Source: Acidimicrobiia bacterium (GTDB lineage Bacteria > Actinomycetota > Acidimicrobiia > Acidimicrobiales > Bin134). From it: DNA of 64,000 nucleotides. Made by a program: the position numbers and the translations under genes. Below, one piece after another: positions 1-64,000 of the stretch. The notes below the pieces were generated by a model. That model saw nothing but the letters and a program-made list of their open reading frames with translations, searched no databases and was not told the DNA's origin. How positions within the stretch are numbered: the first letter of the stretch is position 1; each line of letters begins with the position of its first letter. The stretch lies in the NCBI GenBank assembly GCA_022827725.1, contig JAJEIJ010000005.1, positions 462 to 64,461 on the forward strand, in the 5' to 3' direction.

Positions 1-1513
1 TGTCGGGTTGGGGTACGACCACGGCCTTTACCTCTTGGCCCAGTGTCCGGTGGTCCACTCCGATGACCGCGGCTTCGTGGATGCCGGGGTGTTCCTCCAG
101 CCGGTTCTCGATTTCGATGGGGTAGACGTTCTCGCCGCCTCTGATGATCATGTCGCGCACTCGGGAGGCGATGGTCAGCATTTCGCCCCGCATGTGGCCG
201 AAATCGCCGGTGCGCAGCCAATGTCTGGAAAAGAAGGCGGCTTCGGTGGCCTCGGGCTGGTTCCAGTAGCCGGGCATCACGTTCGGACCTCGCACGCACA
301 CTTCGCCGACGGTGCCATCGGGCACCGGGTTGCCGTCGCTGTCGCGGATCTCCACCTCCACGGTGGGAAGGGGCGTTCCCGCGCAGGTCGGGTCGTCCAT
401 CAGCATCTGCGAGGTGGCGATAGTGGCCAGGGCGCCGGTCTCGGTGCTGCCGTAGCCCACCTGCATCTGGGGGGCGGCGTCGGGAAGCCGCTCCCGGATG
501 GCCCGCTGGAGCTCGGGCGACCACACCGACCCGCCCCCGCCGCACGCCCGCACCGAGGAGTGGTCGTAGTCGTTCAGCGCGGGGTGCTCCAACAATCGCC
601 ATACCTGAGTAGTGACCCCGCCCCAGCGGCTGATCCGCTCCTGCTCGGTGAGCCGGAATATCTTCTCGGGGTCGAAACGGCCGGTGGTCCACACCGACTT
701 CATGCCATTGGCCACCATGGCCACCGCCGCCGAATGCAATCCCGACACATGAAAGAGGGGGCTGCTCACTAGCGAGCACGGCTCAGGGGCATCGGGGTCG
801 GTGGGGCGATCGGCGAGGCCGGCCATCAGGGCCGAGCGGGCACCGGAGAAGGCCGTGATGCCCAAGAAGGCGATGATGTTGCGGTGGGTGTTGATCGCCC
901 CTTTGGGTCGTCCGGTGGTGCCCGATGTGAACAACACCACGGCGGGATCGTCTTCATCGATGGGAGCGTCGGGCAGGGGAGCGGCCATGTCGAAACCCGA
1001 CAGCCGATCCTCGAAATCCTCCTCCACAATCACCGTGGCCATTCCAGGATCGGTCCCCTGGAGACGGGCCAAGCGCTTCTGGTCGGCGATGAGCAACTTG
1101 GGCTCGGTCAGTTCCAGGCCGTAGACGATCTCATCGCCGGTCCACCAGCCATTCATGCCCACCGCGATGGCCCCCAGAGAGATGGCCGCCCACATCCCGA
1201 TGACCCACTCCGGGCTGTTGGCCCCCAGCAGGGCCACTCGATCACCGGGCTCGATGCCGTAGCGCTCGGCCATTGCCGCCGCAGCCGATGCCACCAGCCG
1301 CTCGTGCTCGGTGAAGGTGTAGCGCCGGCCGTCGTCCCAGATGAACAACTCCCGGTCGCCGTGCTCAACTGATCGGGTTAGGAGCTCCCGCAGGTTGCCG
1401 GCCCGGTTGGCGAACACGTCGTAGACCTCGCCGTTCACGGTGGCGGTGGTGGTCTCAAAGGGGCTTCCCGGTGTGAGCAGGAGTTCCTCGGCCTCTTGAA
1501 GGGTCATTCCCAT
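1..1513 (-). CDS. Class I adenylate-forming enzyme (acyl-CoA synthetase), runs off the left window edge
   Basis: Not in the ORF track (no stop in window). Minus-strand frame from ATG at 1513/1507 reads MTLQEAEELLLTPGSPFE..., with AMP-binding motifs VLFTSGTTGRPKG, GYGSTETG and MIIRGGENVYPIEIE. Confidence 0.9.
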   Translation of the reverse strand, partial: MGMTLQEAEELLLTPGSPFETTTATVNGEVYDVFANRAGNLRELLTRSVEHGDRELFIWDDGRRYTFTEHERLVASAAAAMAERYGIEPGDRVALLGANSPEWVIGMWAAISLGAIAVGMNGWWTGDEIVYGLELTEPKLLIADQKRLARLQGTDPGMATVIVEEDFEDRLSGFDMAAPLPDAPIDEDDPAVVLFTSGTTGRPKGAINTHRNIIAFLGITAFSGARSALMAGLADRPTDPDAPEPCSLVSSPLFHVSGLHSAAVAMVANGMKSVWTTGRFDPEKIFRLTEQERISRWGGVTTQVWRLLEHPALNDYDHSSVRACGGGGSVWSPELQRAIRERLPDAAPQMQVGYGSTETGALATIATSQMLMDDPTCAGTPLPTVEVEIRDSDGNPVPDGTVGEVCVRGPNVMPGYWNQPEATEAAFFSRHWLRTGDFGHMRGEMLTIASRVRDMIIRGGENVYPIEIENRLEEHPGIHEAAVIGVDHRTLGQEVKAVVVPQPD

Positions 1514-1601
1514 GGGCCCCGACGGTAGAGTCTCGCCGAATGGATTTCGACCTGGTCGGCGGGTCGTCCAATCCAACTGCCCGCCGGTAGATTTTCGGCA
1601 G

Positions 1602-2792
1602 ATGGACTTTGATCTGACCTCTGCTGAGAGGGAATTTCGCGACGAGGTGCGCACGTGGCTGGAGGAGCACCTGGTGGGGGACTTCGCCGGACTGCGGGGC
1701 CGAGGGGGCATGGGCCAGGAAGACATTCCCGCTGAGGTGCAGATCGCCTGGGAACGCGAGCTGGCCAGCGGCGGCTGGCTGGGCATCGACTTTCCGGTTC
1801 GCTTGGGCGGCCGGGAGTGCAACTTGTCGGAGCAGGTGCTGTTCCACCAGACCTATGTGGAGGCCCGGGCACCGGGGCGGCTCCCCAACATGGGGGTCAC
1901 CTTGTTGGGGCCGACTCTGGTGGCCTACGGCACGCCGGAGCAGCAGAAGCGGTTTGTGCCGCCGATCCTGTCGGGCGATGAGTTCTGGTGCCAGGGCTAT
2001 TCCGAGCCCAATGCCGGGTCGGATCTGGCCAATGTGGGCACAAAGGCGGTGCTCGACGGCGATCGGTGGGTGGTAAACGGGCAGAAGATCTGGACCTCGC
2101 TGGCCCAGTACTCCGACTGGTGCTTCGTGGTGTGCCGCACCGACCCGGACTCTGCCCGCCATGCCGGGCTCTCCTACCTGCTGGTGCCCATGGACCAGCC
2201 GGGGATCGAGATCCGTCCCATAGTGCAGATCACCGGCGGAACCGAGTTCAACGAGGTCTTCTTCGACGACGCGATGACCGATGCCGATCTGGTGGTGGGG
2301 CAGGTGGGCCGGGGCTGGGAGGTGGCCATGGGCACGCTGGCCTTTGAGCGGGGGGCGTCCACACTGGGCCAGCAGACCTACTTCCGCCAAGAGCTGGACG
2401 CGTTGTTGGCCGAGGCCCGGACAAACGGCACCGCCGGTGACTTGGTGGTCCGCCAGGAGCTGGCCCAGGCCTACGCCACGCTGGAGATCATGCGGTACAA
2501 CAACTTGCGGATGCTCACCGTGGTGGACGCCGGAGGGGTGCCGGGACCGGAGATGTCCATCGGCAAGCTGTTGTGGTCCAACTGGCACCGATCGATGGGG
2601 GAGCTGATGGTGGGAGTGCGGGGGGCGGATGCCATGGCGGTGGCGGCTGACGACGGCGAGGACTACTCGCTGGACTCCTGGCAGCGCACGTTCCTGTACA
2701 GCCGGGCCCACACCATCTATGCCGGATCGAACGAGATTCAGCGAAACATCATCGGCGAGCGAGTTTTGGGCCTTCCCCGAGAGCCGCGATGA
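1602..2792 (+). CDS. fadE30: Acyl-CoA dehydrogenase, FadE30/IpdE1-like (steroid C/D-ring degradation)
   Basis: WCQGYSEPNAGSDLA, GQKIWTSLA, EFNEVFFD, TIYAGSNEIQRNIIGERVLGLPRE. Closely resembles mycobacterial FadE30 as recalled. Start trimmed to MDFDLT. Confidence 0.85.
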   Translation: MDFDLTSAEREFRDEVRTWLEEHLVGDFAGLRGRGGMGQEDIPAEVQIAWERELASGGWLGIDFPVRLGGRECNLSEQVLFHQTYVEARAPGRLPNMGVTLLGPTLVAYGTPEQQKRFVPPILSGDEFWCQGYSEPNAGSDLANVGTKAVLDGDRWVVNGQKIWTSLAQYSDWCFVVCRTDPDSARHAGLSYLLVPMDQPGIEIRPIVQITGGTEFNEVFFDDAMTDADLVVGQVGRGWEVAMGTLAFERGASTLGQQTYFRQELDALLAEARTNGTAGDLVVRQELAQAYATLEIMRYNNLRMLTVVDAGGVPGPEMSIGKLLWSNWHRSMGELMVGVRGADAMAVAADDGEDYSLDSWQRTFLYSRAHTIYAGSNEIQRNIIGERVLGLPREPR

Positions 2793-2819
2793 TTTCAAAT
2801 ATCGGAAAGAGGAGCAGCC

Positions 2820-3977
2820 ATGGCTGAGGCATACATCATCGACGCAGTCCGCACCCCGGTAGGGCGGCGGGGCGGCAGCCTTTCAGAGATCCACCCGGCG
2901 GATCTTGGGGCCCATCCGATCCTCGGGCTTCTCGACCGCACTGGTGTCGACCCGGCCGCGGTGGACGACGTGATGTACGGCTGCGTGGACGCCCTCGGCC
3001 CCCAAGCCGGCGACATCGCCCGCACCGCCTGGCTGGCCGCCGGGCTGCCCGAGCACGTGCCCGGCACCACCATCGACCGCCAGTGCGGGTCGGCCCAGCA
3101 AGCCGTCCACTTCGCCGCCCAGGCGGTGATGGCCGGGGTGAACGACATGGTGGTTGCCGGCGGCGTGCAGAACATGAGCATGATCCCCATTGGCGCGGCC
3201 ATGACCGTGGCCGAGCATGTGGGGGTGACCGATCCCGATCCCTTCACCGGCTCCGACGGCTGGGTGGACCGCTACGGCACCCAGGAGGTATCGCAGTTCC
3301 GGGGGGCGGAGATGATCGCCGAGCACTGGGACATCAGCCGGGAGCAGATGGAGGAGTTTGCCCTGGCCAGCCACGAGCGGGCCGCCACCGCCACCGACGA
3401 GGGCCGATTCGAAAATGAGATCCTGCCCCTGGCCGGACTGGAGTTCGACGAGGGAATCCGGCGGGGCACCACGCTGGAGAAGATGGCCGGCTTGTCTGCG
3501 CTTATCGAGGGCGGGCGACTGACCGCCGCGGTGTCGAGCCAGATCTCCGACGCGGGCTGTGCCATGTTGATCTGCGGGGAGCAGGCGGTAGCCGATCACG
3601 GGTTGAAACCCCGGGCCCGCTTCCACCACCTTTCGGTGCGGGGCGCCGACCCCATCTACATGCTCACCGGCCCCATCCCGGCCACCGAGTACGCGCTGGC
3701 CCGTACCGGCATGACCATCGACGACATCGACCTGTTCGAGTGCAACGAGGCCTTTGCCTCCGTGGTGCTGGCCTGGATGGGCGAGCACGACGTGCCCCAC
3801 GAGAAGGTCAACGTGAACGGCGGGGCCATCGCCCTGGGCCACCCGCTGGGCGCCACCGGAGCCCGGCTCATGACCACCCTGCTGAACGAGCTGGAGCGCA
3901 CCGGCGGCCGTTACGGGCTGCAAACCATGTGCGAGGGCGGCGGCCAGGCCAACGTCACCATCATCGAGCGGCTCTAG
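2820..3977 (+). CDS. fadA6: Acetyl-CoA C-acyltransferase (thiolase), FadA6-like
   Basis: DRQCGSAQQA, NEAFA, GHPLGATG, TMCEGGGQAN. RYGTQEVSQFRGAEMIAE matches the FadA6 clade. RBS AGAGGAG. Confidence 0.85.
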   Translation: MAEAYIIDAVRTPVGRRGGSLSEIHPADLGAHPILGLLDRTGVDPAAVDDVMYGCVDALGPQAGDIARTAWLAAGLPEHVPGTTIDRQCGSAQQAVHFAAQAVMAGVNDMVVAGGVQNMSMIPIGAAMTVAEHVGVTDPDPFTGSDGWVDRYGTQEVSQFRGAEMIAEHWDISREQMEEFALASHERAATATDEGRFENEILPLAGLEFDEGIRRGTTLEKMAGLSALIEGGRLTAAVSSQISDAGCAMLICGEQAVADHGLKPRARFHHLSVRGADPIYMLTGPIPATEYALARTGMTIDDIDLFECNEAFASVVLAWMGEHDVPHEKVNVNGGAIALGHPLGATGARLMTTLLNELERTGGRYGLQTMCEGGGQANVTIIERL

Positions 3978-3984
3978 CAGCGCG

Positions 3985-4722
3985 ATGGCCGAGTTTGCCG
4001 ACAAGGTGGTGATCGTCACCGGTGCGGCTCGGGGGATCGGACGGAGCACCGCGGTCCAATTCACCGACGCGGGAGCGGTCGTCGTGGGGGCCGACCGCGA
4101 CGTGGAGGCACTGGAAGCGGTGGAGGGCCTGTCGCTTCGACTGGGCGGCGATGTGGGCGACACCCACGATGCCCATGCGATCATCGACGACACCCTGGAT
4201 GCGTTCGGCCGACTCGATGTGCTGGTGAACAATGCCGGGGTCTGGGTGCTCAAGCCCACCTCCGAGATCACCCCCGAGGAGTGGGACGACCAGCTCTCCA
4301 CCAACCTGCGCTCGTTCTTCCTGCTGATCCGCCGGGCCTACCCCGCACTGGCCGAGGCCAGGGGCAGCGTGGTGAACGTGGCCTCCATTGCTGCCCTGCG
4401 GTTCACCACCCCCCATGTCGCCTACGCCTCGGCCAAGGCGGGAGTGATCGCCATGACCAGGGACTTGGCCGCCGAGTACGCCCCCGACGTGAGGGTCAAC
4501 GCAGTGGCCCCCGGTCCCATCGACACCATGCACCTCACCGCTTCGATGACTCCCGAGGAAAAGGAAGACTTCGGCCGCCGCTACCCGCTGGGCCGCATGG
4601 GCGAGCCCGAAGACGTGGCCCACGCCATCGTCTTTCTGGCTTCCCCCAAAGCCGCCTACATCACCGGCGCCACCCTCCCCGTCACCGGAGGAACCGAACT
4701 CGGCATCCCCAGCCTGTTCTAG
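3985..4722 (+). CDS. SDR family oxidoreductase
   Basis: TGAARGIG, NNAG, YASAK. Confidence 0.9.
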   Translation: MAEFADKVVIVTGAARGIGRSTAVQFTDAGAVVVGADRDVEALEAVEGLSLRLGGDVGDTHDAHAIIDDTLDAFGRLDVLVNNAGVWVLKPTSEITPEEWDDQLSTNLRSFFLLIRRAYPALAEARGSVVNVASIAALRFTTPHVAYASAKAGVIAMTRDLAAEYAPDVRVNAVAPGPIDTMHLTASMTPEEKEDFGRRYPLGRMGEPEDVAHAIVFLASPKAAYITGATLPVTGGTELGIPSLF

Positions 4723-4736
4723 CTACAAGGAGTCCA

Positions 4737-5723
4737 TCAGGCGTTGACTTGGGGGATTACTAGGTTGTGGAGCAGGTCGAGTTGCTCGGGGTTGTCGCTA
4801 GTGGGACCTAAGACGATGTATTCGCAGCCGCCGTCTTTGAGGTCGCGGAGACGGGCGGCGATCTCGTCGATGGATCCGAAGAAGTAGCTCTTCTCTAAGT
4901 GGTCGCGGGTGCGGTGGGTGCCCATGGCCTGCTCGAAATAGATGTGCTGCTCTTCGCGGGCCTTGGCAGGATCATTGGTGTCCACGATGTAGATGAAGTT
5001 GCAGTGGCCGAACCGGGGTGGCTCGGAGTCTCTAGCGGCTGCGGCATCTTTAATGACCTGCCAGTCGTTGTGGACCCATTGCTGCTGGCCGGAGCAGCGC
5101 GACAGCCACCAGTCGGCGCCGAGGATGCGGTTGAGCACGGTTTTTGCGAGCACGGGCCGGTCGTTGTCGAAGGTGCCGTCGGGGATGCGGGACCCGCCGG
5201 CAACCCACACGTTGGGCATTCTGGGCGGGCGGGGGTCGATGGTGACGCTGTCGAATGAGTAGAACTCGCCTTCGTATGTGGCGTCGTCGGTGGTGAGGAG
5301 CAGGCGGACGGCTTCGAGTATCTCGTCGGTGCGCTTGCCCCGTTCACTGATATGGGTGCCGGTGGCTTCGAATTCGGGACCGTACCAGCCGGGACCGATG
5401 CCGAATTGGTAGCGGCCGCCGGTGAGGTAGTCCATGGTGGCGACTTCTTTGGCCAGTACAACGGGGTGGCGGAGGGGCACCACCAGGATGCCGGTTCCGA
5501 CCATCTGTACATCAGGGGCGACGGCGGCGGCGTGGGTCAGCACGGTCATGGGCTCCAGCCAAGGCATCCCGTAGAGGCCAGGGGCGTGGAGGAGGTGGTC
5601 GATTACCCACAGGTCAATGTCGTAGTCGTTGGCCTTCTTGGAGAAGGTGTCGGTGCCTTGGCGAGCCCGCTCGTAGTCGAGCCCCGGGTAGGCGTAGGAA
5701 GGGATCCAGGCTCCGAAGCGCAT
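4737..5723 (-). CDS. LLM-class flavin-dependent oxidoreductase
   Basis: LWVIDHL, PLRHPVVLAKEVATMDYLTGGR, GIGPGW. RBS AAGGAG. Confidence 0.9.
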   Translation of the reverse strand: MRFGAWIPSYAYPGLDYERARQGTDTFSKKANDYDIDLWVIDHLLHAPGLYGMPWLEPMTVLTHAAAVAPDVQMVGTGILVVPLRHPVVLAKEVATMDYLTGGRYQFGIGPGWYGPEFEATGTHISERGKRTDEILEAVRLLLTTDDATYEGEFYSFDSVTIDPRPPRMPNVWVAGGSRIPDGTFDNDRPVLAKTVLNRILGADWWLSRCSGQQQWVHNDWQVIKDAAAARDSEPPRFGHCNFIYIVDTNDPAKAREEQHIYFEQAMGTHRTRDHLEKSYFFGSIDEIAARLRDLKDGGCEYIVLGPTSDNPEQLDLLHNLVIPQVNA

Positions 5724-5773
5724 GGCTTGTTGCTCCTTTTTCGATGTTGTTGCAGCGGAGCAGCGCGGGGCGC

Positions 5774-6466
5774 CTAGTTGCCGTCTTCGTCCAGGAGGCC
5801 GGGGGTGATGGTGGCGGTGGCGTATTCGCGGTGGATGCGCATCGCCTCAATAACCCGGTCCGGGTCCCTAGTCCGGCACGCTTCGATGAGGTCGAGGTGC
5901 TGGGCCAGGGAGACCTCCTGGACGTCACTGTGCTTGTGGAGGTAGAGAACGCGGTAGTGGTCGGTGTGCTCCCACAGCCGCTCTATCTCCTTGACGAGCC
6001 GGGGCATGCCGGACGCCCGGTAGGGGACGAAGTGCATCTCCCGGTGGGCGACGTTGGTGGTCCAGAGGTCGCCCTCGGTGAGGGCGCGCTCCATCTTGAT
6101 CCGGTAGTCGTCCATCTGCTGGATGTTTTCGTCGGTGAGTCTGGGCGCTCCTAGCGCCATCGCCTCTCGCTCTAGGAGAGAAGTGATGTGCTGAAGCTCG
6201 GCGAACTCGGCTTGCGAGTGCGTCGTCACCCAGTAGCCCCGGCGCGGCTCGTTGACCACCACTCCCTCGTTCTGAAGCTGCTTGAGGGCTTCTCTGACCG
6301 GCACGGGGCTGACTCCGCAACTCCGTGCGACGGCTTCAAGTGGGACCTTGTCTCCTGGCGCGAGCTCGCCGGTGACGAGCAGCTTGCGGAGATAGAGCAG
6401 CACCATCTCTGGGACGGTGGGTTGGATAACTGGTGGGGCTGACGCAAACGCTGCTTGTTCAGCCAC
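5774..6466 (-). CDS. GntR family (FCD) transcriptional regulator
   Basis: wHTH GELAPGDKV...GVSPVPVREALKQLQNEG plus FCD domain (HREMH...H). GTG start at 6466 chosen from an upstream G-rich RBS. Confidence 0.88.
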   Translation of the reverse strand: MAEQAAFASAPPVIQPTVPEMVLLYLRKLLVTGELAPGDKVPLEAVARSCGVSPVPVREALKQLQNEGVVVNEPRRGYWVTTHSQAEFAELQHITSLLEREAMALGAPRLTDENIQQMDDYRIKMERALTEGDLWTTNVAHREMHFVPYRASGMPRLVKEIERLWEHTDHYRVLYLHKHSDVQEVSLAQHLDLIEACRTRDPDRVIEAMRIHREYATATITPGLLDEDGN

Positions 6467-6574
6467 TTCCAGTATTCCCCCTTGTCGTTCGAGTGTGCGG
6501 TGATCAGTCGGCACGCTTTGCCTATCGCTACAAGGGTGCCTCGGTGACACCCTAACCGAATTCTTACCACCTCC

Positions 6575-6612
6575 GATCAACTATATCCAATATTTGATTT
6601 CATATTTGATCT
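6575..6612. promoter_or_regulatory. AT-rich putative GntR operator in the divergent promoter region
   Basis: ATCAA-N13-TTGAT inverted repeat plus ATATTTGAT direct repeat (6590-6598, 6602-6610) in a GC-rich background. Confidence 0.5.
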
Positions 6613-6726
6613 GTGGTTGACTGCCTGAACTGGCGGGCTTGGTCGCTGGCCCTTCCCCTTCGGGGCTGGCCCCATGCCTGCCAGGACGATCAGCAGGTCA
6701 GGGGGGCGCATGGAAATGCGAACAGC

Positions 6727-7593
6727 ATGAAGCCGCCGAAGTTCAGGTATCACGCACCGTCCTCGCAGGCGGAGGCACTGGACCTGCTCAACGCCTACGG
6801 CGACGAAGCCGTCGTCCTCTCGGGCGGGCAGAGCCTGATCCCCATGCTGAATCTAAGGCTGGCCCGCCCCGCCGAGGTTATTGACCTGGGCTGTGTAGGA
6901 GGGCTGGACTCGATTGCTGCCGAGCCCGACACAGTGTCGGTGGGTGCCCGCGTGACGCATCGGCAAATGGAGGCAGATCCCTACATCGCTCGGCACCTGC
7001 CGATGGCACGCGAAGCCGCGGGCTTCATCGGGTTTAGAGCGATACGCAACCGGGGCACCGTCGGAGGAAGTGTCGCCCACGCCGACCCGTCGGCTGAGTG
7101 GCCGGTTGTGCTCTTGGCACTGGACGGGTCGGTAGAGCTGCGGTCGAAGTCCGGGGCCCGGTGGGTGGGTGGCGACGACTTCTTTCAGACGGTGTTCACA
7201 ACGGGCCGGCGGGCTGACGAGCTCGTAGTCAGTGTCCGGTTCGCCTCCCGATTCGCTGACGACTGGGGATTCTCGGAGTTCCAGCGCCGCACCGGCGACT
7301 TCGCGGTTGTGGTGGCCGCGGTCGCCTGCGCCGCTGGCTCCGGCGGAATCGGTGAGGCGAGGGTCGCGCTGGCTGGTGTAGCGGACCGGCCGGTGCGGTG
7401 TCCCGAGGCCGAGGAAGCCCTGATCGCCACTGAAGACCCGCAGGCGGTTGCGGAGGTGGCTCGCGACGCATTCGATCCGGTCGGTGACTCACACGGGTCC
7501 ACAGCGCACCGCAAGCAGCTGGTTTACGCCCAGGTGCTCCGCGCTGCCGGCCAGGCCCTGGCTCGCCGCGATGGGAGGCGGCCAGATGGTTGA
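6727..7593 (+). CDS. Xanthine dehydrogenase/CoxM-like FAD-binding subunit
   Basis: MKPPKFRY, LSGGQSLIPMLNLRLARP, IRNRGTVGGSVAHADP, RRTGDFA. Confidence 0.9.
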   Translation: MKPPKFRYHAPSSQAEALDLLNAYGDEAVVLSGGQSLIPMLNLRLARPAEVIDLGCVGGLDSIAAEPDTVSVGARVTHRQMEADPYIARHLPMAREAAGFIGFRAIRNRGTVGGSVAHADPSAEWPVVLLALDGSVELRSKSGARWVGGDDFFQTVFTTGRRADELVVSVRFASRFADDWGFSEFQRRTGDFAVVVAAVACAAGSGGIGEARVALAGVADRPVRCPEAEEALIATEDPQAVAEVARDAFDPVGDSHGSTAHRKQLVYAQVLRAAGQALARRDGRRPDG

Positions 7594-8065
7594 GATCGCC
7601 GTGGAGGTGAACGGGCGGGCCGAGACCGCCGAGGTCGACGGGCGGATGCTGCTGTCGGATTTCCTGCGGGGTGTGCTCGGTTTGACCGGCACGCATGTCG
7701 GATGCGAGCACGGCTACTGCGGGTCTTGCACAGTGCTCGTCGACGGCGCATCCGCCCGGTCATGCCTCATGCTCGCAGCCCAGGCCAATGGATCGTCGGT
7801 GCGCACAGTAGAGGGGCTGGCCGACGGAGAGCAGTTGAGCTCCATCCAGCAGGCGTTCAAAGACTGCCACGGCCTCCAATGCGGGTTCTGCACCCCCGGG
7901 CTATTGATGACCGTCACTGAGATTGCCGCCGAGGCGGCCTCCACGCCTTCCCGCCACCAGATTAGAGAGCAGCTGGCCGGCAATCTCTGCCGTTGCACTG
8001 GCTACCACCAAATCGTCGACGCCGTCGAACAAGCCCTCGGAAAGGCCGCGGGAGGCGGGCGATGA
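7586..8065 (+). CDS. CoxS-like (2Fe-2S) subunit
   Basis: GCEHGYCGSC, QCGFCTPG, NLCRCTGY. Confidence 0.92.
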   Translation: MVEIAVEVNGRAETAEVDGRMLLSDFLRGVLGLTGTHVGCEHGYCGSCTVLVDGASARSCLMLAAQANGSSVRTVEGLADGEQLSSIQQAFKDCHGLQCGFCTPGLLMTVTEIAAEAASTPSRHQIREQLAGNLCRCTGYHQIVDAVEQALGKAAGGGR

Positions 8066-10437
8066 GCGGCCCGTCGCCCCGGCTGTTCGGTGCTCGTGTC
8101 CCGAGGGTGGAGGACGACCGTCTGCTCAAAGGGCAGGGCCGGTTCGTGGCCGATGTCTCCTTCCCCGGCACGCTGTCCGCCAAGTTCGTCCGCTCCGACG
8201 AAGCGTCCTCCGACATCTGCGACTTCGACGTCAAAGAGGCACTCGCTTGCGAAAAGGTGCGGGCAGTGTTTACCGGCGACGATTTCGCCGGTGCGGAGAT
8301 CCGCTGTGTGTCCGCCTACGAGGGGTTCCAGCCGTCCGCGCAGCCCATTCTTGCCGTCGGCCGGACTCGGTACGCCGGGGAGGCGGTGGCCATGGTCATA
8401 GCCGACGACGAATATGCCGCCGAGGACGCCGGCGAGCACGTCACGTTTGCCTGCCACCCATTGGAGCCGGTCGCCGGGCTCGACGACGTGCTCGGAGAAG
8501 ACCGGGAGCCGGTCCACTCTGGGTGGGTCGACCACGCGTTCGTGCGCCGCTCAATGGCGACCGACGGGTTCGAGGAGGCGGCCGGGTCCGCCGCGCACCG
8601 GGTGACCGTCGAGCTTCGCAACGCCCGCCACGGGGCGATCCCGATGGAAGGGCGAGCGTGCGTCGCCCGCTACGACCAGGGCTCCGGGCTGTTCGAACTT
8701 TGGACCACCACCCAGATCCCACACCTGATTCGCGCCGGCCTCTCCGACGCCCTCGGGGTGGCAGAGAGCCGCATAAGGGTGATCTCCCCCGACGTGGGCG
8801 GTGGATTCGGCGTCAAAGCGCAGCTGTACCCCGAGGAGGTCGCCTGCTGTTTGGCTGCCCGTGAGCTGGGCCGACCGGTGAAATGGGTGGAGGACCGGCG
8901 CGAGCACTTTTTTGCGTCCCATCACTCCCGTGAGCACCGCCACCGGGTGACTGGCTACTTCAACGACGATGGGATCCTCTTGGCGCTCGAGGCCGACATC
9001 GCAGTCGACATGGGCGCCTACTCGGTGTTCCCGTGGACGTCGACCATGGACTGCGGGATGGCCATGGGCATCCTCCCCGGCCCCTATCGGGTCGCGGAGT
9101 ACTCGGTGACCGGAACAGCCTATTGCACCAACAAGGCCCCATACGGGGCGTACCGGGGCGTGGCCCGTCCCGCAGCGTGCTTTTCCATCGAGCGGCTCAT
9201 GGACAGAATCGCCAGGCACCGGGGCGCTGATCGGACCGAGATACGGCGCCGCAACCTCATCGGCCCAGACGACTACCCCTGGCATTCCGCGTCCGGGTTG
9301 GTTTACGACTCCGGGTCGTTGCCCGAATCGCTAGACAAAGCCCTTGAAGTTGGCGGCCACAATCGGCTGTTCGCCGATCAAGCAGCGGCCAGGGCCGAAG
9401 GGCGCCTGTTCGGGATCGGGCTGGCGGTGTTTACCGAGCAGACCGCTCACACCACCCGCGAGTTCCAGCAGCGGGGCGTGCCGATCGTGTTTGGGTACGA
9501 GACGGCCAAAGTCCGACTAGATGCAACAGGTACAGCGGTCGTGTCCGCGTCGATCCACGATCACGGCCAAGGGCTGGAGACCACTCTCGCCCAGATAGCC
9601 GCCGACCGGCTCGGCCTGAGCATCGAGGACATCAGGGTGGAGTACGGCGACACCGACCAGGTGGCCTATGGGGCTGGCACATTCGCGAGCCGCTCCGCGG
9701 TGCTCGCTGGCGGGGCAGTCGTCAAAGCAGCCGACGCGGTGGCCGAAACGCTCCGCCAGGTAGCCGCTCACCGCTTCGAGGCGTCGCCCGCCGACATCGT
9801 GATCGGCCAGGGCTGCCTCTCGGTGTCGGGGTCGCCCGGCGCGTCCATTGAGATCGCCGAGCTCTGCCGGCTCGTATACCAGCGCCCCGAGTCCCTCCCT
9901 CGTGGGGTTGAGCCGATCCTGGAGGCGTCGCGTACATACGACGCCGACCCCGGCACCGGGGTGTACACCAACGCCGCGCACCTGGCCTCCGTCGAAATCG
10001 ACCCGCTTACCGGCAAAACGATGGTTCTGTCCTACGCGATCGCCGAGGACTGCGGGCCGATGATCAACCCGACCATTGTCGAGGGACAGATCTTCGGCGG
10101 CGTCGCCCAGGGAATCGGCACCGCCCTGTTTGAGGAGTTCGTCTACGACGACGAGGCCCGCCTGCTGACCACCACCTTCTCGGACTACCTCATCCCCACC
10201 ATGACCGACATACCCGACTTCGACGTCGCCCACCTTGAGACCCCATCTCCTCACACCATCGGCGGCCTCAAAGGCATGGGGGAGGGCGGCGCGATCGCAC
10301 CCGGCGCGGCTATCGCCGCAGCCGTCGAAGACGCTCTATCAGCCGTCGGCGACGTGTTCGTCGACCAACTGCCCCTCACCCCCGAACGGGTGCTCGCCTG
10401 GCTCAACCAGGCCCGAATACAAGGAGATGGCCAATGA
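8062..10437 (+). CDS. Molybdopterin-binding large subunit (CoxL-like molybdo-hydroxylase, not form I CODH)
   Basis: DVGGGFGVK, GQGLETTLAQ, GTFASRS, KGMGEGG. Active-site loop AYRGVAR rather than AYxCSFR. Confidence 0.9.
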   Translation: MSGPSPRLFGARVPRVEDDRLLKGQGRFVADVSFPGTLSAKFVRSDEASSDICDFDVKEALACEKVRAVFTGDDFAGAEIRCVSAYEGFQPSAQPILAVGRTRYAGEAVAMVIADDEYAAEDAGEHVTFACHPLEPVAGLDDVLGEDREPVHSGWVDHAFVRRSMATDGFEEAAGSAAHRVTVELRNARHGAIPMEGRACVARYDQGSGLFELWTTTQIPHLIRAGLSDALGVAESRIRVISPDVGGGFGVKAQLYPEEVACCLAARELGRPVKWVEDRREHFFASHHSREHRHRVTGYFNDDGILLALEADIAVDMGAYSVFPWTSTMDCGMAMGILPGPYRVAEYSVTGTAYCTNKAPYGAYRGVARPAACFSIERLMDRIARHRGADRTEIRRRNLIGPDDYPWHSASGLVYDSGSLPESLDKALEVGGHNRLFADQAAARAEGRLFGIGLAVFTEQTAHTTREFQQRGVPIVFGYETAKVRLDATGTAVVSASIHDHGQGLETTLAQIAADRLGLSIEDIRVEYGDTDQVAYGAGTFASRSAVLAGGAVVKAADAVAETLRQVAAHRFEASPADIVIGQGCLSVSGSPGASIEIAELCRLVYQRPESLPRGVEPILEASRTYDADPGTGVYTNAAHLASVEIDPLTGKTMVLSYAIAEDCGPMINPTIVEGQIFGGVAQGIGTALFEEFVYDDEARLLTTTFSDYLIPTMTDIPDFDVAHLETPSPHTIGGLKGMGEGGAIAPGAAIAAAVEDALSAVGDVFVDQLPLTPERVLAWLNQARIQGDGQ

Positions 10438-11897
10438 CCTCGGTGACGCTCATACAGCTGCCGGCCGCGGTGCAGACGGGAGACGGCCCAGACCTGATCG
10501 GAACGGCCGAAGAGCAGATCCGTGCTGCTGCCGAATCCGACCTGATCATCCTCCCGGAAGTGTGGTATCCCGGCTACTTCTCGTTCGACGGTTATTCCAC
10601 TGCATCGGACATGACCCCGAAGCTGCTCGAGCGGCTCGCCGGACTCGCTGCCGAGACCGGGAGTTGCCTGCACGCCGGGTCACTCATCGAAGCAGACGGC
10701 GACCGTCTCTACAACACTTCGGTCCTGTTCGGCCCCGACGGTGGCGAGCTGGGTCGATACCGCAAGATTCACCTGTTCGGCTACGGCAGCAAAGAACAGG
10801 AATACCTCACCGCGGGAACCGACGTGGTTGTATCCGAAACGCCGTTGGGCCGTCTCGGCCTCGCCGTGTGCTATGACTTGCGGTTCCCCGAGCTGTTTCG
10901 TCGCATGACCGAGATGGGCGCTGTCGGCTTCTTGGTTGCGTCGGCGTGGCCGCACCCAAGGGTGGAGGCCTGGTCAACGCTGCTGCGGGCGCGAGCCATT
11001 GAGAACCAGGCGTTCGTCGTCGCCTGCAACGGCGTTGGGCAGACCGGATACCAGACGGCACTGTGCGGCCGTTCCGCGGTGATTGACCCGTGGGGCACCA
11101 CCCTCACATCCCTCGGCGACGACCCTGGCACCGCTACCGCCCAAATCGACCTGCAAGGGCCCGCCGACGCCCGGGATCGGTTCCCGGCTCTCGCCGACCG
11201 CCGCCTGCTGGGCGAGCCCGGTAACGATTTGGTGTTCCGCACTGACGATGGCACCCCGCTCCGGTTCTCCGCCAAGCGGCTGATCCTCGCCGGCTACACC
11301 GCCAGAGACACCGCCTCGGTGGATGCGTACATCGCGAAGTTGGAAGTGGAGGGCATCGCGCCGCCCGACGAGGTGCCCTCGTACTTCGTTCTCGGAGCCG
11401 ACCGGCTCACCACCGATACCGAAATCGAGGTGGCAACGGCTTCATCGTGCGGCGAGGTCGAATACGCCCTTCTGGTCGCCGATAGCGAGGTGTGGGTCGC
11501 GGCGGCGTCAGACCACACCGACCGGGCCCTCGAAACCGTGGACATGGCCGCCTCCAAGCAGAGCTGCGCCAAGGTGCTCTCCGCTGACGTGTGGCGGCTA
11601 AGCGACCTTGAGGATCACTGGGACGATCTCATGTTCAGAGCGTGGACCCCGGTCGGTTCGCAGAACACCTATCAGGCCGGCCCGGTCGCCGCCCTCAAAC
11701 CTCCGTCGGAGCTGCTGCGCCTAGTTGAGGATCGGTTCGGCGGACCGATGGATGGCACGGTGATCCTGTCCGGCACCATCCCTGCGAGAGGCGAGTTCGA
11801 GTTCCACCCCTCTTTCACCGCGCAGCTGCGCGACCCGGTCACCGCCCGCTCCCTGACCGCCTCGTATTCCGTAATCAACGTCTTGGAGGACAATTGA
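10434..11897 (+). CDS. Carbon-nitrogen hydrolase (nitrilase superfamily) fused to a DUF2848-like domain
   Basis: N-terminal LPE...YRKIHLF...VCYDLRFPE (E-K-C triad). C-terminal LILAGYTARD...GIAPP...GEVE...SDHTDR...SKQSCAK. Confidence 0.8.
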   Translation: MTSVTLIQLPAAVQTGDGPDLIGTAEEQIRAAAESDLIILPEVWYPGYFSFDGYSTASDMTPKLLERLAGLAAETGSCLHAGSLIEADGDRLYNTSVLFGPDGGELGRYRKIHLFGYGSKEQEYLTAGTDVVVSETPLGRLGLAVCYDLRFPELFRRMTEMGAVGFLVASAWPHPRVEAWSTLLRARAIENQAFVVACNGVGQTGYQTALCGRSAVIDPWGTTLTSLGDDPGTATAQIDLQGPADARDRFPALADRRLLGEPGNDLVFRTDDGTPLRFSAKRLILAGYTARDTASVDAYIAKLEVEGIAPPDEVPSYFVLGADRLTTDTEIEVATASSCGEVEYALLVADSEVWVAAASDHTDRALETVDMAASKQSCAKVLSADVWRLSDLEDHWDDLMFRAWTPVGSQNTYQAGPVAALKPPSELLRLVEDRFGGPMDGTVILSGTIPARGEFEFHPSFTAQLRDPVTARSLTASYSVINVLEDN

Positions 11898-11898
11898 C

Positions 11899-12240
11899 AT
11901 GGGAAAGCAAGAATTTGAGTTCTTCGACCCCGACCTGATCCCCTGGGAACCCGAAGCCGGTATCGAAGGGCTCTACAGCAAAACCCTCTCGAGGGACCCG
12001 GACAGTGGGTCGTACACCAGGCTCTTGAAGTTCCTGCCCGGCACGGACACGTCGGCGGCCGGGGTGCAGCGCCACGACTTCTGGGAAGAGCTCTGGTTGG
12101 TTGAGGGTGCCATTCACGACCTGACGCTGGCCCAGACGTTCACCGCCGGAATGTACGCCTGCCGCCCGCCCGGCATGGCGCACGGACCGTGGGTCAGCCC
12201 CGGTGGGGCCATCACGTTCGAAGTCCGCAACTACGACTAG
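11899..12240 (+). CDS. Cupin-domain protein (ChrR-like)
   Basis: HDFWEE...YACRPPGMAHGPW cupin motifs. Confidence 0.8.
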   Translation: MGKQEFEFFDPDLIPWEPEAGIEGLYSKTLSRDPDSGSYTRLLKFLPGTDTSAAGVQRHDFWEELWLVEGAIHDLTLAQTFTAGMYACRPPGMAHGPWVSPGGAITFEVRNYD

Positions 12241-12259
12241 TGCGAGACAGGTAGAGGCG

Positions 12260-13120
12260 ATGCTGTTCCTGCAATACCTGACCGCCGGGGTCGTGACCGG
12301 ATGTTTCCTCATCCTGGCCACGATCGGGTTCTCGCTGACCCGGCAGGTCGAGGGGTTCTTGAACATCGCCCACGCCGAACTGCTCGGTATCGGAGCATTC
12401 GCCACTTGGTGGCTCAACGCATCGCAGGGATGGCACATCCTCATCGCTGGCCCCGCAGCTGTCGTGTTCACCGCCCTCGTCGGGCTGGGGATTGCCCGCA
12501 CGATCTACGACCCGATCCGCTCCCGCGGCCCCGCAGTGCTGCTGATCACCTCCACTGGCGTCGCGTTCGTCATCGGTGGTGTCATCGACGCGCTGGTCGG
12601 CACCGGCATCCGAACCCTCGACATCGGCCTCGCCACCAGCTACAAGCCGTTCGGCATCCGCATCACCGACTACCAGATCATCGTCGTCGCCCTCGCTGCG
12701 GCCGTGTCGGTGTCCTTGGCCCTGTTCCTCAACCGCACCCGCGTAGGCCTCGCGATCCGAGCCAGAGCCGTCAACCCCGAACTGGCCGCCTCCCGAGGGG
12801 TGGATGTGGCCACCACCTCCAGGGTCACCTGGCTGCTGTCGTCGGGCCTGGCCGGACTCGCTGGCGTGATGCTCGCGGTGATCGCCACCCTCACCACCGA
12901 CCTGCCGTTCGCCCAGATTCTCCAGATCCTCGCCGTTGCCATCCTCGCCGGCCTCGGATCGCTGTACACCGTCATCGCTTCAGGCCTGATCATCGGCATC
13001 GCCATGGACGTGTCCGTCTACTGGATCCCCGCCGGGTACCGGCCCTTGGTCGCGTTCTCGATCGTGATCATCGTGCTGCTGTTCCGCTCCGAGGGGCTCG
13101 CAGGCAGGAGAGCGGCATGA
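12260..13120 (+). CDS. Branched-chain amino acid-type ABC permease (LivH-like)
   Basis: GFLNIAHAE, hydrophobic helices, GLAIRA...G. Confidence 0.88.
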   Translation: MLFLQYLTAGVVTGCFLILATIGFSLTRQVEGFLNIAHAELLGIGAFATWWLNASQGWHILIAGPAAVVFTALVGLGIARTIYDPIRSRGPAVLLITSTGVAFVIGGVIDALVGTGIRTLDIGLATSYKPFGIRITDYQIIVVALAAAVSVSLALFLNRTRVGLAIRARAVNPELAASRGVDVATTSRVTWLLSSGLAGLAGVMLAVIATLTTDLPFAQILQILAVAILAGLGSLYTVIASGLIIGIAMDVSVYWIPAGYRPLVAFSIVIIVLLFRSEGLAGRRAA

Positions 13121-14046
13121 ACTGGCCGCAACTGCTCATCACCGTCGCGACGATCGGGTCGATCTTCGGCGTCGTCACCCTGGCACTCAACCTCCAATAC
13201 GCCCGAGGGGGGATGATCAACTTCGGGATCGTCGCGTACTTCGCGGTTGGCGCATACACCTACGCCATCATCACTCAGCCGCCCCCCAAAGGGCTCGACC
13301 AGTACGCGTTCGGCCTCGACTGGCCATGGTGGGCCGGGTTCCTACTGGCCGGTGTCGCCGCCCTTGGGTTTGCCGCGTTAACCGGCTGGCCGACGCTGCG
13401 GCTCAGAGGGGAGTACCTCGCGCTCACCACCTTCGCATTTGCCGAGGTGTTCCACTCATTCCTGCTGAACGAGCGGCGTATTGGCAACGGCACCGTCGGC
13501 CTGTCCAATGTGCATCGGCCGTTCGGCGACTGGGGGCCGATCGAGGAGAAGTACGTGTTCGCTGGCGCCGCTGCCCTCCTGTTGATCGTAACCCTCGCAG
13601 CGTTCCGACAGCTGCTCGCCTCTCCCTACGGGCGGGCCCTCGACGCCATCCGCGACGACGAGGTCGCCGCCCAGTCGTCCGGCAAGCCCTCAGCAGACAT
13701 GCGCCGCCAGGTGTTCTTGATCTCGGCGGTTCCCGTCGGACTCGCCGGCGCCGTGTACGCAATGTTCACCACCCTCGCGCAGCCGTCGCTGTTCACCGCC
13801 GAAGTCACCTTCATCGTGTGGATCGCGCTAGTGCTTGGCGGGGAGAGATCGGTGTACGGAGCCATGCTCGGCGCGTTCGGCCTGGTGTTCTTCGAAGAAG
13901 TGGTGCGCGCCTTGCCGTTCGAGACGGTCCGCTCCGCGCAGATCGCAGCATCTGTCGAGCACATCATCACCGGCGTGCTGTTCATTGCAGTGCTCCGCTA
14001 CCAGCCGTTCGACCGTATCCAGCGGAAAGTCAGGGCGAGTACATGA
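13117..14046 (+). CDS. Branched-chain amino acid-type ABC permease (LivM-like)
   Basis: LNLQY..GGMINFG, LRLRGEYLALTT, SPYGRALDAIRDDE. ATGA overlap with the upstream gene. Confidence 0.88.
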   Translation: MNWPQLLITVATIGSIFGVVTLALNLQYARGGMINFGIVAYFAVGAYTYAIITQPPPKGLDQYAFGLDWPWWAGFLLAGVAALGFAALTGWPTLRLRGEYLALTTFAFAEVFHSFLLNERRIGNGTVGLSNVHRPFGDWGPIEEKYVFAGAAALLLIVTLAAFRQLLASPYGRALDAIRDDEVAAQSSGKPSADMRRQVFLISAVPVGLAGAVYAMFTTLAQPSLFTAEVTFIVWIALVLGGERSVYGAMLGAFGLVFFEEVVRALPFETVRSAQIAASVEHIITGVLFIAVLRYQPFDRIQRKVRAST

Positions 14047-14849
14047 CCGGCCGCGACCACACCCGCGTCCCGACACAGCTGGGGCCGCTGCTGGAGGTGA
14101 ATGGCGTATCAAAGCGGTTCGCCGGTATCCAGGCGCTCGGCGGCGACGACGGGCTCAGCTTCCAGATCGACCGAGGCTCGTTCGTCGGCCTCATCGGACC
14201 CAACGGGGCCGGCAAGTCGACTCTCTTCAACCTGCTTACAGGGGTGCTGCCCGCCGACGCCGGCACGATCGTGTTCGAGGGGAACGACATCACCGCCGAC
14301 AGCTCCCATCAGAGGGCCGAGCACGGCATCGGCCGCACATTCCAGACACCCCGCACGTTCGAATCGCTGACGGTGCTCGACAACGTAGTCGTAGGCGCGA
14401 CCAGCCCTGGCGAGAGGCTCCGATCGGCGCTCGGCCGCAAATGGCGCCGCCACGAGGCTGGCCTCGTCGAGCAAGCCCGCGACATCCTGGGCCAAGTCGG
14501 GCTGGCCGATCGGGCCTCTGAGCCTGTCGGCGACCTGTCCGGCGGCGAGCTCCGGATGCTCGGAGTAGCCCGTCAGCTGATCCGCCGCCCCACTCTGCTG
14601 CTGCTTGACGAGCCCACCGCCGGCGTACACCCCCTCCTCCAAGACCGGCTTGCTGACCTCCTCACAGGACTCCACCGCCAAGGTATGACCCTGGTTGTCG
14701 TCGAACACAACCTCCACTTCCTGCTGGCCATCGCCGAGCACATCCTCGTTTTGACCCAAGGTCGGCTCCTCGCCGAAGGGCCCCCGTCGTACATCCGCGG
14801 CGATCCGGCCGTCATCTCCGCTTATTTGGGAGAAGACCATGCAGCTTGA
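14043..14849 (+). CDS. ABC ATP-binding protein (LivG-like)
   Basis: GPNGAGKST, LSGGE, LLLDEP, VISAYLG. Confidence 0.9.
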   Translation: MTGRDHTRVPTQLGPLLEVNGVSKRFAGIQALGGDDGLSFQIDRGSFVGLIGPNGAGKSTLFNLLTGVLPADAGTIVFEGNDITADSSHQRAEHGIGRTFQTPRTFESLTVLDNVVVGATSPGERLRSALGRKWRRHEAGLVEQARDILGQVGLADRASEPVGDLSGGELRMLGVARQLIRRPTLLLLDEPTAGVHPLLQDRLADLLTGLHRQGMTLVVVEHNLHFLLAIAEHILVLTQGRLLAEGPPSYIRGDPAVISAYLGEDHAA

Positions 14850-15588
14850 AGCGGCCGGGCTGGTCTCGGGTTACGGCAAAGTCACTGTGCTCCACGGAGT
14901 CGACCTCAAGGTCTCTGCTGGCGAGATCGTCGTCGTGCTGGGCCCGAACGGGGCCGGCAAGACCACCCTCATGAAGACCATCGCCGGACATCTCCCCGCG
15001 ACCGGCGGCTCAGTCACGCTCGACGACGACAACATCGCAGGGCTCGCCCCCCAGCAGATAGCCCGCCGAGGCGTCGGATACGTCCCCCAGGACCACAACG
15101 TGTTCCGCGAGCTCACCGTTCGCGACAACCTGCGGGTCGCATCGTTGGCATTCCCCGGCGCCGCTGCCCGTACCGATGCCGTCTTCGACCGGTTCCCCAT
15201 CCTCGCTGATAGGGCTAACCAGCGGGCCTCCACCCTCTCAGGCGGCGAGCGGCAAACCCTCGCCGTGTCGTGCGCAATGATCGCCGAGCCCAAGGTGCTG
15301 CTGTTAGATGAGCCGACCGCGGGGCTCGCCCCCCTGTTTGTCGCCCACATGGTCGAATGGGTCAGCGAGCTCGCAGCCGCAGGTATGGCCGTCGTCTGGG
15401 TCGTCGAGCAGAGTCCGGAGAAAATCCTCGCCGCGTCTACCAGGGCGTGCCTGCTTGAAGGCGGGAGGAGCACCGCCGAGCTCGACAGCAGAGAACTGCT
15501 CGAACCGGGCCGTCTCCAAGAGCTGCTCCTCGAGGGCCGAGAAGAAGTCGAAAGACCTCCACACAACAACCCGAAAAGAAGCAATTGA
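14839..15588 (+). CDS. ABC ATP-binding protein (LivF-like)
   Basis: GPNGAGKTT, LSGGERQ, LLLDEPTAGLAP. Confidence 0.9.
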   Translation: MQLEAAGLVSGYGKVTVLHGVDLKVSAGEIVVVLGPNGAGKTTLMKTIAGHLPATGGSVTLDDDNIAGLAPQQIARRGVGYVPQDHNVFRELTVRDNLRVASLAFPGAAARTDAVFDRFPILADRANQRASTLSGGERQTLAVSCAMIAEPKVLLLDEPTAGLAPLFVAHMVEWVSELAAAGMAVVWVVEQSPEKILAASTRACLLEGGRSTAELDSRELLEPGRLQELLLEGREEVERPPHNNPKRSN

Positions 15589-15654
15589 CGTCAAGTCAGC
15601 TACCCAGAGAAAGGAAATGACGTGGAGTCAACCCCCACCAAGAGAGGAACCAAA

Positions 15655-17007
15655 ATGAAACGGACAACGCCCAGATGGCTGCGGCTCGTCGCGGCCATGC
15701 TCGCGCTGGCTGTGATCGCAGCGGCGTGCGGCAACGACGACGACGGAGACGGCCCTGCCGCCCCCGCCGACCAAGCCGCGCCCGAAGCGACTGCCGCAGC
15801 CCCCGAAGCGACCGATGGGGCAACGGCCCCCGAGCCGACCGAGGCACCCGATGCGTCTGAAGGCGGGGAACCCGTTGATGAGCCCGGCGAGGTCACCATC
15901 GGCGTGCTTGTGCCCCTCACTGGCGAGCTCGGCGAGTTTGGCAAGATCGTTGCCGACGCCATCGAGTTCGGCGTAGGGGAGATCAACGCGGCCGGCGGCA
16001 CCGTGTGCGGCGATATCCGCACTGTTGTCGCAGACACCGGCGGCGACCCCGAGACCGGCATCAGAGAGGCGACGAACATGATCGAGAGCGAGGGTGCAAT
16101 CGCCATCTTGGGCCCGACGTCGGGGATCATGGTCGCTCTGGTCGACCTGGCCAAGCGGGAGGAAGTGGTCATCATGTCGCCCTACGCGGGGACGATCACC
16201 CTCAACGAGCTCGGCGGCGACTTTGTCTACCGGACTGTGTCGTCCGACCTCGGCGACGGTGCCGCTTCGGGCCTGTGGCTCTCCACCAGGGGCTACGGAT
16301 CGGTCGCGTTCATGGTTCAGAACGAGGAATCCACCATCTCCCCGGCCGAGGTGGCCAGGACCGAGGTGGAGGAAGCCGGGATCGACATCACCGACTTCGT
16401 CGTCTACAACCCAGGCCAGCCGTCCTACCAGGCCGAACTGACCTCGGTGCTCGCTAGCGACCCTGACGCGATCTTCTTGGCCGGCGGCCAGGAATCCGGT
16501 GTCACCCTCATCAAGGAAGCAGTCGCCGGCGGGTTCGACGGGGAGTGGCTGTTCACCGCCGACCTGGCCGTGCCCGAGATCTTTGACGCCGTCGGCGCCG
16601 AACTGATCAACGACAAGGCCTTCGTCGAGTTCGCTGACGCCGATCCGTCCCTGCCCGAGTTCATCTCATTCGAGGAGCGGTATCCCGGCGCAGGCGCGCC
16701 GTTCGCGCCCAACTCATTCGACATGGTCACCTTGGTGGCCCTGTCCCTTGAGGCCAGCGGACAATGCGACGGAGCGGGCATCAACTCGGTCATCCGTGGT
16801 GTGTCCGACGGCGGTAGCCCGGTGTCGACCTTCGCTGAGGGCCGCGACGCCCTAGCCGCCGGAGACGACATCAACTACGAAGGCGCCTCCGGGCCGCTTG
16901 TGTTCGATCCATCCGGAACCGTCTCTGGCGCTTACACCATCCAGCAGGCGCAGAACGGCGAATGGGTCAACGTCGAGTTCTACCCCGCGTCAACGTTCGT
17001 CGAATAG
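15655..17007 (+). CDS. ABC substrate-binding lipoprotein (LivJ/K type)
   Basis: Lipobox IAAAC, A/P/E-rich linker, IGVLVPLTG, INYEGASG. Confidence 0.88.
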   Translation: MKRTTPRWLRLVAAMLALAVIAAACGNDDDGDGPAAPADQAAPEATAAAPEATDGATAPEPTEAPDASEGGEPVDEPGEVTIGVLVPLTGELGEFGKIVADAIEFGVGEINAAGGTVCGDIRTVVADTGGDPETGIREATNMIESEGAIAILGPTSGIMVALVDLAKREEVVIMSPYAGTITLNELGGDFVYRTVSSDLGDGAASGLWLSTRGYGSVAFMVQNEESTISPAEVARTEVEEAGIDITDFVVYNPGQPSYQAELTSVLASDPDAIFLAGGQESGVTLIKEAVAGGFDGEWLFTADLAVPEIFDAVGAELINDKAFVEFADADPSLPEFISFEERYPGAGAPFAPNSFDMVTLVALSLEASGQCDGAGINSVIRGVSDGGSPVSTFAEGRDALAAGDDINYEGASGPLVFDPSGTVSGAYTIQQAQNGEWVNVEFYPASTFVE

Positions 17008-17289
17008 AGGCAACCAGGGTCCCCTCCCTGGGTAGCTGGGCGGGGGCTCGACCGGAAAGCGTGTCAACAGCGCCAAGCGGCGACACGCCAACCGGGCCGA
17101 GTCCCCCGCCCGGCCCCGGGCCACGCAGACCGACATAGCGACCAGACCTCTGGCACGGCCAGCCCGCAAAACCCGAACGCCCACGATACAGACCACCCGC
17201 CGTCCAAGCCGACACCGGCCATCAGGCAGGTTGTGAGCGCCCCTCTGTCGCCCAGCGACAAACAAGGGGCAACAAGGTTGAGTCGCGGG

Positions 17290-18156
17290 CTAGTCGGGGG
17301 GCAGGAAGGTGTCGGTTTCGGCCCAGAGCGCCTCCAAGCGGTCGATGCGTTGCTGGGCATCGTCTCGGGTGATGGCGGCGACTTCGGCGACTATGAGCTC
17401 GGCGACGACGACCGCGGGGACGGAGCTGTCGAATGGGCCGACGGCGGGGACCGACAGCTGGCACAGCACGTCCGCCATGGCGGCCAGTGGGGATAGCGGG
17501 CTGTCGGTGACCGCGGCGATGGGAACGCCGAGATTGGCCAGCGCTCGGGTGGCTGCGACTGAGGAGCGGCGGTAGCGGTAGAAGTCGATGGCGATGCCCA
17601 AGTCGTTCGGCCCGGCACCCGCCAGGCTGCTTGCCGCCGATTGTTCGTCGAGCAGGTGCACCCGAGGGCGGATCATTGACAGGCCGCTGCGCAGCGCGTG
17701 GGCGCCGGCCTGAGAGGTCTCTCCGGACACTATCCACACCGCCTCCGCGGCTGCCGTCCGCTCGGCGATGGCTTTGGTCTCCCCGCGGGCCGCAGACTCG
17801 GTGGCCGACTCGAAGGCGGCGGCAAGCTTGTCCAAGTCGGTCGGCTGTCCGGAAGGGGCCCGGCGGATGCGGTCGCGGGGGCGGGTTAGGGCGTCCTCAA
17901 CCCTCCGGCGGGCCACGTCTTGCAAAGCCGCGTAGCTGTCGAGCCCCAATTTGGTGGCGAAGCGGGCGATTGACGGGCGGCTGGTGCCGATGCGGTCGGC
18001 CAGGTCCGAGACCGTCCCGAAAGCCAGCAGCGTCGGCTCGGCAACCACTTCTTCGGCGATTCGCCGCTCGGTCGGGGTCAGATCCTCGCCAGCCCTGGCG
18101 ACCAGCTCGGCCACCGTCATCGGCGGAGTGGGATCTGCGTCCGCCTCAGATGCCAT
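17290..18156 (-). CDS. MurR/RpiR family transcriptional regulator
   Basis: LTPTERRIAE...TSRPSIARFATKLG HTH and SIS domain (AVTDSPLSPL). Divergent from the aminomutase operon. Confidence 0.88.
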   Translation of the reverse strand: MASEADADPTPPMTVAELVARAGEDLTPTERRIAEEVVAEPTLLAFGTVSDLADRIGTSRPSIARFATKLGLDSYAALQDVARRRVEDALTRPRDRIRRAPSGQPTDLDKLAAAFESATESAARGETKAIAERTAAAEAVWIVSGETSQAGAHALRSGLSMIRPRVHLLDEQSAASSLAGAGPNDLGIAIDFYRYRRSSVAATRALANLGVPIAAVTDSPLSPLAAMADVLCQLSVPAVGPFDSSVPAVVVAELIVAEVAAITRDDAQQRIDRLEALWAETDTFLPPD

Positions 18157-18184
18157 AACTACCCCTTCCCGGCGTGCAATTGAA

Positions 18185-18200
18185 TGTACAATATAGTACA
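18185..18200. promoter_or_regulatory. Putative RpiR operator TGTAC-N6-GTACA
   Basis: TGTACAATATAGTACA inverted repeat in the AT-rich divergent promoter, next to TGGTATAAAT. Confidence 0.55.
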
Positions 18201-18286
18201 ATTATGGTATAAATCTGTTCACTAGCGAACACTAGCTGGTGAGCGGCCCGACAGGGAGACAATCCGAGCGGAGGTCAGAGCACACC

Positions 18287-19726
18287 ATGGCAAAGGCAAA
18301 ATACGAGCCGGCCGAACGGGAGCGGCTGGTTCTCGACACGGTCGAGAACCCCCGATACGACCGCGAGATCCTCAACGGCCTCGACCCGTTCATCAGCGGC
18401 ACCGCCCCTGAGGACATGCGCGGATTCTACAGCTCCTCGGAAATCGAGCGGCTGCTCCATATCAAAGACACCGACCGGGACATCGAATCCCGCATGCCGG
18501 TCAAGATCACCCGCCACTTCTTCGAGATGGCCAAGAACAGCCCCTCCCTCCAGAAGCTCGTCAAGGCGTCGCCCGATGAGACGCTCAACCTGGACGGCGC
18601 GGAGGATCCCGGAAACCAGATGGACTACAGCCCCGTCGAGGGCCTCATCCACAAGTACGAGATGGGCCTCCTATACGTGATCTCGACGTGCTCAGCGCAC
18701 TGCCGGTTCTGCTACAGGGAAGAGCTGATTGCCCGCAAGCCCGTTGAGCGCCACGACGGCACGGTCGAGAAGAAGGGCCTCGCCCAGGTGCTCGAGGTCA
18801 CCGACTACATACGGGCCCACAACGCCGCAGTCGCGGCCAACGGGGGCCGGCACCCCGAGACCGGCCGGGAGAAGCTCCGCGAGATCCTCCTGTCGGGCGG
18901 CGACCCGATGGTTCTGCCCAACAGCAAGCTGGCCGCCTGGTTCACCGCCCTGGCTGAAGCAGGAGTGGAGGCAATCCGGCTCGGCACCAAGGAACTGGCC
19001 TTCTACCCCGACCGGTTCGACAGCGCCTTCTTGGACATGATGGACCACTTCCACGACACCTACCCGGACGTCGGTTTTCGGTTGATGACCCACTTCAACC
19101 ACCCCGACGAGCTTCTGGTCAAAGACCAAGACGGTAACTACATCGAGGACGGCAACGGCTTCCTCGAGTGGAACCCCAGCACCCAGCGGGCCGTGGAAGC
19201 CGTCGTGTCCCGGGGGTGGATCAGCGTGGAGAACCAGTCGCCCATCATCAGAGGCGTCAACAACGACCCCGACGCGCTGCGAATCCTCCAGCGCACCCTG
19301 AAGCGGGTCGGCATCGAGAACCACTACTTCTTCTGCGGGCGCGACATCGTCGCCTACCGAGCGTTCAACGTGCCCATTGAGGACGCCTGGCAGATCCTCA
19401 ACGAATCCCAGAAAGGACTGTCCGGGGTGGAAGCCCACGCCCGCCTGTCGATCACCCACTACAAAGGCAAGACCGAGGTGTCCGCCGTTACCGATGAGCC
19501 CGTCCCGGGTCTTGCGGGAGCTGAGAACGGGGTCGTCGTCTTCAAGATCCTGCGCAGCGCCGCCGAAGCGCCCGACCGGGGGAAGGTGTGCATCGTGGGC
19601 CGCAACCCGAAGGCGCTGTGGTTCGACGACTACGAAGACCGGGTGCTGTTCGACGAGGCTGGCCTCTTCGACTACAACCGCGTTAAGCCGGTCGCTGCCG
19701 ACGAGCTCACCGCTATCCCGGCCTGA
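18287..19726 (+). CDS. KamA-family radical SAM/PLP amino-acid 2,3-aminomutase
   Basis: GLIHKY, CSAHCRFCYR (CxxxCxxC plus carboxylate-binding Arg), LLSGGDPM, IRLGTK, THFNHPDE, NQSPIIRGVN, candidate PLP lysine in YKGKT. Confidence 0.85.
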   Translation: MAKAKYEPAERERLVLDTVENPRYDREILNGLDPFISGTAPEDMRGFYSSSEIERLLHIKDTDRDIESRMPVKITRHFFEMAKNSPSLQKLVKASPDETLNLDGAEDPGNQMDYSPVEGLIHKYEMGLLYVISTCSAHCRFCYREELIARKPVERHDGTVEKKGLAQVLEVTDYIRAHNAAVAANGGRHPETGREKLREILLSGGDPMVLPNSKLAAWFTALAEAGVEAIRLGTKELAFYPDRFDSAFLDMMDHFHDTYPDVGFRLMTHFNHPDELLVKDQDGNYIEDGNGFLEWNPSTQRAVEAVVSRGWISVENQSPIIRGVNNDPDALRILQRTLKRVGIENHYFFCGRDIVAYRAFNVPIEDAWQILNESQKGLSGVEAHARLSITHYKGKTEVSAVTDEPVPGLAGAENGVVVFKILRSAAEAPDRGKVCIVGRNPKALWFDDYEDRVLFDEAGLFDYNRVKPVAADELTAIPA

Positions 19727-19740
19727 GCGAACGGGCCGGC

Positions 19741-20451
19741 GTGATCGACAAGCGGGTCGCCGACCCCGCCCAAGCCGTCGCCAGCATTGACGAAGGGTCA
19801 ACCGTCATGATCGGTGGGTTCGGCGAGGCGGGCAGCCCCATCGAGCTGATCCACGCCCTCATCGACCAGGGCTCTAGCGGGCTCACCGTCGTTAATAACA
19901 ACACCGGCACCGGCGAAGTCGGACTGGCTGCGCTTATCAGAGCCGGGCGGGTGGCCAAGATGATCTGCTCCTACCCCCGCAGCGCCAACTCGCGGGCGTT
20001 CCCCGACCTGTACCGGGCCGGGCGCATCCAACTCGAGCTGGTACCCCAGGGCACCCTCGCCGAGAGGATCCGAGCCGGCGGGGCCGGCATCCCCGCCTTC
20101 TACACCCCAACCGCCGTCGGCACCGAGCTTGAAGCTGGCAAAGAGCAGCGCGACTTCGACGGGCGACCCTGCCTGCTCGAGCGCGCCCTCACCGCCGATT
20201 TCGCGCTCATCAAAGCCCGGCGGGCCGACTGGCACGGCAACCTCGTGTACAACAAGACCGCCCGCAACTTCTCCCCCCTTATGGCCACCGCGGCCGTGAC
20301 CACCATCGTGCAGGCCGCCGCCGTTGACGCGCCCGGGACCATAGACCCCGAGACAGTTATCACCCCCGGCATCTACGTCGACCGAGTCGTTTGCATCCCC
20401 GACCCAGCCCACGAATCGAGGCTCGTCGCCCAGGGCGCCGCCTATCCATGA
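19741..20451 (+). CDS. pcaI: 3-oxoacid (3-oxoadipate-type) CoA-transferase subunit A
   Basis: MIDK, IGGFGEAG, NNTGTGEVGLAALI, ICSYPR, PQGTLAERIRAGGAGIPAFYT. Confidence 0.85.
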   Translation: MIDKRVADPAQAVASIDEGSTVMIGGFGEAGSPIELIHALIDQGSSGLTVVNNNTGTGEVGLAALIRAGRVAKMICSYPRSANSRAFPDLYRAGRIQLELVPQGTLAERIRAGGAGIPAFYTPTAVGTELEAGKEQRDFDGRPCLLERALTADFALIKARRADWHGNLVYNKTARNFSPLMATAAVTTIVQAAAVDAPGTIDPETVITPGIYVDRVVCIPDPAHESRLVAQGAAYP

Positions 20452-21164
20452 GCGCACCGGTGCCCATCAAGGGCCGCAGCAGGGACGAGATGGCCGCTCG
20501 GGCAGCTAAGGACATTCCCGACGGTGCCTACGTCAACCTGGGCATCGGGATGCCTGAACTGGTTGCCCAGCACATCCCGTCGGACCGTGAAGTTATCCTC
20601 CACACCGAAAATGGGCTGCTCGGCATGGGCCCGCCCCCCATGGGTACGGCTGCGGACCCCGAGTTGATAAACGCCGGCAAGCAGCCGGTCACCGCCATAG
20701 CGGGCGCATCGTACTTTCACCATGGCGACAGCTTCGCCATGATCCGAGGCGGCCACCTCGACTTCTGCGTGCTCGGAGCGCTTGAGGTGGCGGCGAACGG
20801 AGACCTCGCCAACTGGTCCACCGGTGAGCGAAACGCCATTCCTGCCGTCGGAGGGGCAATGGACCTCGTCTCAGGCGTGAAAAACGTGTTCGTGATGACC
20901 GCTCACTGCACCCGCGACGGAACGCCCAAACTCGTTGAGTCCTGCTCATACCCGATCACTGGGCGGGGCGCGGTCAGCCGCATCTACACCGACCTCGCCG
21001 TAATCGACATTGGGCCAGGGGGGTTTGAGCTCGTCGAGCTGGCCCCCGGAATCCGCCTCGATGACGTCGCCGCCCGCACCGCCGCCCCTATCTGTGACAA
21101 CCGGCCACCTCGGGAAACCGGGCCGGCTCAGGCGGCCCGCCCGCTGGGGAATGCCCATGGGTGA
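20448..21164 (+). CDS. pcaJ: 3-oxoacid CoA-transferase subunit B
   Basis: YVNLGIGMP, catalytic HTENG, SFAMIRGGH, GDLANW, PAVGGAMDL. Confidence 0.85.
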   Translation: MSAPVPIKGRSRDEMAARAAKDIPDGAYVNLGIGMPELVAQHIPSDREVILHTENGLLGMGPPPMGTAADPELINAGKQPVTAIAGASYFHHGDSFAMIRGGHLDFCVLGALEVAANGDLANWSTGERNAIPAVGGAMDLVSGVKNVFVMTAHCTRDGTPKLVESCSYPITGRGAVSRIYTDLAVIDIGPGGFELVELAPGIRLDDVAARTAAPICDNRPPRETGPAQAARPLGNAHG

Positions 21165-22470
21165 GCCCGACGGCACTCCTATCTCTCGCTCCCTGTACGA
21201 GCGGGCCGTGCGGGTAATGCCTGGCGGAGCCAGCCGCAACAGCGCCATCCGCGAGCCCCACCCCCTCTACGCGGCCCGAGCCGACGGGTGCCGCATCACC
21301 GATGTCGACGGCGCAGAGCGGATCGACTTCGCCAACAACATGGCCTCTCTCATCCACGGCCACGCTCACCCCGCCATCGTTTCCGCCGTCGCGAACCAAC
21401 TCCGAAAAGGCACCGCGTCCACACTCTCAACCGAGGTGGAGGTGCGATTCGCCGAGCACCTCTGCTCCCGCAACCCCAATTTCGAGAAGGTCCGATTCGC
21501 CAACTCCGGCACCGAAGCGGTCATGGGCGCACTCAAAGCCGCTCGGGCCTTCACCGGGCGGACCAAGGTCGCCAAAGCCGAAGGGGCCTACCACGGCCTC
21601 TATGACTACGCCGAAGTCAGCCAGACCGCCCGACCTTCTAACTGGGGTGACCTCGACAGCCCGGCATCGGTTCCCGTCGCCCACGGCACCCCGCAGCCCG
21701 TCCTTGACGACGTCGTTGTCATCCCTTACAACGACCCGGAACGGGCCGTCGCCATCCTCGATCGCCACGCTGACGAGATTGCATGTGTCCTGTTGGACGT
21801 CATGCCCCACTGGGCCGGCCTGTGCCCCGCCACCCCCGCTTACGCCTCCGCTCTGCAACGATGGGTGGGCCACAACGGTGCCCTACTGGTGGCTGACGAG
21901 GTCATCACCTTCAGGAACTCCTACGGCGGAGCCCAGCAGCAATACGGCCTGGCTCCCGATATCACCGCCATGGGCAAGATCATCGGCGGTGGGTTCCCAG
22001 TCGGAGCCATCGCCGGGCGGGCCCACATCATGGAGATGATGAACCCCCTAGGCGACAGTTACCTGCTGCCCTACTCCGGTACATTCTCCGCCAATCCCGT
22101 CACCATGACCGCCGGGCTGACCGCCATGGAGCTCTACGACCAGGCTCAAATCGACCACGTCAACCGCCTCGCGGAACTCGCTGTCGGTGCCATCAACGAC
22201 ACCATCAAGACTTTGGGCGCTCCCGCCAGCGTCACCGGTGCCGGTTCCATGTTCCGAATCCACATGCGCGCCGACCCGCCCGCCAACCACCGCGAGACCC
22301 ACTCCGACCCCGTGACAGCCGAACGGCTCAAACAGTTCTATAACAGAATGCTCGACTGCGGGATCCTGCTCATATACAGCGGCGCCGGAGCCATCTCCAC
22401 CCCGATGGGCGAAGCAGAGATCGACCAGCTCGTCGCCGCCGTCGATACATCCCTAGCCGCCCTCCGATGA
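21157..22470 (+). CDS. Class III PLP aminotransferase (HemL-like, beta-amino-acid aminotransferase type)
   Basis: MPGGASR, IHGH, NSGTEA, GAYHG, DEVIT, MGKIIGGGFPVG, SGTFSANP. Confidence 0.85.
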   Translation: MGEPDGTPISRSLYERAVRVMPGGASRNSAIREPHPLYAARADGCRITDVDGAERIDFANNMASLIHGHAHPAIVSAVANQLRKGTASTLSTEVEVRFAEHLCSRNPNFEKVRFANSGTEAVMGALKAARAFTGRTKVAKAEGAYHGLYDYAEVSQTARPSNWGDLDSPASVPVAHGTPQPVLDDVVVIPYNDPERAVAILDRHADEIACVLLDVMPHWAGLCPATPAYASALQRWVGHNGALLVADEVITFRNSYGGAQQQYGLAPDITAMGKIIGGGFPVGAIAGRAHIMEMMNPLGDSYLLPYSGTFSANPVTMTAGLTAMELYDQAQIDHVNRLAELAVGAINDTIKTLGAPASVTGAGSMFRIHMRADPPANHRETHSDPVTAERLKQFYNRMLDCGILLIYSGAGAISTPMGEAEIDQLVAAVDTSLAALR

Positions 22471-22521
22471 GCCGCCCTGAAACCTGCCGCTTGGCGGCGG
22501 CGCAGCGAGGAACCTGCGCCA

Positions 22522-23706
22522 ATGCGTGACGTGTACATCGCCGATGCGGTCCGCACCCCGATCGGCAAGATCGGCGGTGCCCTCGCCGGCACACGCCCCG
22601 ACGACCTCGCAGCCTCCGCCATCGCTGGGCTGCTCGCCCGCAGTCCCAGCCTCGACCCCGCCCACATCGGCGACGTGTGCTTTGGCAACGGCAACGGCGC
22701 CGGCGAGGAGAACCGCAACGTCGCCCGTATGGCGCTGCTGCTAGCCGGCGTACCCCCCGCCGTACCTGGCGTTACTGTAAACCGGCTCTGCGGGTCAGGG
22801 CTCGAAGCTGCCGTCATGGCCAGCCGGGAGATCGCCGTCGGCGACGCCGACATCTGCATCGCCGGAGGCGTCGAATCCATGAGCCGCGCCCCATGGGTCG
22901 TCCCCAAACCGGAGCGGCCCTACGAACGCGGCCACCAGCAGATGCACTCCACCACCCTCGGCTGGCGGCTCGTCAATCCCCGCCACCCCCCAGAATGGAC
23001 GATCCCCCTCGGTGAGGGCGCCGAGATCCTTGCCGACCAATGCGCCATCACCCGCCAAGAGCAGGATCAATTCGCCTGCCAAAGCCACCAAAGGGCACAC
23101 GAGGCCTGGTCTACCGGGAAATTCGAAGCAGAAATCGTCCCAGTCGACGGAGTTGACCTCGCCGTCGACGAATCCGTCCGCCCCGACACCAAAATCGAAG
23201 CGCTCGCCGGGCTGAGCCCCGCCTTCTGCCATGAGGGGACGGTCACTGCCGGCAATTCGTCGCCGATGAACGACGGCGCAGCCGCCGTTCTCTTGGCCTC
23301 CGACGCCGGGATGCAGCGCATGGGCCGGGAGCCGCTCGCCCGTATTGCGGCCCGGGCCGTATCCGGTGTCGAGCCCCACCTGTACGGAATCGGACCCGTA
23401 GTAGCCGCCGAGACCGCCCTCCATTGGGCCGGTATCGGCTGGGGCGACCTGTCCGCGGTCGAGCTCAATGAGGCATTCGCAGCCCAAGCTCTCGCCTGTA
23501 TGCGCCTATGGCCTGACCTCGACCCGACCATCGTCAACCCCAATGGCGGGGCGATCGCCATCGGACACCCCATTGGCGCATCCGGCGCTCGGATCCTCGC
23601 CACCCTTGCCCACCAGTTGCACCGCAGCCGGGGCCGCTACGGCATGGCCGCCCTGTGCATCGGCGTCGGCCAAGGCATCGCCGTCGTCATAGAGCGGCTC
23701 TCGTGA
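22522..23706 (+). CDS. pcaF: 3-oxoadipyl-CoA thiolase (PcaF/PaaJ-like)
   Basis: RPDDLAA, GAGEENRNVARM, NRLCGSG, GVESMSRAP, NEAFA, GHPIG, LCIGVGQG. Confidence 0.8.
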   Translation: MRDVYIADAVRTPIGKIGGALAGTRPDDLAASAIAGLLARSPSLDPAHIGDVCFGNGNGAGEENRNVARMALLLAGVPPAVPGVTVNRLCGSGLEAAVMASREIAVGDADICIAGGVESMSRAPWVVPKPERPYERGHQQMHSTTLGWRLVNPRHPPEWTIPLGEGAEILADQCAITRQEQDQFACQSHQRAHEAWSTGKFEAEIVPVDGVDLAVDESVRPDTKIEALAGLSPAFCHEGTVTAGNSSPMNDGAAAVLLASDAGMQRMGREPLARIAARAVSGVEPHLYGIGPVVAAETALHWAGIGWGDLSAVELNEAFAAQALACMRLWPDLDPTIVNPNGGAIAIGHPIGASGARILATLAHQLHRSRGRYGMAALCIGVGQGIAVVIERLS

Positions 23707-23712
23707 GCGACC

Positions 23713-24129
23713 TCACTTCGATGGGTCGACTATCTGTACCTCACGAGTTTGTTTGCACCAGTCCTGAATAGCCCGATCCGCGGTGACTAGTTCATGGCGA
23801 CCCAGAATGGCTGTTGCAACGATGGTCTGATCGTCAGGGTCGCTGTGAAAGCCCGAGTCCATCAGCGACACACCGCGAATCGCTATTTTTCCAGTGACCG
23901 GGAGCTCGTGTAGCCCTGTTGCCAGCTGCCTCTCATGCCAGAGGTCCGGGGCGGTGCCTAGGTTGATGACGCCCTTGCGATGCAGTCTCGCCACCTCGGT
24001 GAATGTGACCACCGACACGGCGAGGTTTCCCTCGGCGAGGGAGTTGTCGAGCAACCGTCTCGTGCGAGGTCCGATTTGGTGTCCGTCTTTCAGTCCCCAG
24101 AGCAGGACATGGGTATCGAGGAGTATCAC
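23713..24129 (-). CDS. vapC: VapC (PIN) toxin
   Basis: ILLDTHVLLW, HSDPDDQTIVATA, LVTAD. Confidence 0.88.
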   Translation of the reverse strand: MILLDTHVLLWGLKDGHQIGPRTRRLLDNSLAEGNLAVSVVTFTEVARLHRKGVINLGTAPDLWHERQLATGLHELPVTGKIAIRGVSLMDSGFHSDPDDQTIVATAILGRHELVTADRAIQDWCKQTREVQIVDPSK

Positions 24130-24419
24130 CGAATCGCAGGCAATGTTGGATCGACTACACGTTCAGGATTGCTGATCGATTCCCAGTCTTCTGATGAGGC
24201 TGAAGGGCCCATGATGTCGCCAAGGATTTCAAGTTCGGGGCACGAGCCGATGAATCGAGCCTCTTCACGGGGCGCTGGCACGATTTTTACCACCGGCTGG
24301 CCGTGCTTGGTGACGATGACAGCCTCGCCAGTGCGATCCACTTCGTCCATGATTCGCAGGCAGTTGTCCCGGAACCGTCCCGCAGGAATAGTAGGCGGTT
24401 TAGAGGATTCTGCTGGCAT
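24126..24419 (-). CDS. Phd/YefM family antitoxin
   Basis: IPAGRFRDNCLRIMDEV...VIVTKHGQPVVKIVP. Overlaps the vapC start. Confidence 0.85.
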   Translation of the reverse strand: MPAESSKPPTIPAGRFRDNCLRIMDEVDRTGEAVIVTKHGQPVVKIVPAPREEARFIGSCPELEILGDIMGPSASSEDWESISNPERVVDPTLPAIR

Positions 24420-24480
24420 GCTGCCACCATTTCTTGAAGAATTGCCATAGAAGTATAGCCACAATTTGCTCAGTCTAAGT

Positions 24481-25536
24481 CTAGTTTTCGATGCGGTCGA
24501 TGAGGCCCCAGGCCAGGGCGGTGGTGGTGTCGATCTCGGTGTTGGTGAGGGCGAAGTAGCAGAGGCGCTGGCGGCCGATGCGGCGGGCGATACTGACGGT
24601 GCCGCCCGCGCCGGGCACCAGGCCCATGGCCACCTCGGGCAGCCGGAAGCTGGTGTCGGGGTGGGCGGACACGTCGTGGGCATAGGCGGGCAGTTCCACG
24701 CCCGCCCCCACGCAGGTGCCGTGGACCTTCACCCGGGTCTTGGCCGCCAAGCGGTCGATCCAAAAGGCGGCGCTGCGCACCGAGCGGACGCGGTGGGCGG
24801 TGCCCGGGTCGGGGGTGGTGCCGAACTCGGCCAGGTCGCCGCCGGAGCAGAAGGTGGGCCCGGCGCCGTCGAGCACAATGCCATCCAGGCTGGGGTCGGC
24901 CCACGCGGCCCGGAGCTGCTCCACCAGTCCATCGCGCATTTCGGCGCTGAAGGCGTTGTGGCGTTCTGGCCGGTTGAGGGTGAGCCGCAGGGTGGAATCG
25001 GTGCGCTCGGCTTGCACTGCGGGCTCGGGGTTGTTGGGCACAAGCCGGGAGGGCTGGCTGGCCAGCCAGCCTTGAAACTGAGGGCCGGACTGAAGGGTGG
25101 AGTAGGCCAGCGACTCGGCCACCAGCCCGTCGGCGGTGGTTTGGCCTTCGCTCAGGCGCAGCAGTTGCACCAGAGCCACCGTCGCGGCCGGCGAGGCGAT
25201 GGCAGCGGCGGTGATCTGATCAATCTCGTCGGCAGGCACGGCTACTGGGATGGGGAGATCGCCGGGGGCCAGCACGATGTCGAAGGCGGCGCAGTGCTCG
25301 GCCAGCTTCGGAGCATCGGCGGGGTCGAGATCGGCGGGCACCGAGGCTGCCATCACTGCCGGGGTACTCCTGATCAGGCTGGCCGCCTCTTCGCTAGGCC
25401 ATTGCGAGATGTCGGCAGCGGTGAGCTCAACGAGCATTACCGGGCAGTCAGCCAGACCCAAGTCCTCCCCGGCATAGGGGTGGGACAGGAGTTCGAGGGC
25501 CTCAGCCAGGCCCGTGGTCTGGATTGGCGCAGCCAT
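24481..25536 (-). CDS. Enoyl-CoA hydratase/isomerase family protein with N-terminal extension
   Basis: LNRPERHNA, FCSGGDL, GAGVEL, LPEVAMGLVPGAGGT. Confidence 0.85.
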   Translation of the reverse strand: MAAPIQTTGLAEALELLSHPYAGEDLGLADCPVMLVELTAADISQWPSEEAASLIRSTPAVMAASVPADLDPADAPKLAEHCAAFDIVLAPGDLPIPVAVPADEIDQITAAAIASPAATVALVQLLRLSEGQTTADGLVAESLAYSTLQSGPQFQGWLASQPSRLVPNNPEPAVQAERTDSTLRLTLNRPERHNAFSAEMRDGLVEQLRAAWADPSLDGIVLDGAGPTFCSGGDLAEFGTTPDPGTAHRVRSVRSAAFWIDRLAAKTRVKVHGTCVGAGVELPAYAHDVSAHPDTSFRLPEVAMGLVPGAGGTVSIARRIGRQRLCYFALTNTEIDTTTALAWGLIDRIEN

Positions 25537-25569
25537 TACTGAGTGACCGCAGACTAGCGCGGGAGGGAA

Positions 25570-27069
25570 TCAGCGGCTTTCGGCCAGTTCTTCGCGCAAG
25601 ATCCGGCGCAGGAGCTTGCCGGTCTCGTTGTAGGGAAGTTCATCACGCAGCTCGATGCGATCAGGGGTGCGCGACGACCGCATCTGGGACTTCACGAACT
25701 CTTGCAATTCGGCAATATCAACCGCTTGACCCTTGGCCGCCACCACCACCGCAGCCACCGCCTCCCCCCACTGCTCGTCGGGCACGCCGACGGCGGCGGC
25801 GTCGGCCACCGACGGGTGGCTCAGCAGCACGTCCTCGATCTCGCCGGGGGAGATGTTCTCGCCGCCCCGCACGATGATGTCGTCGATGCGGCCTTCCACG
25901 TACAGGTAGCCGTCGGCGTCGAGAGAACCCCCGTCGTTGGTGGGGAACCAGCCGTCGGGGGTCACCCGGGAGTTCCGCCCCAGGTACTCGCCGGAAACCT
26001 GCTCGCCCCGCACCCAGATCTCACCGGAAGTGCCGGTGGCCACCGGGTTGCCCTCCTCGTCGCGGATGTCCACCTCGATGGCGGGCAACGGTTGGCCTGC
26101 CGAGCCCAGCCGGGCTCGCACGGCGGGATCGTCGGAGCGATGGGCCTCGCGGTGTTCCTCGGGGCCGAGCACCGCCACGGTGGAGCTGGTCTCGGTCAGG
26201 CCGTAGGCGTTCACGAAGTTGGTTTCGGGCAGCACGTCGAGGGCCCGGGCGATGACCGGGGCGGGCATCTTGCCGCCCCCGTAAGACAGGGCCCGCAGCG
26301 TGGGGAGCCCGCCTCCGACGTCCTCCAAGTGGTCCACGATGCGGGCCAGCATGGTGGGCACCACCATGGCGTGGGTGACCGCTTCGGCCCGGACCAGGTT
26401 CACCCAGTCGGCGGGGTCGAAGTTGGGCAGTTGCACGATGCGGCGCCCGGCGTACACCGAGCTCAAAATCGCGGCCATGCCAGCCACGTGGTAGGGCGGC
26501 ACCGACACCAGGGTGGCCTCGTCCTCGGCCGCCCCCATGAACTCCACCGAGCCGATGATGTATGACACCAGGTGCCGGTGGCGCAGCACCGCGGCCTTGG
26601 GAGCGCCGGTGGTGCCGCTGGTGTATAGGAGGATGGCGATTTCGTCGGGGTCCACGTTCCAATCGCTGTCGGGCGCGCCTCCCTCGGCCCACTGAGCCAA
26701 GAAGTCGGGCCGCACAACGGCCTGCACCCCGTCGAGGTCGCCGATGGCGGCCACCGCGTCGTCGTTGCACACCGTGACCGATGGAGCGACCTCGGCGGCC
26801 AGATGGCGCAGCTCGGGAACGGTCAGCCGATAGTTGAGGGGGACGAACGGCACCCCGGCCCAGGCCGAGCCGAACAGGGCGATGGGCAGAGCCTCGCTGC
26901 TCACGTCCACCATGCTGACCCGGTCGATTCCCGCTTCGCGGAAGCGCACGGCAGTGGCCCCGGCGCGCTGGAAGAGCTGCTCGTAGGTGATACCCCGCCC
27001 TTGGGATCCGACCGCGGTGCGGTCGCCGAACCCGCTGGACGCCATCTCCAGCAGCATCATCAGATTCAT
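25570..27069 (-). CDS. Acyl-CoA synthetase (AMP-binding)
   Basis: YTSGTTGAPK, YGLTET, RGGENISP, TGK. Confidence 0.9.
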   Translation of the reverse strand: MNLMMLLEMASSGFGDRTAVGSQGRGITYEQLFQRAGATAVRFREAGIDRVSMVDVSSEALPIALFGSAWAGVPFVPLNYRLTVPELRHLAAEVAPSVTVCNDDAVAAIGDLDGVQAVVRPDFLAQWAEGGAPDSDWNVDPDEIAILLYTSGTTGAPKAAVLRHRHLVSYIIGSVEFMGAAEDEATLVSVPPYHVAGMAAILSSVYAGRRIVQLPNFDPADWVNLVRAEAVTHAMVVPTMLARIVDHLEDVGGGLPTLRALSYGGGKMPAPVIARALDVLPETNFVNAYGLTETSSTVAVLGPEEHREAHRSDDPAVRARLGSAGQPLPAIEVDIRDEEGNPVATGTSGEIWVRGEQVSGEYLGRNSRVTPDGWFPTNDGGSLDADGYLYVEGRIDDIIVRGGENISPGEIEDVLLSHPSVADAAAVGVPDEQWGEAVAAVVVAAKGQAVDIAELQEFVKSQMRSSRTPDRIELRDELPYNETGKLLRRILREELAESR

Positions 27070-27114
27070 GGGTCCATTCCGACTGACGATCCTGCTAGCG
27101 GCGCTATGGCCCGA

Positions 27115-27420
27115 CTAGTCGGAGGCGGGGAGGGGCTTGGCCTCTTTCAGGCTGAGGGCGGTGCCTCCCAGCGCCAAAGAGCCGTCTCCCGGTTTGGTAC
27201 ACAAAACCTCGAGTGACTCGTCTTCGTTCACATAGCGCTTGCCCAGAGCGGTGCCATCGGCAGCGCTGGCGGCAACCTCGCCATTGCGCTCCGCGTCGGC
27301 CGGATCGGCCATCGGCGAGCCGCCACAAGTGATGTCCACGTCGCCGCTCGGTGCTTTGACCACGATGAGCTCGGTATCGCATACCGAGCTCTTGAGGCGG
27401 CTACCCGGTTTCAGGTCCAT
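27115..27420 (-). CDS. Small conserved hypothetical protein (Cys-containing)
   Basis: MDLKPGSRLKSSVCDTE...CGG...LGKRY...LCTKPG. RBS GGAGG. First gene of the ligase/hydratase operon. Confidence 0.75.
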   Translation of the reverse strand: MDLKPGSRLKSSVCDTELIVVKAPSGDVDITCGGSPMADPADAERNGEVAASAADGTALGKRYVNEDESLEVLCTKPGDGSLALGGTALSLKEAKPLPASD

Positions 27421-27488
27421 CCCTACCTCCCGAAAGATGTCCTCCAATCTTTTCCCGTCAGACTCAACAGGTACAAACTGCGTTAGTG

Positions 27489-28670
27489 ATGGAGTCAACC
27501 TTGAGCGGCCGCCATCCGGCGCTGGTTTGGGCCGAGTCGGGCCTGATGGGCCTGAGCGGACCCGAGCACGGGCCTCCGGCGGTGGCCTCTGGGCGCTGGG
27601 TGGAGCGGCTCGACGGGGTGGTGAGCGACATCTCGGGGCTGTGCGGCCAGCCGCTGAGGACGGAGGCTGCCGGCTTTCTGGGAGAGCGGGCGGCACTGGT
27701 GGGGCGAGCTCGGCGGGGCTCTGTGTCAGTGGGGGGCGCATGCCGCATGGTGGCGGCAGCCGACGGCGTGTTGGCAGTATCACTGGCCCGCACCAGCGAC
27801 ACCGAAGCGGTTCCCGCCTGGTTGGAGTTGGATGGTTCCGACGACGACATATGGGCCGCAGTGGCCGCGGGGGTGCGAAAACGGCCGGTGGCCGAATTAG
27901 TGGAGCGGGCCGAATGGCTGGGTTTGGCAGTGGGGGAGGTGGTCAGGCCGCCACCGCCGGAGGAGCCGTGCCGGTTTGCCGACGCCGGGCTGGTCGGGCC
28001 CGACCGAAAACAGGTGCTGGACGTGAGCTCGCTTTGGGCTGGGCCGCTGTGCGCCTCGCTGCTGGGCGGCTTCGGATTCGAGGTGCTGAAGGTAGAGGCA
28101 CCAGGCCGCCCCGACGGCGCCCGATATGGCTCGCCAGCGTTCTACGAGCGGTTGAACCAGGGCAAGAAGGAAACGGTCATCGACCTGGGGTCCGAGGACG
28201 GTCGCCGCCGGTTCCAGGATCTGTGCCGGGAATCGGCCGTGGTGGTCGACGGCTTGCGGCCCCGGGTGTGGGCCAACTGGGGTATCCACCCCCAGGAGGT
28301 GGCCGAGAGCGCCGGGCTCGTGTGGGTGTCGATCTCCGGCCACGGCGACAACCGAGCCGGATTCGGCGACGACGCCGCGGTGAGCGGGGGCCTTTGGCTA
28401 CAAGACCCGGCTGGCGGACTGCCCTGGTTCGTCGGCGACGCGGCCGCTGACCCAATCGCCGGTTTGGTGGCGTGCCGAGCCGCAGCCCAGGCCCTGGCCG
28501 CAGGTCGGGCGGGACTAGCAGAAGTGGCCATGAGCCAAGCGGCGAGTTGGGTCAGAGCGGGCGACGACCTGAGCGTGGGCGATGCCGAGGTCTTCCGCCG
28601 CGGCGACCAATGGGTGGTGCGGGCCGACGGCGACGAACAAGAAGTGCTGGCCCCCCGCGGCGGGGTCTGA
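27489..28670 (+). CDS. CaiB/BaiF family III CoA-transferase
   Basis: VLDVSSLWAGPLC, KVE...RPDGAR, LNQGK, GFGDDAA, VGDAAADP. Confidence 0.8.
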   Translation: MESTLSGRHPALVWAESGLMGLSGPEHGPPAVASGRWVERLDGVVSDISGLCGQPLRTEAAGFLGERAALVGRARRGSVSVGGACRMVAAADGVLAVSLARTSDTEAVPAWLELDGSDDDIWAAVAAGVRKRPVAELVERAEWLGLAVGEVVRPPPPEEPCRFADAGLVGPDRKQVLDVSSLWAGPLCASLLGGFGFEVLKVEAPGRPDGARYGSPAFYERLNQGKKETVIDLGSEDGRRRFQDLCRESAVVVDGLRPRVWANWGIHPQEVAESAGLVWVSISGHGDNRAGFGDDAAVSGGLWLQDPAGGLPWFVGDAAADPIAGLVACRAAAQALAAGRAGLAEVAMSQAASWVRAGDDLSVGDAEVFRRGDQWVVRADGDEQEVLAPRGGV

Positions 28671-28689
28671 CCGTGGGCTGCCCGCCAGG

Positions 28690-29076
28690 CTATGCAGCTT
28701 TGATGTCAGTCAGCGCGAAATCGTTGCCCTTGAACAGAAGTGGTTCCCGAGTCTCCTTGGCCAGGGCGTAGGAAAAACAGTCGCCGAAGTTCAGCGCCGC
28801 GGGGTGGTTGCCCTTCCCGAACAGCCGCCAGGCGCGGCGAGCGGCTTGGGCATGCTCAGGCGTGACCGCTACGAGCAGTATTGGAACCTCTTCGATGAAG
28901 AGGTCGAGTTCATGGCCACCGGCGATACCGGTACGAGCTTCCAGCACCATGGAGGTCTCAAAGAAATTCGCAACCGACATGAGGCAGCGCTCGGCACCCG
29001 CAATCGCTCTCCTATAGTCCTCGGCGTCGGGCTCCTCGAAGAGGATGGCCAGGAGGGCCGACGTGTCCAGAATCAC
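28690..29076 (-). CDS. vapC: VapC (PIN) toxin
   Basis: ILDTSALLAIL, FGKGNHPAALNFGDCFSYALA, LLFKGNDF. Confidence 0.92.
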   Translation of the reverse strand: MILDTSALLAILFEEPDAEDYRRAIAGAERCLMSVANFFETSMVLEARTGIAGGHELDLFIEEVPILLVAVTPEHAQAARRAWRLFGKGNHPAALNFGDCFSYALAKETREPLLFKGNDFALTDIKAA

Positions 29077-29330
29077 TTCGGCAGTCCATGCTCGTCATAC
29101 AAGAAGTCGCCGTGTTCCACTGCTGATGGTCCCGGACGAAGAAGCTTGGAACAGCGCTCCGCAATGGCCTCCATCGCTTGCATGCGTTCTTCAACACTGC
29201 GGCTGCGCTGTTCGCGTTCGAGGCGTTCTCGCAGGGCCACTGTGATGGCGCCGGTCATGGTTTCGCCGGTGAGATTGGCCAACTCGCTGGCCAGTCGGCA
29301 CGTCTCTTCATTCTTGATATTGAGACTCAT
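29073..29330 (-). CDS. vapB: VapB antitoxin (Rv0623-like)
   Basis: MSLNIKNEET...TGETMTGAI...LYDEHGLP. Confidence 0.9.
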   Translation of the reverse strand: MSLNIKNEETCRLASELANLTGETMTGAITVALRERLEREQRSRSVEERMQAMEAIAERCSKLLRPGPSAVEHGDFLYDEHGLPK

Positions 29331-29342
29331 TGAAATTCTCTC

Positions 29343-29372
29343 ATGGTAGAACTGAATTTATTTTTCTACCAT
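29343..29372. promoter_or_regulatory. vapBC operator
   Basis: Perfect inverted repeat ATGGTAGAA-N12-TTCTACCAT immediately upstream of vapB. Confidence 0.7.
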
Positions 29373-29411
29373 ACACCGCCAATGCGCCCCTCCAAACGGT
29401 AGGTTGAGATT

Positions 29412-30137
29412 GTGTTTGCAAGAAAGCCCAGTGGTTCGGGGCATTTGGGCGAGGGGCATCACCGCAATGTGACTCGGGGCGGATACCGGGCGGCGGTGTT
29501 CGGGGTGAGCGACGGCCTGGTGTCCAACGTGGCCCTCATATTGGGTGTGGCCGGGGCCAGCTCGGGCCAGGAGCTGGTGCGAATTGCCGGTTTGGCCGGG
29601 CTGATCGCCGGGGCGGTGTCGATGGCCGCGGGTGAGTACATCTCCATGCAGGCCCAGCGAGAGCTGCTGGAGCGGGAGTTGGAGATGGAGCGGCGGGAGC
29701 ACGCTCGCAACCCGGAGCACGAGGTGGAGGAGTTGGCCGAGATCTACGAATCCCGGGGGGTGGACCCGGACACGGCAAGGGAGATGGCGGCCAACATCAT
29801 GGAGGATCCGGAGAAGGCACTGGAGGTCCACGCCCGGGAGGAGATGGGCATCGATCCCAACGAACTGGGCAACCCGGTGTTCGCGGCGACATCTTCGTTC
29901 ATTGCCTTCGCCATCGGCGCGGTGCTGCCGCTTTTGCCCTGGTTCTTCACCGGCGGCAACGGCGCCATCGTGGGCTCGATCCTGCTCGGGGTGGTAGGCG
30001 CAGTGCTGGTGGGCGGTGCGCTGGCCCTAGCCACCGACCGGTCGATCTTGCGGGGTTCGCTCCGCCAGTTGGTCATTGCCGCTGCGGCGGCCGCTATCAC
30101 ATTTGGAATCGGCTCCGCAGTGGGGGTGGGAGTATGA
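29412..30137 (+). CDS. VIT1/CCC1 family metal transporter
   Basis: RAAVFGVSDGLVSN, AGAVSMAAGEYISM. Confidence 0.88.
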   Translation: MFARKPSGSGHLGEGHHRNVTRGGYRAAVFGVSDGLVSNVALILGVAGASSGQELVRIAGLAGLIAGAVSMAAGEYISMQAQRELLERELEMERREHARNPEHEVEELAEIYESRGVDPDTAREMAANIMEDPEKALEVHAREEMGIDPNELGNPVFAATSSFIAFAIGAVLPLLPWFFTGGNGAIVGSILLGVVGAVLVGGALALATDRSILRGSLRQLVIAAAAAAITFGIGSAVGVGV

Positions 30138-31003
30138 CCGATTGGGAATGGACCTTGGGCGGCCTGGAGAGCGATAAGCCACCCATCTGGAGCGATGACA
30201 ACATCCTGGATCCGTCCAGCGTGCTGCTCACAAACAAGGTGGCCATCGTCACCGGCGGCGCTCGGGGGATCGGCGCGGCCACCGCAGTGGCGCTGGCCCG
30301 CTTCGGAGCCGATCTGGCCATCTGCGACCGGGAGGCCGACGACATGGCCCGCACCGCCGCCGCAGTGGAAGCGCTGGGTCGCCGCTGTGTGACCGGGCTG
30401 TTCGACGTGCGCCATCCCGAGCCCCGAGACGCCTGGCTGGCCGAGGTGGGCAAGGCCTATGGCCGGGTGGACGTGCTGGTGAACAACGCTGGCGGCACGT
30501 TCAACTCCCCGTTTGCCGACATCAACCCCAAAGGCGAGGCCGCGCTCATCGCCGAGAACTTCACCCAGGTCACCGGCTTCATCCGGGGCTGCATTCCGCT
30601 GATGAGCGACGGCGGGTCGATCATCAACGTCACCTCCATCGAGGCCCATCGGGCCGGTCCCGGCTTCTCCATCTACTCGGCCATGAAGGCGGCCCAGGCC
30701 AACCTGACCATGAGCCTGTCGCTGGAGCTGGCGCCAGCCGGCATCCGGGTCAACTGCATTGCCCCAGATGTGATCCCCACCGAGGGCGAGCGCATGCTCG
30801 GCGACGAGAGCACCGACGAGAGATCGCAGTTGGCCCCCCAGCCGTGGTTGGAGGGCGGCTCGGTTCACGACTGCGCCGCCTCGATCGTGTATCTGGCCGG
30901 GGACATGTCCCGATTTGTGACCGGCTCCACCATCCATGTGGACGGCGGCAACATTGGCGCCGCCGGCTGGAAGCGCCGCACCACTGGCCGCTATTCCACT
31001 TAG
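30134..31003 (+). CDS. SDR family oxidoreductase
   Basis: TGGARGIG, NNAGG, YSAMK. Confidence 0.88.
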   Translation: MTDWEWTLGGLESDKPPIWSDDNILDPSSVLLTNKVAIVTGGARGIGAATAVALARFGADLAICDREADDMARTAAAVEALGRRCVTGLFDVRHPEPRDAWLAEVGKAYGRVDVLVNNAGGTFNSPFADINPKGEAALIAENFTQVTGFIRGCIPLMSDGGSIINVTSIEAHRAGPGFSIYSAMKAAQANLTMSLSLELAPAGIRVNCIAPDVIPTEGERMLGDESTDERSQLAPQPWLEGGSVHDCAASIVYLAGDMSRFVTGSTIHVDGGNIGAAGWKRRTTGRYST

Positions 31004-31051
31004 CCCAACCGCCTAGAGTTCCAGCCGGTACATCACCGCGAAGGAACTGAC

Positions 31052-32119
31052 ATGGACATCGACATTGAGCGGGTAACCGAGATAGCCGGCGAGGTTGCCA
31101 CCCACATGGCCGGGGCCACCACCATGGCCATGGTCCACATCGGCGACGAGCTGGGCCTGTATCAGGCCATGGCGGGGGCGGGGCCGATGACCGCGGACGC
31201 TCTGGCCGAAGCTACCGGCTGCAATCCCCGCCTGGTCACCGAGTGGCTGCGCCAGCAGGCCGCGGTCGAGTTGGTGGAGATCGATGGCCAGGGCGACGAC
31301 GACGTCACGTTCCGGTTGACCGATGAGGCCGCCGCCGTGCTGGCCTGGGAGGTGAGCCCCGCGTTCTTGGCCGGGGGCATTGGCATGTTCCGGGCCATGT
31401 TCGCCGACATGGACGACATCCTCGAAGCCTTCCGGGGCGACGGCGGTTTGGCCTGGGGCGACCACCACCCCTGCCTGTTCACCTCCACCGCCCGGTTCTT
31501 CCGCCCCCAATACGAGATGTACTTGGCCAACGAGTGGATTCCCGCCGCCGACGGGATCGACGAACTGCTCCGCGCCGGGGCCACCGCCGCCGATGTGGGC
31601 TGCGGATGCGGCGACTCGGTGCAGATCCTGGCCTCGGCCTACCCCGAGTCGCACTTCACCGGGATCGACTTCCACGGCCCATCCATCGACCAGGCCAGAG
31701 AACTGGCCGCCGAAGCCGGACTCACCAACGCCTCCTACGAGGTGGCCGACTCCAAGGGCTACCAGGGCACCTTCGACGTGATCTTTTTCTTGGACTGCCT
31801 CCACGACATGGGCGACCCGGTAGGCATCGCCGCCCACGCCCGCAGCCAGCTGGCCGAGGGTGGCTCAGTGCTCATGGTGGAGCCGTTCGCCCTCGACGGC
31901 CATGTCCACAACCTGACCGAGAACCCCATGGCGGCCACGTCATATGGCGCTTCCGCAGTGTTCTGCACCCCGTGTTCTCTGGCCCAACCAGTGGGATTGG
32001 GGCTGGGCGCTCAGGCCGGCGAAGCCGCCATGCGAGAAGTCTTCACCGCCGCCGGCTACTCCAGCTTCGAGCGAGTCACCGAGACCAACGCCAACATCAT
32101 CTACCAAGCCCGCCCGTAG
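31052..32119 (+). CDS. SAM-dependent methyltransferase with N-terminal wHTH (Rv2258c-like)
   Basis: IGDELGLY, ADVGCGCG, DCLHDMGDP, GLGAQAG. Confidence 0.88.
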   Translation: MDIDIERVTEIAGEVATHMAGATTMAMVHIGDELGLYQAMAGAGPMTADALAEATGCNPRLVTEWLRQQAAVELVEIDGQGDDDVTFRLTDEAAAVLAWEVSPAFLAGGIGMFRAMFADMDDILEAFRGDGGLAWGDHHPCLFTSTARFFRPQYEMYLANEWIPAADGIDELLRAGATAADVGCGCGDSVQILASAYPESHFTGIDFHGPSIDQARELAAEAGLTNASYEVADSKGYQGTFDVIFFLDCLHDMGDPVGIAAHARSQLAEGGSVLMVEPFALDGHVHNLTENPMAATSYGASAVFCTPCSLAQPVGLGLGAQAGEAAMREVFTAAGYSSFERVTETNANIIYQARP

Positions 32120-32169
32120 TTTTTCGGATCGCCCAAACCCCAAAGAAGCCGGTACACTGCGGCGTTCCT

Positions 32170-32245
32170 GCCCCGTTCGTCTAGAGGCCTAGGACGCCAG
32201 ATTCTCAATCTGGTAACACGGGTTCGAATCCCGTACGGGGTGCCA
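32170..32245 (+). tRNA. tRNA-Glu (CTC)
   Basis: Acceptor GCCCCGT/ACGGGGT, D-arm, anticodon arm CCAGA-TTCTCAA-TCTGG, T-loop GGTTCGAATCC, encoded CCA. Confidence 0.96.
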
Positions 32246-32334
32246 CTGCACGTCTTCGCTGCCCGCAAGGCCGACTGCCCACTGAGCATCGCCGTCTGTC
32301 ACCTCCGGTTGCTTTCAAGGCTCTTTCGGGTCGG

Positions 32335-32769
32335 TCAGGCCGGAAGAGGCACGGCTGCTAGACGGCTCCGGCTTGCTCGGTAGATGAAGGGGCCTGATTC
32401 TTCAGTTAGGGCTTCGATGCGTCGCCACTGGGTCATGAGCACCTCCAGCTGGTTCCAAATGGTTCTTGCTTCCTTGCTGACCAAGGCGATCATGCGAGCG
32501 TTGTGCTCGCTCACTGCGTGAAGCTCGGCAGGGCGGCGCTGTATTTTGGAGTCGCGAGTCACAATGACAAGGCCCTGCGCGGTTACTGCTGGGATCCAAT
32601 CTGTGTCGTCAACTGCTGTACTAGTTATCGAACAAGGCGGCCTTTGCCGCTTGTGGATGGCTGCTCCTGGGTCTCCTGGGTATGTGCAGTCTGAGCGCAG
32701 GCCGCAGACAAGCTTGCCTAGGCCGAGGATATCTGAGTCGAAATAGAAGCGGACATGGGCCGGTTTCAC
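32335..32769 (-). CDS. PIN-like toxin (VapC45-type)
   Basis: RFYFDSD...DDTDWIP...IVTRDSKI. GTGA overlap with the DUF433 gene. Confidence 0.75.
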   Translation of the reverse strand: MKPAHVRFYFDSDILGLGKLVCGLRSDCTYPGDPGAAIHKRQRPPCSITSTAVDDTDWIPAVTAQGLVIVTRDSKIQRRPAELHAVSEHNARMIALVSKEARTIWNQLEVLMTQWRRIEALTEESGPFIYRASRSRLAAVPLPA

Positions 32770-33452
32770 GCGGCCAGAGGCGTTCTGCGCGACAGTTCGT
32801 AAGCTTGGGCCCATTGCACATCAGCAAGTTCAAGTCCGAACTGTTCAGCGACATCGGCCTCATCCTCTCCACCGTCGAGGTGTTCGACAATGGCCTCGGT
32901 GCTGATCCCCTCGATGGAAGGTCGACCGAACCTCCGGACTGGCAGGCATCGGACTGGGGATGCCTCATCCTGATGCGGTCGCCATGCAATCGGCCAGCCG
33001 TCTTCCCACTCGACTCTTTTGAGAAACGATGCAGCAGGATCAGTCAGCACAAGTTGATTGCTGGCCGGGGCGATAAGCCACAACTCCCCGGGGAGGTCAG
33101 ACTCCTTCTGCATCTCCAGCAAGAGATGAGAACCTTCTCCGACCCAGGGCTTGTGACGGGCCAATGGGTGCTCATGGCCCTCTTCGTCGCGCAACCGCTC
33201 GATAAACGCCCGAATCTCGTGGAGTCTGACGTGCAGCTCACGTCGGTACTGACATAGCAGCCCGCTCTCTACAAATTCTGCCCAGGTCAACGTGGAGTCC
33301 CCGGTGGGCGATGGGCGGATGACCGGTGGGTATGTCCGGCCCCGTTTCGACCCGCCCTCGAGCCACCAGCGCAGCGTGCTTGGGGGGACGCGCAAAATCC
33401 TGGCGGCGTCGGCCACCGAATACGTTTTGCGGTCTAAGAAGGTTGCTCCCAC
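32766..33452 (-). CDS. HTH + DUF433 antitoxin (VapB45-type)
   Basis: YSVADAARILRVPPSTLRWW...RFGRPSIEGISTEAI...VAEQFGL. Confidence 0.82.
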   Translation of the reverse strand: MGATFLDRKTYSVADAARILRVPPSTLRWWLEGGSKRGRTYPPVIRPSPTGDSTLTWAEFVESGLLCQYRRELHVRLHEIRAFIERLRDEEGHEHPLARHKPWVGEGSHLLLEMQKESDLPGELWLIAPASNQLVLTDPAASFLKRVEWEDGWPIAWRPHQDEASPVRCLPVRRFGRPSIEGISTEAIVEHLDGGEDEADVAEQFGLELADVQWAQAYELSRRTPLAA

Positions 33453-33631
33453 GGCGTCATTATGCCCCTATTGAAGCTCGGATTCCTTCATGGTGGCCGA
33501 CCTGGTCATGAGGCTGGCCCCGATCAGGGTCCCTACTGCACCGAAGGCGGCCTGGGAACGCCTGCGCCCGCCGCGGATTGGCGCGCGAGACTGGCGCCGA
33601 ACCGAAGACGACAGAGGAAACGGAGCGACCG

Positions 33632-34414
33632 ATGGGCCGAATGGACGGAAGAGTCGCAGTGGTGACTGGGGCTAGTGGCGGGATTGGCATGGCCACGTTG
33701 CGCCGGCTGGCGGGAGAGGGGGCCGCGGTGGTGGGCGTTGACTTGGTGGACGAGGCGGGCGAGAAGCTGGTGGCCGAGTTGACCGAGAGCGGTGCCCGGG
33801 CGGTGTACCAGCACTGCGATGTGGGTTCTTTGGACGAGGTGACTGCCGCGGTGGAGCGGGCGGTGTCGGAGTTCGGCCGGATCGATGTTCTGTTCAACAA
33901 CGCCGCTACCAGCACCGGGGGCTACATCCCCGAGCTCGACCCCGAGGGTTGGGACTCCAGCCTGCGGGTGATGCTCACCGCCGCCATGTACGGAATGAAA
34001 GCCGCCATCCCCCACATGGCCGCCCAAGGGGGAGGTTCCATAATCAGCACATCGTCGATCTACGGAGTGGTGGCCTCGCCGGGCAACGCCCCCTACTGCA
34101 CGGCCAAGGCGGGACTCATCAACCTGACTCGCACCGCGGCGGTGGAATGGGGGCGCAAGAACATCCGGGTCAACGCCATCTGTCCCGGAGTGGTGGAGAC
34201 GCCCATGTATGGCGCAGTGCTCGACATCGGCCTCAAGACCCACGAGGAGATCTCCGCCATGCACGCATTGGGCCGGACCATCAAGCCCGAGGAGATCGCC
34301 GACTTGGTGCTGTTTCTGGCCTCAGATGAGTCTTCGGCCATCACCGGCCAGGCCATCGTCATCGACGGCGGCCTCATCTCCGAATGCAATCTGACCGGAG
34401 TGCCACCGGCCTGA
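33632..34414 (+). CDS. SDR family oxidoreductase
   Basis: TGASGGIG, FNNA, YCTAK. Confidence 0.9.
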   Translation: MGRMDGRVAVVTGASGGIGMATLRRLAGEGAAVVGVDLVDEAGEKLVAELTESGARAVYQHCDVGSLDEVTAAVERAVSEFGRIDVLFNNAATSTGGYIPELDPEGWDSSLRVMLTAAMYGMKAAIPHMAAQGGGSIISTSSIYGVVASPGNAPYCTAKAGLINLTRTAAVEWGRKNIRVNAICPGVVETPMYGAVLDIGLKTHEEISAMHALGRTIKPEEIADLVLFLASDESSAITGQAIVIDGGLISECNLTGVPPA

Positions 34415-34465
34415 CGGCCCCGTGGTCTGACGGGCCCTTGATCTTGCGGATGAAGCCCTAGCTGA

Positions 34466-35722
34466 TCAACCGGCTTCGACTTCCGTACGGGGTGCCATTG
34501 CTCGGGTTCGCTGGTGGTGGAGGGCGAAGAGTTGGCAGGTTAGGGCGGCGGTGCCGTAGGCGAGGTAGCCGACGGCGACGGGTGTGACTGAGCCGCTGAT
34601 GGCCTGGTCGATGATGGCGGCGAGGCCGGCGCCGAGCATGGCCATGGTGAAGCCGAGCACGGCGGCGGCGGTGCCGGCCATCTCTCCCATGGGCTCGAGG
34701 GCCAGGCTCTGGCCCAGGGGGAAGAACGCCACCATGCAGGCGTTGGCCAGGCTGAAGATGGTGATCCAAAGAACAAAGTGCGGCCGGCCTCCGGCGGCCA
34801 GGGCCAGACCCAGCATGGTTGCCGCGGCGCAGATCTGTAGACAGCCCGCCCCGAGCGCCACCGAGCGAGCCCGGAATCGGTGCAGTGCCCGGTTGTTGAG
34901 CAGCGTCACCAGGCCCATGCCCGCCGCCATGATCGAGAAGTAAGGCACGAACCAGTGCTCCTGATCGAAGACGTCGTCGAAGATCAGCTCGGAGCTGGCC
35001 AGGAACGAGAAGAAGGCGCCGGCGGTGAACATGGTGGCCAGGGTGTAGCCCAGCGTCACCGGGTGGGTGGTGACCGACCGGAAGCCGGCCATCGTCGATC
35101 GAAAGGTCAGCGGTCGCCGGTGCTCGGGCTTCAGCGTCTCCTCCAACCGCAGCGACCACGCCACGATCACCACGGCGGTGAACACGCTGAAGGCCATCAC
35201 ATACCGCCACGAACCCAGCTCCACCAACCCTTTGCCCAGCGGCGGCCCAGCCACCGGGGCCCAGAAGAACACCGCCATAACCAGGGTCATAACCCGGGCC
35301 ATGGCGTCTCCGGAGTAGTAGTCCCGCACGATGGCCTGGGCCGCGGTGCGGGGGCCGGCCGCGGCGAAGCCCCAGATGAAGCGGCTCACGTAGAGCATGC
35401 CCAACGACACCGACAGGGTGGCCATGAGCGATGCCAGGCCGTACAGCACCATGCTTCCGACGAGGATCCTCTTTCGACCGAGAGCATCGGCCATCGGGCC
35501 GTACACCAGGTTGCCGATACCCGAGCCCACGAAGAACAGCGTGATGGTGAGCGACAGACCGGTGGAGTCCTCCGGCAGGTTGAACGCATCCCGCATCTCC
35601 GAGAACGCCGGGAGCAGGGTGTCGATGGCCAGTGCCGACACAGCGCTGATCATGGCGATGAAGAGGATGAACTCCCGTTCGCCCAATTTGCGACCGGTGT
35701 AGGTGGATGCGGGCGTGCTCAC
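34466..35722 (-). CDS. MFS transporter, Bcr/CflA-like
   Basis: ALAIDTLLPA, GPMADALGRK, AIVRDYYSG, about 12 TM segments. Confidence 0.88.
   Translation of the reverse strand: MSTPASTYTGRKLGEREFILFIAMISAVSALAIDTLLPAFSEMRDAFNLPEDSTGLSLTITLFFVGSGIGNLVYGPMADALGRKRILVGSMVLYGLASLMATLSVSLGMLYVSRFIWGFAAAGPRTAAQAIVRDYYSGDAMARVMTLVMAVFFWAPVAGPPLGKGLVELGSWRYVMAFSVFTAVVIVAWSLRLEETLKPEHRRPLTFRSTMAGFRSVTTHPVTLGYTLATMFTAGAFFSFLASSELIFDDVFDQEHWFVPYFSIMAAGMGLVTLLNNRALHRFRARSVALGAGCLQICAAATMLGLALAAGGRPHFVLWITIFSLANACMVAFFPLGQSLALEPMGEMAGTAAAVLGFTMAMLGAGLAAIIDQAISGSVTPVAVGYLAYGTAALTCQLFALHHQRTRAMAPRTEVEAG
34475..34497 (+). repeat. Degenerate copy of the tRNA-Glu 3' end (att-like)
   Basis: TTCGACTTCCGTACGGGGTGCCA versus tRNA TTCGAATCCCGTACGGGGTGCCA. 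The last 15 bp are identical (34483-34497 = 32231-32245). Confidence 0.7.
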
Positions 35723-35761
35723 ACCGGCCGACTTCTCATAACGGCGTAGCCTGTTCCCCCT

Positions 35762-36529
35762 ATGACGGAGATGTCAAAGACGTTAGAGGGCAAGGTGGCG
35801 CTGGTCACCGGTGCGGCCCGGGGGCTGGGTGCGGAAATTGTGCGGCGCATGGTGGCGGCCGGGGCCCAGGTGACGGCGGCGGACAAGCGGGTGGACGACG
35901 GGGCCGCGGCTGCTGCTGAGGCCGGGGCGCAGTTCATCGAGCTCGACGTGACCGACGCCCAGCAATGGGCCGCTGCGGTGGACGCGGCGGCTGACGGCGG
36001 CCGCCTGGACATCTTGGTCAACAACGCGGCGATCACCCGGGTGGTCCCGATCCTCGACTGCGACCCTGCCGAGTTCCGCAAAGTGATCGACACCAACCTG
36101 GTGGGCACGTTCCTGGGCATCCAGGCCGCCGCGCCCACCATGGCGTCGAGCGGAGGAGGGTCGATCGTGAACCTGAGCTCGCCCAGTGCCTTCGAGGGCA
36201 CCGCGGGGATGCCGGCCTACTCCACATCGAAGTGGGGCATCCGGGGGCTCACCCGCACGGCGGCCCTGGAGCTGGCCGACCTAGGCATCCGCGTCAACTC
36301 AGTGGTGCCCGGTGCGCTGCGCACCGCCATGACCCGCCGACCGGGATGGGAAGACGAAGACTACGAGCGCCACTACGGCGCCACCGTGCCGCTGCGGCGC
36401 ATGGCCGAACTCGGAGAGGTGGCCGACTTGGTGGTGTGGCTGGCCTCCGACCAGGCGTCCTACTGCACCGGAGGCGACTATGCCGCCGACGGCGGCCTGG
36501 GGGCGGGCTCGCCCCCCGAGAGGGGCTAG
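35762..36529 (+). CDS. SDR oxidoreductase (3-alpha,20-beta-HSD-like)
   Basis: TGAARGLG, NNAAI, YSTSKWGIRGLT. Confidence 0.88.
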   Translation: MTEMSKTLEGKVALVTGAARGLGAEIVRRMVAAGAQVTAADKRVDDGAAAAAEAGAQFIELDVTDAQQWAAAVDAAADGGRLDILVNNAAITRVVPILDCDPAEFRKVIDTNLVGTFLGIQAAAPTMASSGGGSIVNLSSPSAFEGTAGMPAYSTSKWGIRGLTRTAALELADLGIRVNSVVPGALRTAMTRRPGWEDEDYERHYGATVPLRRMAELGEVADLVVWLASDQASYCTGGDYAADGGLGAGSPPERG

Positions 36530-37242
36530 CCCGAGAAGTCGGGGTTGAACTCGACCTGGCCGTTGACCAAGTGGAGCCAGGGGTACAACTCCGCGGGGCG
36601 GCGGGCGATGACCGCTAGTTGGTTCCGCTGGCGCTTGAACACCGCGCACAGCGCGGCGAGGGCGGGCTTGGCCAGCTTCCCGACCAGACGCCGGCGGCGG
36701 CCGGTGGCCTCGGCTGTGGGAAGCCGCAGGCCGTAGCGGAACTCGACCTGGGGCTCGCCGGTGGGGTCATAGGACCGCAGGGTTTTGACCACTTCAGACT
36801 CGGTCCAGCGGTACACGTGGTTGGGCACGCTGGTGTTGTCCAGTCCGCCGGTGCGGAATCCTTGGTCGGTAACGGCGGCCAACTCGTAGGCATCGGCCAT
36901 GCCCACCCGAACCGCCAGCCGCATCAGCGCGCTGTCGCGGGCCTCGATGGCCACTATCCCCTCCCGGCACACTCGGTACATCTCTCCCAGCGCCCGGTGG
37001 GGGGAGCGGCAGTGGTGCAGCCCCTCGGAGACGAACACCCAGTCGAATGACCGATCCTCAAAAGTCAATGACTGGGCGTCCTGGAACGACCACGCCCCGT
37101 CGGGAACCAGCGGGGCAAAGGCCTCGTCCAGGTTGGACACCACCACGTCGGTGAAACCCAACGAGGTCAACAGCTCCCAGTCCTCAATTCCGGCGCACAC
37201 TGCCAGCAGCCGAGCGTCGGCATCGAGGCCCAAGCTGTTCAC
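36526..37242 (-). CDS. Class I SAM-dependent methyltransferase
   Basis: LAVCAG, QDAQSLTFEDRSFD, GLHHC...ALGEMYRV. Start uncertain (possible CTG at 37269). Confidence 0.78.
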   Translation of the reverse strand: MNSLGLDADARLLAVCAGIEDWELLTSLGFTDVVVSNLDEAFAPLVPDGAWSFQDAQSLTFEDRSFDWVFVSEGLHHCRSPHRALGEMYRVCREGIVAIEARDSALMRLAVRVGMADAYELAAVTDQGFRTGGLDNTSVPNHVYRWTESEVVKTLRSYDPTGEPQVEFRYGLRLPTAEATGRRRRLVGKLAKPALAALCAVFKRQRNQLAVIARRPAELYPWLHLVNGQVEFNPDFSG

Positions 37243-37329
37243 AGTGGCGGCGGCGAATTTGCGGTCCAGGATCCCTCTCCCGTCTCAGGCGTGGTTAGCC
37301 ATCGTACGGCGACTACTAGTTTGCTGAGG

Positions 37330-38145
37330 GTGAAGTTCGGGTTTCCGTTTATCTCACTGCACCCGGGGGCGTGGGTCGAGGTGGCCCAGGCCGCCGATGA
37401 GGCCGGGTTCGAGTCGTGCTGGATCGCCGACCATCTGGTGTTCCCGGTGGAGATGGAGGGCTCGCTGGGCGATGTGGAACATCCCAACGTGCCGGCCACG
37501 GTGCCGGTGTACGACGCCCCGGCTTACCTCTCGTACCTGGCCGGCCAGACCACCCGCATCAACCTGGGCGTGTACGTGTACCTGGCCGGACTGCGCCATC
37601 CCTTCTCCACCGCCCGGGGTTTCGCCACCTTGGACCACGTCAGCAACGGGCGGGCGCTGTTCGGCGTGGGAGCGGGATGGCTGCGCAACGAGTGGACCGC
37701 CGCGGGGATGGACCCCCGCACCCGGGGCCGCCGCCTCGACGAGGCGCTCGATGTGTGCGTGCGGCTTTGGACCGAGCCCGAGGTGGAGCACCACGGCGAG
37801 TTCTACGACTTCGAGCCGGTGGCTTTCGAGCCCAAGCCCGTCCAGCAGCCCCATCCCCCGATACTGGTGGGCGGATTGTCCGACGCCGCCCTGCGCCGGG
37901 CCGCCCGCTACCAGGGGTGGATGGGCATGGGCGACTCTTTCGAGTCGGTGCGGGCCGCCGCCGATCGGCTGGCCGAACTCGGCGCGCCCGACATAGAGAT
38001 CACCGCCCAGGGCCGCTGCGAAACGCTCGATGACCTGCGCCGTTGGGAGGATGCCGGGGCCCACCGACTGGTGGTCACACCATGGGAGAGCACCAGCAAG
38101 GCGGTTGACTCACTCAGGCGGTTCGCGGAGCGGTTCATCTCCTGA
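37330..38145 (+). CDS. LLM-class (putatively F420-dependent) oxidoreductase
   Basis: GFESCWIADHL, LRHPF, TLDHVSNGR, GAGW, PKPVQQPHPPI. Confidence 0.88.
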   Translation: MKFGFPFISLHPGAWVEVAQAADEAGFESCWIADHLVFPVEMEGSLGDVEHPNVPATVPVYDAPAYLSYLAGQTTRINLGVYVYLAGLRHPFSTARGFATLDHVSNGRALFGVGAGWLRNEWTAAGMDPRTRGRRLDEALDVCVRLWTEPEVEHHGEFYDFEPVAFEPKPVQQPHPPILVGGLSDAALRRAARYQGWMGMGDSFESVRAAADRLAELGAPDIEITAQGRCETLDDLRRWEDAGAHRLVVTPWESTSKAVDSLRRFAERFIS

Positions 38146-38241
38146 GCGGGCGAAATGCAACTGGTTGGAAATGTGCCAAAAAGCCCAGGGGAGGGCGTAG
38201 AATGGCATTTCTGCGCAAACAACGTCTGACTAGGGATTGCC

Positions 38242-38514
38242 ATGGGTCGAGGATCAGAGAGCTTTCAAAAGCGACAGCGGGAAAAGAACAAGCGCGAAAG
38301 GGCTGCGGCCAAGCAGGCCCGCCGCCACGGCAAGCTTGAAGTCCCGTTTGACGAGGAGGTTGAGGCGCCCTCTTCAAACGGAAAGTCAGAAGCCGAGCTG
38401 TATGAGGACTTCCGCCTGCTGAGCGAGAAGTACCAGTCCGGGGGAATGGACGAGGAGACTTACGAGCAGCGCCGGGCCGAGATCTTCGAGCAACTCGGCC
38501 TCGAGGTCCACTGA
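38242..38514 (+). CDS. Small hypothetical protein: basic N-terminus, SHOCT-like C-terminus
   Basis: MGRGSESFQKRQREK...GGMDEETYEQRRAEI. Confidence 0.7.
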   Translation: MGRGSESFQKRQREKNKRERAAAKQARRHGKLEVPFDEEVEAPSSNGKSEAELYEDFRLLSEKYQSGGMDEETYEQRRAEIFEQLGLEVH

Positions 38515-38563
38515 CCCAATTCGGTTACCCCGCCCAACCGGCGGAAGCTGAAACCGAGGAAGC

Positions 38564-39610
38564 TCAACCAGCGGCGATCAGCCGACTCGTGGGCATGCCC
38601 AGCATGCACGACAGCCCTGCCGACTGGAGTCCGCCCGCGCCGCCGGCCACCAGGATCACGAAGTAATCAGGGGAGGGCACGATCGGCACCCGGTCGTTCT
38701 CGATGGCCACCCCCAGTTGCTCCAGCACGTCTCTGGTGGGTTGGCGCCTGTACGGAGGGTAGAAGTCCAGCGGCACGCGGGCTTCGGCGAAGAGATGCTC
38801 CCGCAGCTCCTGCTTGGTGGGTATAAGGCCGGCCACCATCTCGGCGATTACCGGGCTCATCACCAGCACGGTCGGGAAGGGGTTGGGGGCGTCGTGGCCC
38901 CCGCACGGCCCGCTGATGGCCAGGCCGTTGGTCACGTGGTGCAGCACCTGGTCGGGCTCGTGGTGCATGTCGGTGATGGGCCACATCCCGTTCACGGCCA
39001 GCACCGTCACCACATCCTCGTCGGCATCGAACCCCATATCAGTGTGGTAGGGCGGCCAGGGGGAGGCCTCCTCGTTCTCGGCCACGCACAGCGAGGTGGC
39101 CTTGCCGGGCCAGCCCAGCGGCGCCTTGTCCACCTCGCCGGGGATGGCCCCGCCTATGTTCACCAAAGCGAGCCGGAGCGCCCTCCCCACGGTGGCGTTG
39201 GTGTGAGCCCCCGGCCCGAAACACCCCGCGCCGAAGTTGAAGCTCAAACGATGCCGGATCGGGCCGTTCACCACCAGCATCGGCCCCACCGGGTTGGTGG
39301 TGGTCTGCACCCCGTGGGCGTTCATCTGGGGGTCGCAGAAGGCGTCGATGGCGGCGATGACAACGGGCATCGCCTCGGGAACGCAGCCGGCCATCACCGC
39401 ATTGACCGCGATCTTCTCCACCGTGGCCGGCGCGTTCAGCGGGGGCACGTCGCTCACCACGTGGTCGGCCGACAGCCCGGAGGCGGCCACCGCCGCGGCC
39501 ACCCGCTCGGGGGTGGGGGGGACGATCGGCAGCCCGTCGGTCATGCCCCGCTCCCGCAGGTAGGCCTCTACCTCGTCGACTCCTCCGTCGACGTCAACCT
39601 GCTGGGTCAT
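38564..39610 (-). CDS. Conserved protein typically paired with UGSC (seleno)proteins
   Basis: TDGLPIVPPTPERV, EKIAVNAVMAGC, NATVGRALRL, AENEEASPW. Confidence 0.8.
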   Translation of the reverse strand: MTQQVDVDGGVDEVEAYLRERGMTDGLPIVPPTPERVAAAVAASGLSADHVVSDVPPLNAPATVEKIAVNAVMAGCVPEAMPVVIAAIDAFCDPQMNAHGVQTTTNPVGPMLVVNGPIRHRLSFNFGAGCFGPGAHTNATVGRALRLALVNIGGAIPGEVDKAPLGWPGKATSLCVAENEEASPWPPYHTDMGFDADEDVVTVLAVNGMWPITDMHHEPDQVLHHVTNGLAISGPCGGHDAPNPFPTVLVMSPVIAEMVAGLIPTKQELREHLFAEARVPLDFYPPYRRQPTRDVLEQLGVAIENDRVPIVPSPDYFVILVAGGAGGLQSAGLSCMLGMPTSRLIAAG

Positions 39611-39650
39611 CTCACCTTTGTCTGGTTGCCTGTGGTGGCGACCCGCGGGG

Positions 39651-40190
39651 TCATGCCACGAGGGCGTCCACGATGTCGTCGAGGCGGGATGCGATGTCGG
39701 CCCTTATATCGTCCTCAGACCACTCGTCGTAGCCCGACGGCAACACGATCAACGGCTGGTTGTCTACCCGCAGGCCCCGGGCGGTGGCCTCGGCCAAGCC
39801 CCGGAACTGCTCGGTCACCAGGCCCACCGCCGGAGTTCCCATGGCCTCCAGCGTGCTGCTGGCGTGGATACACCACGCCGTACACGAGCCTCAATTGCCC
39901 AACCCGCTGATCACCGCGTCGACTTCAGCGTGGAAAGCCTCCATCTCCTGCTGATACTGCTCGGGATCGGCACCGTGCATAGGGCCGCTGGCCCGAACCA
40001 CCACTCCGGCCGCCCCGGCCCTATCCACCAACTGGCGGGACAGCTCGTCGGCCATGATCGCCATAGATCGCCACATGTCGTTGTCGATGATGCCCACCAC
40101 CGCTCCGGCCAGCGAGTCCTTGCGGATGGCCAGCGGCTGAACCGGGTCGTTCACCTCGCCGGTGGGCAACAAAATGGTGGTGGTTTCCAT
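39651..40190 (-). CDS. UGSC-family selenoprotein (in-frame UGA read as Sec)
   Basis: ORFs 39891..40190 and 39651..39842 are in one frame, joined as ...GLGN-U-GSCTAWCIHASSTLEAMGTP. TGA at 39893-39891. Confidence 0.85.
39861..39879 (-). promoter_or_regulatory. Bacterial SECIS-like hairpin
   Basis: Sense GGCGTGG-TGTAT-CCACGCC: perfect 7-bp stem starting 11 nt after the UGA, with GU in the loop. Confidence 0.7.
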
Positions 40191-40269
40191 GGAAACTCCT
40201 CCCGGAAAACTCGGGACAACTCTGGCGAGCCCTTCCGGTCCACCCTACCCCGTGCCGTATTGTGTCGCG

Positions 40270-41262
40270 ATGCGCACAACGACGCTGCCCCGGCCGCCGG
40301 TCATCATGGAACAGTCCCTGGAAGACCCCGATGTGCTGCTGGGCATTTTGCAGCGGCAGTCGCCCCATCCTCTGACGCTGGCCGGCGCAGAGTTCGTGGA
40401 GAGCCGAGCTGCCCTGCGGGCTGGCGCCCGCACCGGCGATGTCCCGCCGTTCGTCGATGTGGTGGACGGCGAGCCCCGGATCCCGCCGGTGTTCCGCACC
40501 ACTTGGGGCGCCGAACACCAGGCTGTGGAGGGGGCCGACACCATCGTCAACAACCCCCGGTTCATCGAAGCCGCCCAAGAGCTCTACGGCGCTGAGGTGG
40601 TGCGGCCCTATTTCACCTACGTGAACATCAACGCCCCGAGCGGCCAGTACGCCCGCCACACCGATATTCCATCCTTTCGGGGGGTCGGCCGGGACGAATA
40701 CCCCACCTGGCTGCTCAATTGCATGATGCACTCGGGGTGCTTCGACCGCTGGCGGGTGCGGATCGCCACCGCGGTGTGCTGGTACTACGAGGGCGTCGGC
40801 GGGGAGTTCACCTACTGGCCCGAGGGCTGGGATGGCGACATGGTGACGGTGAAGCCGCCCTACAACTACGGCGTGATGGGAGACAACGACTACATGCCCC
40901 ATCGGGTGGAGACGATCGGCGCCGAGGCCGACTACGCCAAGTACGGATTCGACGCCACCATCGCGCTCACCCCCGATCGCCAGTGGATCATCGAAGAGCC
41001 CGGCCATGAGCCGGTGCACCACGCCTTCGACGAGGTGCGGGTGTCGCTGTCGTGGAAGGCCTTCGTGTTCGGCGACGCCCACGAGGCCGAGGTGTACGAC
41101 CATCACCTGGACGACCTCGACGAGGCGACCCTGATTGCCGCGCTGGCCGAGGACTGCGCCCAGCGGGGCGTGGCCGTGCCCGACGGGCCCGACGCGCTCA
41201 CTCGCCCCGAATTCGGAGAGCGGATCAGGGACACCTATTTGTCACCTGAACTACGCTTCTGA
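40270..41262 (+). CDS. Hypothetical protein, probable Fe(II)/2OG oxygenase-like
   Basis: HTD...GGEFTYWP...DNDYMPHRV, consistent with an HxD...H facial triad. Confidence 0.6.
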   Translation: MRTTTLPRPPVIMEQSLEDPDVLLGILQRQSPHPLTLAGAEFVESRAALRAGARTGDVPPFVDVVDGEPRIPPVFRTTWGAEHQAVEGADTIVNNPRFIEAAQELYGAEVVRPYFTYVNINAPSGQYARHTDIPSFRGVGRDEYPTWLLNCMMHSGCFDRWRVRIATAVCWYYEGVGGEFTYWPEGWDGDMVTVKPPYNYGVMGDNDYMPHRVETIGAEADYAKYGFDATIALTPDRQWIIEEPGHEPVHHAFDEVRVSLSWKAFVFGDAHEAEVYDHHLDDLDEATLIAALAEDCAQRGVAVPDGPDALTRPEFGERIRDTYLSPELRF

Positions 41263-41307
41263 CCGTTTGTGGCGGGAGGTTCCTTGGCGTTCGCAAGTAA
41301 TTGGGAC

Positions 41308-43080
41308 ATGAGGGGCGCGGCTTGGCGGTGGCTAGCCGCTCTTTTCGTGGTCGCACTGTTGGCATCGGCCTGCGGTGGTGACGACGACACCGGCGACGGC
41401 GTCTCGCCCCCCGCAACATCGGCGCCGTCCCAAGACGGGGAAGACGCTCAAGACGAGGGGCGCAGCGACAGCCAAGACGAGCAACCCGTAGATCAGGAGA
41501 GCCGCGACGCCGACGAGGTGTCTCCTGAGCCCACAGCGGCCCCGACGCTGCCGGACGAGGAGCCACTCCCATCAGAGCCTGATGAGATCTATGGCGGCAC
41601 ACTGGTGTTCGCCCTGGAGTCGGAAACCACGGGAGGATGGAACCCGATCACCACGTCGGCGGCGACTTCGGGGCACATCGTGCTGCGGCAGCTCTACGAT
41701 CCCCTGGTCATCGAGGGGGTCGATGGCGAGGCCATTCCCTTCCTGTTGGAGAGCTTCAGCTCCAACGACGACTACACCGAGTGGACGTTCACGCTGCGCC
41801 CGGGCATCACGTTCCACGATGGACTGCCGGTGAACTCGGCCGCCCTTATTCGCCATATGGAGGAGTTGGGGAATGCCACGTTGTCACGGCTGGCCATCGA
41901 AGAAGCCGAGATACAGAGCTTCGAGGCGATCGACGACTTGACCGTGAAGGTAATCCTGGGGAAGACATTCGTCGATTTCCCCCTCGGTTTCACCAGCGCA
42001 GGCGGCTTTCTGGCGTCGCCGGCCATGCACGACCTCGGCACCGACAGCGCCCGCAATCCGATCGGTACGGGTCCGTTCATGCTGGAGGAGTGGGTTGAGC
42101 ATGAAGTGACCCGCCTGGTGCGCAATCCGAACTACTGGCGCACCGATGCTGAGGGACGGCAGCTTCCCTACCTCGACGCCATCGAGTTCCGTCCCTTCGA
42201 AGACGATGAGGCCCGGTACAACACCCTTCGGGCCGGCGATGTGGATGCCAGCGTCGACAACGGGGGACGGCGGGTCGAGGAGTACAACGAAGGGTTCAAG
42301 ACCTACTGGCAGGGCGGGCAGTACACGGCCACCACTTCGGTGTTGATGAACACCGCGAGACCACCGTTCGACAATCAGGAGATTCGCCAGGCGCTCGCCC
42401 AGTGCACCGACCGGCAGACTCTCAACACCGTCTTGTGGGATGGACAGCCCCCGGCCACCGGCCCGTTCTCCCCCGGCACCCCCGGCTATCTGGAGGACTC
42501 CGGATTTCCCGATTACGACCCTGATGCCGGTAGGGCTGTATTCGAGCGATTGGGCGCGCCCAGCTTTGAGATCACCACCACGATCACCACGCTGGACCTT
42601 CTGCAAGCCGAGCTGCTCGTGCAGATGTGGGGTGAGTGCGGGCTGGATGTGAGCATCAACCAGATGCTCCAGACCGAGGCGGTTACCTCCGCGGTCTTCG
42701 GGAACTTCTCCACGTTTGTGGCGGTCAACCACAGCGGGTACAGCCTGGCGATGGAGCGGTTCTGGTGGCATAGCGGCTACAGCTATCCACTACCGGTTCC
42801 GGCCATCAACTTCGGACGCGTCGCCGACCCTCGGATCGACGCGGCGCTCGATGAGGCCATCACCACCGACGACGAGGAGCGACAGCGGGAGCTTGCCGAG
42901 GAGGTCAATCGGGCATTTGCCGATGGCGTCTACAACATCTGGCTCTACCACTCGCGGTGGCTGATCGCCGCCCAAGACCACGTGAACGGCATAGACAACC
43001 TCACGATCCCCGGCGGGGGAGAGCACCCCAAGATTTTCCTCGGCCGAGTCTTTTTGGCCGAGACGTGGCTTGACCGCTGA
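41308..43080 (+). CDS. ABC substrate-binding lipoprotein, family 5 (orphan)
   Basis: Lipobox LASAC, YGGTLV, LRPGITFHDG, PIGTGPF, RNPNYW. Confidence 0.88.
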   Translation: MRGAAWRWLAALFVVALLASACGGDDDTGDGVSPPATSAPSQDGEDAQDEGRSDSQDEQPVDQESRDADEVSPEPTAAPTLPDEEPLPSEPDEIYGGTLVFALESETTGGWNPITTSAATSGHIVLRQLYDPLVIEGVDGEAIPFLLESFSSNDDYTEWTFTLRPGITFHDGLPVNSAALIRHMEELGNATLSRLAIEEAEIQSFEAIDDLTVKVILGKTFVDFPLGFTSAGGFLASPAMHDLGTDSARNPIGTGPFMLEEWVEHEVTRLVRNPNYWRTDAEGRQLPYLDAIEFRPFEDDEARYNTLRAGDVDASVDNGGRRVEEYNEGFKTYWQGGQYTATTSVLMNTARPPFDNQEIRQALAQCTDRQTLNTVLWDGQPPATGPFSPGTPGYLEDSGFPDYDPDAGRAVFERLGAPSFEITTTITTLDLLQAELLVQMWGECGLDVSINQMLQTEAVTSAVFGNFSTFVAVNHSGYSLAMERFWWHSGYSYPLPVPAINFGRVADPRIDAALDEAITTDDEERQRELAEEVNRAFADGVYNIWLYHSRWLIAAQDHVNGIDNLTIPGGGEHPKIFLGRVFLAETWLDR

Positions 43081-43094
43081 CGCTGCTCTTCCTC

Positions 43095-44039
43095 CTATTG
43101 CTGCTGCTGTTGTTGTCGGGTGCGGGGAGCTTGCACGGTCCTCAGGAGCGAGGGCTGCATCGGCGTGGACGGCGGGCGGGCCGGGTCCGTCCGGCGGATT
43201 TCCACTGAGGCATCCACCGTTGGCGTGCCCGGGCCGGAGTAGACGCCCCTAAGGGGAGGCACATCGTCGTAGTCGCGGCCGTGGCCGATCTTGACGTGCT
43301 GGCGGCCCACCGGCAGCCCGTTGGTGGGATCGAGCGGCAGCCAGCCCAGCCCGGGGATGGCCGCCTCGAACCAGGCGTGGGTCTGCACCCTCACCAGATC
43401 GCCGTCGATGCTGCCGGTGCGGTCGTTGCTGGAGAACAGGTAGCCCGACACATAGCGGGCCGGGATGCCGATGCTCCGGCACAGGGCCACGGCCAAGTGG
43501 GCGTAATCCTGGCAAACGCCGGCTCCCTTGGCCGCGATATCGGCAATGGGCTCGCCGATGTCGGTGGCGCCGGGCTCATAGGAGAGCTTGTCGCCCACGA
43601 ACCGATGGATCTCCGCCACCACGCTGGCTACGTCCGACCCGTTGGCCTCGGCCAGACTGCGGGCGGCCTGGGTCATGTCATCATTCCAGTCGGTGTGGGG
43701 GCTGCGCTTGAGGAACTCCTCGTGCCGGTCTCGGAATCCCGCTTCTTTCAGCGTCTCCAACGGCGGTCCGGTGGAGACTGGCGGCGGGTCTTGGGTCTCC
43801 ACTGAAGCCTCCGCGGTGACCTCGAGGGCGGTGTGGGCGTCGGTGACGCCGAAGTGGTCTACCCGAGTGCCCCAGTAGTCGGTGAACGACAGCATCCTGG
43901 CCGACGGCTCCACGATCACCCGATAGCTCAGAAGCTGCTGGCGCTCATCGGACACCGGACAGGCCCGCATCTCGTTCTGGGACTCCCGCACGGGAGCGTC
44001 GAACGCGAATCGGGTGCGGTAGCAGATGTCCAGCCTCAC
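43095..44039 (-). CDS. Transglutaminase-like protein with poly-Q tail
   Basis: GVCQDYAH, ARYVSGY, HAW, DPTN, GRDYDDVPP. Ends QQQQQQ. Confidence 0.9.
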   Translation of the reverse strand: MRLDICYRTRFAFDAPVRESQNEMRACPVSDERQQLLSYRVIVEPSARMLSFTDYWGTRVDHFGVTDAHTALEVTAEASVETQDPPPVSTGPPLETLKEAGFRDRHEEFLKRSPHTDWNDDMTQAARSLAEANGSDVASVVAEIHRFVGDKLSYEPGATDIGEPIADIAAKGAGVCQDYAHLAVALCRSIGIPARYVSGYLFSSNDRTGSIDGDLVRVQTHAWFEAAIPGLGWLPLDPTNGLPVGRQHVKIGHGRDYDDVPPLRGVYSGPGTPTVDASVEIRRTDPARPPSTPMQPSLLRTVQAPRTRQQQQQQ

Positions 44040-45055
44040 GACGACGCTCCCGGGGTGATGGCCTGGCTGTGGAGATCGAATGCCTCGGCGTTGCGGAAGA
44101 AGTGGCCGCTCACCAGATCGGCCACGTTCCGCACCCCTGCTTCCAGGGCGGATAGATGGCTGGGCAGGTCGGCCACCATGGTGTCGAAGTCGGTGTATTC
44201 CAGTTCCGAGCGGAGCTGCCCCAGACGTTGGAGGGGCGGGGGCCGGCCGTTGGAGGCCAATGCCTCCACCTGGGTCTCGCTCAATCGCAGGCAATAGAGC
44301 ACCGACCGGGGGAATGAGTCGTTCACCATGAGGAACCGGGCCACGTCAGAGCCCAGCGGGGACGACTGGCTGGCCCGTTGGTAGGCCTCCAAGGCTGACA
44401 CCGAGCGGAGGGTGAGGGCCATCTCGTCGTAAGACGATCCGTCGTGCTCGGGATAGCGCACACTGATCAGGCGGCAGGTCATCAGCGCCCGTTCCAGCAT
44501 CTGGCCCAGCACCAAGAACCGGTAGCCCTCGCCCTGGGCCATAGACGAGCTGATGACGCCGGTGAGCGACTGGCAGCTCACCCGAATGAAGTCGAGGGTT
44601 TGGAACGGGTCTTGCTCCATGGCTGCGGGGAAGTCTTCCTGTCGGAGCCGCAAGTGGAATTCGTTGATCTGCTCCCACAGCTCCGACGGGATCTGGTCTC
44701 GCAGGGATCGGAAGTTCTCCCTGGTGCGGCCGATGCAAAACGCCACCGACCCGGCCATGGTGGGGGCCACCACCAATCGGGTGGCGGCGGCCTGCACATC
44801 GATGCCCAGTCCGGCCTCGCTCCGCAGCATCGGCGGTGACGGCGTCAGGCGCTCAGCCATGGTTTCCACATCTTCAGCGGGGGCTTGCACCTCCAATCGC
44901 AGGGTGCTGATCAGGTTCTGCATCCGGTCAATAGCCTGGGCCGGGGGCTCGGCCACCGTGCTGAGCAGGGTGGCCCGCACCATACGGGCGGTGTCCTCGG
45001 CGCGCTCCAAGTAACGGCCGGCCCAGAACATGTCCTCGGCGTGGCGGGCCAGCAT
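44036..45055 (-). CDS. Alpha-E domain protein
   Basis: MLARHAEDMFWAGRYLERAEDTAR, second ER motif LGQMLERA, FPRSVLYC. Confidence 0.88.
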   Translation of the reverse strand: MLARHAEDMFWAGRYLERAEDTARMVRATLLSTVAEPPAQAIDRMQNLISTLRLEVQAPAEDVETMAERLTPSPPMLRSEAGLGIDVQAAATRLVVAPTMAGSVAFCIGRTRENFRSLRDQIPSELWEQINEFHLRLRQEDFPAAMEQDPFQTLDFIRVSCQSLTGVISSSMAQGEGYRFLVLGQMLERALMTCRLISVRYPEHDGSSYDEMALTLRSVSALEAYQRASQSSPLGSDVARFLMVNDSFPRSVLYCLRLSETQVEALASNGRPPPLQRLGQLRSELEYTDFDTMVADLPSHLSALEAGVRNVADLVSGHFFRNAEAFDLHSQAITPGASS

Positions 45056-46521
45056 CAGCTTTGCGCCTCCGCTCCGCTCTGGTCGGGGCTGCCCAGCACC
45101 CAGGTGTCTTTCGAGCCACCGCCCTGGGAGCTGTTGACGATGAGCGATCCTTCCCGCAGGGCTACTCGGGTGAGCCCGCCGGGGATCACCTCCACCTGCT
45201 CGCCGCTCAACACGAAGGGGCGCAGGTCGATGTGGCGGGGGGCGAAGTGATCGCCGGCCCACGCTGGAAGCCGGGACAGGTTCACCACCTCTTGGGCGAT
45301 CCAGTTGCGAGGGTCGTCGAGGATTTTCTGGCGAGCTTCGGCCAGCTCGGCATCGGTGGCCTTGGGACCGATCACGATGCCGTAGCCCCCCGATTCGGCC
45401 ACCGGCTTCACCACGAGCTGGTCGATCCGCTCCAGCACCTCGGCCCGCTGGTCCTCCTCCCACAGGAGATAGGTGTCGGCGTTGGGGATGATCGTCTCCT
45501 CGCCCAGGTAGTAGCGAATCATGTCGGGCACATAGGCGTAGACCGCTTTGTCGTCGCCCACCCCGTTGCCCACCGAGTTGGCAATCGACACCGTGCCGGC
45601 CCGGGTGGCGGCCATCAGGCCGGGCACTCCCAGGGTGGACTGGGGGTTGAACACCACCGGATCCAAGAAGGCGTCGTCGATGCGGCGGTAGATCACGTCC
45701 ACCCGCTCCAGTCCCCGGGTGGTGCGCATGGCCACTACGTGGTCGTCCACCACCAGATCGCGCCCCTCCACCAGCTCCACGCCCATGCTGCGGGCCAGAA
45801 AGGCGTGCTCGAAGTAGGCCGAGTTGAAGATGCCGGGAGTGAGCACCGCCACGGTGGGGTCGTCGCCGCAGGCGGGCGGGGCGATGGACCGCAGGGCCCG
45901 CAGCAACGAGCGCCCGTAGTGGTCTACCGACCGGACCGCCAGATCGGAGAATGCGGCGGGCAGCAGCTTGGTCATGGCGGCCCGGTTCTCGATCACATAG
46001 GAGATGCCGCTGGGGTTGCGCAGGTTGTCTTCCAGCACCCGGTAGGCGCCGTCTCCGTCGCGCACCAAGTCGATGCCGGCCACCAGGCAGCGAGCCCCCA
46101 TGGGGACCGCCACGTTCATCGCCTCGCGCTCGAAGCCGGTACACGAGGTGATGAGGCGGCGGGGCACGATGCCGTCGTGGACGATGGCCTGCTCGCCGGC
46201 GTAGATGTCGTCGAGGAACCGGTTGAGGGCGGTGACCCGCTGGATCAGCCCCCGCTCCAGCATGGCCCACTCCTCGGCGTCAATCACCCGGGGGAACAGG
46301 TCCATGGGCCAAGTGCGCTCGGTACCCTCGTCGCCGCCGTACACCGTGAAGGTGATCCCCTGGCGGCGGAACGACTCATTGCGCTGCTCCTCCAGCGCCT
46401 TCACCTGCTCCAGCGTCAGCCGGTCGAACCACTCCTGCACCGGCCGATAGTGGTCCCGAGTCCGCCCACCCTCATCGACAGCCTCATCGAAGAAGCCGGG
46501 AGCGGCGGACATGGCCGCCAT
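45055..46521 (-). CDS. Circularly permuted type 2 ATP-grasp protein
   Basis: GITFTVY, LEDNLRNPSGISY, NSAYFEH, DVIYRRIDD, VNSSQGGGSKDTWV. Confidence 0.92.
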   Translation of the reverse strand: MAAMSAAPGFFDEAVDEGGRTRDHYRPVQEWFDRLTLEQVKALEEQRNESFRRQGITFTVYGGDEGTERTWPMDLFPRVIDAEEWAMLERGLIQRVTALNRFLDDIYAGEQAIVHDGIVPRRLITSCTGFEREAMNVAVPMGARCLVAGIDLVRDGDGAYRVLEDNLRNPSGISYVIENRAAMTKLLPAAFSDLAVRSVDHYGRSLLRALRSIAPPACGDDPTVAVLTPGIFNSAYFEHAFLARSMGVELVEGRDLVVDDHVVAMRTTRGLERVDVIYRRIDDAFLDPVVFNPQSTLGVPGLMAATRAGTVSIANSVGNGVGDDKAVYAYVPDMIRYYLGEETIIPNADTYLLWEEDQRAEVLERIDQLVVKPVAESGGYGIVIGPKATDAELAEARQKILDDPRNWIAQEVVNLSRLPAWAGDHFAPRHIDLRPFVLSGEQVEVIPGGLTRVALREGSLIVNSSQGGGSKDTWVLGSPDQSGAEAQS

Positions 46522-46561
46522 TCTAAGTGTCTCCGTGTTACTGGCTTGACCGTCTGTCGAG

Positions 46562-46636
46562 TCGGGCTGGCCGGATTTGAACCGGCGACCCCCTGCTCCC
46601 AAAGCAGGTGCGCTGACCAAGCTGCGCCACAGCCCG
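46562..46636 (-). tRNA. tRNA-Pro (TGG)
   Basis: Reverse complement CGGGCTGTGGCGCAGCTTGG...CCTGC-TTTGGGA-GCAGG...GGTTCAAATCCGGCCAGCCCGA. CCA not encoded. Confidence 0.95.
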
Positions 46637-46700
46637 TGTTGGGGGTAAGCGTACTCGTCGACTGGGTGGGGGAGAGAAGCTCGTTTTCGGTTGAGCAGGC

Positions 46701-47180
46701 TTAGGACAGGGCTTGCTCAACTCGGTCGAGGGCTTCGTCCTCGGAGACGTTCAACGAGAAGCTCAGCTCCGACACCAGCACGTTGCGGGCCTTGGTGAAG
46801 AGGCTCTTCTCACCGGCGGACAGGCCCTTGTTCTGGTCCCGCAGGGCCAGGTTCCGCACCACCTCGGCCACCTGGTAGACGTCGCCCGACTTGAGCTTCT
46901 CCTGGTGGTTCTTGAACCGGCGGCTCCAGTTGGCCGGCTCCCGCACATCGCGCTTGCGGAGCACCTCGAACAGGTCTTCCACGTCCTCGGTGGAGATGGG
47001 CCACCGCATCCCCACCTCTTCGGCCTTGGCGACGGGCACCGAGAGCACCATCTCGCCGTGGGCCATGCGCAATACCAGGTATTCGGTCTTCTCCCCGAAG
47101 GCCTCTTTCATCTCTTTCTTGACCACGGTTGCCGCCCCGTGGTGGGGGTAGACAACCTTGTCACCTTTTTTGAACGTCAT
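46701..47180 (-). CDS. carD: CarD family transcription factor
   Basis: FKKGDKVVYPHHGA, NWSRRFKNHQEKLKSGD, LSAGEK. Confidence 0.95.
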   Translation of the reverse strand: MTFKKGDKVVYPHHGAATVVKKEMKEAFGEKTEYLVLRMAHGEMVLSVPVAKAEEVGMRWPISTEDVEDLFEVLRKRDVREPANWSRRFKNHQEKLKSGDVYQVAEVVRNLALRDQNKGLSAGEKSLFTKARNVLVSELSFSLNVSEDEALDRVEQALS

Positions 47181-47326
47181 CGTGCTCCGTGGGGGCTCGG
47201 GGGAACCCCATAAGGATGCCATCATCGGATGCGGTTTCGCATCTTGGGTGCTTTCTTCCTCGTAAGCGCCTGCTTTCCGGCTGAACTCCATGCACCGGTG
47301 CGGCCCAGAGGCCAAGATGGGCGGAG

Positions 47327-48349
47327 ATGGCTTCGCTTCGCACCGAGATAACCGAGATCGTCACCGGGCTGGGAATGCTCGGCTTGGCGTCGGTGGACGA
47401 GGCGCTGGCGGCTCGGCCTGAGGCGATGGTGGGGGTGGAGCACCGGCACTACAACAAGCTCATCGCCGCCCGGGCCGACGGCAAGCACGGGGTGCAGTTT
47501 GACGAGGCTTGGGCCAACGGCGTGGCGTTTGCCGCCGCGGAAGACGGCCTGCGGGATCGGCGGCCGAAGCGGGTGGAGTGGAAGGGGCCGCACCAGGCGC
47601 CCTCCTATGAGCAGACGCCGGCTGATCTGCGGATCGACCATGTGTATCTGGTGAGTTGCAAGTACGGGTCGAGGCTGCTGCACAACGTGTCGCCGGGGCA
47701 CCTGTTCGATCGGCTGCTGGTGATGAGACCGCCGAAGGCGAAGGATTGGTATGCCGAGGTGGCTGCTGAGGAGTACCAGTCTTTGTACCGGGCGGCCCGG
47801 GAGTATCTCATCAGCCATGAAGACGGATTCGACGACCTGCCGTTGAAGGTGACCGGTTTGAGCGCCGATCAGCACAAACGCCTCAAGCGGCCGTTCTCTC
47901 GTCGGTGGCCGGAGTCGTTGGCTGAGCCGGCCCATTGGTTCTCGGTGGCGGTGTCACACGCCTCCGCCGAGCGGTGGCTAAAGGCGCTGGGAAAAAGAGC
48001 CACCCAGAGGGAGGAAGCCCTCTGGCGGCTGCTGCGGCTTCAGCCTGCGCCCTACTTCGTGTTGGGCACCGATCACCGCCGCCGACCGGTGCGCTATCGG
48101 GTGGACACCCCGTGGGATTTCCGCCAGCGGTTCGCATTCAAGTCGTTCGACGTGTGGCCCGAGGCCCGGGTGCAGCCGGTGGTGCGGTGGCGGGGCGACC
48201 TGATTGTCAAGGCCACCGACACCCCCGTACACGTGGACGGCCACGTGGAAGTGCGCTGGAGCCACGGCCGCTTTCAGGGATCGCCTGAGGCCAAGGTGTA
48301 TCTGAAGACCCCACATTTGGAGACCCCGGGCTATACCGAGCTGGCGTAG
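47327..48349 (+). CDS. Hypothetical protein, possible PD-(D/E)xK-variant nuclease
   Basis: PADLRIDHVYLVSCK resembles the D...SxK active site of some type II restriction enzymes. Coding status is clear, function is tentative. Confidence 0.55.
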   Translation: MASLRTEITEIVTGLGMLGLASVDEALAARPEAMVGVEHRHYNKLIAARADGKHGVQFDEAWANGVAFAAAEDGLRDRRPKRVEWKGPHQAPSYEQTPADLRIDHVYLVSCKYGSRLLHNVSPGHLFDRLLVMRPPKAKDWYAEVAAEEYQSLYRAAREYLISHEDGFDDLPLKVTGLSADQHKRLKRPFSRRWPESLAEPAHWFSVAVSHASAERWLKALGKRATQREEALWRLLRLQPAPYFVLGTDHRRRPVRYRVDTPWDFRQRFAFKSFDVWPEARVQPVVRWRGDLIVKATDTPVHVDGHVEVRWSHGRFQGSPEAKVYLKTPHLETPGYTELA

Positions 48350-48352
48350 GAG

Positions 48353-49066
48353 TTAGGCCCAGATGGCCATCGGGTAGCCGGTGGCGTCGAGTTCGCCTTG
48401 CCCCAGGATCAGTGCTACGCCGGAGGCCATGCGCCGGGCGGTCCAGGCGGCGGCTGCGGCGTCGAGCAAGTCGTCGAGGGAAGTCCCCGGAAGGGTTGGG
48501 GGAGCTGTGCCGAGGTTGTCGAACTCCGGTGCCAGCGCAGCCATGCGTTCAGCCTGTCCGGCCAGTTGGCGCTTGGACACCGACATGGGCTCACCGGCCA
48601 GCACGGCGAAGCTGGTCTCGGGGTGGACTTCTGCGGCCTGGGGCTTTGCGTGAGGGGCGAGGTCGTCTGGGGTCAGCACGGCTCGCACTTCCCGTACTTT
48701 GGGCAGCAGGTGGAATGCCTGTATGGACAGGCCCCGGCTGGTGCCTTCCCTAGACAGCCGATTGGCCTCGGCGTGGTCGGCGGCGTCGAGCGCGCCCAGC
48801 GGCGGAGTCCAGAACAGCGAGGAGCGGCGGGGGCCGAGGAGCTCTCGGGCCTCAATGTCGGAGCGGCGCAGGTCTTGACCTGGCAGTCCGATGGGCATGT
48901 CGACGCCAACGGCCACCAGCCTTTGGGACCGTGCTTCGGCCCATACGTCGGCGAACGACGGCCACACCGAGAACGCCACCGGGGAGCCGGGAGTGGTGGC
49001 GGTGGTGGCCATGACCCATCCGCCCTTGGCCGCATCCACACCGGCGACCAGCGGTGCGTCACTCAA
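48353..49066 (-). CDS. DUF429 family protein (RNase H-like fold)
   Basis: AGVDAAKGGW, VDMPIGL, EVHPETSF, DDLLDAAAAAWTA. Confidence 0.82.
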   Translation of the reverse strand: MSDAPLVAGVDAAKGGWVMATTATTPGSPVAFSVWPSFADVWAEARSQRLVAVGVDMPIGLPGQDLRRSDIEARELLGPRRSSLFWTPPLGALDAADHAEANRLSREGTSRGLSIQAFHLLPKVREVRAVLTPDDLAPHAKPQAAEVHPETSFAVLAGEPMSVSKRQLAGQAERMAALAPEFDNLGTAPPTLPGTSLDDLLDAAAAAWTARRMASGVALILGQGELDATGYPMAIWA

Positions 49067-50162
49067 ACCGCACCTCGAAGATGGTGGGCCAGCGCTTGCC
49101 GGTGATGAGGAACGTCCCGGTGTCGGGTCGATAGGCGATGCCGTTGAGAACATCGTTGCTGTCGGTCAACGCCGGGTGGGGGTTGATGATCCCGGCCATG
49201 TCGGCCTCGGCGATGACCGCGCCGGTGTCGGGGTCGATCACCACGATGCGATCGGTGAGCCAGACGTTGGCCCACACGTCGTCACCGACGCACTCCAGTT
49301 CATTGAGCCGGTTCACCGGGCTGCCGTCGGCCCGGGTGACCAGAACCGTGCCCATCACCTGGAACGTGGTGGGGTGGCGGAAGCTGAGCGTGTTCGACCC
49401 GTCGCTCATCACCAGCCGGTCGCCGTCGTGGCACAACCCCCAGCCCTCGCCGGAGTAATTGAAGCTGCCGGATTGCTCGAGCGTGTCCCGGTGGTGGACC
49501 GTGGCTGTGCCAGCCTGCCAAGTAAGCCAGATGAGCTGTTCGCCAACCAGGGTCAGGCCCTCCCCGAAGTGCTGGGGATCGGCCGCGGTCTCCTGAAGCA
49601 CACGACCAGTGGGCAAATCCACGATGCGCAGCACCGATTCCCCTCGTAGCCCGGTGCTCTCATACAGCAGGCCGTCGGACCAAAGCAGCCCTTGAGTGAA
49701 CGCTGAGGTGTCGTGGGGATGGGTGGCAACCACCTGGTAGGTGAGTGTTCCCGACCAAGTGGGGGACTGTGTAGGGGCCGCGGAGGGTTCCGCAGTTGCG
49801 GGGACGGTGCGCTCTGGGATTGGGGTCGAAGGTTGGTCGGTTGGCCCGGCGGTGGGTTGAACGTCTGTGGGTTGGGAGGTGGGACTTGCGGGGGGTGATG
49901 TGCTGACCGGGGTGGGAGAGGGGGGCGGGGACTCAGGGGCGGGGGTGCGCTCAGCGGTGGGTGACGCAGTGGTTGGCTCCGCAGAGTGGTCAGCTGTCGA
50001 TTGGGCCGTGGGAGCAGTCGAAGTAGGTGCCTCGGCTGATGATGTGGCCACCGGGATTGTCGGGGACGGAGGCGCGTCGGAGCCGCAGGCGGCCAACAGA
50101 GCCATGGCAGCCAGCAGCCAGAATGCGATGCTCAGGGTGCGACTAAGAGACAGAGCCGCCAT
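49059..50162 (-). CDS. Glutaminyl-peptide cyclotransferase lipoprotein with P/T/S linker
   Basis: LAAC lipobox, HDTSAFTQGL, YESTG, FGEG, EGWG, LNELE, VLNGIA, TGKRW. Confidence 0.9.
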   Translation of the reverse strand: MAALSLSRTLSIAFWLLAAMALLAACGSDAPPSPTIPVATSSAEAPTSTAPTAQSTADHSAEPTTASPTAERTPAPESPPPSPTPVSTSPPASPTSQPTDVQPTAGPTDQPSTPIPERTVPATAEPSAAPTQSPTWSGTLTYQVVATHPHDTSAFTQGLLWSDGLLYESTGLRGESVLRIVDLPTGRVLQETAADPQHFGEGLTLVGEQLIWLTWQAGTATVHHRDTLEQSGSFNYSGEGWGLCHDGDRLVMSDGSNTLSFRHPTTFQVMGTVLVTRADGSPVNRLNELECVGDDVWANVWLTDRIVVIDPDTGAVIAEADMAGIINPHPALTDSNDVLNGIAYRPDTGTFLITGKRWPTIFEVRFE

Positions 50163-50209
50163 TTTTGCTCAAATGCGCCCCTCGGTCAGAGGGGTGCCAC
50201 ACTTGGCCG

Positions 50210-51295
50210 GTGGATTTCTCCTTTTCTGAGCAGGAGCAGGCGGTTGCCGATCTGAGCCGCCAGATCTTGGGCGACTTGTCGACCCCTGAGCGGCACAAGC
50301 ATTTGGAGGCCGATGGCCTGACCCACGACGACTACGTGTGGGGGGAGTTGTGCGATGCCGGGCTGGTGGGCGTGTCGTTGCCCGAGGAGTGCGGCGGGGG
50401 TGGCTTGGGCTTTCTGGCCACCTGCCTGATGCTGGAGGAGATCGGGCGCACCACCGGCCGGGTGCCGTTTCTGGCGCCAGTGGCGGCGATGGCGGTGGCC
50501 GAGTTCGACCCCGACGAGGATCTGCTGGCGGAGATGGCCACCGGATCGGCGCTGGTGTCGCCGGCGCTGGTGGAGCCGGGCCGCGATCCCGCCGAACCCT
50601 CTGCAACAGCGGTGGCGGCCGGCGACAGCTGGACGGTGAGCGGCACCAAGGAGATGGTCCCGTTCGCCGATCAGGCCGATTGCTTCCTGGTTCCCGCATC
50701 CACGAACCACGGCGTCGGGCTGTTCTTGGTACACAATGCCGCCCCATCGGTGGAGGTTGATCCCCAGGAGGCCACGTCGGGCTTGGTCGAGGGGAAGGTG
50801 GTGCTGGTTGACGCACCGGCTGATCGGCTGGGTACCGGCGCAGAGGCGGTGGACTGGCTGGTGCAGCGTTGTACGGCCGCGCTGAGCGCGGTGGCTGTGG
50901 GGGTGGTGAGCGAAGCTCTGCGGCTGACCGCGGCCTACACCAGTGAGCGGGAGCAGTTCGGCCGTCCTATCGCCACCTTCCAGGCCGTCGGCCAGCGGGT
51001 GGGCGACGCCTACATCGACACCGAGGCCATCCGCCTCACCTCCCTGCAAGCCTGCTGGCGCTTAGACCAGGGTTTGGAGGCATCGACCGAGGTGGCCGTG
51101 GCCAAGTACTGGGCCGCTGACGGAGGCCAGCGGGTGGCCAATGCCGCCCAACACCTCCACGGCGGTATGGGCGTCGACCGCGACTACCCCCTATGGCGCT
51201 ACTACGTGTGGGCCAAGCACCTTGAGCTCTCGCTGGGCGGGTCCACTACCCAACTCCTGCGCATCGGCGAAGCCCTCGCCGCCGGCACCGCCTGA
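50210..51295 (+). CDS. Acyl-CoA dehydrogenase, FadE27-like subunit
   Basis: DFSFSEQ, REQFGRPIATFQAV, AKYWAADG, HLHGGMGVDRDYPL. Confidence 0.85.
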   Translation: MDFSFSEQEQAVADLSRQILGDLSTPERHKHLEADGLTHDDYVWGELCDAGLVGVSLPEECGGGGLGFLATCLMLEEIGRTTGRVPFLAPVAAMAVAEFDPDEDLLAEMATGSALVSPALVEPGRDPAEPSATAVAAGDSWTVSGTKEMVPFADQADCFLVPASTNHGVGLFLVHNAAPSVEVDPQEATSGLVEGKVVLVDAPADRLGTGAEAVDWLVQRCTAALSAVAVGVVSEALRLTAAYTSEREQFGRPIATFQAVGQRVGDAYIDTEAIRLTSLQACWRLDQGLEASTEVAVAKYWAADGGQRVANAAQHLHGGMGVDRDYPLWRYYVWAKHLELSLGGSTTQLLRIGEALAAGTA

Positions 51296-51330
51296 GGCCA
51301 AACGGCATTGGGGCGTTAACCTACGCCACC

Positions 51331-52596
51331 ATGAGCGATGCCAAGCGAGACGTCAGGGCCTCCGACAAGTCGTCCCTTCCCTTAGTGGTGAGGGCGATGA
51401 ACGGCTATGGCCGCACCGTTCGCCGCATCCGACCCGGCCATGGGCGGCTGGATGCCGATGCCCTGGTGAACAAGGCTCAAGAGTCGGCCAAGCTCGACGA
51501 ATTCGGCCCTGACGGCTGGCGAGAAGGGCTTGAGATCCTGGTGGACTCCATCAACGACGAAGGAAATCTGAGCCAGTTGGGCCGGATGATCCTGGGAGGT
51601 CTGATCGACTCCACGCTTCAGATGCGGCTGCGGGTGGTGGACTGGGTCAACCAGCATCCCGAGGTGGCTAAAGAGCAGGTCACCGCCCCGATTGTGGTAA
51701 CCGGCCTGCCTCGCACTGGCACCACCTTGCTCAGCAATCTGCTGGATCTCGACCCACAGAACCGGTCGCTGTTGGGCTGGGAGGGCGGGGTAGTGGCCCC
51801 GCCGCCCACGCTCTCGAATCACCGGGAAGACCCCCGCATTGCCGAGTCGGTAAAGGGGTCGGGCCAGTTGGCCAAGCTGGCCCCCAAAGTGCAGGCCATG
51901 CATCCGATGGCGGCCACGCTGCCCACCGAGTGCGTCACGCTGCTGGGCGGCGAGTTCAAGTCGATCCACTTCGAGACCCAGGGCACGTTCAACACCTACG
52001 GGGCCTGGTTCGAGACCTGCGACATGGTGCCGGCCTATGGGTTCCATCGCCTGTGCTTGCAGGTGCTGCAATCGGGCATCCCGACCCAGCGGTGGTCGCT
52101 GAAGACTCCCGGCCACATGTGGCACCTGGATGCGTTGTACGCCGTGTATCCCGACGCCCGGGTGGTATGGACCCATCGCGACCCCCTGAAGGTGGTCGGC
52201 TCAGTAGCCAGCCTCAACTGCACCCTCCACGCCACCAACACCGACAAGGTGGACTTCGACGCCGTGGGACATATCTGGAGAGACAAGTGCCTCCACGGCA
52301 TCAAGGCCGGCACCGAGTTCCGGGACCGCCGGGGCCCAGACGACACCGTGTTCGATCTCCAATACGCCGAGCTGATGGACGACCCGGTCGGCTCAGTAGA
52401 GCGCATCTACCGACACTTCAACATGGAGCTCGGCGATCTAGGCCGACGCAGAATGGCCGCCTGGATGGAAGAAAACCCCCAAGACCGCTTCGGCCGCCAC
52501 CGCTACACCCTGGATCAGTTCGGCCTATCAGCCGAAGAAGTCCGCGAGCAGTTCGCCGACTACACCGAGCGCTACGAAGTCCCCTCTGAAGGGTGA
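51331..52596 (+). CDS. Sulfotransferase (Sulfotransfer_3 family)
   Basis: 5'-PSB GLPRTGTT, WSLKTPGH, 3'-PB THRDP...S, HRYTL..FGL. Confidence 0.88.
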   Translation: MSDAKRDVRASDKSSLPLVVRAMNGYGRTVRRIRPGHGRLDADALVNKAQESAKLDEFGPDGWREGLEILVDSINDEGNLSQLGRMILGGLIDSTLQMRLRVVDWVNQHPEVAKEQVTAPIVVTGLPRTGTTLLSNLLDLDPQNRSLLGWEGGVVAPPPTLSNHREDPRIAESVKGSGQLAKLAPKVQAMHPMAATLPTECVTLLGGEFKSIHFETQGTFNTYGAWFETCDMVPAYGFHRLCLQVLQSGIPTQRWSLKTPGHMWHLDALYAVYPDARVVWTHRDPLKVVGSVASLNCTLHATNTDKVDFDAVGHIWRDKCLHGIKAGTEFRDRRGPDDTVFDLQYAELMDDPVGSVERIYRHFNMELGDLGRRRMAAWMEENPQDRFGRHRYTLDQFGLSAEEVREQFADYTERYEVPSEG

Positions 52597-52615
52597 TTCT
52601 GCGCTGACTTTGTTC

Positions 52616-52645
52616 TGTCATACATAGTACACTTGATGTATGACA
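52616..52645. promoter_or_regulatory. mazEF operator and leaderless promoter
   Basis: Perfect inverted repeat TGTCATACAT-N10-ATGTATGACA enclosing -10 TACACT and overlapping the ATG at 52640. Confidence 0.75.
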
Positions 52646-52891
52646 ATGCTGAGTTTTCGGGTGGAGCCTGAGGTGGCGGAGAAGGTGCGGGAGATGGCGG
52701 TGTCCCTGGGAATCCCGCAATCCGAAATGATGCGGGAGGCGCTGCGCCGTCACCTCAACAAGTTGGCGGCCCAGCATGATGCCTTCGTCTACGAGGAGAA
52801 TCCGCTGACCTCTGAGGAACTGGCCTTCACCTCGGTGGAGCGCTGGACACCTGCTGAAGACTGGTCGGAATGGGCCGATGCAGCGGGGTGA
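52640..52891 (+). CDS. RHH antitoxin (MazE-type)
   Basis: MLSFRV...QSEMMREALRRHL...PAEDWSEW. Confidence 0.85.
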   Translation: MTMLSFRVEPEVAEKVREMAVSLGIPQSEMMREALRRHLNKLAAQHDAFVYEENPLTSEELAFTSVERWTPAEDWSEWADAAG

Positions 52892-53186
52892 GATCTGGTT
52901 TGCCGACGCCCCAGGGGGCGATCGTCCGGTGCTTGTGCTCACCCGCGATCCCGTTGCCGATCGCATTGGCTCCGTGGTTGTTGCCACGCTCACCCGCACC
53001 CGCCGAGGCTTGTCTTCGGAGCTGCCCCTCACTGTGGCAGATGACGATGTTCCCACCGACAGCGTCATCAACTTCGACACCATCCACACCCTTCCCCGCC
53101 AGGCGTTCCGGCGCAGGGTGGTCAAGCTCAGCCCGGCACGCATTGAAGAAGCCTGCCTAGTCATGAGGGCCGCCACCGGCTGCTAG
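52878..53186 (+). CDS. mazF: PemK/MazF toxin
   Basis: MQRGEIWFA...RPVLVLTRD...INFD. Confidence 0.88.
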   Translation: MQRGEIWFADAPGGDRPVLVLTRDPVADRIGSVVVATLTRTRRGLSSELPLTVADDDVPTDSVINFDTIHTLPRQAFRRRVVKLSPARIEEACLVMRAATGC

Positions 53187-53246
53187 CGGCCTGTATAGAC
53201 ATACAAGAGGCATGGGGAGCATTGGCTCGGCTGAAATGAGGGCTTG

Positions 53247-54191
53247 ATGTCGGGGCTGTTTTCAGAGGTTGAACCATTCGAGGCTGGCCATTTGGATGTC
53301 GGCGATGGCAACAGCGTCTATTGGGAGATCTGTGGCAACCCGGAGGGGAAGCCAGCGCTGGTACTGCACGGCGGGCCGGGGAGCGGCTGCACCCCCACCC
53401 ATCGGCGGTTCTTCGACCCTTCCGTCTACAGGATCGTGCTGTTCGATCAGCGAGGGGCGGGCCGCAGCACTCCGCATGCCGGTGACATCGCCACGAGCCT
53501 TGAGCACAACACGACTGATCACTTAGTGCGGGACATAGAGGGGCTTCGGTCTCTTCTGGGCATCGACCGGTGGCTCGTGTTCGGCAACAGCTGGGGGTCG
53601 ACGCTAGGACTCGTATATGGCCAGCGGCACCCCGAGCGGGTGTCAGAGATTGTGTTGCTGGCAGTGACCACTTCTGATCCAGATGAGATCCACTGGCTGT
53701 ACCACGGCACCCGCCGCCTCTTCCCGGAAGCCTGGGAGCGGTTTCGGGCCGGTGCAGGGGTCAGCGGCCGAGATGACAATCTCGTTGCCGCGTACTACCG
53801 CTTGCTCAATAGCCCCGATCTCAGCGTTCGCGAGCAAGCTGCTGCGGAGTGGTGTCGGTGGGAGGACGCAGTGGTTTCAAGTGCCGAGCCGAACCCCCGC
53901 TACGACGACCCTCGATTCCGTATGGGGTTCGCCCGCATCGTCACTCACTACTTCCACCATGGGGCCTGGTTAGAACCCCGCCAGATCATCCGTAACGTTC
54001 ACCGCCTGCACGGCATTCCAGCGATATTGATCCACGGCCGGCTCGACCACAGCACCCCGATCGCCACTGCCCAGGAGCTTGCCAACGCCTGGTCCGACAG
54101 CGAACTCATCGTCGTTGACGCCGGTCACCTCGCCAGTGGGCCTGCCATGGTCCAGGCGACCGTCAATGCCACGAACTATTTCGGTCGCTAA
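53247..54191 (+). CDS. pip: Prolyl aminopeptidase
   Basis: GNPEG, LHGGPGSG, DQRGAGRS, GNSWG, HYF, HGRLD. Confidence 0.9.
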   Translation: MSGLFSEVEPFEAGHLDVGDGNSVYWEICGNPEGKPALVLHGGPGSGCTPTHRRFFDPSVYRIVLFDQRGAGRSTPHAGDIATSLEHNTTDHLVRDIEGLRSLLGIDRWLVFGNSWGSTLGLVYGQRHPERVSEIVLLAVTTSDPDEIHWLYHGTRRLFPEAWERFRAGAGVSGRDDNLVAAYYRLLNSPDLSVREQAAAEWCRWEDAVVSSAEPNPRYDDPRFRMGFARIVTHYFHHGAWLEPRQIIRNVHRLHGIPAILIHGRLDHSTPIATAQELANAWSDSELIVVDAGHLASGPAMVQATVNATNYFGR

Positions 54192-54238
54192 TGAATCATA
54201 ACAACTCTCAGAACTTGATAGCCACGATTGATGAAATG

Positions 54239-55369
54239 CTATAACTGGGAAGTAGCAGAAATTTCAATTTCCAGATCAGGAAATTTTACTTTGAATTGAT
54301 TGGCAGCGTTTACTGCATCTTCAATTCTCCACTGATTAGAGAAGATGTATGTTCCCTCTTCCTCGTGGAAGATCTCATCGTCCTCGTGAAAGAAGCGCTT
54401 ATATGGCTGATGGGCGAGCGTGTCGTCACGTAGTCGATCTTTGATATCTTCAGATACTAGACACTCTCCTTCAAAGTGCGTTCCTCCCAAGATTGATTTC
54501 ATTTCGGCACGACTGATCGCCTCGTCCTTTTTTGCGAATTCCAAGAGTTTACGTATTATGTCTCGACGATTTAAACTAGTGAAACGTTGACCTGATATCT
54601 GAAGGTCATATTTTGGGCGAGTTTTCTTTTGTTCTCTGGATCGTTTTTCACCCTGTTCTTTGATTCTACGTGCCACCTGGTAGTCTGACGTTTCTGGAAG
54701 AGGAATAATTGTTTGAATATCCAAGAAGACTTTGTCGTTTTCGGGGCTAAGAGAATCAGATGCGCCATACCGGTATGGGTGTAACCGCACACAACGAATG
54801 TCCAATCCATTATCGTTGAGCCATATCACTGACGTAGTAAGTTCAGGAGAGAAGTCGGCAGATGCCAAGACTATTTTCATTTGTTGGCCAAACTCTTCTT
54901 CGTTTGATTCGTCCCAGTCTAGGTGTGCCAAGAGCCTTTGTTTAGCATCATCCATAAGATCAAAATCGGATTCAATTACTTGTTCAGCCTTCTGTTTCTT
55001 GAGATACTCTCCATATATCTCCACCGTGTCATCGAACGTGACCGTGGCCATCATGGCGGCATAGCGGATGGCCTGCAATTCTGCATCGCCTCCTTCTTCT
55101 GTTCGCTTAAGTTCGATAATCACGATGTTGGCACTCTTGTCAACTCCTAGGAGATCAATTCGCCGATTGCTCCCCTTGAGTCGCCCAATACCATATTCCT
55201 CTGAAATTATGAGGGTGCCAGGGGCAATCTCCTCGATGGCGCTGGGACAGGACGCCAACGCAGGTTGTAAGTCTTTAGTCTCTTTCACCCCACAATCCGC
55301 AAACTTGCGGCGGATTAATGGAGTCACGACCTTCGCATCACCATTTTGTTCCAACTTATATATTGCCAT
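54239..55369 (-). CDS. NucS-like PD-(D/E)xK endonuclease-domain protein, low GC
   Basis: E..LQ, RRIDLLGVD...IIELKR, LQAIRYA. Markedly AT-rich relative to its flanks. Confidence 0.75.
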   Translation of the reverse strand: MAIYKLEQNGDAKVVTPLIRRKFADCGVKETKDLQPALASCPSAIEEIAPGTLIISEEYGIGRLKGSNRRIDLLGVDKSANIVIIELKRTEEGGDAELQAIRYAAMMATVTFDDTVEIYGEYLKKQKAEQVIESDFDLMDDAKQRLLAHLDWDESNEEEFGQQMKIVLASADFSPELTTSVIWLNDNGLDIRCVRLHPYRYGASDSLSPENDKVFLDIQTIIPLPETSDYQVARRIKEQGEKRSREQKKTRPKYDLQISGQRFTSLNRRDIIRKLLEFAKKDEAISRAEMKSILGGTHFEGECLVSEDIKDRLRDDTLAHQPYKRFFHEDDEIFHEEEGTYIFSNQWRIEDAVNAANQFKVKFPDLEIEISATSQL

Positions 55370-55428
55370 TTGTCTATCCTTGGTTGCTGGCCCCGAAAGA
55401 TGAATTGATCCAAATAACTCTCGGTGGC

Positions 55429-56403
55429 TCAGAGGTGGGGGAGGACCTCGGTTTCGAAGAGTCTTAGGTTTTCCCAGGATAGGGCGGGGTCTAGGCCGCC
55501 CATTAGGGGGTGGAACATTAGGGCGTCGAAGTCGCCCATGGACTGGATCATCTCGATGGCCTCGGCGGGGGAGATGAGGTGGTGCATGCCCATGGCTCGG
55601 AGGGCATCGGCGTCGTTCACGGGCTCGTAGCCGGTGGCGGCGCCGGACTCTGCGGCCCATTGGCCGTAGGCGTTCATCTCGTGGAGGGCGTGGGGGGCGA
55701 CTTGGGCCCAGGTGGCGTCGGGGTCGTGGGTGATGTGCAGGTAGCCGATGCCGCCGGAGGTGGCCGGGCCGGGGTCGTCACCGCCGAGCTTGATCACCTC
55801 GTCTCGGTAGAAATCCCAGAACTCGGGCATGGTGGGCAAAAATCCATCGGCGATGCGGGCCGCCCGGCGGGCCGCCGGCTCGCCGCTGCCGCCCAGCCAG
55901 ATGGCCGGCCGGGGATTCTGATACGGGGTGGGGGTCACCCGCACGGTGCGGCCCCGGAACTCGAACGGCTCGCCGGTCCACGCCGCCTTGAGGGTCTCCA
56001 CCATCTCCACGGTCAAGCGCACCCGGTCGCCCGTCGTATAGCCGAACATCTCGAACTCCGAGGGCACATACCCCCCGGCCACCGTCACGCTGATGCGGCC
56101 CTTGCTGATCCGGTCCAACACGGCCAGGTCTTCGGCGATCCGCAGCGGGTCGTGCATCGGGGCGATGAGCGCGGCCAGCATGATGTGGATGTTCTCGGTG
56201 CGAGCGGCGATGGCCGAGGCCAGCGCCACCAGCGAGGGCAGGTAGCCGTCGTCGGAGCCGTGGTGCTCCGACAGCGTGACCGACACGAAGCCCAAGTCTT
56301 CGGCCCACACCGCCTGCTCAATGGCGGCGTGGTACAGCTCCTCCACCGGCACCGGGCAGATGTCCGGGCAGCGGAAGTCGTAGCGGATGTTGAGCAGGGC
56401 CAT
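55429..56403 (-). CDS. LLM-class flavin-dependent oxidoreductase
   Basis: LSEHHGSDDGYLPS, PLRIAEDLAVLD. Confidence 0.88.
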   Translation of the reverse strand: MALLNIRYDFRCPDICPVPVEELYHAAIEQAVWAEDLGFVSVTLSEHHGSDDGYLPSLVALASAIAARTENIHIMLAALIAPMHDPLRIAEDLAVLDRISKGRISVTVAGGYVPSEFEMFGYTTGDRVRLTVEMVETLKAAWTGEPFEFRGRTVRVTPTPYQNPRPAIWLGGSGEPAARRAARIADGFLPTMPEFWDFYRDEVIKLGGDDPGPATSGGIGYLHITHDPDATWAQVAPHALHEMNAYGQWAAESGAATGYEPVNDADALRAMGMHHLISPAEAIEMIQSMGDFDALMFHPLMGGLDPALSWENLRLFETEVLPHL

Positions 56404-56426
56404 GGCCGCCTCCAGTCAGTAATCGA

Positions 56427-57539
56427 CTAGCTCTTCTTGAACTCCGGGATCACGTATTTGCCCATGAGCTCGATGGAGGTCATCACATCCTCATGGGCCA
56501 TCTTGTACGGGTTGAACAGGCAGAACAAAAGGTCGCAGCCCACCGCCTCGTAGCGCTTGGCGATCTCCACGCACCGGTCGGGGTCGCCAATCACCGCGGC
56601 GCCCGACTCCCAGATGTAGTCCATGGTGATCTGGCCCAACAGGCCCTCGTCGCGGCTCTTGGCCGCATCGCCGGTGTACTCGTAGGTGCCCAGCTCGGCT
56701 ACCTCCAGGTCGGCCAGGTAGTCGGCCACCGAGGCGATGAGCCCGCCCCCGTAGCCCGGATACCACACGAACGACTCCTCGGCGGCGGCCCGGGCCTTCT
56801 CGTTGGTCTCGTTGCAGTGCACCATGGTGAAGGTGGCGGCCCGCTCGTTGCGGAACGCGCCCACCGGCTCGTCGCAGTCGGCGTGGCCCTTGCGGAAGGC
56901 CTCGAGCCGCTCGGCCAGGTCCTCGGGCGGCTGGCCCACGGTGAACGAGCACAGCCCGATGCCCCGCTTGCCGATCTCGTAGTGGCCGGGCACCGAACTG
57001 GTGGCCCCCCAGATGGGCGGGTGCGGATCCTGGCGGGGCTTGGGCAGCACCCGGCGCTTGGGCATCGACCAGTAGTCGCCCTCGAACTCGTACTCGTCGT
57101 TGGTCCAGCAGCCCACGATGTGGCGCAGCGCCTCGTCCCACTGGGCCCGGGTCTCGTCGGGGTGGATGTTGAAGCCCTCCAGCTCGGCCCGGGTGGACGA
57201 GCGGCCGGTGCCGAACTCCACCCGCCCGTTGCTGATGAGGTCGAGCACCGCCACCGACTCCGCTGTGCGCACCGGGTGGTTGTAGGGCTTGGGCAGAAGC
57301 CGCACGCCGTAGCCGATCCGCAGGTTCTCGGTGAGCGCCGCTATGTGGCCGTACAGCACCTCGGGGTTGGAGCAGTGGGAGTACTCCTCCAAGAAGTGGT
57401 GCTCCACCGTCCAGAACGAGTGGAAGCCCATCTTGTCGCCCAGAACGGCTTGTTCGATGGTGTTCTGGTAGGCGTTGTACTCACTCTCACGAGTCCAGGG
57501 CCGAGCCACCGGAATCTCGTAGAACATCGCAAACTCCAT
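56427..57539 (-). CDS. LLM-class flavin-dependent oxidoreductase
   Basis: WTVEHHFLEEYSH, HPVRTAE, GRVEFGTGR, PKPRQDPHPP. Confidence 0.9.
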   Translation of the reverse strand: MEFAMFYEIPVARPWTRESEYNAYQNTIEQAVLGDKMGFHSFWTVEHHFLEEYSHCSNPEVLYGHIAALTENLRIGYGVRLLPKPYNHPVRTAESVAVLDLISNGRVEFGTGRSSTRAELEGFNIHPDETRAQWDEALRHIVGCWTNDEYEFEGDYWSMPKRRVLPKPRQDPHPPIWGATSSVPGHYEIGKRGIGLCSFTVGQPPEDLAERLEAFRKGHADCDEPVGAFRNERAATFTMVHCNETNEKARAAAEESFVWYPGYGGGLIASVADYLADLEVAELGTYEYTGDAAKSRDEGLLGQITMDYIWESGAAVIGDPDRCVEIAKRYEAVGCDLLFCLFNPYKMAHEDVMTSIELMGKYVIPEFKKS

Positions 57540-57632
57540 GCCAATCCCCTTGTGTGTGCGGCGCAGTTCCGAGGCCGATGGTAAACGGCGCGACCCCAAG
57601 CAGGCGCATTGGGCTCGGTTAGTGTGCGGGCC

Positions 57633-58568
57633 ATGGCACTAGATCCGGCCGCCAAGGCCGTCATGGACATGATGGAAGAAAACGGCGTGAGCTTTGCGGG
57701 CATCGCTTCGATGACCGCGGTGGAGCTGCGCAACCGCATGCAGCTCGGCGACATGCCGGTGGAGGATGTGGCCCGCACCGAAGACAGGGTGATCGCCGGC
57801 CCCGACGGCACCGACCTGCCCATCCGCATCTACTGGGCCGAGGTCACCGATGAGGCCCGACCGGTGGTGGTGTTCTTCCACGGCGGGGGCTGGGTGATCG
57901 GCGGCATCGACAGCCACGACGGCCAGGTGCGAGAGATGGTGAATCGCACCGGAATGGTGTTCGTGTCGGTGGACTACCGCCTCGCCCCTGAGGCCAAGTT
58001 CCCCGCCGCCGCCGAGGACTGCTACGCCGCCACCCAGTGGGTGGCCCAGAACGCGGCCGACATCGGCGCCGATGCCGCCCGGCTGGGGGTGGCCGGCGAC
58101 AGCGCCGGGGGCAACCTGGCCGCAGTGGTGGCCCAGATGGCCCGAGACCGGGGCGGCCCGGCCATCGCCCATCAGCTGCTCGTGTATCCGTGCTGCGACA
58201 TGGACTCCAATGCCTGGCCGTCGCAGACCGAGAACGGCTTCGACTATTTCCTCACCAAGGAGTCGATGGACTGGTTCTACGACCAGTACGCCGATGTGGC
58301 CGACCGCGACAACCCCTATGCCTCGCCCATCAAGGCCGAAAGCCTCAGCGGTCTGCCCCCGGCGTGTGTGATCACCGCCGAGTACGACCCGCTGCGCGAC
58401 GAGGGCGAGGCCTATGGGGCCGCGCTCCAAGAGGCCGGGGTGGCGTGTGAGGTGTACCGCTACGACGGCATGTTCCACGGCTTTTTCGGCATGACCCTGG
58501 CCATCCCCGGCGCGGTGGCCGCCCAGGAGACCGCGGCCGCCGCGGTGACCGCCGCGCTGTCGGCTTGA
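57633..58568 (+). CDS. HSL-family esterase/lipase
   Basis: HGGGW, DYRLAPE, GDSAGG, DPLRDEG, HGF. Confidence 0.92.
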   Translation: MALDPAAKAVMDMMEENGVSFAGIASMTAVELRNRMQLGDMPVEDVARTEDRVIAGPDGTDLPIRIYWAEVTDEARPVVVFFHGGGWVIGGIDSHDGQVREMVNRTGMVFVSVDYRLAPEAKFPAAAEDCYAATQWVAQNAADIGADAARLGVAGDSAGGNLAAVVAQMARDRGGPAIAHQLLVYPCCDMDSNAWPSQTENGFDYFLTKESMDWFYDQYADVADRDNPYASPIKAESLSGLPPACVITAEYDPLRDEGEAYGAALQEAGVACEVYRYDGMFHGFFGMTLAIPGAVAAQETAAAAVTAALSA

Positions 58569-58631
58569 GCTCGGCGTGACGCCCTGAGCACCGCCGCGGT
58601 CGGCTACGACGACCGCTACCGGTTCCGCCTG

Positions 58632-59948
58632 ATGGCGGCCATCGTCCCCGTACAGTTCGGGGTGAGCATGAGCCTGACGGTGATCGCGGTGGCCGTTGGC
58701 GACATCGCCCGAGACCTGAACACAGGAACCGGGGCCGCCAGCTGGACGGTGACCGGGGCCATCTTGGCCTCGGCGGTGTCCACGTCTTTGGGCGGCAAGT
58801 TTGGCGACATCTACGGCCACCGCCGGGCGTTTCTCGCCGCCGCGGTGATGCTGGTGGTGGTGACCCCGCTCAGCGGGCTGGCCTGGAACATCGAGAGCCT
58901 CATCGGGTTCCGGGTGGCGGCCGGGGTGGCCAACGGGGTGGCCACCGCCGCGGGCACCGCCATGGTGCTTTTGGCGTTCCCCATCTCCACCCGCTCGAGG
59001 GCCATCGGCTGGTACCAGTCGGCGTTGTCGGGGGCGCCGGCCATCGGGCTGATCGTGGGCGGGCAGATCGTGGAGCAGTTCGGCTGGCGGTGGGTGTTCG
59101 CCTTCTTCGGGGTGATCGCCGTGGTCGGCCTGGTAACCAGCGCCACGGTGGTGCGGCCCATGGGCGGCGGCCTGGAGGTGTCCATCGACTACTGGGGCGG
59201 CCTCACGCTGTCGGCCGGGGTGGCGCTGGTGCTGGTGGGGCTCACGATGTTGGGCAACGACGGGGTGGGCACCTCGGTGAGCATCGTCCTCATGGCCGGC
59301 GGGGTGGTGCTTCTGGCCGCGTTCGCCCGCATCGAACAGAGCGTGCCCGAGCCCATCATCAGCATGGACTACCTGCGAAAGCGCAACTTCAGCATCCCCA
59401 TCTGGGTGGTGACCCTGGCCAACTTCTCGTTCATGGGCGGCCTGGTGATCACCCCGTTCCTGTTCACCGAGCGGCTGGGCTGGGGCCTCGGGGCGGCCAC
59501 GCTGCTGTTGGCGGTGCGGCCGATCACGTTCAGCTCGTGCGCCTTCGCCGGCGGCTACATCCACCCCCGCCTTGGGGCCCGGATGACCCCGGTGGTGGGA
59601 TCGTCGCTTTTGGCGGTGGGCATGGTGTTCTTCGCCCTGTCGGCCTGGCAGGCGTCGCTGGGCTGGACGGTGGCGGGGCTGTTCGTAGTGGCCATCGGCC
59701 ACGGCATCCAGCTCCCGTCGCTCACCACCACCGCCTCCGACGCCGTGGAGCCCGAGGACTACGGCGTGGCCTCCGGCATGCGGGGCACCCTCACCCAAGT
59801 GGGCGTAACCACCGGCATGCAGACCATGGTCATCGTGATCGGCACCGACATCACCGGCACCTCCCTAGCCAACTCCTACCTCCTAGGCGCCGGAGCCGCA
59901 GTATTGGCAGTAGCCCTATCCCTAGCCATCTCCCCCCGACCCCACTAG
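58632..59948 (+). CDS. MFS transporter (DHA2-like)
   Basis: GKFGDIYGHRR, GWRWVF, many TM helices. The frame is open upstream to CTG at 58584. Confidence 0.85.
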   Translation: MAAIVPVQFGVSMSLTVIAVAVGDIARDLNTGTGAASWTVTGAILASAVSTSLGGKFGDIYGHRRAFLAAAVMLVVVTPLSGLAWNIESLIGFRVAAGVANGVATAAGTAMVLLAFPISTRSRAIGWYQSALSGAPAIGLIVGGQIVEQFGWRWVFAFFGVIAVVGLVTSATVVRPMGGGLEVSIDYWGGLTLSAGVALVLVGLTMLGNDGVGTSVSIVLMAGGVVLLAAFARIEQSVPEPIISMDYLRKRNFSIPIWVVTLANFSFMGGLVITPFLFTERLGWGLGAATLLLAVRPITFSSCAFAGGYIHPRLGARMTPVVGSSLLAVGMVFFALSAWQASLGWTVAGLFVVAIGHGIQLPSLTTTASDAVEPEDYGVASGMRGTLTQVGVTTGMQTMVIVIGTDITGTSLANSYLLGAGAAVLAVALSLAISPRPH

Positions 59949-60390
59949 TAGCAGACTGGTCGGAACAGGTCGGGAAGATTCGTGCGGTAACTGTAGAAAA
60001 TTGACTGAAATGCGCTTCCAACCCGCAGTTTGTGGGACTTTCAACCCGCAGAATGTGGAGCGGGTTCAACTCAAGGCGATGTCGACAGGGCAGGTGGAGA
60101 GGATAAGGCCCTGGGGGGTGGCGGCTTGAGCTCCAGCTCACCACCCCCCCGGCCAGCAATGCCCAAGGTCGCTTCACCGAAATCGGGAGAGGCTAGCAAG
60201 GGCGTACGCCGTGCAGATTAGTACGAGTCACTGGCGATGCGGCGCGCAATACTGGTCTGTACGTTGATCGGCGAAGTTGCCCTGGAGGTTTGCGTTGTCT
60301 CTTATGTCGGTGTTGCGGTCGCCAATAGCAGCGCTGTCGAGCCGCCGCAGGCGTCGGGCAGCCCAGTCGGCTGTAGAGCCAAATTCACCG

Positions 60391-60477
60391 GATCCTGATG
60401 GCGACCTCGCCGCTGGCCGGTTCAGCCGGCACATGAATTCCGAGGACTTCCTCGACTCCCTCAAAGACCGCGCCTGA
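60391..60477 (+). pseudogene. Possible C-terminal fragment of an AbrB-type antitoxin
   Basis: DGDLAAGRFSRHMNSEDFLDSL resembles the AD-L-AAGR...EEFL-SL tail of such antitoxins. No credible N-terminal part. Confidence 0.35.
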
Positions 60478-60564
60478 ACCCCACACTGGAAGTGGCACCA
60501 CCAGCCCAGGTTTGCCTGTCTCCAACGTCCCGCCAGCCGGTAATTTTGCAATGGGAGGTGTGAG

Positions 60565-60786
60565 GTGGACAGACGCTTTACCGCGACAGTCAGTAGCGAG
60601 GGCGATGGCTACGTCGCGTTCTGCCCGAAGGTCGATGTCGCAAGCCAGGGAGAGACGGTCGCCGAGGCACGAGACAACCTTGTCGAAGCCCTTACGCTGT
60701 TCTTTGAGAGCGCAAATGAGGATGAGGTCGAGCGGCGGCTGCGCCAGGAGATCTATGTGACCCAAATTGAGATCGGGGTTGGTTAG
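60565..60786 (+). CDS. hicB: Short HicB-family antitoxin (no hicA)
   Basis: EGDGYVAFCPKVDVASQGETVAEARDNLVEALTLFFE. RBS GGAGG. Confidence 0.85.
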   Translation: MDRRFTATVSSEGDGYVAFCPKVDVASQGETVAEARDNLVEALTLFFESANEDEVERRLRQEIYVTQIEIGVG

Positions 60787-60811
60787 CTGACGCGGTATAT
60801 TGACGGCACCC

Positions 60812-60842
60812 ACCCGGCTCCATGAGGGCCGGGTCTTTCTTT
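60812..60842 (+). terminator. Intrinsic terminator after hicB
   Basis: ACCCGGCTC-CATGA-GGGCCGGGT stem followed by CTTTCTTT. Confidence 0.6.
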
Positions 60843-60865
60843 GAGCGTGAAACCGGGAGTGAGGA

Positions 60866-61156
60866 ATGTTGCGACGAGTTGTCCATCCTGGAGAGGTGCT
60901 GAAGGGCGAATTAGAGGAGTTTGGGATCACGCCTACCGACCTCGCCCGCCAGATCGCCGTGCCGCCCAATCGCGTGTCTCAGATCGTTGCCGGAAAGCGG
61001 TCGATCACCGGGGATACGGCGCTTCGACTCGGGCACTGGTTCGACGTTGAGCCCCAGTTCTGGATGAACCTGCAGACCCAGCACGACTTGGCGGTTGCCA
61101 GCTATGAGGTCGGCAAGGCCGTGGAAGCCCTGCCCACAGCCCCCCAAATCGCCTAA
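60866..61156 (+). CDS. higA: HigA-family antitoxin (no adjacent higB)
   Basis: VHPGEVL, LARQIAVPPNRVSQIVAGKRSITGDTALRL, FWMNLQ. Confidence 0.9.
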   Translation: MLRRVVHPGEVLKGELEEFGITPTDLARQIAVPPNRVSQIVAGKRSITGDTALRLGHWFDVEPQFWMNLQTQHDLAVASYEVGKAVEALPTAPQIA

Positions 61157-61243
61157 CTGACTTAGTCATCGACCTCCACCAGCACCGCGGTCAGGCGATA
61201 TTTCATTGTGGTTGCCCATGTGCTCGGCTACCGTGACCTCGTA

Positions 61244-61518
61244 CTTCCCCGCCTGCCCTGTTCCGCAGGGCATGGCGGGGCTATCTTTTGCACCGCATCT
61301 CTAAAGGCCCTCTTGAATTCGTTGGCATCGGTGCTGGCATCGGGTATGGTGTCACTGTTCTTCCCCGCCTGCCCTGTTCCGCAGGGCATGGCGGGGTTAT
61401 TTTTTGCCAACCCGTCCGAGTCACTTTCGTTCGTTGTCAACGAGCAAGAGATTGGGTAGGGTGGCCTCAATCTTCCCCGCTTGGCCTGCGATGCAGGGCA
61501 GGCGGGGGTTTATCTTTT
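61244..61518 (+). repeat. Three ~46-bp hairpin repeats separated by unique ~66-70-bp spacers
   Basis: Units start at 61244, 61360 and 61472: CTTCCCCGCCTGCCCTGTTCCGCAGGGCATGGCGGGG + YTATYTTTT. The first two share 37 identical bp; the third is diverged but keeps the stem. Confidence 0.9.
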
Positions 61519-61884
61519 CGGAGCCTTGTCTGACATAGGGCCCCTCCAAGGAGTGACGGCCATGGTCGGATTTGGAAACCTCTCCGTGTGGCTCTTGCAG
61601 ATAGCCTGATGACATGAGCGCCGAATCCCCGGCTAATGACCACAGCGAGGACGAATACCCCACGCCCAAAGTGCTGCCGGCAATCACAGCTAACCGAGGC
61701 CTCATTCCCGACTCATGGGGCTTCTTGAGCAGATTGCGCAAGAGGAAAGCAGAAGCTCGGCGACCTTCCTCGCCCAAGTAGTGAGTTCGTAGCCGCATAC
61801 TGCGGCTCAGGGCATCACGCCGCGGCTTCTTCTACTTGGTGGATCAGAGTTCTGACTGAATCCCAGCTAGGAGGGAGGTCGAAC

Positions 61885-62625
61885 TCAGCAGTTCACGTAC
61901 TTGAAGGGCAAGGACTCCCCTTGTTTGAAGAGGTGCCGCACGCTGGTGCCGCGGTAGTGCCCGAGCTCATCGGCAACCTCGCCGCTGAAGCCCCACCGTT
62001 TGCGGGATTTGCCGATGTCTTGTTCCCAGTCCCGGTCGCCTCGCTGTCGCTGTCGCCAGCTGTCAATCCGATACACCTCGCGGATGACTCCTCGGTTGAC
62101 GGCAAAGGCGTAGTCGGCACCATTGCGGCGGGGCCCAAGCGTCCACCAACCTTGAGTTGTCTCGTACAGTTCCTCGGCGGACATCTCTGGTGACCAGAGC
62201 CGGGGAATCCGAAACAGAATCACCCGCTCCTTGATTTCGGACACTTGGGGAGCATCAAGAATCGATATTGCGACATCAGTGGTCATTCGGCCCCGCAGCC
62301 AAACGTGATGGCCCTGGACCTTGTTGGTGAGTTCGTCCATGCCCAGCAGCTGAATTGCCGCTGCTTCGACCTCGAATGCGGTTCGGTCTGTGAGTCCAAA
62401 CCGCAGCAGCTGATGTTCGACTTCGTGGCCTGCTGCGTGAATCTCCCTGATCCGGTCCAGCTTGTCGCTCGCAGCTTCCTCGTCGCCAAGAGCATCCAGG
62501 GCGTGGGCGAACACCCGGCTTCCGTTTCCCTTGCCCACATAGAAGACCTCATCGTCGCGCGGATCGATCAACAGATAGACGTACGCCTTGAGCTGCTCGC
62601 TTACGTATGACGTGAATGCGTTCAC
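61885..62625 (-). CDS. GIY-YIG nuclease-domain protein (LEM-3-like)
   Basis: YVYLLIDPRDDEVFYVGKGNGSRVFAH, AFEVEAAAI, LTNKVQG. Confidence 0.85.
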   Translation of the reverse strand: MNAFTSYVSEQLKAYVYLLIDPRDDEVFYVGKGNGSRVFAHALDALGDEEAASDKLDRIREIHAAGHEVEHQLLRFGLTDRTAFEVEAAAIQLLGMDELTNKVQGHHVWLRGRMTTDVAISILDAPQVSEIKERVILFRIPRLWSPEMSAEELYETTQGWWTLGPRRNGADYAFAVNRGVIREVYRIDSWRQRQRGDRDWEQDIGKSRKRWGFSGEVADELGHYRGTSVRHLFKQGESLPFKYVNC

Positions 62626-62679
62626 CTACTGTGCCCCCGTTCCAAACATCCGAGATTCTTGTCTCTCACGGCACCAGGT

Positions 62680-63324
62680 CTAATGGTGACCGAGGTCGTA
62701 GGCACCATTGGCGAGCCCGGCTTCTGCGATGGTGCGAAACGTGATCGAGACGCGTCGCTGACGCTTGGTCTTTAGGCCGTTCATTGTGTCGGATTGCCGC
62801 TTGGCGATGCCATGGCGCCATTTGGAGCGGGCATCGCCGTGAAGGAGAACAAGGCTGCGCGGTTCCAGGCGCTGCACGTAATCGTCTCCGGTCGATTCGC
62901 AGCAGAAGTCCATGTTGACCGCCGAGCCCAGGCTCACGGTGGCGACGGCGGGGCCGAAGCAGTCCCTGTCGATGTGGGGGGCGATTCCCTGTCCCGGCAG
63001 GTACTCGTTGACGATCGCCTGCTCGAACGGTCGCTGAGGGTCGAGCAACCGCTTCGCTTCCTCAGATGCAGCTTCACGCACCATGTGCGACAGCTGTGCC
63101 AGCCACTTGGGCAATGGCCCAATGCGAGCCGTTTCATCAAGGCCGCGACTGGTGTAGTCGTACTTGTAGCCGAAGTGCATAACACGCCGCGACAGGTCTG
63201 TGAGCCACTCAGAGCTGTCGATATGAGCGAGCAGCCCGTCCTCCTCGGAGGCAGCCAAGAAGTCCGGGTGGTACCCGAGCCCCATCGGCACAGTGGCTGG
63301 TTCGGTCAGGACATCAAACAACAT
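62680..63324 (-). CDS. AlkB-family Fe(II)/2OG dioxygenase
   Basis: RRVMHFGYKYDY, NEYLPGQGIAPHID, WRHGI, RVSITFR. Confidence 0.88.
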   Translation of the reverse strand: MLFDVLTEPATVPMGLGYHPDFLAASEEDGLLAHIDSSEWLTDLSRRVMHFGYKYDYTSRGLDETARIGPLPKWLAQLSHMVREAASEEAKRLLDPQRPFEQAIVNEYLPGQGIAPHIDRDCFGPAVATVSLGSAVNMDFCCESTGDDYVQRLEPRSLVLLHGDARSKWRHGIAKRQSDTMNGLKTKRQRRVSITFRTIAEAGLANGAYDLGHH

Positions 63325-63404
63325 GGCCGTGACCCTACCGACACCCAATGACAGCTTGACCGGCTGTGCTTTCCGCCACGCGTGGCTGGTGACGTGGATC
63401 GAGC

Positions 63405-64000
63405 CTAAGCAGTGACACCCTCCGCCAGGGCGAGCAGTAGGTCGATCACTCGTTGGGCATCGCCTGCTGCAACAAGTTCCAGCGGCCTCTCGTAGCCAAG
63501 ATCAGGATTGGGTGAGCGCAACCAGAGACTTGCTGCGTTATCGCTCATGACCAACCGGGCCAGGTCGTCGACAGTCGGAGGCTCATGGAGCCAATCGGTG
63601 TCGTTCCAGCTCTCCATAGGGTCTTCAGTAACCGTGTGCCGTTCCCCCCACCCTTCTGTTGTTTGGACAGCGCCTGCTGCTGTCGAGGGTGGCATCGGGT
63701 CGAAGCTGAATGAATCTGCGAACCTGACCGAGTCACCGACCACATTGAAAATTGAGAGTCCGAGATTCATATTTATGGATGTGACGCTAATGCCGAAATC
63801 ATTTGTAAATTCGTCGATGATTTCTGCCTTGCTGGCAACACCGCCTCCACGTTCAATCCTCTGGGTGATCTCGGTAATGATGCCCTCGTACTCTTCCATT
63901 CCCCAGTCCCGTGGTGCTAGCCGGAATGCCTTGTCTACACGCATCAGGTTTGAGCCCCGCCAATTCTTGAGTGAACCGATAGAGCCATGGCCGATGGCTT
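63405..64000 (-). pseudogene. Chimeric ORF: unknown protein segment joined to an Xre/MbcA/ParS (DUF2384) antitoxin C-terminal domain
   Basis: C-terminus ASLWLRSPNPDLGYERPLELVAAGDAQRVIDLL. The upstream part (WGMEEYEGIITEI...) is unrelated, more AT-rich, and appears to extend to the window edge. Confidence 0.5.

What the first reader, a model, noticed from the sequence alone, without database searches (positions are those of the whole stretch)
17290..23706. Candidate undescribed pathway: radical-SAM 2,3-aminomutase feeding the 3-oxoadipate CoA-transferase/thiolase module
Seen: one tightly coupled operon, divergent from an RpiR regulator, encoding a KamA-like aminomutase, PcaI/PcaJ-like subunits, a HemL-like class III aminotransferase and a PcaF-like thiolase. 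No ring-cleavage genes (pcaGH/BCD, catABC) and no lysine-fermentation genes (kamDE, kdd, kce) are in the window. Established: KamA-family enzymes convert alpha- to beta-amino acids; HemL-like beta-aminotransferases (beta-phenylalanine aminotransferase type) give beta-keto acids; PcaIJ + PcaF split 3-oxoadipate into succinyl-CoA + acetyl-CoA. Inference: the five genes form a complete four-step route, 2-aminoadipate -> 3-aminoadipate -> 3-oxoadipate -> 3-oxoadipyl-CoA -> succinyl-CoA + acetyl-CoA. That would be a non-aromatic entry into the beta-ketoadipate pathway using an aminoadipate 2,3-aminomutase, an activity I do not know to be described. Glutamate -> beta-glutamate -> 3-oxoglutarate is the alternative.
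Basis: partly seen in the sequence, partly recalled or inferred. Interest (0 to 1): 0.92.

Follow-up and report, generated by a model that had tools for sequence, protein, structure and literature searches.

The report
Aminomutase route from aminoadipate to ketoadipate
A sponge-symbiont bacterium carries a gene cassette, shared by several marine bacterial phyla, that probably breaks down the lysine product 2-aminoadipate by an unreported route: the amino group is moved one carbon along, removed, and the product split into common central metabolites.

Summary
A divergent RpiR gene faces a tight operon: KamA-like radical-SAM protein, PcaI/PcaJ-type CoA-transferase, HemL-like class-III aminotransferase, thiolase.

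The linkage is conserved. Of 80 genome loci from at least five phyla, 47 have KamA-like plus PcaIJ, and all 43 untruncated ones also have an aminotransferase. The thiolase is adjacent in only 7.

Four results favour 2-aminoadipate as substrate:
- Lysine-binding Asp293 of lysine 2,3-aminomutase aligns to an invariant Arg.
- Three of three cassette-linked thiolases tested from other lineages pass the curated 3-oxoadipyl-CoA thiolase cutoff. The window's thiolase is closest to Tfu_0875.
- L-piperideine-6-carboxylate dehydrogenase, which makes 2-aminoadipate, lies beside the cassette in three loci. It is present in 52 of 53 other cassette or KamA-like-positive genomes tested.
- The aminotransferase is closest to a solved beta-amino-acid transaminase.

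Two results count against it. The window's own genome lacks that dehydrogenase, and 32-33 of the 80 loci hold orphan paralogues without partners.

No paper on this activity was found. My estimate is 2-aminoadipate about 0.5, glutamate about 0.17. No biochemistry exists.

The parts
17290..18156 (-). RpiR-family regulator (HTH_6 + SIS), transcribed divergently from the operon
   Evidence: Pfam HTH_6 scores 36 bits and SIS 35.5 bits. An orthologue is adjacent and divergent in 38 of 47 PcaIJ-linked loci and in 6 orphan loci.
18157..18286 (.). AT-rich divergent intergenic region, presumed to hold the promoters and operator
   Evidence: Sequence read. No strong inverted repeat was found. The regulatory role is inferred.
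18287..19726 (+). Divergent KamA-family radical-SAM/PLP aminomutase ('KamAL'), the proposed 2-aminoadipate 2,3-aminomutase
   Evidence: C135/C139/C142, LLSGGD, N316/Q317 and K395 are invariant, and R352 sits at the position of lysine aminomutase Asp293. TIGR00238 scores 95.6 bits against a cutoff of 199. The AF2 model has pLDDT 86.3 and its best fold match is 2A5H at E 4.6e-19.
19741..20451 (+). 3-oxoacid CoA-transferase subunit A (PcaI/ScoA type)
   Evidence: TIGR02429 scores 328 bits against a cutoff of 128.5. Best PDB matches are SCOT A subunits. It is the only copy in the genome.
20448..21164 (+). 3-oxoacid CoA-transferase subunit B (PcaJ/ScoB type)
   Evidence: TIGR02428 scores 288 bits against a cutoff of 243.6.
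21157..22470 (+). GSAM-like class-III aminotransferase, the proposed 3-aminoadipate (beta-amino acid) transaminase
   Evidence: The hemL model scores 334 bits, below its cutoff of 527. Best solved relative is 6K8H at 388 bits, a Sphaerobacter transaminase acting on beta- and gamma-amino acids. The carboxylate-binding Arg (StoTA R36) aligns with residue 26 of the 436-aa query, which starts at 21160. Orthologues occur only in KamAL-positive genomes of the class sample.
22522..23706 (+). Thiolase of the 3-oxoadipyl-CoA thiolase group, an accessory member of the cassette
   Evidence: pcaF TIGR02430 scores 473.5 bits, the top model but below its cutoff of 597. Best PDB match is 7VTR (Tfu_0875) at 556 bits, then PcaF 6PCA at 382. 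Tfu_0875 is most active with succinyl-CoA. A thiolase is adjacent in 7 of 47 PcaIJ-linked loci.
6613..17007 (+). Possible feeder module: Mo-hydroxylase subunits, a CN_hydrolase::DUF2848 fusion and a Liv-type ABC transporter
   Evidence: Pfam assignments. DUF2848 is FAH-like according to the Atlas. The module is colinear with the cassette in L013, L014, L018, L021 and L027-L030, and in L021 and L028-L030 no RpiR gene lies between them. Genomes with this module lack P6C dehydrogenase in 6 of 6 cases. The functional link is inferred.

Best explanation
The operon encodes a catabolic route for an acidic alpha-amino acid, most likely L-2-aminoadipate.

1. The KamA-like radical-SAM/PLP enzyme moves the amino group from C2 to C3, giving 3-aminoadipate.
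2. The GSAM-like beta-transaminase converts this to 3-oxoadipate.
3. The PcaIJ-type CoA-transferase makes 3-oxoadipyl-CoA.
4. A 3-oxoadipyl-CoA-type thiolase, in the operon here and elsewhere in the genome in most relatives, yields succinyl-CoA and acetyl-CoA.

The divergent RpiR protein regulates the operon.

In most carriers the 2-aminoadipate would come from lysine catabolism through piperideine-6-carboxylate dehydrogenase. In this sponge symbiont and its close relatives it would come from uptake, and possibly from processing by the upstream transporter, hydrolase and Mo-hydroxylase module.

Shown here: gene identities, conserved linkage, residue patterns and co-occurrence. Inferred: every catalytic step and the identity of the substrate.
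For: Linkage: 47 of 80 loci have PcaIJ beside KamAL. Of these, 40 have the orthologous aminotransferase, 3 have a different GSAM-like aminotransferase (30-33% identity), and 4 are cut by contig ends. The loci come from MAGs labelled Acidimicrobiia, Planctomycetota, Acidobacteriota, Woeseiaceae/Lysobacterales/Chromatiales and Krumholzibacteriia. All 5 relatives from the class sample also carry the cassette.

Genome-level co-occurrence: aminotransferase orthologues are found in exactly the 6 KamAL-positive genomes of 201.

Aminomutase features: the Cys triad, GGD, N/Q and a Lys at the PLP position are invariant, and the predicted fold is that of lysine aminomutase. Asp293 of that enzyme aligns to invariant R352, and R144 aligns to its Arg134.

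Beta-transaminase: the best solved relative acts on beta-amino acids.

C6 dicarboxylate evidence:
- The cassette thiolases of L081, L077 and L041 score 666, 671 and 627 bits against the pcaF equivalog cutoff of 597. They are only 48-52% identical to the window's thiolase.
- The window's thiolase is itself closest to Tfu_0875 and PcaF.
- This looks like independent recruitment of two different 3-oxoadipyl-CoA-type thiolases.

Source of 2-aminoadipate:
- A P6C dehydrogenase (801 bits against a cutoff of 730) and a saccharopine-dehydrogenase-like gene lie directly upstream of the cassette in L023.
- P6C dehydrogenase is adjacent to the cassette in two Planctomycetota genomes.
- It is present in 5 of 5 cassette genomes of family f24.
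- It is present in 10 of 10 cassette genomes of other lineages.
- It is present in 6 of 6 KamAL-positive genomes of a gammaproteobacterial order.
- It is present in 31 of 32 KamAL-positive genomes of a Planctomycetota class.

No aromatic branch: no pcaH was found in the own genome or in 5 other cassette genomes.
Against: - The window's own genome (94.8% complete) has no P6C dehydrogenase at E<=1e-100 and no homologue of the saccharopine-dehydrogenase-like gene. Five genomes with the same upstream module also lack the dehydrogenase. The source of 2-aminoadipate here is therefore unexplained.
- P6C dehydrogenase is common in some of these groups even without the cassette. It is found in 102 of 119 KamAL-negative Planctomycetota and in 77 of 121 genomes of the gammaproteobacterial order. 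The co-occurrence discriminates only in Acidimicrobiia (49 of 201 over the cutoff), and there all 5 positives belong to one family in which 9 of 9 genomes have it.
- Direct adjacency of the dehydrogenase is rare. It occurs in 1 of 80 loci and 2 of 32 Planctomycetota genomes.
- 32-33 of 80 loci hold KamAL alone among housekeeping genes. Of 5 such genomes, 4 have no PcaI and none has the aminotransferase orthologue or P6C dehydrogenase.
- Tfu_0875 also accepts malonyl-CoA, so a C5 substrate is not excluded.
- The CoA-transferase cannot be typed as PcaIJ rather than ScoAB.
Confidence: 0.5

Rival explanations
1. The enzyme is a glutamate 2,3-aminomutase of a new clade. In this reading L-glutamate goes to beta-glutamate and then 3-oxoglutarate. 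The 3-oxoglutarate is either activated and split into malonyl-CoA and acetyl-CoA, or decarboxylates to acetoacetate, which the ScoAB-type transferase then activates. The orphan copies would make beta-glutamate as an osmolyte.
For: - An Arg at the position of lysine aminomutase Asp293 fits any distal carboxylate. As I recall, the known glutamate enzyme has Lys there.
- Orphan KamAL genes in marine and sponge symbionts without catabolic partners fit a role in making a solute.
- Glutamate 2,3-aminomutases that make osmolytes are known, from citations seen.
- The thiolase is absent from most cassettes, and the transferase family includes acetoacetate transferases.
- Tfu_0875 accepts malonyl-CoA.
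Against: - The glutamate aminomutase model scores only 81 bits against a cutoff of 650.
- The cassette-linked thiolases are PcaF equivalogs.
- P6C dehydrogenase adjacency and co-occurrence have no rationale if the substrate is glutamate.
- Cells already have direct routes for glutamate (general knowledge).
- Orphan and operon clades differ exactly at the presumed specificity sites, 353 and 388-390. The orphans may therefore have a different substrate.
Confidence: 0.17
2. The substrate is another amino acid, for example leucine going to beta-leucine, 2-aminobutyrate going to 3-aminobutyrate and acetoacetate, or lysine going to beta-lysine. The downstream logic of beta-transaminase, CoA-transferase and thiolase is the same.
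For: - The closest solved transaminase accepts beta-leucine and 3-aminobutyrate.
- A Liv-type ABC transporter lies upstream in 7 loci.
- The transferase family includes acetoacetate enzymes.
Against: - The invariant Arg replacing Asp293 argues against lysine or arginine and suggests an anionic side chain.
- PcaF-type thiolases point to a succinyl-CoA product.
- Lysine, arginine and EpmB models all score far below their cutoffs.
Confidence: 0.12
3. The cassette runs in the biosynthetic direction. Succinyl-CoA plus acetyl-CoA would give 3-oxoadipate, then 3-aminoadipate, then 2-aminoadipate, for lysine synthesis or a secondary metabolite.
For: All four steps are reversible in principle (general knowledge). 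Tfu_0875 is used in the condensing direction.
Against: - RpiR-type control and linkage to uptake systems suggest catabolism.
- The cassette co-occurs with the irreversible catabolic P6C dehydrogenase.
- No lysine-biosynthetic or NRPS/PKS genes were seen in the neighbourhoods that were annotated.
Confidence: 0.05
4. KamAL is not a 2,3-aminomutase. It would perform other radical-SAM chemistry, and the neighbouring genes would form an ordinary ketone-body or acetoacetate utilisation unit.
For: - It scores below the KamA-family cutoff and has no Pfam match at E<=0.001.
- It has extra N- and C-terminal regions and an insertion relative to lysine aminomutase.
Against: - The PLP-lysine position, the SAM motif and the fold of lysine aminomutase are conserved.
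- It is strictly linked to a beta-transaminase-type enzyme, which needs a beta-amino acid.
Confidence: 0.06

Closest known systems
Lysine 2,3-aminomutase KamA (Clostridium subterminale, PDB 2A5H)
   Same: - It is the only solved relative and the best fold match.
- The CxxxCxxC triad, LLSGGD and N-Q motifs are shared, as is a Lys at the PLP position and an Arg at the alpha-carboxylate position.
   Different: - Identity is about 20%.
- Asp293 is replaced by invariant R352, and the Asp330 region reads S-I-T-H-Y-K-G-K.
- An insertion lies at about residues 278-300, and the N- and C-terminal regions differ.
- The lysine aminomutase model scores 79 bits against a cutoff of 525.
Glutamate 2,3-aminomutase (Ruzicka and Frey 2007; methanogen enzyme, Tunckanat 2022). 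Only the citations were seen; neither paper was read.
   Same: Same superfamily. The logic is the same: a basic residue replaces the lysine-binding Asp (recalled) so that a distal carboxylate can be bound.
   Different: - TIGR04368 scores 81 bits against a cutoff of 650.
- The basic residue is Arg rather than Lys (the Lys is recalled).
- The gene context is different.
- No true glutamate aminomutase sequence could be obtained here for a direct alignment.
Lower beta-ketoadipate pathway: PcaIJ plus PcaF
   Same: The transferase subunits pass the pcaI_scoA and pcaJ_scoB subfamily models. Thiolases linked to the cassette in three other lineages pass the pcaF equivalog.
   Different: - No ring-cleavage or lactone genes were found in this genome or in 5 other carriers.
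- Entry would be from an amino acid, not from an aromatic compound.
- The window's own thiolase scores below the pcaF cutoff.
GSAM-like beta-amino-acid transaminases (Sphaerobacter StoTA 6K8H; Mesorhizobium 2YKU; Variovorax 4AO9)
   Same: Scores are 388 bits to 6K8H, 210 to 2YKU and 200 to 4AO9. The carboxylate-binding Arg is conserved.
   Different: The known enzymes were characterised on aromatic and aliphatic beta-amino acids. A beta-amino dicarboxylate substrate is only inferred here.
Lysine fermentation pathway (KamA, KamDE, Kdd, Kce, Kal with AtoAD and thiolase). This comparison is recalled.
   Same: It begins with a radical-SAM 2,3-aminomutase and ends with a CoA-transferase and a thiolase.
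   Different: The aminomutase is not lysine-type. No kamDE, kdd or kce-like genes appear among the annotated window genes. A transaminase replaces the dehydrogenase and cleavage-enzyme steps.

Membership tests
KamA-family radical SAM/PLP aminomutases (TIGR00238) | CxxxCxxC [4Fe-4S] motif | tested here: met
   C135, C139 and C142 are invariant in 17 of 17 sequences and 83 of 83.
KamA-family radical SAM/PLP aminomutases (TIGR00238) | Score above the curated family cutoff | tested here: not met
   95.6 bits against a cutoff of 199.2. There is no Pfam match at E<=0.001.
KamA-family radical SAM/PLP aminomutases (TIGR00238) | PLP-binding lysine (K337 of lysine aminomutase; the number is recalled) | tested here: inconclusive
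   K395 in a G-K-T motif is invariant. The HMM alignment to 2A5H stops at residue 321. The equivalence therefore rests on my own motif matching.
KamA-family radical SAM/PLP aminomutases (TIGR00238) | Fold of lysine aminomutase | tested here: met
   The AF2 model has pLDDT 86.3. Foldseek finds 2A5H at E 4.6e-19 with TM 0.58/0.67. The next hits are at E 3e-6.
Lysine 2,3-aminomutase / EpmB | Two Asp residues that bind the lysine epsilon-amino group (Asp293, Asp330; roles recalled) | tested here: not met
   Asp293 aligns to invariant R352. The Asp330 region has no Asp. Model scores are 79 against 525 and 82 against 369.
Glutamate 2,3-aminomutase (TIGR04368) | Equivalog score | tested here: not met
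   81 bits against a cutoff of 650.
3-oxoacid CoA-transferase, PcaIJ/ScoAB | A and B subunit subfamily models | tested here: met
   328 against 128.5 and 288 against 243.6.
3-oxoacid CoA-transferase, PcaIJ/ScoAB | Specificity for 3-oxoadipate rather than acetoacetate | not testable with these tools
   The models do not separate PcaIJ from ScoAB. The PDB holds only SCOT and Ato types.
3-oxoadipyl-CoA thiolase PcaF (TIGR02430) | Equivalog score | tested here: not met
   The window's thiolase scores 473.5 against 597, though pcaF is still its best model. The cassette thiolases of L081, L077 and L041 do meet the cutoff, at 666, 671 and 627.
Glutamate-1-semialdehyde aminomutase HemL | Equivalog score | tested here: not met
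   334 against 527. A beta-amino-acid transaminase is a closer solved relative than any GSAM, at 388 against 238 bits.
Aromatic beta-ketoadipate pathway | Protocatechuate dioxygenase and enol-lactonase in the genome | tested here: not met
   pcaH gives 0 matches. The best pcaD match scores 79 against 256. pcaH is found in 0 of 5 other carriers. catA was not tested.

The most novel reading that the evidence does not exclude
KamAL is the first 2-aminoadipate 2,3-aminomutase. It would found an undescribed branch of lysine and aminoadipate catabolism, running through 3-aminoadipate and 3-oxoadipate to succinyl-CoA and acetyl-CoA. The branch has spread by horizontal transfer among marine Acidimicrobiia, Planctomycetota (32 of 151 genomes in one class sample), Acidobacteriota and Gammaproteobacteria. 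Sponge symbionts that lack endogenous aminoadipate formation have fused the cassette to an uptake and processing module. Its orphan paralogues make a beta-amino acid for some other purpose.
Probability: 0.45. Interest if true: 0.88.

Novelty: new variant of a known kind. Interest (0 to 1): 0.8.

Why it matters
If the reading is right, four things follow.

- It adds a fourth substrate class (after lysine, arginine and glutamate) to the radical-SAM/PLP 2,3-aminomutases.
- It reveals a short, non-aromatic entry into the beta-ketoadipate lower pathway.
- It gives a new fate for the lysine catabolite 2-aminoadipate in widespread marine bacteria.
- It bears on sponge-symbiont nutrition, because animals make 2-aminoadipate. 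This last link is inference.

It would also supply the missing enzymatic link between lysine or 2-aminoadipate and 3-oxoadipyl-CoA, the entry point of engineered adipic-acid routes. The abstract listed for PMC7241714 says that enzymes for deaminating lysine, beta-lysine or 2-aminoadipate towards adipate are not known.

The family is large, with more than 2,586 homologues. Only 19 of the 120 listed hits carry any source name, either 'hypothetical protein' or 'lysine 2,3-aminomutase'.

Tried and rejected
- RNA evidence: no RNA holder was listed for the operon, so no reads were laid.
- Literature: the structure paper on lysine aminomutase and the 2022 methanogen glutamate aminomutase paper are not held. 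Residue roles are therefore recalled. Supplements were not consulted.
- A true glutamate aminomutase sequence for direct alignment could not be obtained. Nine distant KamA-family representatives all scored below every equivalog cutoff. No control genome passes TIGR04368.
- Complementarity with the HglS (PF07063) route for 2-oxoadipate was uninformative. HglS is present in only 4 of 201 class genomes, all in one family.
- Context of a 42-48%-identical subfamily was examined in two metagenome loci. No cassette was present, and the neighbours were a two-component system, TGT and an ATP-grasp protein, which tells us nothing.
- The 330-aa ORF between the cassette and P6C dehydrogenase in L099 has no PDB relative.
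- No convincing operator repeat was found in the RpiR-KamAL intergenic region.
- Typing the transferase as PcaIJ or ScoAB was not possible.
- The 13-kb proximity of P6C dehydrogenase to the cassette in G142 and G038 was examined. An Opp-type transporter, GntR, SDR, a TPP enzyme and an amidase lie between them, so I did not count it as linkage.
- Lysine specificity is rejected because of R352. An aromatic pathway role is rejected because pcaH and pcaD are absent.

Full report
OBSERVATION

The window is high-GC (about 0.66). Its KamA-like gene is 98% identical to that of a MAG titled Candidatus Poriferisocius (L013), and the stretch is held mainly by sponge metagenomes. At the stated coordinates there is a divergent RpiR-family gene (17290-18156, -) and a five-gene plus-strand operon:
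- KamA-like protein, 18287-19726.
- PcaI/ScoA-type subunit, 19741-20451.
- PcaJ/ScoB-type subunit, 20448-21164.
- Class-III aminotransferase, 21157-22470. The ATG lies three bases upstream of the start I first used.
- Thiolase, 22522-23706.

Gene junctions are a 14-nt gap, a 4-nt overlap, an 8-nt overlap and a 51-nt gap. The whole genome is 94.8% complete. It has one PcaIJ copy, no protocatechuate dioxygenase beta subunit and no enol-lactonase above cutoff.

THE AMINOMUTASE HOMOLOGUE ("KamAL")

KamAL matches no Pfam family at E<=0.001. It scores below every NCBIfam cutoff: KamA family 95.6 against 199, arginine 86 against 600, EpmB 82 against 369, glutamate 81 against 650, lysine 79 against 525. 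The only solved relative by sequence is lysine 2,3-aminomutase 2A5H, at E 1e-14 for the single sequence and 1e-35 for a 17-sequence profile. An AlphaFold model (pLDDT 86.3) finds 2A5H at E 4.6e-19, with the next radical-SAM folds at about 3e-6.

Across family members down to 31% identity the following are invariant: C135/C139/C142, G204-G205-D206 (with S203 in at least 90% of sequences), N316/Q317, R352 and K395. R352 aligns with Asp293 in the motif Q-C-D of lysine aminomutase. R144 aligns with Arg134. K395 sits in a G-K-T motif like that around the PLP lysine. From recall of the structure paper on lysine aminomutase, which I could not read, Asp293 and Asp330 hold the lysine epsilon-ammonium and Arg134 holds the alpha-carboxylate. 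A basic residue at the Asp293 site therefore argues for a distal anionic group and against lysine or arginine.

DISTRIBUTION AND LINKAGE

The family is large. More than 2,586 proteins match, and the best 120 are all at least 74% identical. Only 19 of those 120 carry any source name, either "hypothetical protein" or "lysine 2,3-aminomutase". At 50% clustering, 85 clusters reach E<=1e-30.

The family is patchy within groups:
- 6 of 201 genomes of the window's class.
- 6 of 121 genomes of a gammaproteobacterial order.
- 32 of 151 genomes of a Planctomycetota class.

Identity stays at 70% or more across phyla, which suggests strong constraint and horizontal spread.

In 80 genome loci with up to 10-kb flanks, 47 have PcaI/PcaJ next to KamAL. 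Of these 47:
- 40 also have the orthologous aminotransferase (57-91% identity).
- 3 (Woeseiaceae, Lysobacterales, Chromatiales MAGs) have a different GSAM-like aminotransferase (30-33% identity; hemL-type 284 bits).
- 4 are cut by contig ends.

So 43 of 43 informative loci have an aminotransferase. RpiR is adjacent in 38 of 47. A thiolase is adjacent in only 7 of 47. All five relatives in the class sample have RpiR-KamAL-PcaI-PcaJ-aminotransferase and no thiolase within about 10 kb. Aminotransferase orthologues (59% identity or more) occur in exactly the six KamAL-positive genomes of the 201.

The conserved unit is therefore four enzyme genes plus the regulator. The thiolase is accessory.

ORPHANS

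Thirty-three of the 80 loci lack PcaIJ. One of them, L030, is truncated. The orphans form two basal clades in the KamAL tree, and six RpiR-only loci are nested beside the window's group. Their neighbours are housekeeping genes: phosphomannomutase, seryl-tRNA synthetase, FtsH, SAH hydrolase and IGPS. In five complete or large orphan genomes, four have no PcaI, none has the aminotransferase orthologue and none has P6C dehydrogenase.

Only six alignment positions separate operon copies from orphan copies at 90% or more on each side. One is 353 (D against N), next to R352. Another is 390 (T against V). Position 388 is S in 48 of 48 operon copies and T or A in orphans. It lies seven residues before K395, which is where Asp330 falls by simple counting. 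The orphans may therefore have a different specificity. This lowers their weight against the proposed pathway, but their role is unexplained.

THE PARTNERS

Aminotransferase. The best solved relatives are 6K8H (388 bits) and ForI (354), ahead of true GSAMs (238 or less) and the beta-transaminases 2YKU and 4AO9 (210 and 200). Passages of PMC10589169 state that 6K8H is the Sphaerobacter thermophilus transaminase converting beta-homoalanine, beta-leucine, beta-phenylalanine and a gamma-amino acid. They suggest that R36 may bind the substrate carboxylate. That Arg aligns with residue 26 of the query used.

CoA-transferase. It passes the pcaI_scoA and pcaJ_scoB subfamily models, but those models do not separate 3-oxoadipate from acetoacetate enzymes. 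The solved relatives are all SCOT or Ato types.

Thiolase. The best models for the window's thiolase are the 3-oxoadipyl-CoA thiolases, at 473.5 bits against a cutoff of 597. Its best structure is 7VTR at 556 bits, then a Thermus thiolase and Pseudomonas PcaF. Passages of PMC11061225 identify 7VTR as Tfu_0875. That enzyme condenses acetyl-CoA with C2-C5 acyl-CoAs, is most active with succinyl-CoA, and is used to make 3-oxoadipyl-CoA.

The thiolases linked to the cassette in L081, L077 and L041 are only 48-52% identical to the window's thiolase. They nonetheless pass the curated pcaF equivalog cutoff at 666, 671 and 627 bits against 597 (three of three tested, with L082, L083, L013 and L014 not tested). 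Two different thiolase lineages of the 3-oxoadipyl-CoA type have thus been recruited to the same cassette. This is the strongest pointer to a C6 dicarboxylate.

WHERE 2-AMINOADIPATE WOULD COME FROM

In L023 the genes directly upstream of RpiR are an aldehyde dehydrogenase and a saccharopine-dehydrogenase-family gene. The aldehyde dehydrogenase passes the L-piperidine-6-carboxylate dehydrogenase equivalog at 801 bits against 730. The saccharopine-dehydrogenase-family gene was assigned by Pfam. Its best full-length PDB hit is 3ABI, which I recall to be a lysine 6-dehydrogenase. L040 has the same saccharopine-dehydrogenase-like gene. In two Planctomycetota genomes the P6C dehydrogenase lies 0.2 and 1.6 kb beyond the aminotransferase, in convergent orientation.

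Across genomes, P6C dehydrogenase is present in:
- 5 of 5 cassette genomes of family f24.
- 10 of 10 cassette genomes from other lineages.
- 6 of 6 KamAL-positive genomes of the gammaproteobacterial order.
- 31 of 32 KamAL-positive Planctomycetota. The exception is a fragmented 2.0-Mb genome.

The background matters:
- 49 of 201 Acidimicrobiia pass the cutoff, but 9 of 9 in f24 do.
- 77 of 121 genomes in the gammaproteobacterial order pass it. This count includes one unpublished genome, G236.
- 102 of 119 KamAL-negative Planctomycetota have it at E<=1e-180.

The pattern is therefore "necessary, not sufficient". It has real discriminating power only in Acidimicrobiia, where the positives are kin.

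THE EXCEPTION IS THE WINDOW ITSELF

The window's own genome and five genomes with the same architecture have no P6C dehydrogenase, 0 of 6. Exactly these genomes carry an upstream module consisting of:
- Mo-hydroxylase subunits (6613-10437).
- A CN_hydrolase::DUF2848 fusion (10434-11897).
- A Liv-type ABC transporter (to 17007).

The assignments come, and DUF2848 is FAH-like. This module is colinear with the cassette. In L021 and L028-L030 no RpiR gene lies between the two. In L023, a close relative in the tree, the P6C dehydrogenase pair occupies that place instead.

I read these as alternative feeder modules, but that is inference. What the Mo-hydroxylase and hydrolase act on is unknown.

VERDICT

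The logic of the pathway is well supported by linkage, about 0.8. That logic is alpha-to-beta aminomutase, then beta-transaminase, then 3-oxoacid CoA-transferase, then thiolase.

My estimates for the substrate are:
- 2-aminoadipate, about 0.5.
- Glutamate, about 0.17.
- Other amino acids, about 0.12.
- Biosynthetic direction, 0.05.
- Not an aminomutase, 0.06.

No paper in the searchable library mentions 3-aminoadipate together with an aminomutase, or an aminoadipate aminomutase. The one 'beta-aminoadipic' hit is a reference-list title, which I take to be a misprint for alpha-aminoadipic acid. Subscription journals and supplements were not searchable.

The enzyme families are known. The specificity and the pathway combination would be new.

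Noticed in passing
window 5774-17007: A GntR gene lies divergent from an operon of Mo-hydroxylase subunits (FAD subunit 6613-7593, Mo subunit 7993-10437), a CN_hydrolase::DUF2848 (FAH-like) fusion and a Liv-type ABC transporter. The operon is colinear with the cassette in 7-8 sponge-type Acidimicrobiia loci. It is found exactly in the cassette genomes that lack P6C dehydrogenase. Its substrate is unknown. Picolinate or a lactam yielding 2-aminoadipate is only a guess.
   Followed up: partly
L015-L022, L031-L085 (orphan loci): Orphan KamAL paralogues sit among housekeeping genes in sponge-symbiont Acidimicrobiia. They differ from operon copies at the presumed specificity sites: 353 D to N, 388 S to T/A, 390 T to V. 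Their product and its role are unknown. Some genomes carry both types (L017 with L027, L029 with L076).
   Followed up: partly
G000 contig C17, L094:1060-2424 (+): The same genome has a second, unrelated KamA-family gene (454 aa, CHAYCTYC, about 25-30% identical to KamAL). It also has an Arg at the Asp293 position of lysine aminomutase. A thiolase gene lies about 7 kb upstream of it.
   Followed up: no
window 24126-28670: Downstream on the minus strand are an ORF with a Phd/YefM antitoxin domain, an enoyl-CoA hydratase and an AMP-forming acyl-CoA ligase. A family III CoA-transferase follows on the plus strand. The ligase and hydratase are conserved only in the closest relatives, L013 and L014.
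   Followed up: no
window 54001-56000 and 60001-64000: GC content drops to 0.53 and 0.59-0.60 against a background of about 0.66. This may be foreign DNA.
   Followed up: no
G359:C1:218702-220105: The KamAL homologue of one Planctomycetota genome has an in-frame TAG. This could be a pseudogene or a sequencing error.
   Followed up: no
L097:6875-7795 (-): In a 42%-identical KamAL subfamily member from a metagenome contig, a RimK-like ATP-grasp gene lies divergently next to the aminomutase homologue. No CoA-transferase or aminotransferase is present there.
   Followed up: no

Follow-up and report, generated by a model that had tools for sequence, protein, structure and literature searches.

A divergent KamA-family aminomutase with an arginine in its substrate pocket belongs to a conserved gene cassette that may degrade 2-aminoadipate

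Results

A radical SAM aminomutase in a conserved gene cassette

The window analysed here is the whole 64,000-nucleotide stretch of DNA from an Acidimicrobiia bacterium. It encodes a protein with the fold and cofactor motifs of the KamA family of aminomutases, which carries an Arg at the alignment column of Asp293 of lysine 2,3-aminomutase (LAM) and whose gene neighbourhood is conserved across genomes. The cassette formed by this gene and its neighbours is probably catabolic for an acidic amino acid, with 2-aminoadipate the most likely substrate. With slightly less than even confidence, we predict a route from 2-aminoadipate through 3-aminoadipate and 3-oxoadipate to succinyl-CoA and acetyl-CoA. 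It is quite possible, if not quite probable, that the protein has a new radical SAM activity, that of a 2-aminoadipate 2,3-aminomutase, opening an undescribed α-aminoadipate route into the β-ketoadipate pathway, and that marine and sponge-associated bacteria from six or more phyla share the five- to six-gene cassette, horizontal transfer being the probable means of its spread. The neighbouring genes argue for this substrate more strongly than does the residue in the pocket.

Table 1. Genes of the cassette, the adjoining transporter gene and motifs of the aminomutase, with positions in the window.
Feature	Position	Strand	Basis or remark
Liv-type ABC substrate-binding protein	15622..17007	+	permease and ATPase genes upstream from ~12200
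RpiR-family regulator (HTH_6 + SIS)	17290..18201	-	Pfam; divergent from the aminomutase gene
KamA-family radical SAM/PLP aminomutase	ORF 18239..19726	+	GTG at 18239 opens the ORF; 495 aa
CSAHCRFCYR	18689..18718	+	[4Fe-4S] cysteines C151, C155 and C158; Arg160 corresponds to LAM Arg134
HYFFCGRD	19322..19345	+	holds the Arg368 codon (19340..19342) at the LAM Asp293 column
LSITHYKGK	19445..19471	+	Ser404 at the Asp330 column (alignment); PLP lysine Lys411, codon 19469..19471
3-oxoacid CoA-transferase subunit A (PcaI/ScoA family)	19741..20451	+	TIGR02429, 328 bits, cut-off 128.5
3-oxoacid CoA-transferase subunit B (PcaJ/ScoB family)	20391..21164	+	TIGR02428, 287.7 bits, cut-off 243.55; probable start ATG at 20448
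Class III aminotransferase, GSA-aminomutase/β-transaminase group	21010..22470	+	probable start near 21151
Thiolase nearest the 3-oxoadipyl-CoA thiolase family	22522..23706	+	top NCBIfam model pcaF, 473.5 bits, cut-off 597

The aminomutase is a divergent relative of LAM

The probable start of the aminomutase is the ATG at 18287, which is preceded by GGAGG and gives a 479-aa form (P0001). Residue numbers below are those of the 495-aa ORF; the P0001 numbers are lower by 16. An AF2 model of the protein (pLDDT 92.3, pTM 0.90) was matched best by chain B of the LAM (KamA) of Clostridium subterminale SB4 (2a5h_B; Z 34.2, rmsd 2.2 Å, 310 residues), with the runner-up at Z 13.9, and LAM is its sole solved relative. 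Like LAM, to which it is 20-24% identical, the protein has the CxxxCxxC motif, the SAM motif SGGD (S219-G-G-D222), HxxHPxE, NQ, the GK of the PLP lysine and the α-carboxylate Arg. The cluster motif was aligned by phmmer to C125, C129, C132 and R134 of 2a5h. Among 60 family members neither the cysteines nor GGD nor the glycine of GK varied, and the K was nearly invariant; in one of two homologue alignments (A1) the whole GK was invariant.

Unlike LAM, the protein has Asp in place of Cys268, a zinc ligand in that enzyme. It also lacks the C-terminal Cys motif of the fetched LAM, has a longer N-terminus and contains two insertions of ~24 residues each, one after the cluster motif and one after HFNHPDE, which appeared as gaps in pairwise and profile alignments. 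Against the KamA-family model TIGR00238 it scored 95.4 bits and did not reach the curated cut-off of 199.2. It likewise failed the models for lysine 2,3-aminomutase (TIGR03820; 78.7 bits, cut-off 525.4), glutamate 2,3-aminomutase (TIGR04368; 81 bits, cut-off 650) and the arginine 2,3-aminomutase BlsG (TIGR04468; 85.8 bits, cut-off 600). Judged by these scores, the protein is a divergent KamA branch that the TIGR00238 model misses. An earlier, sequence-only reading had suggested a separate subfamily with long insertions, and both the scores below every NCBIfam cut-off and the two insertions bear this out.

An Arg occupies the position of LAM Asp293

That reading had also placed an Arg by eye where LAM has Asp293, and the placement held in every alignment made. 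Arg368 fell in the Asp293 column with phmmer against 2a5h, with a 25-sequence profile against 2a5h, and with MAFFT alignments that took in fetched LAM, AblA, BlsG and EpmB. The Asp that follows the Arg in CGRD, raised at the time as the other possible occupant, lies off the Asp293 position because the anchor spacing is the same as in LAM: 36 residues from N(QS) to Arg and 8 from Arg to Phe, equal to the distances from N257 to D293 and from D293 to F301. This Asp is not conserved, being Asp or Asn within the clade and E, L, P, T or Q in relatives. The motifs [C/G]GR and CYR are present in all 80 genome loci described below, so Arg368 is not a chance occurrence. The CYR of the window protein matches C132-T133-R134 of 2a5h, and the α-carboxylate Arg is retained as had been claimed.

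The nine residues LSITHYKGK, which end at the PLP lysine, include no acidic residue. When the alignments are anchored on the PLP lysine, the counterpart of LAM Asp330 is Ser404, a position that varies among S, T and A in the clade, and not the Thr with which Asp330 had been paired by eye. The assignment comes from sequence alignment and is uncertain because LAM has one residue more in this segment; the profile alignment to 2a5h ends at the SG motif, before the Asp330 region. As first read, the protein has lost the two acidic residues of LAM, with Arg368 and Ser404 in its columns and no acidic side chain near the PLP lysine.

Among fetched aminomutases, Asp was found at the Asp293 column in LAM, AblA, EpmB and BlsG (which reads HCD there), whose substrates are basic by name or score; at the Asp330 column LAM and AblA have Asp and EpmB has Glu. 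No glutamate 2,3-aminomutase was found among the 60 plasmid-search records listed, in which LAM, AblA, BlsG and EpmB were present, or in two large clostridial and Paenibacillus records, and none of the 45 distant homologues exceeded any equivalog cut-off. Five glutamate-aminomutase-like proteins (L173-L177) from a sample of 401 genomes of one phylum were taken as stand-ins, their TIGR04368 scores of 618-637 bits lying just below the cut-off. In all five, Lys occupies the Asp293 column and Ser the Asp330 column. The C. difficile glutamate 2,3-aminomutase that Ruzicka and Frey described in 2007 reportedly has a Lys/Asn pair. Since Asp accompanies basic substrates and Lys the glutamate type, a basic residue at this column is what an acidic substrate would call for, and in the one known case the two go together.

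The window protein resembles the stand-ins in having a basic residue for Asp293 and a non-acid at the Asp330 column, and differs from them in having CGR where they have QAK, and THYKGK where they have APGGLGK leading to the PLP lysine. The suggestion that an Arg/Thr pair points to an acidic side chain, in a manner unlike the glutamate enzyme, thus survives in part: a basic residue does fit an acidic substrate and it is Arg, not Lys, but its partner is Ser, not Thr, and the substrate is one that we infer. Arg at the Asp293 column is also common in unclassified KamA-like proteins from other gene contexts, and the five long loci that were informative for the wider Arg-bearing clade have contexts unlike the cassette. 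Because it is so widespread, the residue alone does not name a substrate. In these comparisons it is no signature of the subfamily and, found as it is outside the clade, it may serve some broader purpose in KamA-like proteins. The earlier claim that the pocket supports the pathway independently of gene context did not withstand this comparison.

The neighbouring genes resemble those of the lower β-ketoadipate pathway

Both CoA-transferase subunits in the window pass the cut-offs of their family models (Table 1), which cover both PcaIJ and ScoAB and cannot separate them. The cassette thiolases (n=17, from 16 loci and the window) were compared with the pcaF equivalog model TIGR02430, whose cut-off is 597 bits. 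Nine of the 17 exceeded it, and six scored 562-585 bits, their best hit being pcaF or PRK09050, its sister model for 3-oxoadipyl-CoA thiolase; none of 14 control genomes passed the cut-off. The window thiolase lies below the cut-off, and its best hit is still pcaF. The thiolase of locus L004 is 79% identical to it by tblastn and was not among the matches listed at E <= 1e-150. The closest solved relative of the window thiolase is 7vtr (E 3.6e-166), which is Tfu_0875, described in PMC11061225 as having heightened specificity for succinyl-CoA.

The aminotransferase position in the cassette is filled by two lineages with a mutual identity of 30-33%. The window enzyme is nearest, among solved structures, to 6k8h (E 7e-115), a β/γ-amino acid transaminase according to PMC10589169, and then to ForI (6ssd; E 2e-104) and the β-transaminases 6iz9, 2yku and 4ao9. 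The Woeseiaceae-type enzyme is nearest to the same three β-transaminases (E ~1e-117).

The cassette is conserved across phyla

Homologues of the aminomutase were found in 80 GTDB genome loci from at least six phyla, with 69-93% identity. Judged by record titles, these reference genomes comprised 35 Actinomycetota, 22 Planctomycetota, 15 Gammaproteobacteria and 4 Acidobacteriota; Alphaproteobacteria, Chloroflexi and Krumholzibacteriia contributed a single locus apiece, and one locus was unassigned. Most source annotations read 'hypothetical', and together with the unusually high identity across phyla this points to a common function of marine heterotrophs that is going unannotated. The aminomutase gene adjoins CoA-transferase subunit A in 57 of the 80 loci, subunit B in 54, the RpiR regulator in 52, the aminotransferase in 49 and the thiolase in 16. 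At least three gene orders hold the same gene set, in two of which the thiolase lies within the operon. No further gene family recurred across phyla in the 80 loci; a transporter or source enzyme was sought there and none was common to the phyla. The Liv-type transporter is an accessory outside the shared core; L004, L008 and L009, all close relatives, are the only loci in which it adjoins the cassette. In 19 of the 80 loci the aminomutase gene stands alone, and the five solitary copies inspected (L005, L011, L012, L013 and L020) adjoin unrelated housekeeping genes such as serS.

Discussion

A proposed route for 2-aminoadipate

For the aminomutase and its cassette we infer chemistry, direction of flux and substrate identity as follows. 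The protein would be a LAM-like, PLP-dependent radical SAM amino acid 2,3-aminomutase for an acidic dicarboxylic substrate, with Arg160 holding the α-carboxylate and Arg368 the distal carboxylate. It would open a short catabolic sequence by converting L-2-aminoadipate to 3-aminoadipate, which the β-transaminase would convert to 3-oxoadipate. The PcaIJ-like CoA-transferase would then form 3-oxoadipyl-CoA with succinyl-CoA as donor, and the PcaF-like thiolase would cleave this to succinyl-CoA and acetyl-CoA. The RpiR-type regulator would control the whole cassette.

No lysine-to-aminoadipate genes were found in the window. The genome that contains the window (94.8% complete) has no lysine 6-transaminase (LAT) equivalog (best score 129.5 bits, cut-off 520.8), and neither a Sacchrp_dh_C domain nor HglS was found in it. 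The genome thus shows no evident source of 2-aminoadipate of its own, and the missing LAT, Sacchrp_dh_C and HglS say nothing on other routes to 2-aminoadipate.

The same four enzyme types would suit any R-CH2-CH(NH2)-COOH compound, and the substrate could be a neutral or aromatic amino acid. Leucine would pass through β-leucine and 3-oxo-4-methylpentanoate to isobutyryl-CoA and acetyl-CoA, the old 'β-keto' leucine pathway, for which we know of no aminomutase gene ever identified; phenylalanine would pass through β-phenylalanine and benzoylacetate to benzoyl-CoA. The Liv-type ABC transporter upstream in the window would agree with such a substrate, but its linkage is limited to three close relatives. 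The Woeseiaceae-type transaminase is nearest to β-phenylalanine transaminases, whereas the window's own genome has no BoxB for the breakdown of benzoyl-CoA. Since Arg at the Asp293 column is widespread in KamA-like proteins it need not bind a carboxylate; both arginines are kept, however, which fits two carboxylates, and a PcaF-type thiolase would release succinyl-CoA. We consider a neutral or aromatic substrate unlikely.

The glutamate-aminomutase-like proteins likewise have a basic residue in place of Asp293, and the one in the window protein would also suit a variant glutamate 2,3-aminomutase. Glutamate, or imported β-glutamate, would then yield 3-oxoglutarate, and this either 3-oxoglutaryl-CoA, cleaved to malonyl-CoA and acetyl-CoA, or by decarboxylation acetoacetate and acetoacetyl-CoA. 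The strong similarity of the window aminotransferase to ForI, which acts on a cyclic 3-oxo-dicarboxylate, is consistent with this, as is a CoA-transferase family model that takes in ScoAB along with PcaIJ. The score on the glutamate 2,3-aminomutase model is far below its cut-off, however, and the residue is Arg, not Lys. The cassette thiolases, with nine over the equivalog cut-off, are of the 3-oxoadipyl-CoA and not the acetoacetyl-CoA type, and simpler catabolic routes exist for glutamate. A glutamate substrate is thus quite improbable.

All four reactions are reversible in principle, and the cassette could run from succinyl-CoA and acetyl-CoA through 3-oxoadipate and 3-aminoadipate to 2-aminoadipate, or make a β-amino acid osmolyte or building block. 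The lack of a catabolic transporter conserved alongside the cassette, and of an evident 2-aminoadipate source in the window's own genome, would fit synthesis. Catabolic operons, however, have just this layout of a CoA-transferase and a thiolase with a repressor-type regulator in divergent orientation, the thiolase condensation is thermodynamically uphill and no downstream biosynthetic genes recur, which makes the biosynthetic direction most unlikely. That the protein is an ordinary LAM, the name that JGI gives to several homologues ('L-lysine 2,3-aminomutase') and the only solved relative, is scarcely credible, as both lysine-binding acidic residues are absent, the score on the LAM model falls far short, Cys268 and the C-terminal Cys motif of fetched LAM are missing and no lysine-fermentation genes lie near the aminomutase in the window.

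Several observations count against 2-aminoadipate as the substrate: the solitary aminomutase loci, the KamA-like proteins that have the Arg among other neighbours, the uncertain equivalent of Asp330, the failure of the window thiolase to reach the pcaF cut-off and of the L004 thiolase to appear among the matches listed, the lack of a transporter conserved with the cassette or of an evident 2-aminoadipate source in the genome, and the scant record of 3-aminoadipate as a metabolite. Arg has a longer side chain than the Lys found in the glutamate-type proteins, although 2-aminoadipate itself exceeds glutamate by one carbon. RpiR regulators usually respond to sugar phosphates.

Relation to known pathways

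The proposed 2-aminoadipate cassette resembles the lower β-ketoadipate pathway in its CoA-transferase subunits and in the nine of 17 adjacent thiolases that exceed the PcaF cut-off. It differs in that the module would be fed by an aminomutase and a β-transaminase and not by aromatic ring cleavage. With the β-transaminase systems of Mesorhizobium (2yku) and Variovorax (4ao9) it shares a GSA-aminomutase-like class III transaminase that would convert a β-amino acid to a β-keto acid. Unlike those systems, which start from a supplied β-amino acid, the cassette would make the β-amino acid from the α-amino acid, and its keto acid would be activated and cleaved, not left to decarboxylate.

A literature search, with most subscription journals outside its coverage, returned no account of an aminoadipate aminomutase or of this cassette, and no paper naming glutamate 2,3-aminomutase. 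3-Aminoadipate is hardly known as a metabolite: in the parts of the literature accessible to the search it comes up in one feeding study, in a method for metabolomics and in the analysis of a meteorite, while one reference title has β- for the α-aminoadipate precursor. To our knowledge, the established substrates of radical SAM 2,3-aminomutases are few, namely lysine, glutamate, arginine and the lysine used for EF-P. If the proposal is correct, the charge-reversed pocket would mark a fourth class of specificity and widen the chemistry of these enzymes, and a gene would be assigned to a β-amino acid route for which the search found no description. If the substrate is 2-aminoadipate, the cassette would provide a short, cofactor-light path from a lysine breakdown product to succinyl-CoA and acetyl-CoA. 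Its enzymes may also be of interest for making β-amino acids and adipate-family chemicals.

A putative aminomutase of the lysine 2,3-aminomutase type

The whole pocket finding lies within one ORF, whose 495 aa give the residue numbering used here; an ATG at 18287 with GGAGG ahead of it gives the 479-aa form found in public collections (P0001). A Pfam scan returned only a sub-threshold radical SAM signal, and the top NCBIfam match, the KamA family, scored 95.4 bits where the cut-off is 199.2. The protein fell far under the four named aminomutase equivalogs (cut-offs 369-650), scoring 78.7 for lysine, 81 for glutamate, 85.8 for arginine and 81.6 for EpmB. Of its homologues that carry a source name, most are named hypothetical protein and some lysine 2,3-aminomutase (LAM). 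The sole solved sequence relative was the LAM structure 2a5h (E 1.4e-14 with the single sequence, 1.5e-34 with a 25-sequence profile). An AlphaFold2 model from a 60-sequence alignment (mean pLDDT 92.3, pTM 0.90) also had 2a5h as its top structural match (Foldseek E 4.4e-18, TM 0.58/0.67), and VIA-align superposed 310 residues at 2.2 Å rmsd with a Z of 34.2, compared to 13.9 for the runner-up entry. The LAM cofactor motifs were kept, namely three cluster cysteines, SGGD, THFNHPDE, NQ and the PLP-lysine GK, and H-K-Y aligned with LAM H111-R112-Y113. In contrast to LAM, where Cys268 is a zinc ligand, the corresponding residue is Asp, and the C-terminal CDCDVC motif of the fetched LAM is absent. 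Alignments to 2a5h bore out the sequence-only reading on two long insertions, of ~24 residues after the cluster motif and ~24 after HFNHPDE, and on the retention of the alpha-carboxylate Arg after CxxxCxxC, Arg160 aligning with LAM Arg134. We conclude that this is a putative LAM-type aminomutase that would depend on PLP and SAM, a chemistry that we infer from the motifs.

Features of the aminomutase region, with the number of loci out of 80 that have the gene beside the aminomutase (from clustering of all ORFs in the 80 loci, many of which are cut by contig ends)
Feature	Start	End	Strand	Loci (of 80)	Remarks
Liv-type ABC transporter and binding protein		17007			before RpiR gene in window order
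RpiR regulator	17290	18201	opposite to aminomutase	52
Aminomutase ORF	18239	19726	+		495 aa
CSAHCRFCYR	18689	18718	+		cluster motif of aminomutase
HYFFCGRD	19322	19345	+		Arg368 codon 19340-19342
LSITHYKGK	19445	19471	+		Lys411 codon 19469-19471
3-Oxoacid CoA-transferase A	19741	20451		57	after aminomutase
3-Oxoacid CoA-transferase B		21164		54	after subunit A
Class III aminotransferase		22470		49	after CoA-transferase B
Thiolase	22522	23706		16	last in window order

An arginine replaces a lysine-binding aspartate

The proposal that an Arg stands in place of LAM Asp293 held in the pairwise phmmer alignment, the profile against 2a5h and three MAFFT alignments, all of which placed Arg368 there. 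No gap separates the anchors flanking Arg368, and the spacing equals that of LAM (N-R 36 and R-F 8 versus N257-D293 36 and D293-F301 8), so that the Asp of CGRD lies one position too far along to take the place of Asp293, contrary to the placement named as refuting the reading. Directly after Arg368, clade members have Asp or Asn and relatives E, L, P, T or Q. LAM Asp330 lies seven residues ahead of the PLP lysine, where the fetched AblA, EpmB (with Glu) and two LAM-like proteins from databases are likewise acidic. The corresponding column holds Ser404 in the aminomutase and S, T or A across the clade. Ser404 is the best available equivalent of Asp330 but not a certain one, since the segment from the SG anchor to the PLP lysine is one residue shorter (16 versus 17 in LAM) and the profile alignment to 2a5h ends ahead of this region. 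The suggested loss of an acid from LSITHYKGK was borne out, all nine residues leading up to the PLP lysine being non-acidic, but its pairing with Thr was not. The clade hallmarks are CG or GG ahead of the Arg (QC in relatives) and H-Y/F-K ahead of GK; the Lys of this loop is not essential, because some members have Arg, Gln or Leu. The equivalent of LAM Arg134 occurs in 80/80 clade members and is lost in several of the broader clade. Two conserved arginines would suit a substrate with two carboxylates.

For comparison, we took LAM from an Acetoanaerobium record, where it adjoins lysine-fermentation genes and carries YIYQCD and VVDAPGGGGK, and AblA, BlsG and E. coli EpmB, each by name, from annotated plasmid records. 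All four had Asp at the 293 column. Among 401 same-phylum genomes, five proteins came close to the cut-off of 650 on the glutamate 2,3-aminomutase model, at 618-637 bits; each had FQAKP, hence Lys at column 293, and Ser at column 330. This pattern agrees with the Lys and Asn reportedly described by Ruzicka and Frey in 2007 for the C. difficile enzyme. The suggestion that charge reversal signals an acidic side chain is therefore supported: Asp accompanies basic substrates, whereas the only acidic substrate known goes with a basic residue. By itself, though, the Arg leaves the substrate unnamed. A broader clade, sharing 31-49% identity with the aminomutase, has it almost without exception (consensus NHYFFQCR, MSTExGK), and it is present in most of 18 aligned unclassified KamA-like proteins (FQCRP, MSHxxGK). 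Since the Arg is so widespread and broader-clade neighbours differ, it names neither substrate nor pathway, and the claim that the pocket supports a pathway independently of gene context could not be upheld.

A conserved cassette and the proposed keto acid

A scan of one genome per species gave 80 loci with an aminomutase 69-93% identical to this one: by record title, 35 Actinomycetota, 22 Planctomycetota, 15 Gammaproteobacteria, 4 Acidobacteriota and one each from Alphaproteobacteria, Chloroflexi, Krumholzibacteriia and an unassigned source. Conservation at this level between phyla indicates strong constraint and probably horizontal spread. The gene set occurs in at least three orders, two with the thiolase inside the operon, and clustering of the ORFs in these loci revealed no real further family recurring across phyla. 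In 19 loci the aminomutase gene stands alone; the five solitary copies inspected adjoin unrelated genes such as serS. Solitary copies are mostly of a GGR and LT.VH variant and may differ in function. Between the divergent RpiR and aminomutase genes, 18202-18286 contains a near-repeat, TCACTAGC / ACACTAGC, that could be an operator of the RpiR regulator. Upstream of the Liv-type transporter lies a carbon-nitrogen hydrolase-DUF2848 fusion (10434-11897, +), and three close relatives alone, L004, L008 and L009, retain this block next to the cassette.

The cassette CoA-transferase subunits scored above the cut-offs of the PcaI/ScoA and PcaJ/ScoB subfamilies, but these cut-offs cannot tell enzymes for 3-oxoadipate from those for acetoacetate. 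The thiolases (n=17; 16 loci and the window) are more telling about the keto acid. Nine, at 603-680 bits, exceeded the strict cut-off of the 3-oxoadipyl-CoA thiolase equivalog (597), which was passed in none of 14 control genomes; six scored 562-585 bits, with pcaF or the sister 3-oxoadipyl-CoA thiolase model PRK09050 as top match; the window thiolase scored 473.5 bits, pcaF still being its top match; and that of L004 was absent from the matches at the threshold used (E <= 1e-150). The structure nearest to the window thiolase was 7vtr (E 3.6e-166), which is Tfu_0875, described in an excerpt of its source as having heightened specificity for succinyl-CoA (PMC11061225). The aminotransferase slot holds two lineages, mutually 30-33% identical. 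The window type is nearest to ForI and to 6k8h (E 7e-115), an omega-transaminase from Sphaerobacter acting on beta- and gamma-amino acids according to an excerpt of PMC10589169, and the Woeseiaceae type to the beta-transaminases 6iz9, 2yku and 4ao9 (E ~1e-117). Recruitment of two beta-transaminase-group lineages to one slot argues that the step converts a beta-amino to a beta-keto acid.

A possible 2-aminoadipate route and its alternatives

In the proposed pathway, the aminomutase would convert an alpha- to a beta-amino acid, the transaminase would yield the beta-keto acid, the CoA-transferase its CoA ester and the thiolase an acyl-CoA plus acetyl-CoA. A PcaF-type thiolase implies that the acyl-CoA is succinyl-CoA and the keto acid 3-oxoadipate, which in turn makes the beta-amino acid 3-aminoadipate and the starting compound 2-aminoadipate. 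The latter matches lysine in chain length but bears the opposite terminal charge, and would suit the pocket change. We tentatively favour this route, from 2-aminoadipate via 3-aminoadipate and 3-oxoadipate to succinyl-CoA and acetyl-CoA, at somewhat less than even confidence. Against it, the glutamate-type proteins have the shorter Lys where this protein has Arg, yet the substrate would be longer than glutamate; no transporter is conserved with the cassette; and 3-aminoadipate is barely recorded as a metabolite. Neither a lysine 6-transaminase equivalog nor a saccharopine dehydrogenase C domain nor HglS occurred in the window's own genome (94.8% complete); 2-aminoadipate would have to come from an external source or another route.

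Leucine, phenylalanine or another neutral or aromatic amino acid is an unlikely substrate, and the genome is without BoxB. Glutamate, reacting via beta-glutamate, we consider improbable. Operation of the cassette in a biosynthetic direction is very doubtful, and plain LAM activity hardly credible in a protein with Arg368 at the Asp293 position; the remaining probability falls to a different substrate or a different chemistry. While the aminomutase is familiar in fold and chemistry, its specificity is probably new. The cassette is undescribed in the literature searched, which left subscription journals mostly outside and held nothing relevant on an aminoadipate aminomutase, 3-aminoadipate or this gene combination, although absence is not proof.

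Relatives outside the cassette and other features of the window

When metagenomes were scanned for the broader clade, the loci recovered were mostly of the same clade as the aminomutase and in the same cassette, along with five long broader-clade loci with neighbours unlike the cassette. In two (L146:3652-6472 and L148:5833-8757) the relative directly adjoins a class I/II aminotransferase; another has a class III aminotransferase ~4 kb off, and in one the scanned genes include no aminotransferase. In the metagenome locus L093 (4494-7392 and 9234-10001), a 45% identical relative of FQCR type directly follows a class III aminotransferase, with panC (pantoate-beta-alanine ligase) two genes downstream; it is a candidate for a different substrate, possibly linked to beta-alanine. 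Throughout the Arg-bearing branch, it seems, aminomutases tend to be paired with aminotransferases.

The window's own genome has a second KamA-like radical SAM gene (contig C17, L001:1129-2493, +; 454 aa), every NCBIfam score of which was under cut-off. In its product, too, Arg occupies the Asp293 column (YYMFVERD), but the loop ahead of the PLP lysine differs (SATPGK), and the gene adjoins a GMP synthase-like gene recognised by translation alone. Five long homologues (P0154, P0164, P0170, P0171 and P0173; 605-721 aa) have low-complexity N-termini and a C-terminal extension with a conserved Cys motif, C..SC.TCV, which may be an added iron-sulfur domain.

Elsewhere in the window, G+C falls to 0.53 (54001-56000) and 0.59-0.60 (60001-64000) compared to ~0.62-0.69 over the remainder, and these stretches may be foreign DNA. 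Four luciferase-like monooxygenase genes are scattered in the window (4737-5723, 37291-38145 and 55429-57599), which also has several acyl-CoA ligase, hydratase and dehydrogenase genes.

Follow-up and report, generated by a model that had tools for sequence, protein, structure and literature searches.

Three tandem hairpin units in an Acidimicrobiia genomic island belong to a family linked to NYN-domain nuclease genes

What are three hairpins with T-rich tails, set 112–116 nt apart between an orphan HigA antitoxin gene and a GIY-YIG nuclease gene? The locus lies in a 64,000-nt stretch of an Acidimicrobiia contig, which was analysed as a whole and is called the window here. A first-pass annotation had described a non-CRISPR repeat-spacer array with unique spacers and had listed several options: an RNA-antitoxin array that has lost its toxin, a row of short sRNAs each ending at a terminator, HUH/REP-type capture hairpins or guides for the neighbouring nuclease. 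The explanation favoured here, with slightly better than even confidence, is that an NYN RNase gene has been deleted from this locus and that the array is what remains of it, its 5′ control module in three diverged copies set in tandem.

Anatomy of the array in the window

A repeat search of the 64-kb window recovered three direct copies of 68 nt as one family (61224–61291, 61340–61407 and 61452–61519), spaced by 116 and 112 nt, with the second 85% and the third 66% identical to the first. All three hairpin units share one orientation. The exact 34-nt hairpin occurs twice in the window (0.00 expected, 100 shuffles), and the degenerate 17-nt 5′ arm three times against 0.14 expected, a count reached in 0 of 100 shuffles. 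On the + strand every unit folds into a single hairpin, with fold z-scores of -5.2, -5.5 and -5.1 for units 1–3 and equally stable shuffles in 0 of 200 cases. A covariance model (R1), run over the whole window with filters off, matched only these three units, each end to end (model positions 1–102). As the units belonged to the seed of R1 they match it by construction, and independent support comes from the six plasmid matches described below. The hairpin-plus-tail build, place and period read by the first-pass annotation were confirmed by repeat search, folds and covariance model alike. The next + strand match in the window scored 12.1 bits (E 0.34). It was considered as a fourth unit (60762–60849), was found to be a different hairpin and T-run following an ORF at 60565–60786, and was not counted in the family.

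Unit 1 (model match 61195–61296, + strand, 97.3 bits) carries a -35-like TTGTGG (61206–61211), a 17-nt spacer and a -10-like TACCGT (61229–61234); 12 nt after the latter comes a hairpin with a bulged T (61247–61280, -30.7 kcal/mol), which leads into the T-rich tail CTATCTTTTG (61281–61290). Unit 2 (61311–61412, + strand, 92.1 bits) repeats the arrangement with TTGGCA (61322–61327), 17 nt, TATGGT (61345–61350), a hairpin identical to that of unit 1 (61363–61396, unit fold -30.9 kcal/mol) and the tail TTATTTTTTG (61397–61406). Unit 3 (61423–61524, + strand, 80.6 bits) has TTGTCA (61434–61439), again 17 nt, and TAGGGT (61457–61462); its hairpin (61474–61508, unit fold -29.9 kcal/mol) lacks the bulge, contains one G.G mismatch and one G.U pair, and is followed by TTTATCTTTTC (61509–61519). 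Unit 3 is of an 'NYN-proximal' type, which sits directly 5′ of NYN in four related loci (L002, L046, L049 and L050). The general plan is TTGnnn-17-TAnnnT, about 12 nt, a bulged G+C hairpin of 14–15 bp (about -30 kcal/mol) and a T-run.

The intervals between the hairpins had been taken for unique spacers, and this part of the annotation did not hold. The full 112–116-nt periods can be aligned at 62–66% identity, so that homology extends beyond hairpin and tail; 25 of 49 columns between the hairpins are identical, and a -35-like TTCGTTG is common to the intervals. Because the full periods align and the units match R1 over its full length, the 'spacers' are not unrelated inserts. Each holds the -35/-10-like sites for the unit that follows, and their sequence is conserved in other genomes, with 96% identity to L046 across 346 nt and 79–90% to L050, L022, L002 and L049.

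These observations bear on the proposal of a CRISPR-like array, or of guides for the adjacent GIY-YIG nuclease, which is now very improbable. The nuclease gene (61885–62625, - strand) converges on the array and encodes a PD-T4-3-like defence protein, which matches PD-T4-3, a system of one gene, over its full length in PADLOC (E 3e-39) and also matches Pfam LEM-3_GIY-YIG. Adjacency in the window and a few relatives is all that speaks for guides: of the 44 related loci only a few (L003, L004, L021 and L046) have a GIY-YIG gene within 2 kb, most units are far from such genes, and the constant partner is NYN. The spacers are conserved, not variable, and contain promoter-like sites; no cas domains were found in the ORFs scanned (57639–63998), and Rfam CRISPR-DR models did not match the array. 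A blastn search of 61160–61620, as the annotation had advised, gave no plasmid or phage match at E <= 0.01, and therefore no protospacer-like targets in those collections. The label 'non-CRISPR' is thus sustained by conserved spacers and by the lack of cas genes and CRISPR-DR matches.

Linkage to NYN genes and the deletion in the window

A genome scan identified 44 distinct related loci in sponge-associated Acidimicrobiia, with 1–4 per genome. The scan used an exact pattern, which diverged copies may escape. Thirteen of the 58 scan loci (L001, L007, L008, L017, L026, L028, L036, L037, L040, L042, L048, L051 and L056) were treated as chance matches and left out because their taxa are unrelated and neither the 3′ arm nor the T-run is present; L025 was also excluded, since it overlaps L024. 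An intact ORF of about 209 aa with an NYN domain (PF01936) directly follows the last unit in 17 of the 44 loci, a partial NYN ORF in eight and an N-terminal stub in two, giving 27 loci with NYN in some form and 17 with none. Where relatives are intact, the start codon of NYN comes 5–25 nt past the T-run of the last unit, most often at 5–8 nt and at 20–25 nt in L006, L010, L034 and L035. Arrays of two or three units precede an intact NYN gene in five loci (L002, L003, L046, L049 and L050), and units are co-oriented inside clusters across the related loci. The case named beforehand as fatal to the first-pass reading, a common dispersed repeat without a gene partner, was not what the scan revealed, given the low number of loci per genome and NYN at 27 of 44.

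The window itself is related to an intact locus. By blastn, window 61185–61530 corresponds to L046 2316–1971 (96%), and homology stops at 61530, about 5 nt past the start codon. Since homology to intact loci ends there, the window array is an orphan. A stub is left at 61520–61530 (+ strand), with GGAGCC followed by TTG (61526–61528) where relatives have an ATG start codon. No NYN gene was found anywhere in the 64-kb window by tblastn; within the roughly 25 nt after the last unit only the start-codon position survives. Read from these alignments, the NYN gene is deleted from the window locus just past its start codon. The option of an RNA-antitoxin-type array with a lost toxin fits to the extent that an NYN RNase is missing in the window and present in relatives.

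The place of the NYN ORF is taken by a block (61531–61861) that is unrelated to NYN and common to other islands (blastn to L022 1139–1384, L024 2534–2345 and L011 1073–887). It contains a 55-aa ORF (61614–61781, + strand), which had no matches in Pfam, PADLOC or NCBIfam. At 61862 the window resumes a GIY-YIG/AlkB block that lies 3′ of NYN in L003 (window 61862–62993 = L003 2897–4028, 93.6%), where the GIY-YIG gene comes after an intact NYN gene. On the other side, the orphan HigA antitoxin gene (60866–61156, + strand; TIGR02607 HigA, 88.3 bits; HTH_3) ends 90 nt before hairpin 1, and the identical gene-to-unit junction is present in L009 and L024. The island as a whole (58600–64000) is a mosaic whose blocks share 85–97% identity with one genome or another and join at or near units. 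Since 17 of the 44 loci and the window carry units without NYN, the units may have an NYN-independent role.

The NYN protein of the relatives looks catalytically active, a prediction drawn from conserved residues and a structure model. Eight residues are invariant in 22 NYN sequences (D11, N14, E118, D122, D147, D149, E165 and D201), and the model is confident (pLDDT 95). Its best structural match in the PDB is the LabA-like NYN protein 2qip (E 6e-7), and the MARF1 NYN domain also matches; sequence comparison with PDB chains gave nothing meaningful (best E 0.063, a designed repeat protein). A tblastn search for NYN in phages gave no match. The proteins match HEC-09 weakly and partially (E 1e-8 to 2e-10). 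HEC-09, the only tested NYN defence candidate, gave no phage defence (bioRxiv 10.1101/2024.01.29.577857), and in a 2017 classification the bacterial NYN/LabA-like family is listed as of unknown function and lacking functional studies (PMC5499597).

Conserved structure and predicted signals of the units

Plasmids provided distant copies. Plasmid NYN homologues (28–35% identity) were collected by protein similarity alone, and R1, built from Acidimicrobiia copies only, was run on ten of their loci (45.8 kb, filters off). Its top match lay just upstream of NYN in six of the ten actinomycete plasmid loci (38.5, 33.4, 25.7, 25.6, 25.2 and 16.6 bits; E 1e-8 to 0.014), and the motif was absent from the other four. 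The hairpin is carried by plasmids of Dietzia, Rhodococcus, Pseudonocardia, Miniimonas, Rothia and Clavibacter as well as by sponge-symbiont Acidimicrobiia. Across the six plasmid copies, which alone entered this count and were aligned by a model that carries the hairpin structure, 98.6% of cells are paired and 6 of 14 pairs are altered on both sides; 0 of 500 shuffles matched this pairing and compensation, and slid controls pair at 28–54%. The outer stem occurs as CCCCGCC/GGCGGGG, CCCCACC/GGTGGGG, CCTCGCC/GGCGAGG and CCTCACC/GGTGAGG. Base-pairing is kept by compensatory changes in distant copies, and both the sequence of the stem and the bulged U are retained from one class of Actinomycetota to another. 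A MAFFT hairpin alignment that mis-registered the 5′ arms of Rothia and L038b was excluded from the pair counts, and an alignment contaminated by reverse-strand palindrome matches was not used.

The first-pass annotation had proposed selection on structure from the changes in the third copy. The distant plasmid copies bear out its conclusion; its evidence is not matched by covariation among Acidimicrobiia, where only one pair is changed on both sides in 62 copies, as in 264 of 500 shuffles, and 33 of the 62 fail to pair at one stem position. The uniformity of this set is partly an artefact, because it was gathered with an exact pattern.

A palindrome with symmetric changes would likewise be expected of a dimer-binding operator. 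A DNA-level element, either such an operator in the NYN promoter region or a mobility hairpin of REP, HUH or attC-like kind that shuffles island modules, could also account for the co-oriented clusters and for the mosaic junctions at or near units. It is nevertheless an improbable explanation. The signal is asymmetric and favours + strand RNA: G.U cells outnumber A.C cells by 18 to 2, only one arm has the bulged T, and the T-run lies on a single side. The loop varies in length and sequence. The sparse occurrence of 1–4 loci per genome, always 5′ of NYN and with NYN retained after 27 of 44, is not that of REP, BIME or HUH capture hairpins, an option that the annotation had offered; genes for a HUH transposase, an integrase or a constant regulator are missing from the ±2 kb flanks of related loci, and attC-type GTTRRRY cores are absent at the hairpin flanks of the three copies.

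The hairpins are shaped like intrinsic terminators, and those of the window, with a G+C stem of about -30 kcal/mol and a T-rich tail into which an A is set 2–3 nt past the stem, are predicted terminators. The array lies between convergent genes, and the repeated HigA-to-unit junction in L009 and L024 is what would be seen if such hairpins did no more than stop transcripts coming from HigA and, working in both directions, from GIY-YIG, as slippage duplicates without promoter or NYN link. That ordinary terminators are a slim prospect is indicated by -35/-10 positions conserved 5′ of the hairpin across unrelated flanks, by a stem sequence and bulge conserved across classes, and by a constant place 5′ of NYN in Acidimicrobiia and on plasmids, even with a divergent upstream gene. 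As the listed upstream gene is divergent in four of the six motif-bearing plasmid loci, the hairpin is not the terminator of an upstream gene there.

Among 54 aligned distinct copies, counted outside the positions fixed by the search pattern, the columns that are invariant or at least 90% conserved are TTG (-35), G-n-TA-nnn-T-G (-10) and the T-run. These peaks persist in 20 copies whose upstream parts are less than 60% identical to each other. The predicted promoters of all three window units show the features of sigma-70/sigma-A sites (TTGnnn and TAnnnT at 16–18 nt spacing, conserved in position); a generic promoter scan recognized only that of unit 2 (TTGGCA-17-TATGGT, 61322–61350), one found against 0.7 expected. 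Promoter-like sites followed by hairpin and T-run also suit the annotation's option of short terminated sRNAs.

The U-tract is interrupted by TA 2–3 nt 3′ of the stem in 51 of 54 copies. In Acidimicrobiia a TA(T/C)TTT hexamer lies 8–9 nt upstream of the NYN start codon, and most copies there have no room for a Shine–Dalgarno site, a point against translation of NYN from a read-through mRNA. The interrupted tract could alternatively be the -10 box of a nearly leaderless NYN mRNA, a possibility confined to Acidimicrobiia; for the family at large it was rejected, as the hexamer is absent from plasmid copies, which have a normal Shine–Dalgarno site after the U-run. Two coding readings were also discarded, an in-frame peptide from an NTG codon into the hairpin and a minus-strand ORF starting MGNHNG upstream of unit 1. 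The loop has 5 nt in all but 8 of 54 copies, where it has 4, which breaks any reading frame, and the conserved upstream block borders different genes by locus.

In the favoured explanation, a 5′ control module of the NYN gene, each module would start at a sigma-A-type promoter, enter the hairpin about 12 nt past the -10 site and yield an RNA of about 45–50 nt that ends in its own intrinsic-terminator-like hairpin and U-tract. The NYN mRNA of intact relatives would then arise by read-through only, because the start codon lies 5–25 nt beyond the last U-tract, and the leader would therefore make much hairpin RNA and little nuclease message (attenuation). Short terminated RNAs are the probable product of the leader, which in intact loci probably also throttles NYN expression. 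The near-invariant stem and bulged U suggest recognition by a protein, most simply NYN itself. The orphan units of the window may still fire short RNAs, with no downstream gene left under their control. Promoter activity, 5′ end, termination, control by read-through and recognition by NYN are, like all functional statements made here on leader and protein, in silico predictions.

The leader appears to be an undescribed RNA control element. In a search of the window against Rfam 15 only two tRNAs reached their gathering scores, and abiF, ToxI and CRISPR-DR, the families that the annotation had wanted checked, gave no match. The sole sub-threshold match on the array was skipping-rope, on the minus strand (17 bits, where gathering requires 36.7; E 4.1), and eight related loci gave no Rfam matches at E <= 1. 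No description of an RNA element upstream of NYN genes was found in the literature searched.

Possible antitoxin role and comparison with known systems

NYN/LabA-like proteins form a very large nuclease family, and a hairpin linked to one clade is a likely substrate, operator or inhibitor, which can be tested. The last of these leads to a different account of the RNA, considered possible at well below even probability: that it is an antitoxin of the type III or AbiF-RCd22 kind, which binds the NYN RNase and neutralizes it in cis and in trans. Tandem self-promoted units would raise the ratio of RNA to toxin, and orphan arrays would persist through the protection they give from NYN toxins, whether these are encoded elsewhere or come in on plasmids. 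Several observations agree with this account. Two- and three-unit arrays precede intact NYN genes; stem sequence and bulged U show far more conservation than termination demands; the turnover of NYN (of 44 loci, 17 with an intact gene, 8 with a partial one, 2 with a stub and 17 with none left) is like that of toxin or defence genes; and NYN is located in toxin–antitoxin/defence islands and on plasmids. The orphan window units also score like NYN-linked ones (97, 92 and 81 bits), although this may simply reflect a recent deletion. Set against an antitoxin are the NYN fold, which differs from those of ToxN, CptN and TenpN, units that are not processed repeats under a single promoter, and the negative phage-defence result for the weakly matching HEC-09.

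If such neutralization took place, hairpin RNA and NYN could tentatively be regarded as a new RNA–protein toxin–antitoxin or abortive-infection module in Actinomycetota. Its antitoxin might, though the chances are rather against it, be a short, self-terminated, bulged leader hairpin dosed by tandem promoter-hairpin units and not by precursor processing, and it is conceivable, if unlikely, that orphan arrays would be free-standing anti-toxin genes, maintained for the immunity they give to genomic or plasmid NYN toxins. RNA-antitoxin systems would then gain a toxin fold and an array architecture that are both new to them, and orphan hairpin arrays in defence islands would be explained. An attenuator alone would still be an undescribed leader family, absent from Rfam 15 and from the literature searched.

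CRISPR arrays likewise have regularly spaced palindromic repeats, whereas the period here is 112–116 nt, the 'spacers' are mutually homologous and cas genes are absent. The case is a warning that evenly spaced palindromes with seemingly 'unique spacers' need not form a CRISPR-like array and can instead be promoter-leader modules in tandem. Intrinsic terminators and attenuators share with the NYN leader a G+C-rich stem and a U-run between promoter and ORF. Unlike attenuators, the leader has no upstream sequence long enough for an antiterminator, and unlike plain terminators its primary sequence and bulged U are conserved across Actinomycetota classes more than termination requires. The leaders of rnc, rne and pnp contain a conserved 5′ UTR hairpin that is recognized by the ribonuclease it controls; they are cleaved or bound to destabilize the mRNA, are not known to act as terminators, and belong to single-copy housekeeping genes. 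The NYN hairpin, by comparison, has a U-tract, lies near the 5′ end, is tandemly amplified and precedes a mobile, often decayed gene.

In type III toxin–antitoxin systems the antitoxin repeats are about 34–45 nt and are cut by the toxin itself. A review of these systems (toxIN, cptIN and tenpIN) describes the order of non-coding RNA, Rho-independent terminator and RNase gene, which the NYN loci share and which counts in favour of an antitoxin, as well as an excess of RNA over nuclease message by design, a repeated RNA part and locations on plasmids and in defence islands (PMC5086642). The repetition and the locations recur with the NYN leader, and the RNA excess is predicted for it. In relatives of the window the hairpin and T-run likewise end 5–25 nt before the NYN start. 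The abiF motif/RCd22 of Clostridioides difficile is a second parallel in favour, again with a conserved structured RNA in the 5′ leader and more than one motif copy; as its source describes it, the two-motif leader lowers expression of the downstream gene and neutralizes the toxic protein by direct binding, in cis and in trans (bioRxiv 10.1101/2025.04.15.648962). That neutralization is RCd22's own result, whereas the NYN leader is known here from sequence; RCd22 also differs in RNA structure (no Rfam abiF match here), in its Abi_2/HEPN-like protein and in phylum. Type III nucleases are ToxN/AbiQ, CptN and TenpN, whereas the relatives studied here encode an NYN/PIN-like fold and the window no such gene. 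Type III antitoxins are described as short repeats under one promoter that are processed to monomers (PMC5086642), in contrast to units of 112–116 nt that each have their own promoter-like site, hairpin and terminator-like T-run, and in which the terminator hairpin itself is the conserved RNA.

Repeat units of the window and their relatives

A repeat search of the window recovered a family of three co-oriented 68-nt direct repeats, at 61224–61291, 61340–61407 (85 %) and 61452–61519 (66 %), spaced 116 and then 112 nt apart. The 34-nt hairpin was the same in units 1 and 2 and occurred at no other site in the 64 kb (0.00 expected), and a degenerate 17-nt 5' arm was present at exactly three sites (0.14 expected; three were reached in 0 of 100 shuffles). 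On the + strand, folding gave a single long hairpin for each unit, with free energies of −30.7, −30.9 and −29.9 kcal/mol (z about −5) that 0 of 200 shuffles matched, and a T-rich tail lies 3' of it. The three repeat units of the first-pass annotation were thus confirmed where it had placed them. In units 1 and 2 the stem consisted of 7 + 7 bp, with a T bulging from the 3' arm between the halves; this bulge has been lost from unit 3, which carries one G.G mismatch and one G.U pair.

Promoter-like hexamers were read from the sequence on the + strand of all units, as matches to consensus: TTGTGG-17-TACCGT (unit 1), TTGGCA-17-TATGGT (unit 2, the sole one also returned by a generic promoter scan) and TTGTCA-17-TAGGGT (unit 3). 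They lie at a fixed distance, with the hairpin starting 11–12 nt 3' of the −10-like hexamer, and each unit is thus built like a transcription unit, small but complete, with a promoter, an RNA of about 45–50 nt that is mostly hairpin, and a U-tract. The intervals, originally taken for unique and unrelated spacers, proved to be homologous parts that carry promoter-like sites: the full 112–116-nt periods were 62–66 % identical when aligned, and the stretches between the 68-nt repeats were identical in 25 of 49 columns, with TTCGTTG in common. Searching Rfam (abiF, ToxI and CRISPR repeats included) and the phage and plasmid collections, as the annotation had proposed, gave no matching family and nothing similar to the array at the DNA level.

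Genome contigs were scanned with a degenerate pattern covering the 5' arm, the loop and the start of the 3' arm, which returned 58 loci; 13 from unrelated taxa, without 3' arm and T-run, were dropped as chance matches. All 45 loci kept (44 distinct, as L025 overlaps L024) were from Acidimicrobiia MAGs (Candidatus Poriferisocius, Aldehydirespiratoraceae, the 'Sva0996' marine group and similar), with 1–4 loci per genome. Among 54 distinct aligned copies, the columns that were invariant or conserved in at least 90 %, leaving out positions fixed by the search pattern, were the −35 TTG, the −10 G-n-TA-nnn-T-G and the T-run. These peaks persisted in a set of 20 copies with mutual identities of <60 % in the upstream parts. 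The loop varied in sequence and was 5 nt long except in 8 of the 54 copies, where it was 4 nt, a difference that no conserved reading frame across the hairpin could accommodate. R1, a covariance model of the unit built from Acidimicrobiia copies alone, added 8 copies missed by the exact pattern (total 62 full-length copies) and recovered units 1–3 in the window, with nothing further as a family member. Arrays spaced 112–116 nt were present in 8 of the 44 loci besides the window (L002, L003, L004, L022, L046, L049, L050 and L054). Three of the dropped loci, from unrelated MAGs, had longer sequence in common around the pattern (at about 2001–2028 in L048 and L051, 1738–1765 in L056) without 3' arm or T-run, probably a conserved coding segment.

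The NYN gene and its distant plasmid homologues

Flanking ORFs were picked by codon-position G+C and searched against Pfam; the gene starting right 3' of the last unit repeatedly coded for a protein of about 209 aa with an NYN domain (PF01936). By tblastn with trimmed queries over the 44 loci, an intact NYN ORF followed the last unit in 17, a partial or frameshifted one in 8 (L014, L019, L020, L023, L027, L047, L054 and L055) and an N-terminal stub alone, visible at a looser threshold, in 2 (L011 and L022). The remaining 17 had no NYN at the units; L004 is counted here, its remnant match being the C-terminal end of the L003 NYN gene, about 2 kb upstream of the units. The start codon, ATG or GTG, stands five codons before a conserved VVVFIDYQN and 5–8 nt from the T-run in most loci (20–25 nt in L006, L010, L034 and L035). 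Other neighbours varied and none was constant over the 44 loci; they comprised toxin–antitoxin and defence genes (HigBA, Phd/ParE, AbiEi/AbiEii, Zeta-like kinases, HEPN, DUF4143 ATPases, HNH, GIY-YIG and AlkB-like), transposases and ordinary metabolic genes. The idea that the units are a guide array for the GIY-YIG nuclease, which is adjacent in the window, fits this pattern worse, since NYN is the constant partner and GIY-YIG is among the changing neighbours, and we regard it as scarcely credible.

NYN relatives numbered 218 at E ≤ 0.001 among 1216 candidates, with names no more specific than 'NYN domain-containing' or 'LabA/DUF88'. The residues invariant in 22 aligned sequences (D11, N14, E118, D122, D147, D149, E165 and D201) are consistent with the acidic metal site of PIN-like/NYN nucleases. 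AlphaFold gave a confident model (pLDDT 95), and its best PDB match was 2qip, a LabA-like NYN representative (E 6e-7, TM 0.49/0.61), followed by the MARF1 NYN domain and T5 flap endonuclease. PADLOC gave a weak partial match to HEC-09, an NYN candidate that showed no phage defence when tested (bioRxiv 10.1101/2024.01.29.577857). According to a 2017 classification, bacterial NYN proteins lacked functional studies at that time (PMC5499597).

A tblastn search of plasmids with NYN returned 13 records at 28–35 % identity, mostly Actinomycetes, and 10 loci picked by protein similarity alone served as a test set. The element was found directly upstream of NYN in six (Dietzia, Pseudonocardia, Miniimonas, Rhodococcus pyridinivorans, Rothia and Clavibacter), with an outer stem of 7 bp, the bulged T in the corresponding position, 4–7 bp of inner stem and a T-run, followed by a Shine–Dalgarno site and the NYN start codon. 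R1, with no plasmid copies in its seed, had its best match at exactly these six sites (38.5 to 16.6 bits, E 1e-8 to 0.014; 45.8 kb, filters off) and no match in the other four (M. alvei, M. aubagnense, R. gordoniae and Methylobacterium). The outer stem varied in a compensatory manner (CCCCGCC/GGCGGGG, CCCCACC/GGTGGGG, CCTCGCC/GGCGAGG and CCTCACC/GGTGAGG). In the six copies, a small sample in an alignment fitted to the model, 98.6 % of cells were paired and 6 of 14 pairs were changed on both sides, a result reached by 0 of 500 shuffles, compared with 28–54 % paired when partners were slid 1–3 columns. Selection on structure, as proposed in the first-pass annotation, thus draws support from the plasmid copies but not from the 62 Acidimicrobiia copies, which showed no covariation, their stems being nearly identical, partly from ascertainment by the search pattern.

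Non-Watson–Crick cells on the + strand comprised 18 G.U and 2 A.C. This excess, together with the one-sided bulge and T-run, points to a + strand RNA over a symmetric DNA site, and an operator or recombination hairpin acting at the DNA level, which fits these features worse, is very unlikely. Plain terminators would account for the data less well too: in four of the six loci from plasmids, the gene listed upstream points away from the element (the gene tables are incomplete), so that the hairpin is ruled out there as that gene's terminator, and this explanation is very unlikely. The 5' arm starts with CTCC in five of the six plasmid copies (L059, L060, L063, L065 and L066; the exception is Miniimonas, L062), which we take to be complementary to the Shine–Dalgarno GGAG core. 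Dietzia, Miniimonas, Rhodococcus and Clavibacter have a G-rich Shine–Dalgarno-like site 5' of NYN. Conceivably, a read-through mRNA could pair in another way that masks its ribosome site.

Replacement of the gene and the surrounding island

Positions 61185–61530 of the window matched L046, which has three units and then an intact NYN, at 96 %. The homology stops about 5 nt past the NYN start codon, the position of which reads TTG in the window (61526–61528). Positions 61862–62993 matched the GIY-YIG/AlkB-like block of L003, 3' of NYN there, at 93.6 %, and between the two parts sits a 330-nt block that is also present in other islands. No NYN gene was found anywhere in the 64 kb by tblastn. Because the L046 match ends past the start codon, a block shared with other islands comes next and NYN is absent, the array is read as an NYN leader in triplicate, with its gene replaced. 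The block itself (61531–61861) holds a 55-aa ORF (61614–61781, +) with no family match and recurs in L011, L022, L024 and L038, the last with a 91-aa ORF at the corresponding place.

The island (about 58600–64000, 3' of an MFS gene) has a G+C of about 0.58–0.61, compared with about 0.66 elsewhere, and is a mosaic of blocks 85–97 % identical to different loci or genomes. It has the look of a hot spot of recombination, or of a defence island, on the 3' side of an MFS transporter gene that is conserved, and the MFS junction is common to L009, L011, L023, L050 and L057. The HigA antitoxin gene (60866–61156, +; TIGR02607, 88 bits) is without HigB, and a HigB-like toxin gene lies directly 5' of the homologous HigA in L011 and L023; on this comparison HigA is an orphan antitoxin, adjoining a putative orphan RNA array. 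The product of the GIY-YIG gene (61885–62625, −) matches PD-T4-3, a phage-defence system of one gene, over its full length (E 3e-39), and the gene is paired with an AlkB-like 2OG-Fe(II) oxygenase gene (62680–63348, −). The pair recurs in L003/L004, L021 and L046 and may be a two-gene unit.

Further features were observed in the window. A 23-bp tandem direct repeat just 3' of the MFS transporter gene (60015–60058; consensus CTTCCAACCCGCAGAATGTGGGA, 1.9 copies, 85 % matches) could be an operator or iteron-like site, and the surrounding block of about 230 nt (60014–60247) is 87–93 % conserved in L003, L039, L041, L045 and L057. About 1.1 kb upstream of the array, 19 nt at 60085–60103 show 84 % complementarity to the hairpin units (5' arm and flank) and may be what is left of a half-unit in the opposite orientation. 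A different hairpin and T-run (60762–60849, +; stem 60812–60834), to which R1 gave a marginal match (12.1 bits, E 0.34), is probably the terminator of the ORF at 60565–60786, itself a weak DUF7387 match. G+C falls to 0.46 over one kilobase at 54001–55000, compared with 0.60–0.70 in the rest of the window.

Proposed mechanism and comparison with known systems

The comparisons demonstrate, as a pattern of sequence, a promoter-like site, bulged hairpin and U-tract directly 5' of one NYN clade in two classes of Actinomycetota, a module amplified in tandem in some sponge symbionts and orphaned in the window. The promoter of the unit would fire, the U-tract would stop most transcripts as short hairpin RNAs, and rare read-through would yield the NYN mRNA, because most loci have no room for another promoter. 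The conserved stem sequence and bulged U suggest recognition by a protein, most economically NYN. Such recognition would give cis control of NYN expression, the best reading and one towards which we lean somewhat.

The layout is like that of type III (PMC5086642) and AbiF/RCd22 (bioRxiv 10.1101/2025.04.15.648962) loci. This likeness would fit a different role, in which the leader RNA neutralises a toxic NYN RNase; such a role would also explain why units are amplified in tandem, why NYN turns over so readily and why orphan arrays are kept, and we consider it possible but doubtful. The element does not belong to type III, in that the fold of the putative toxin NYN differs and the units appear individually promoted, compared with processing in type III. 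Membership tests placed it neither with CRISPR nor with REP/HUH elements, it belongs to no Rfam family, and searches of open-access papers, covering their main texts, turned up no description of it. With attenuator-type leaders, to which cis control of NYN would correspond, the likeness would be in the way the element works. The window copy is a decayed example, and the interest lies in the family of hairpin leaders that it revealed.
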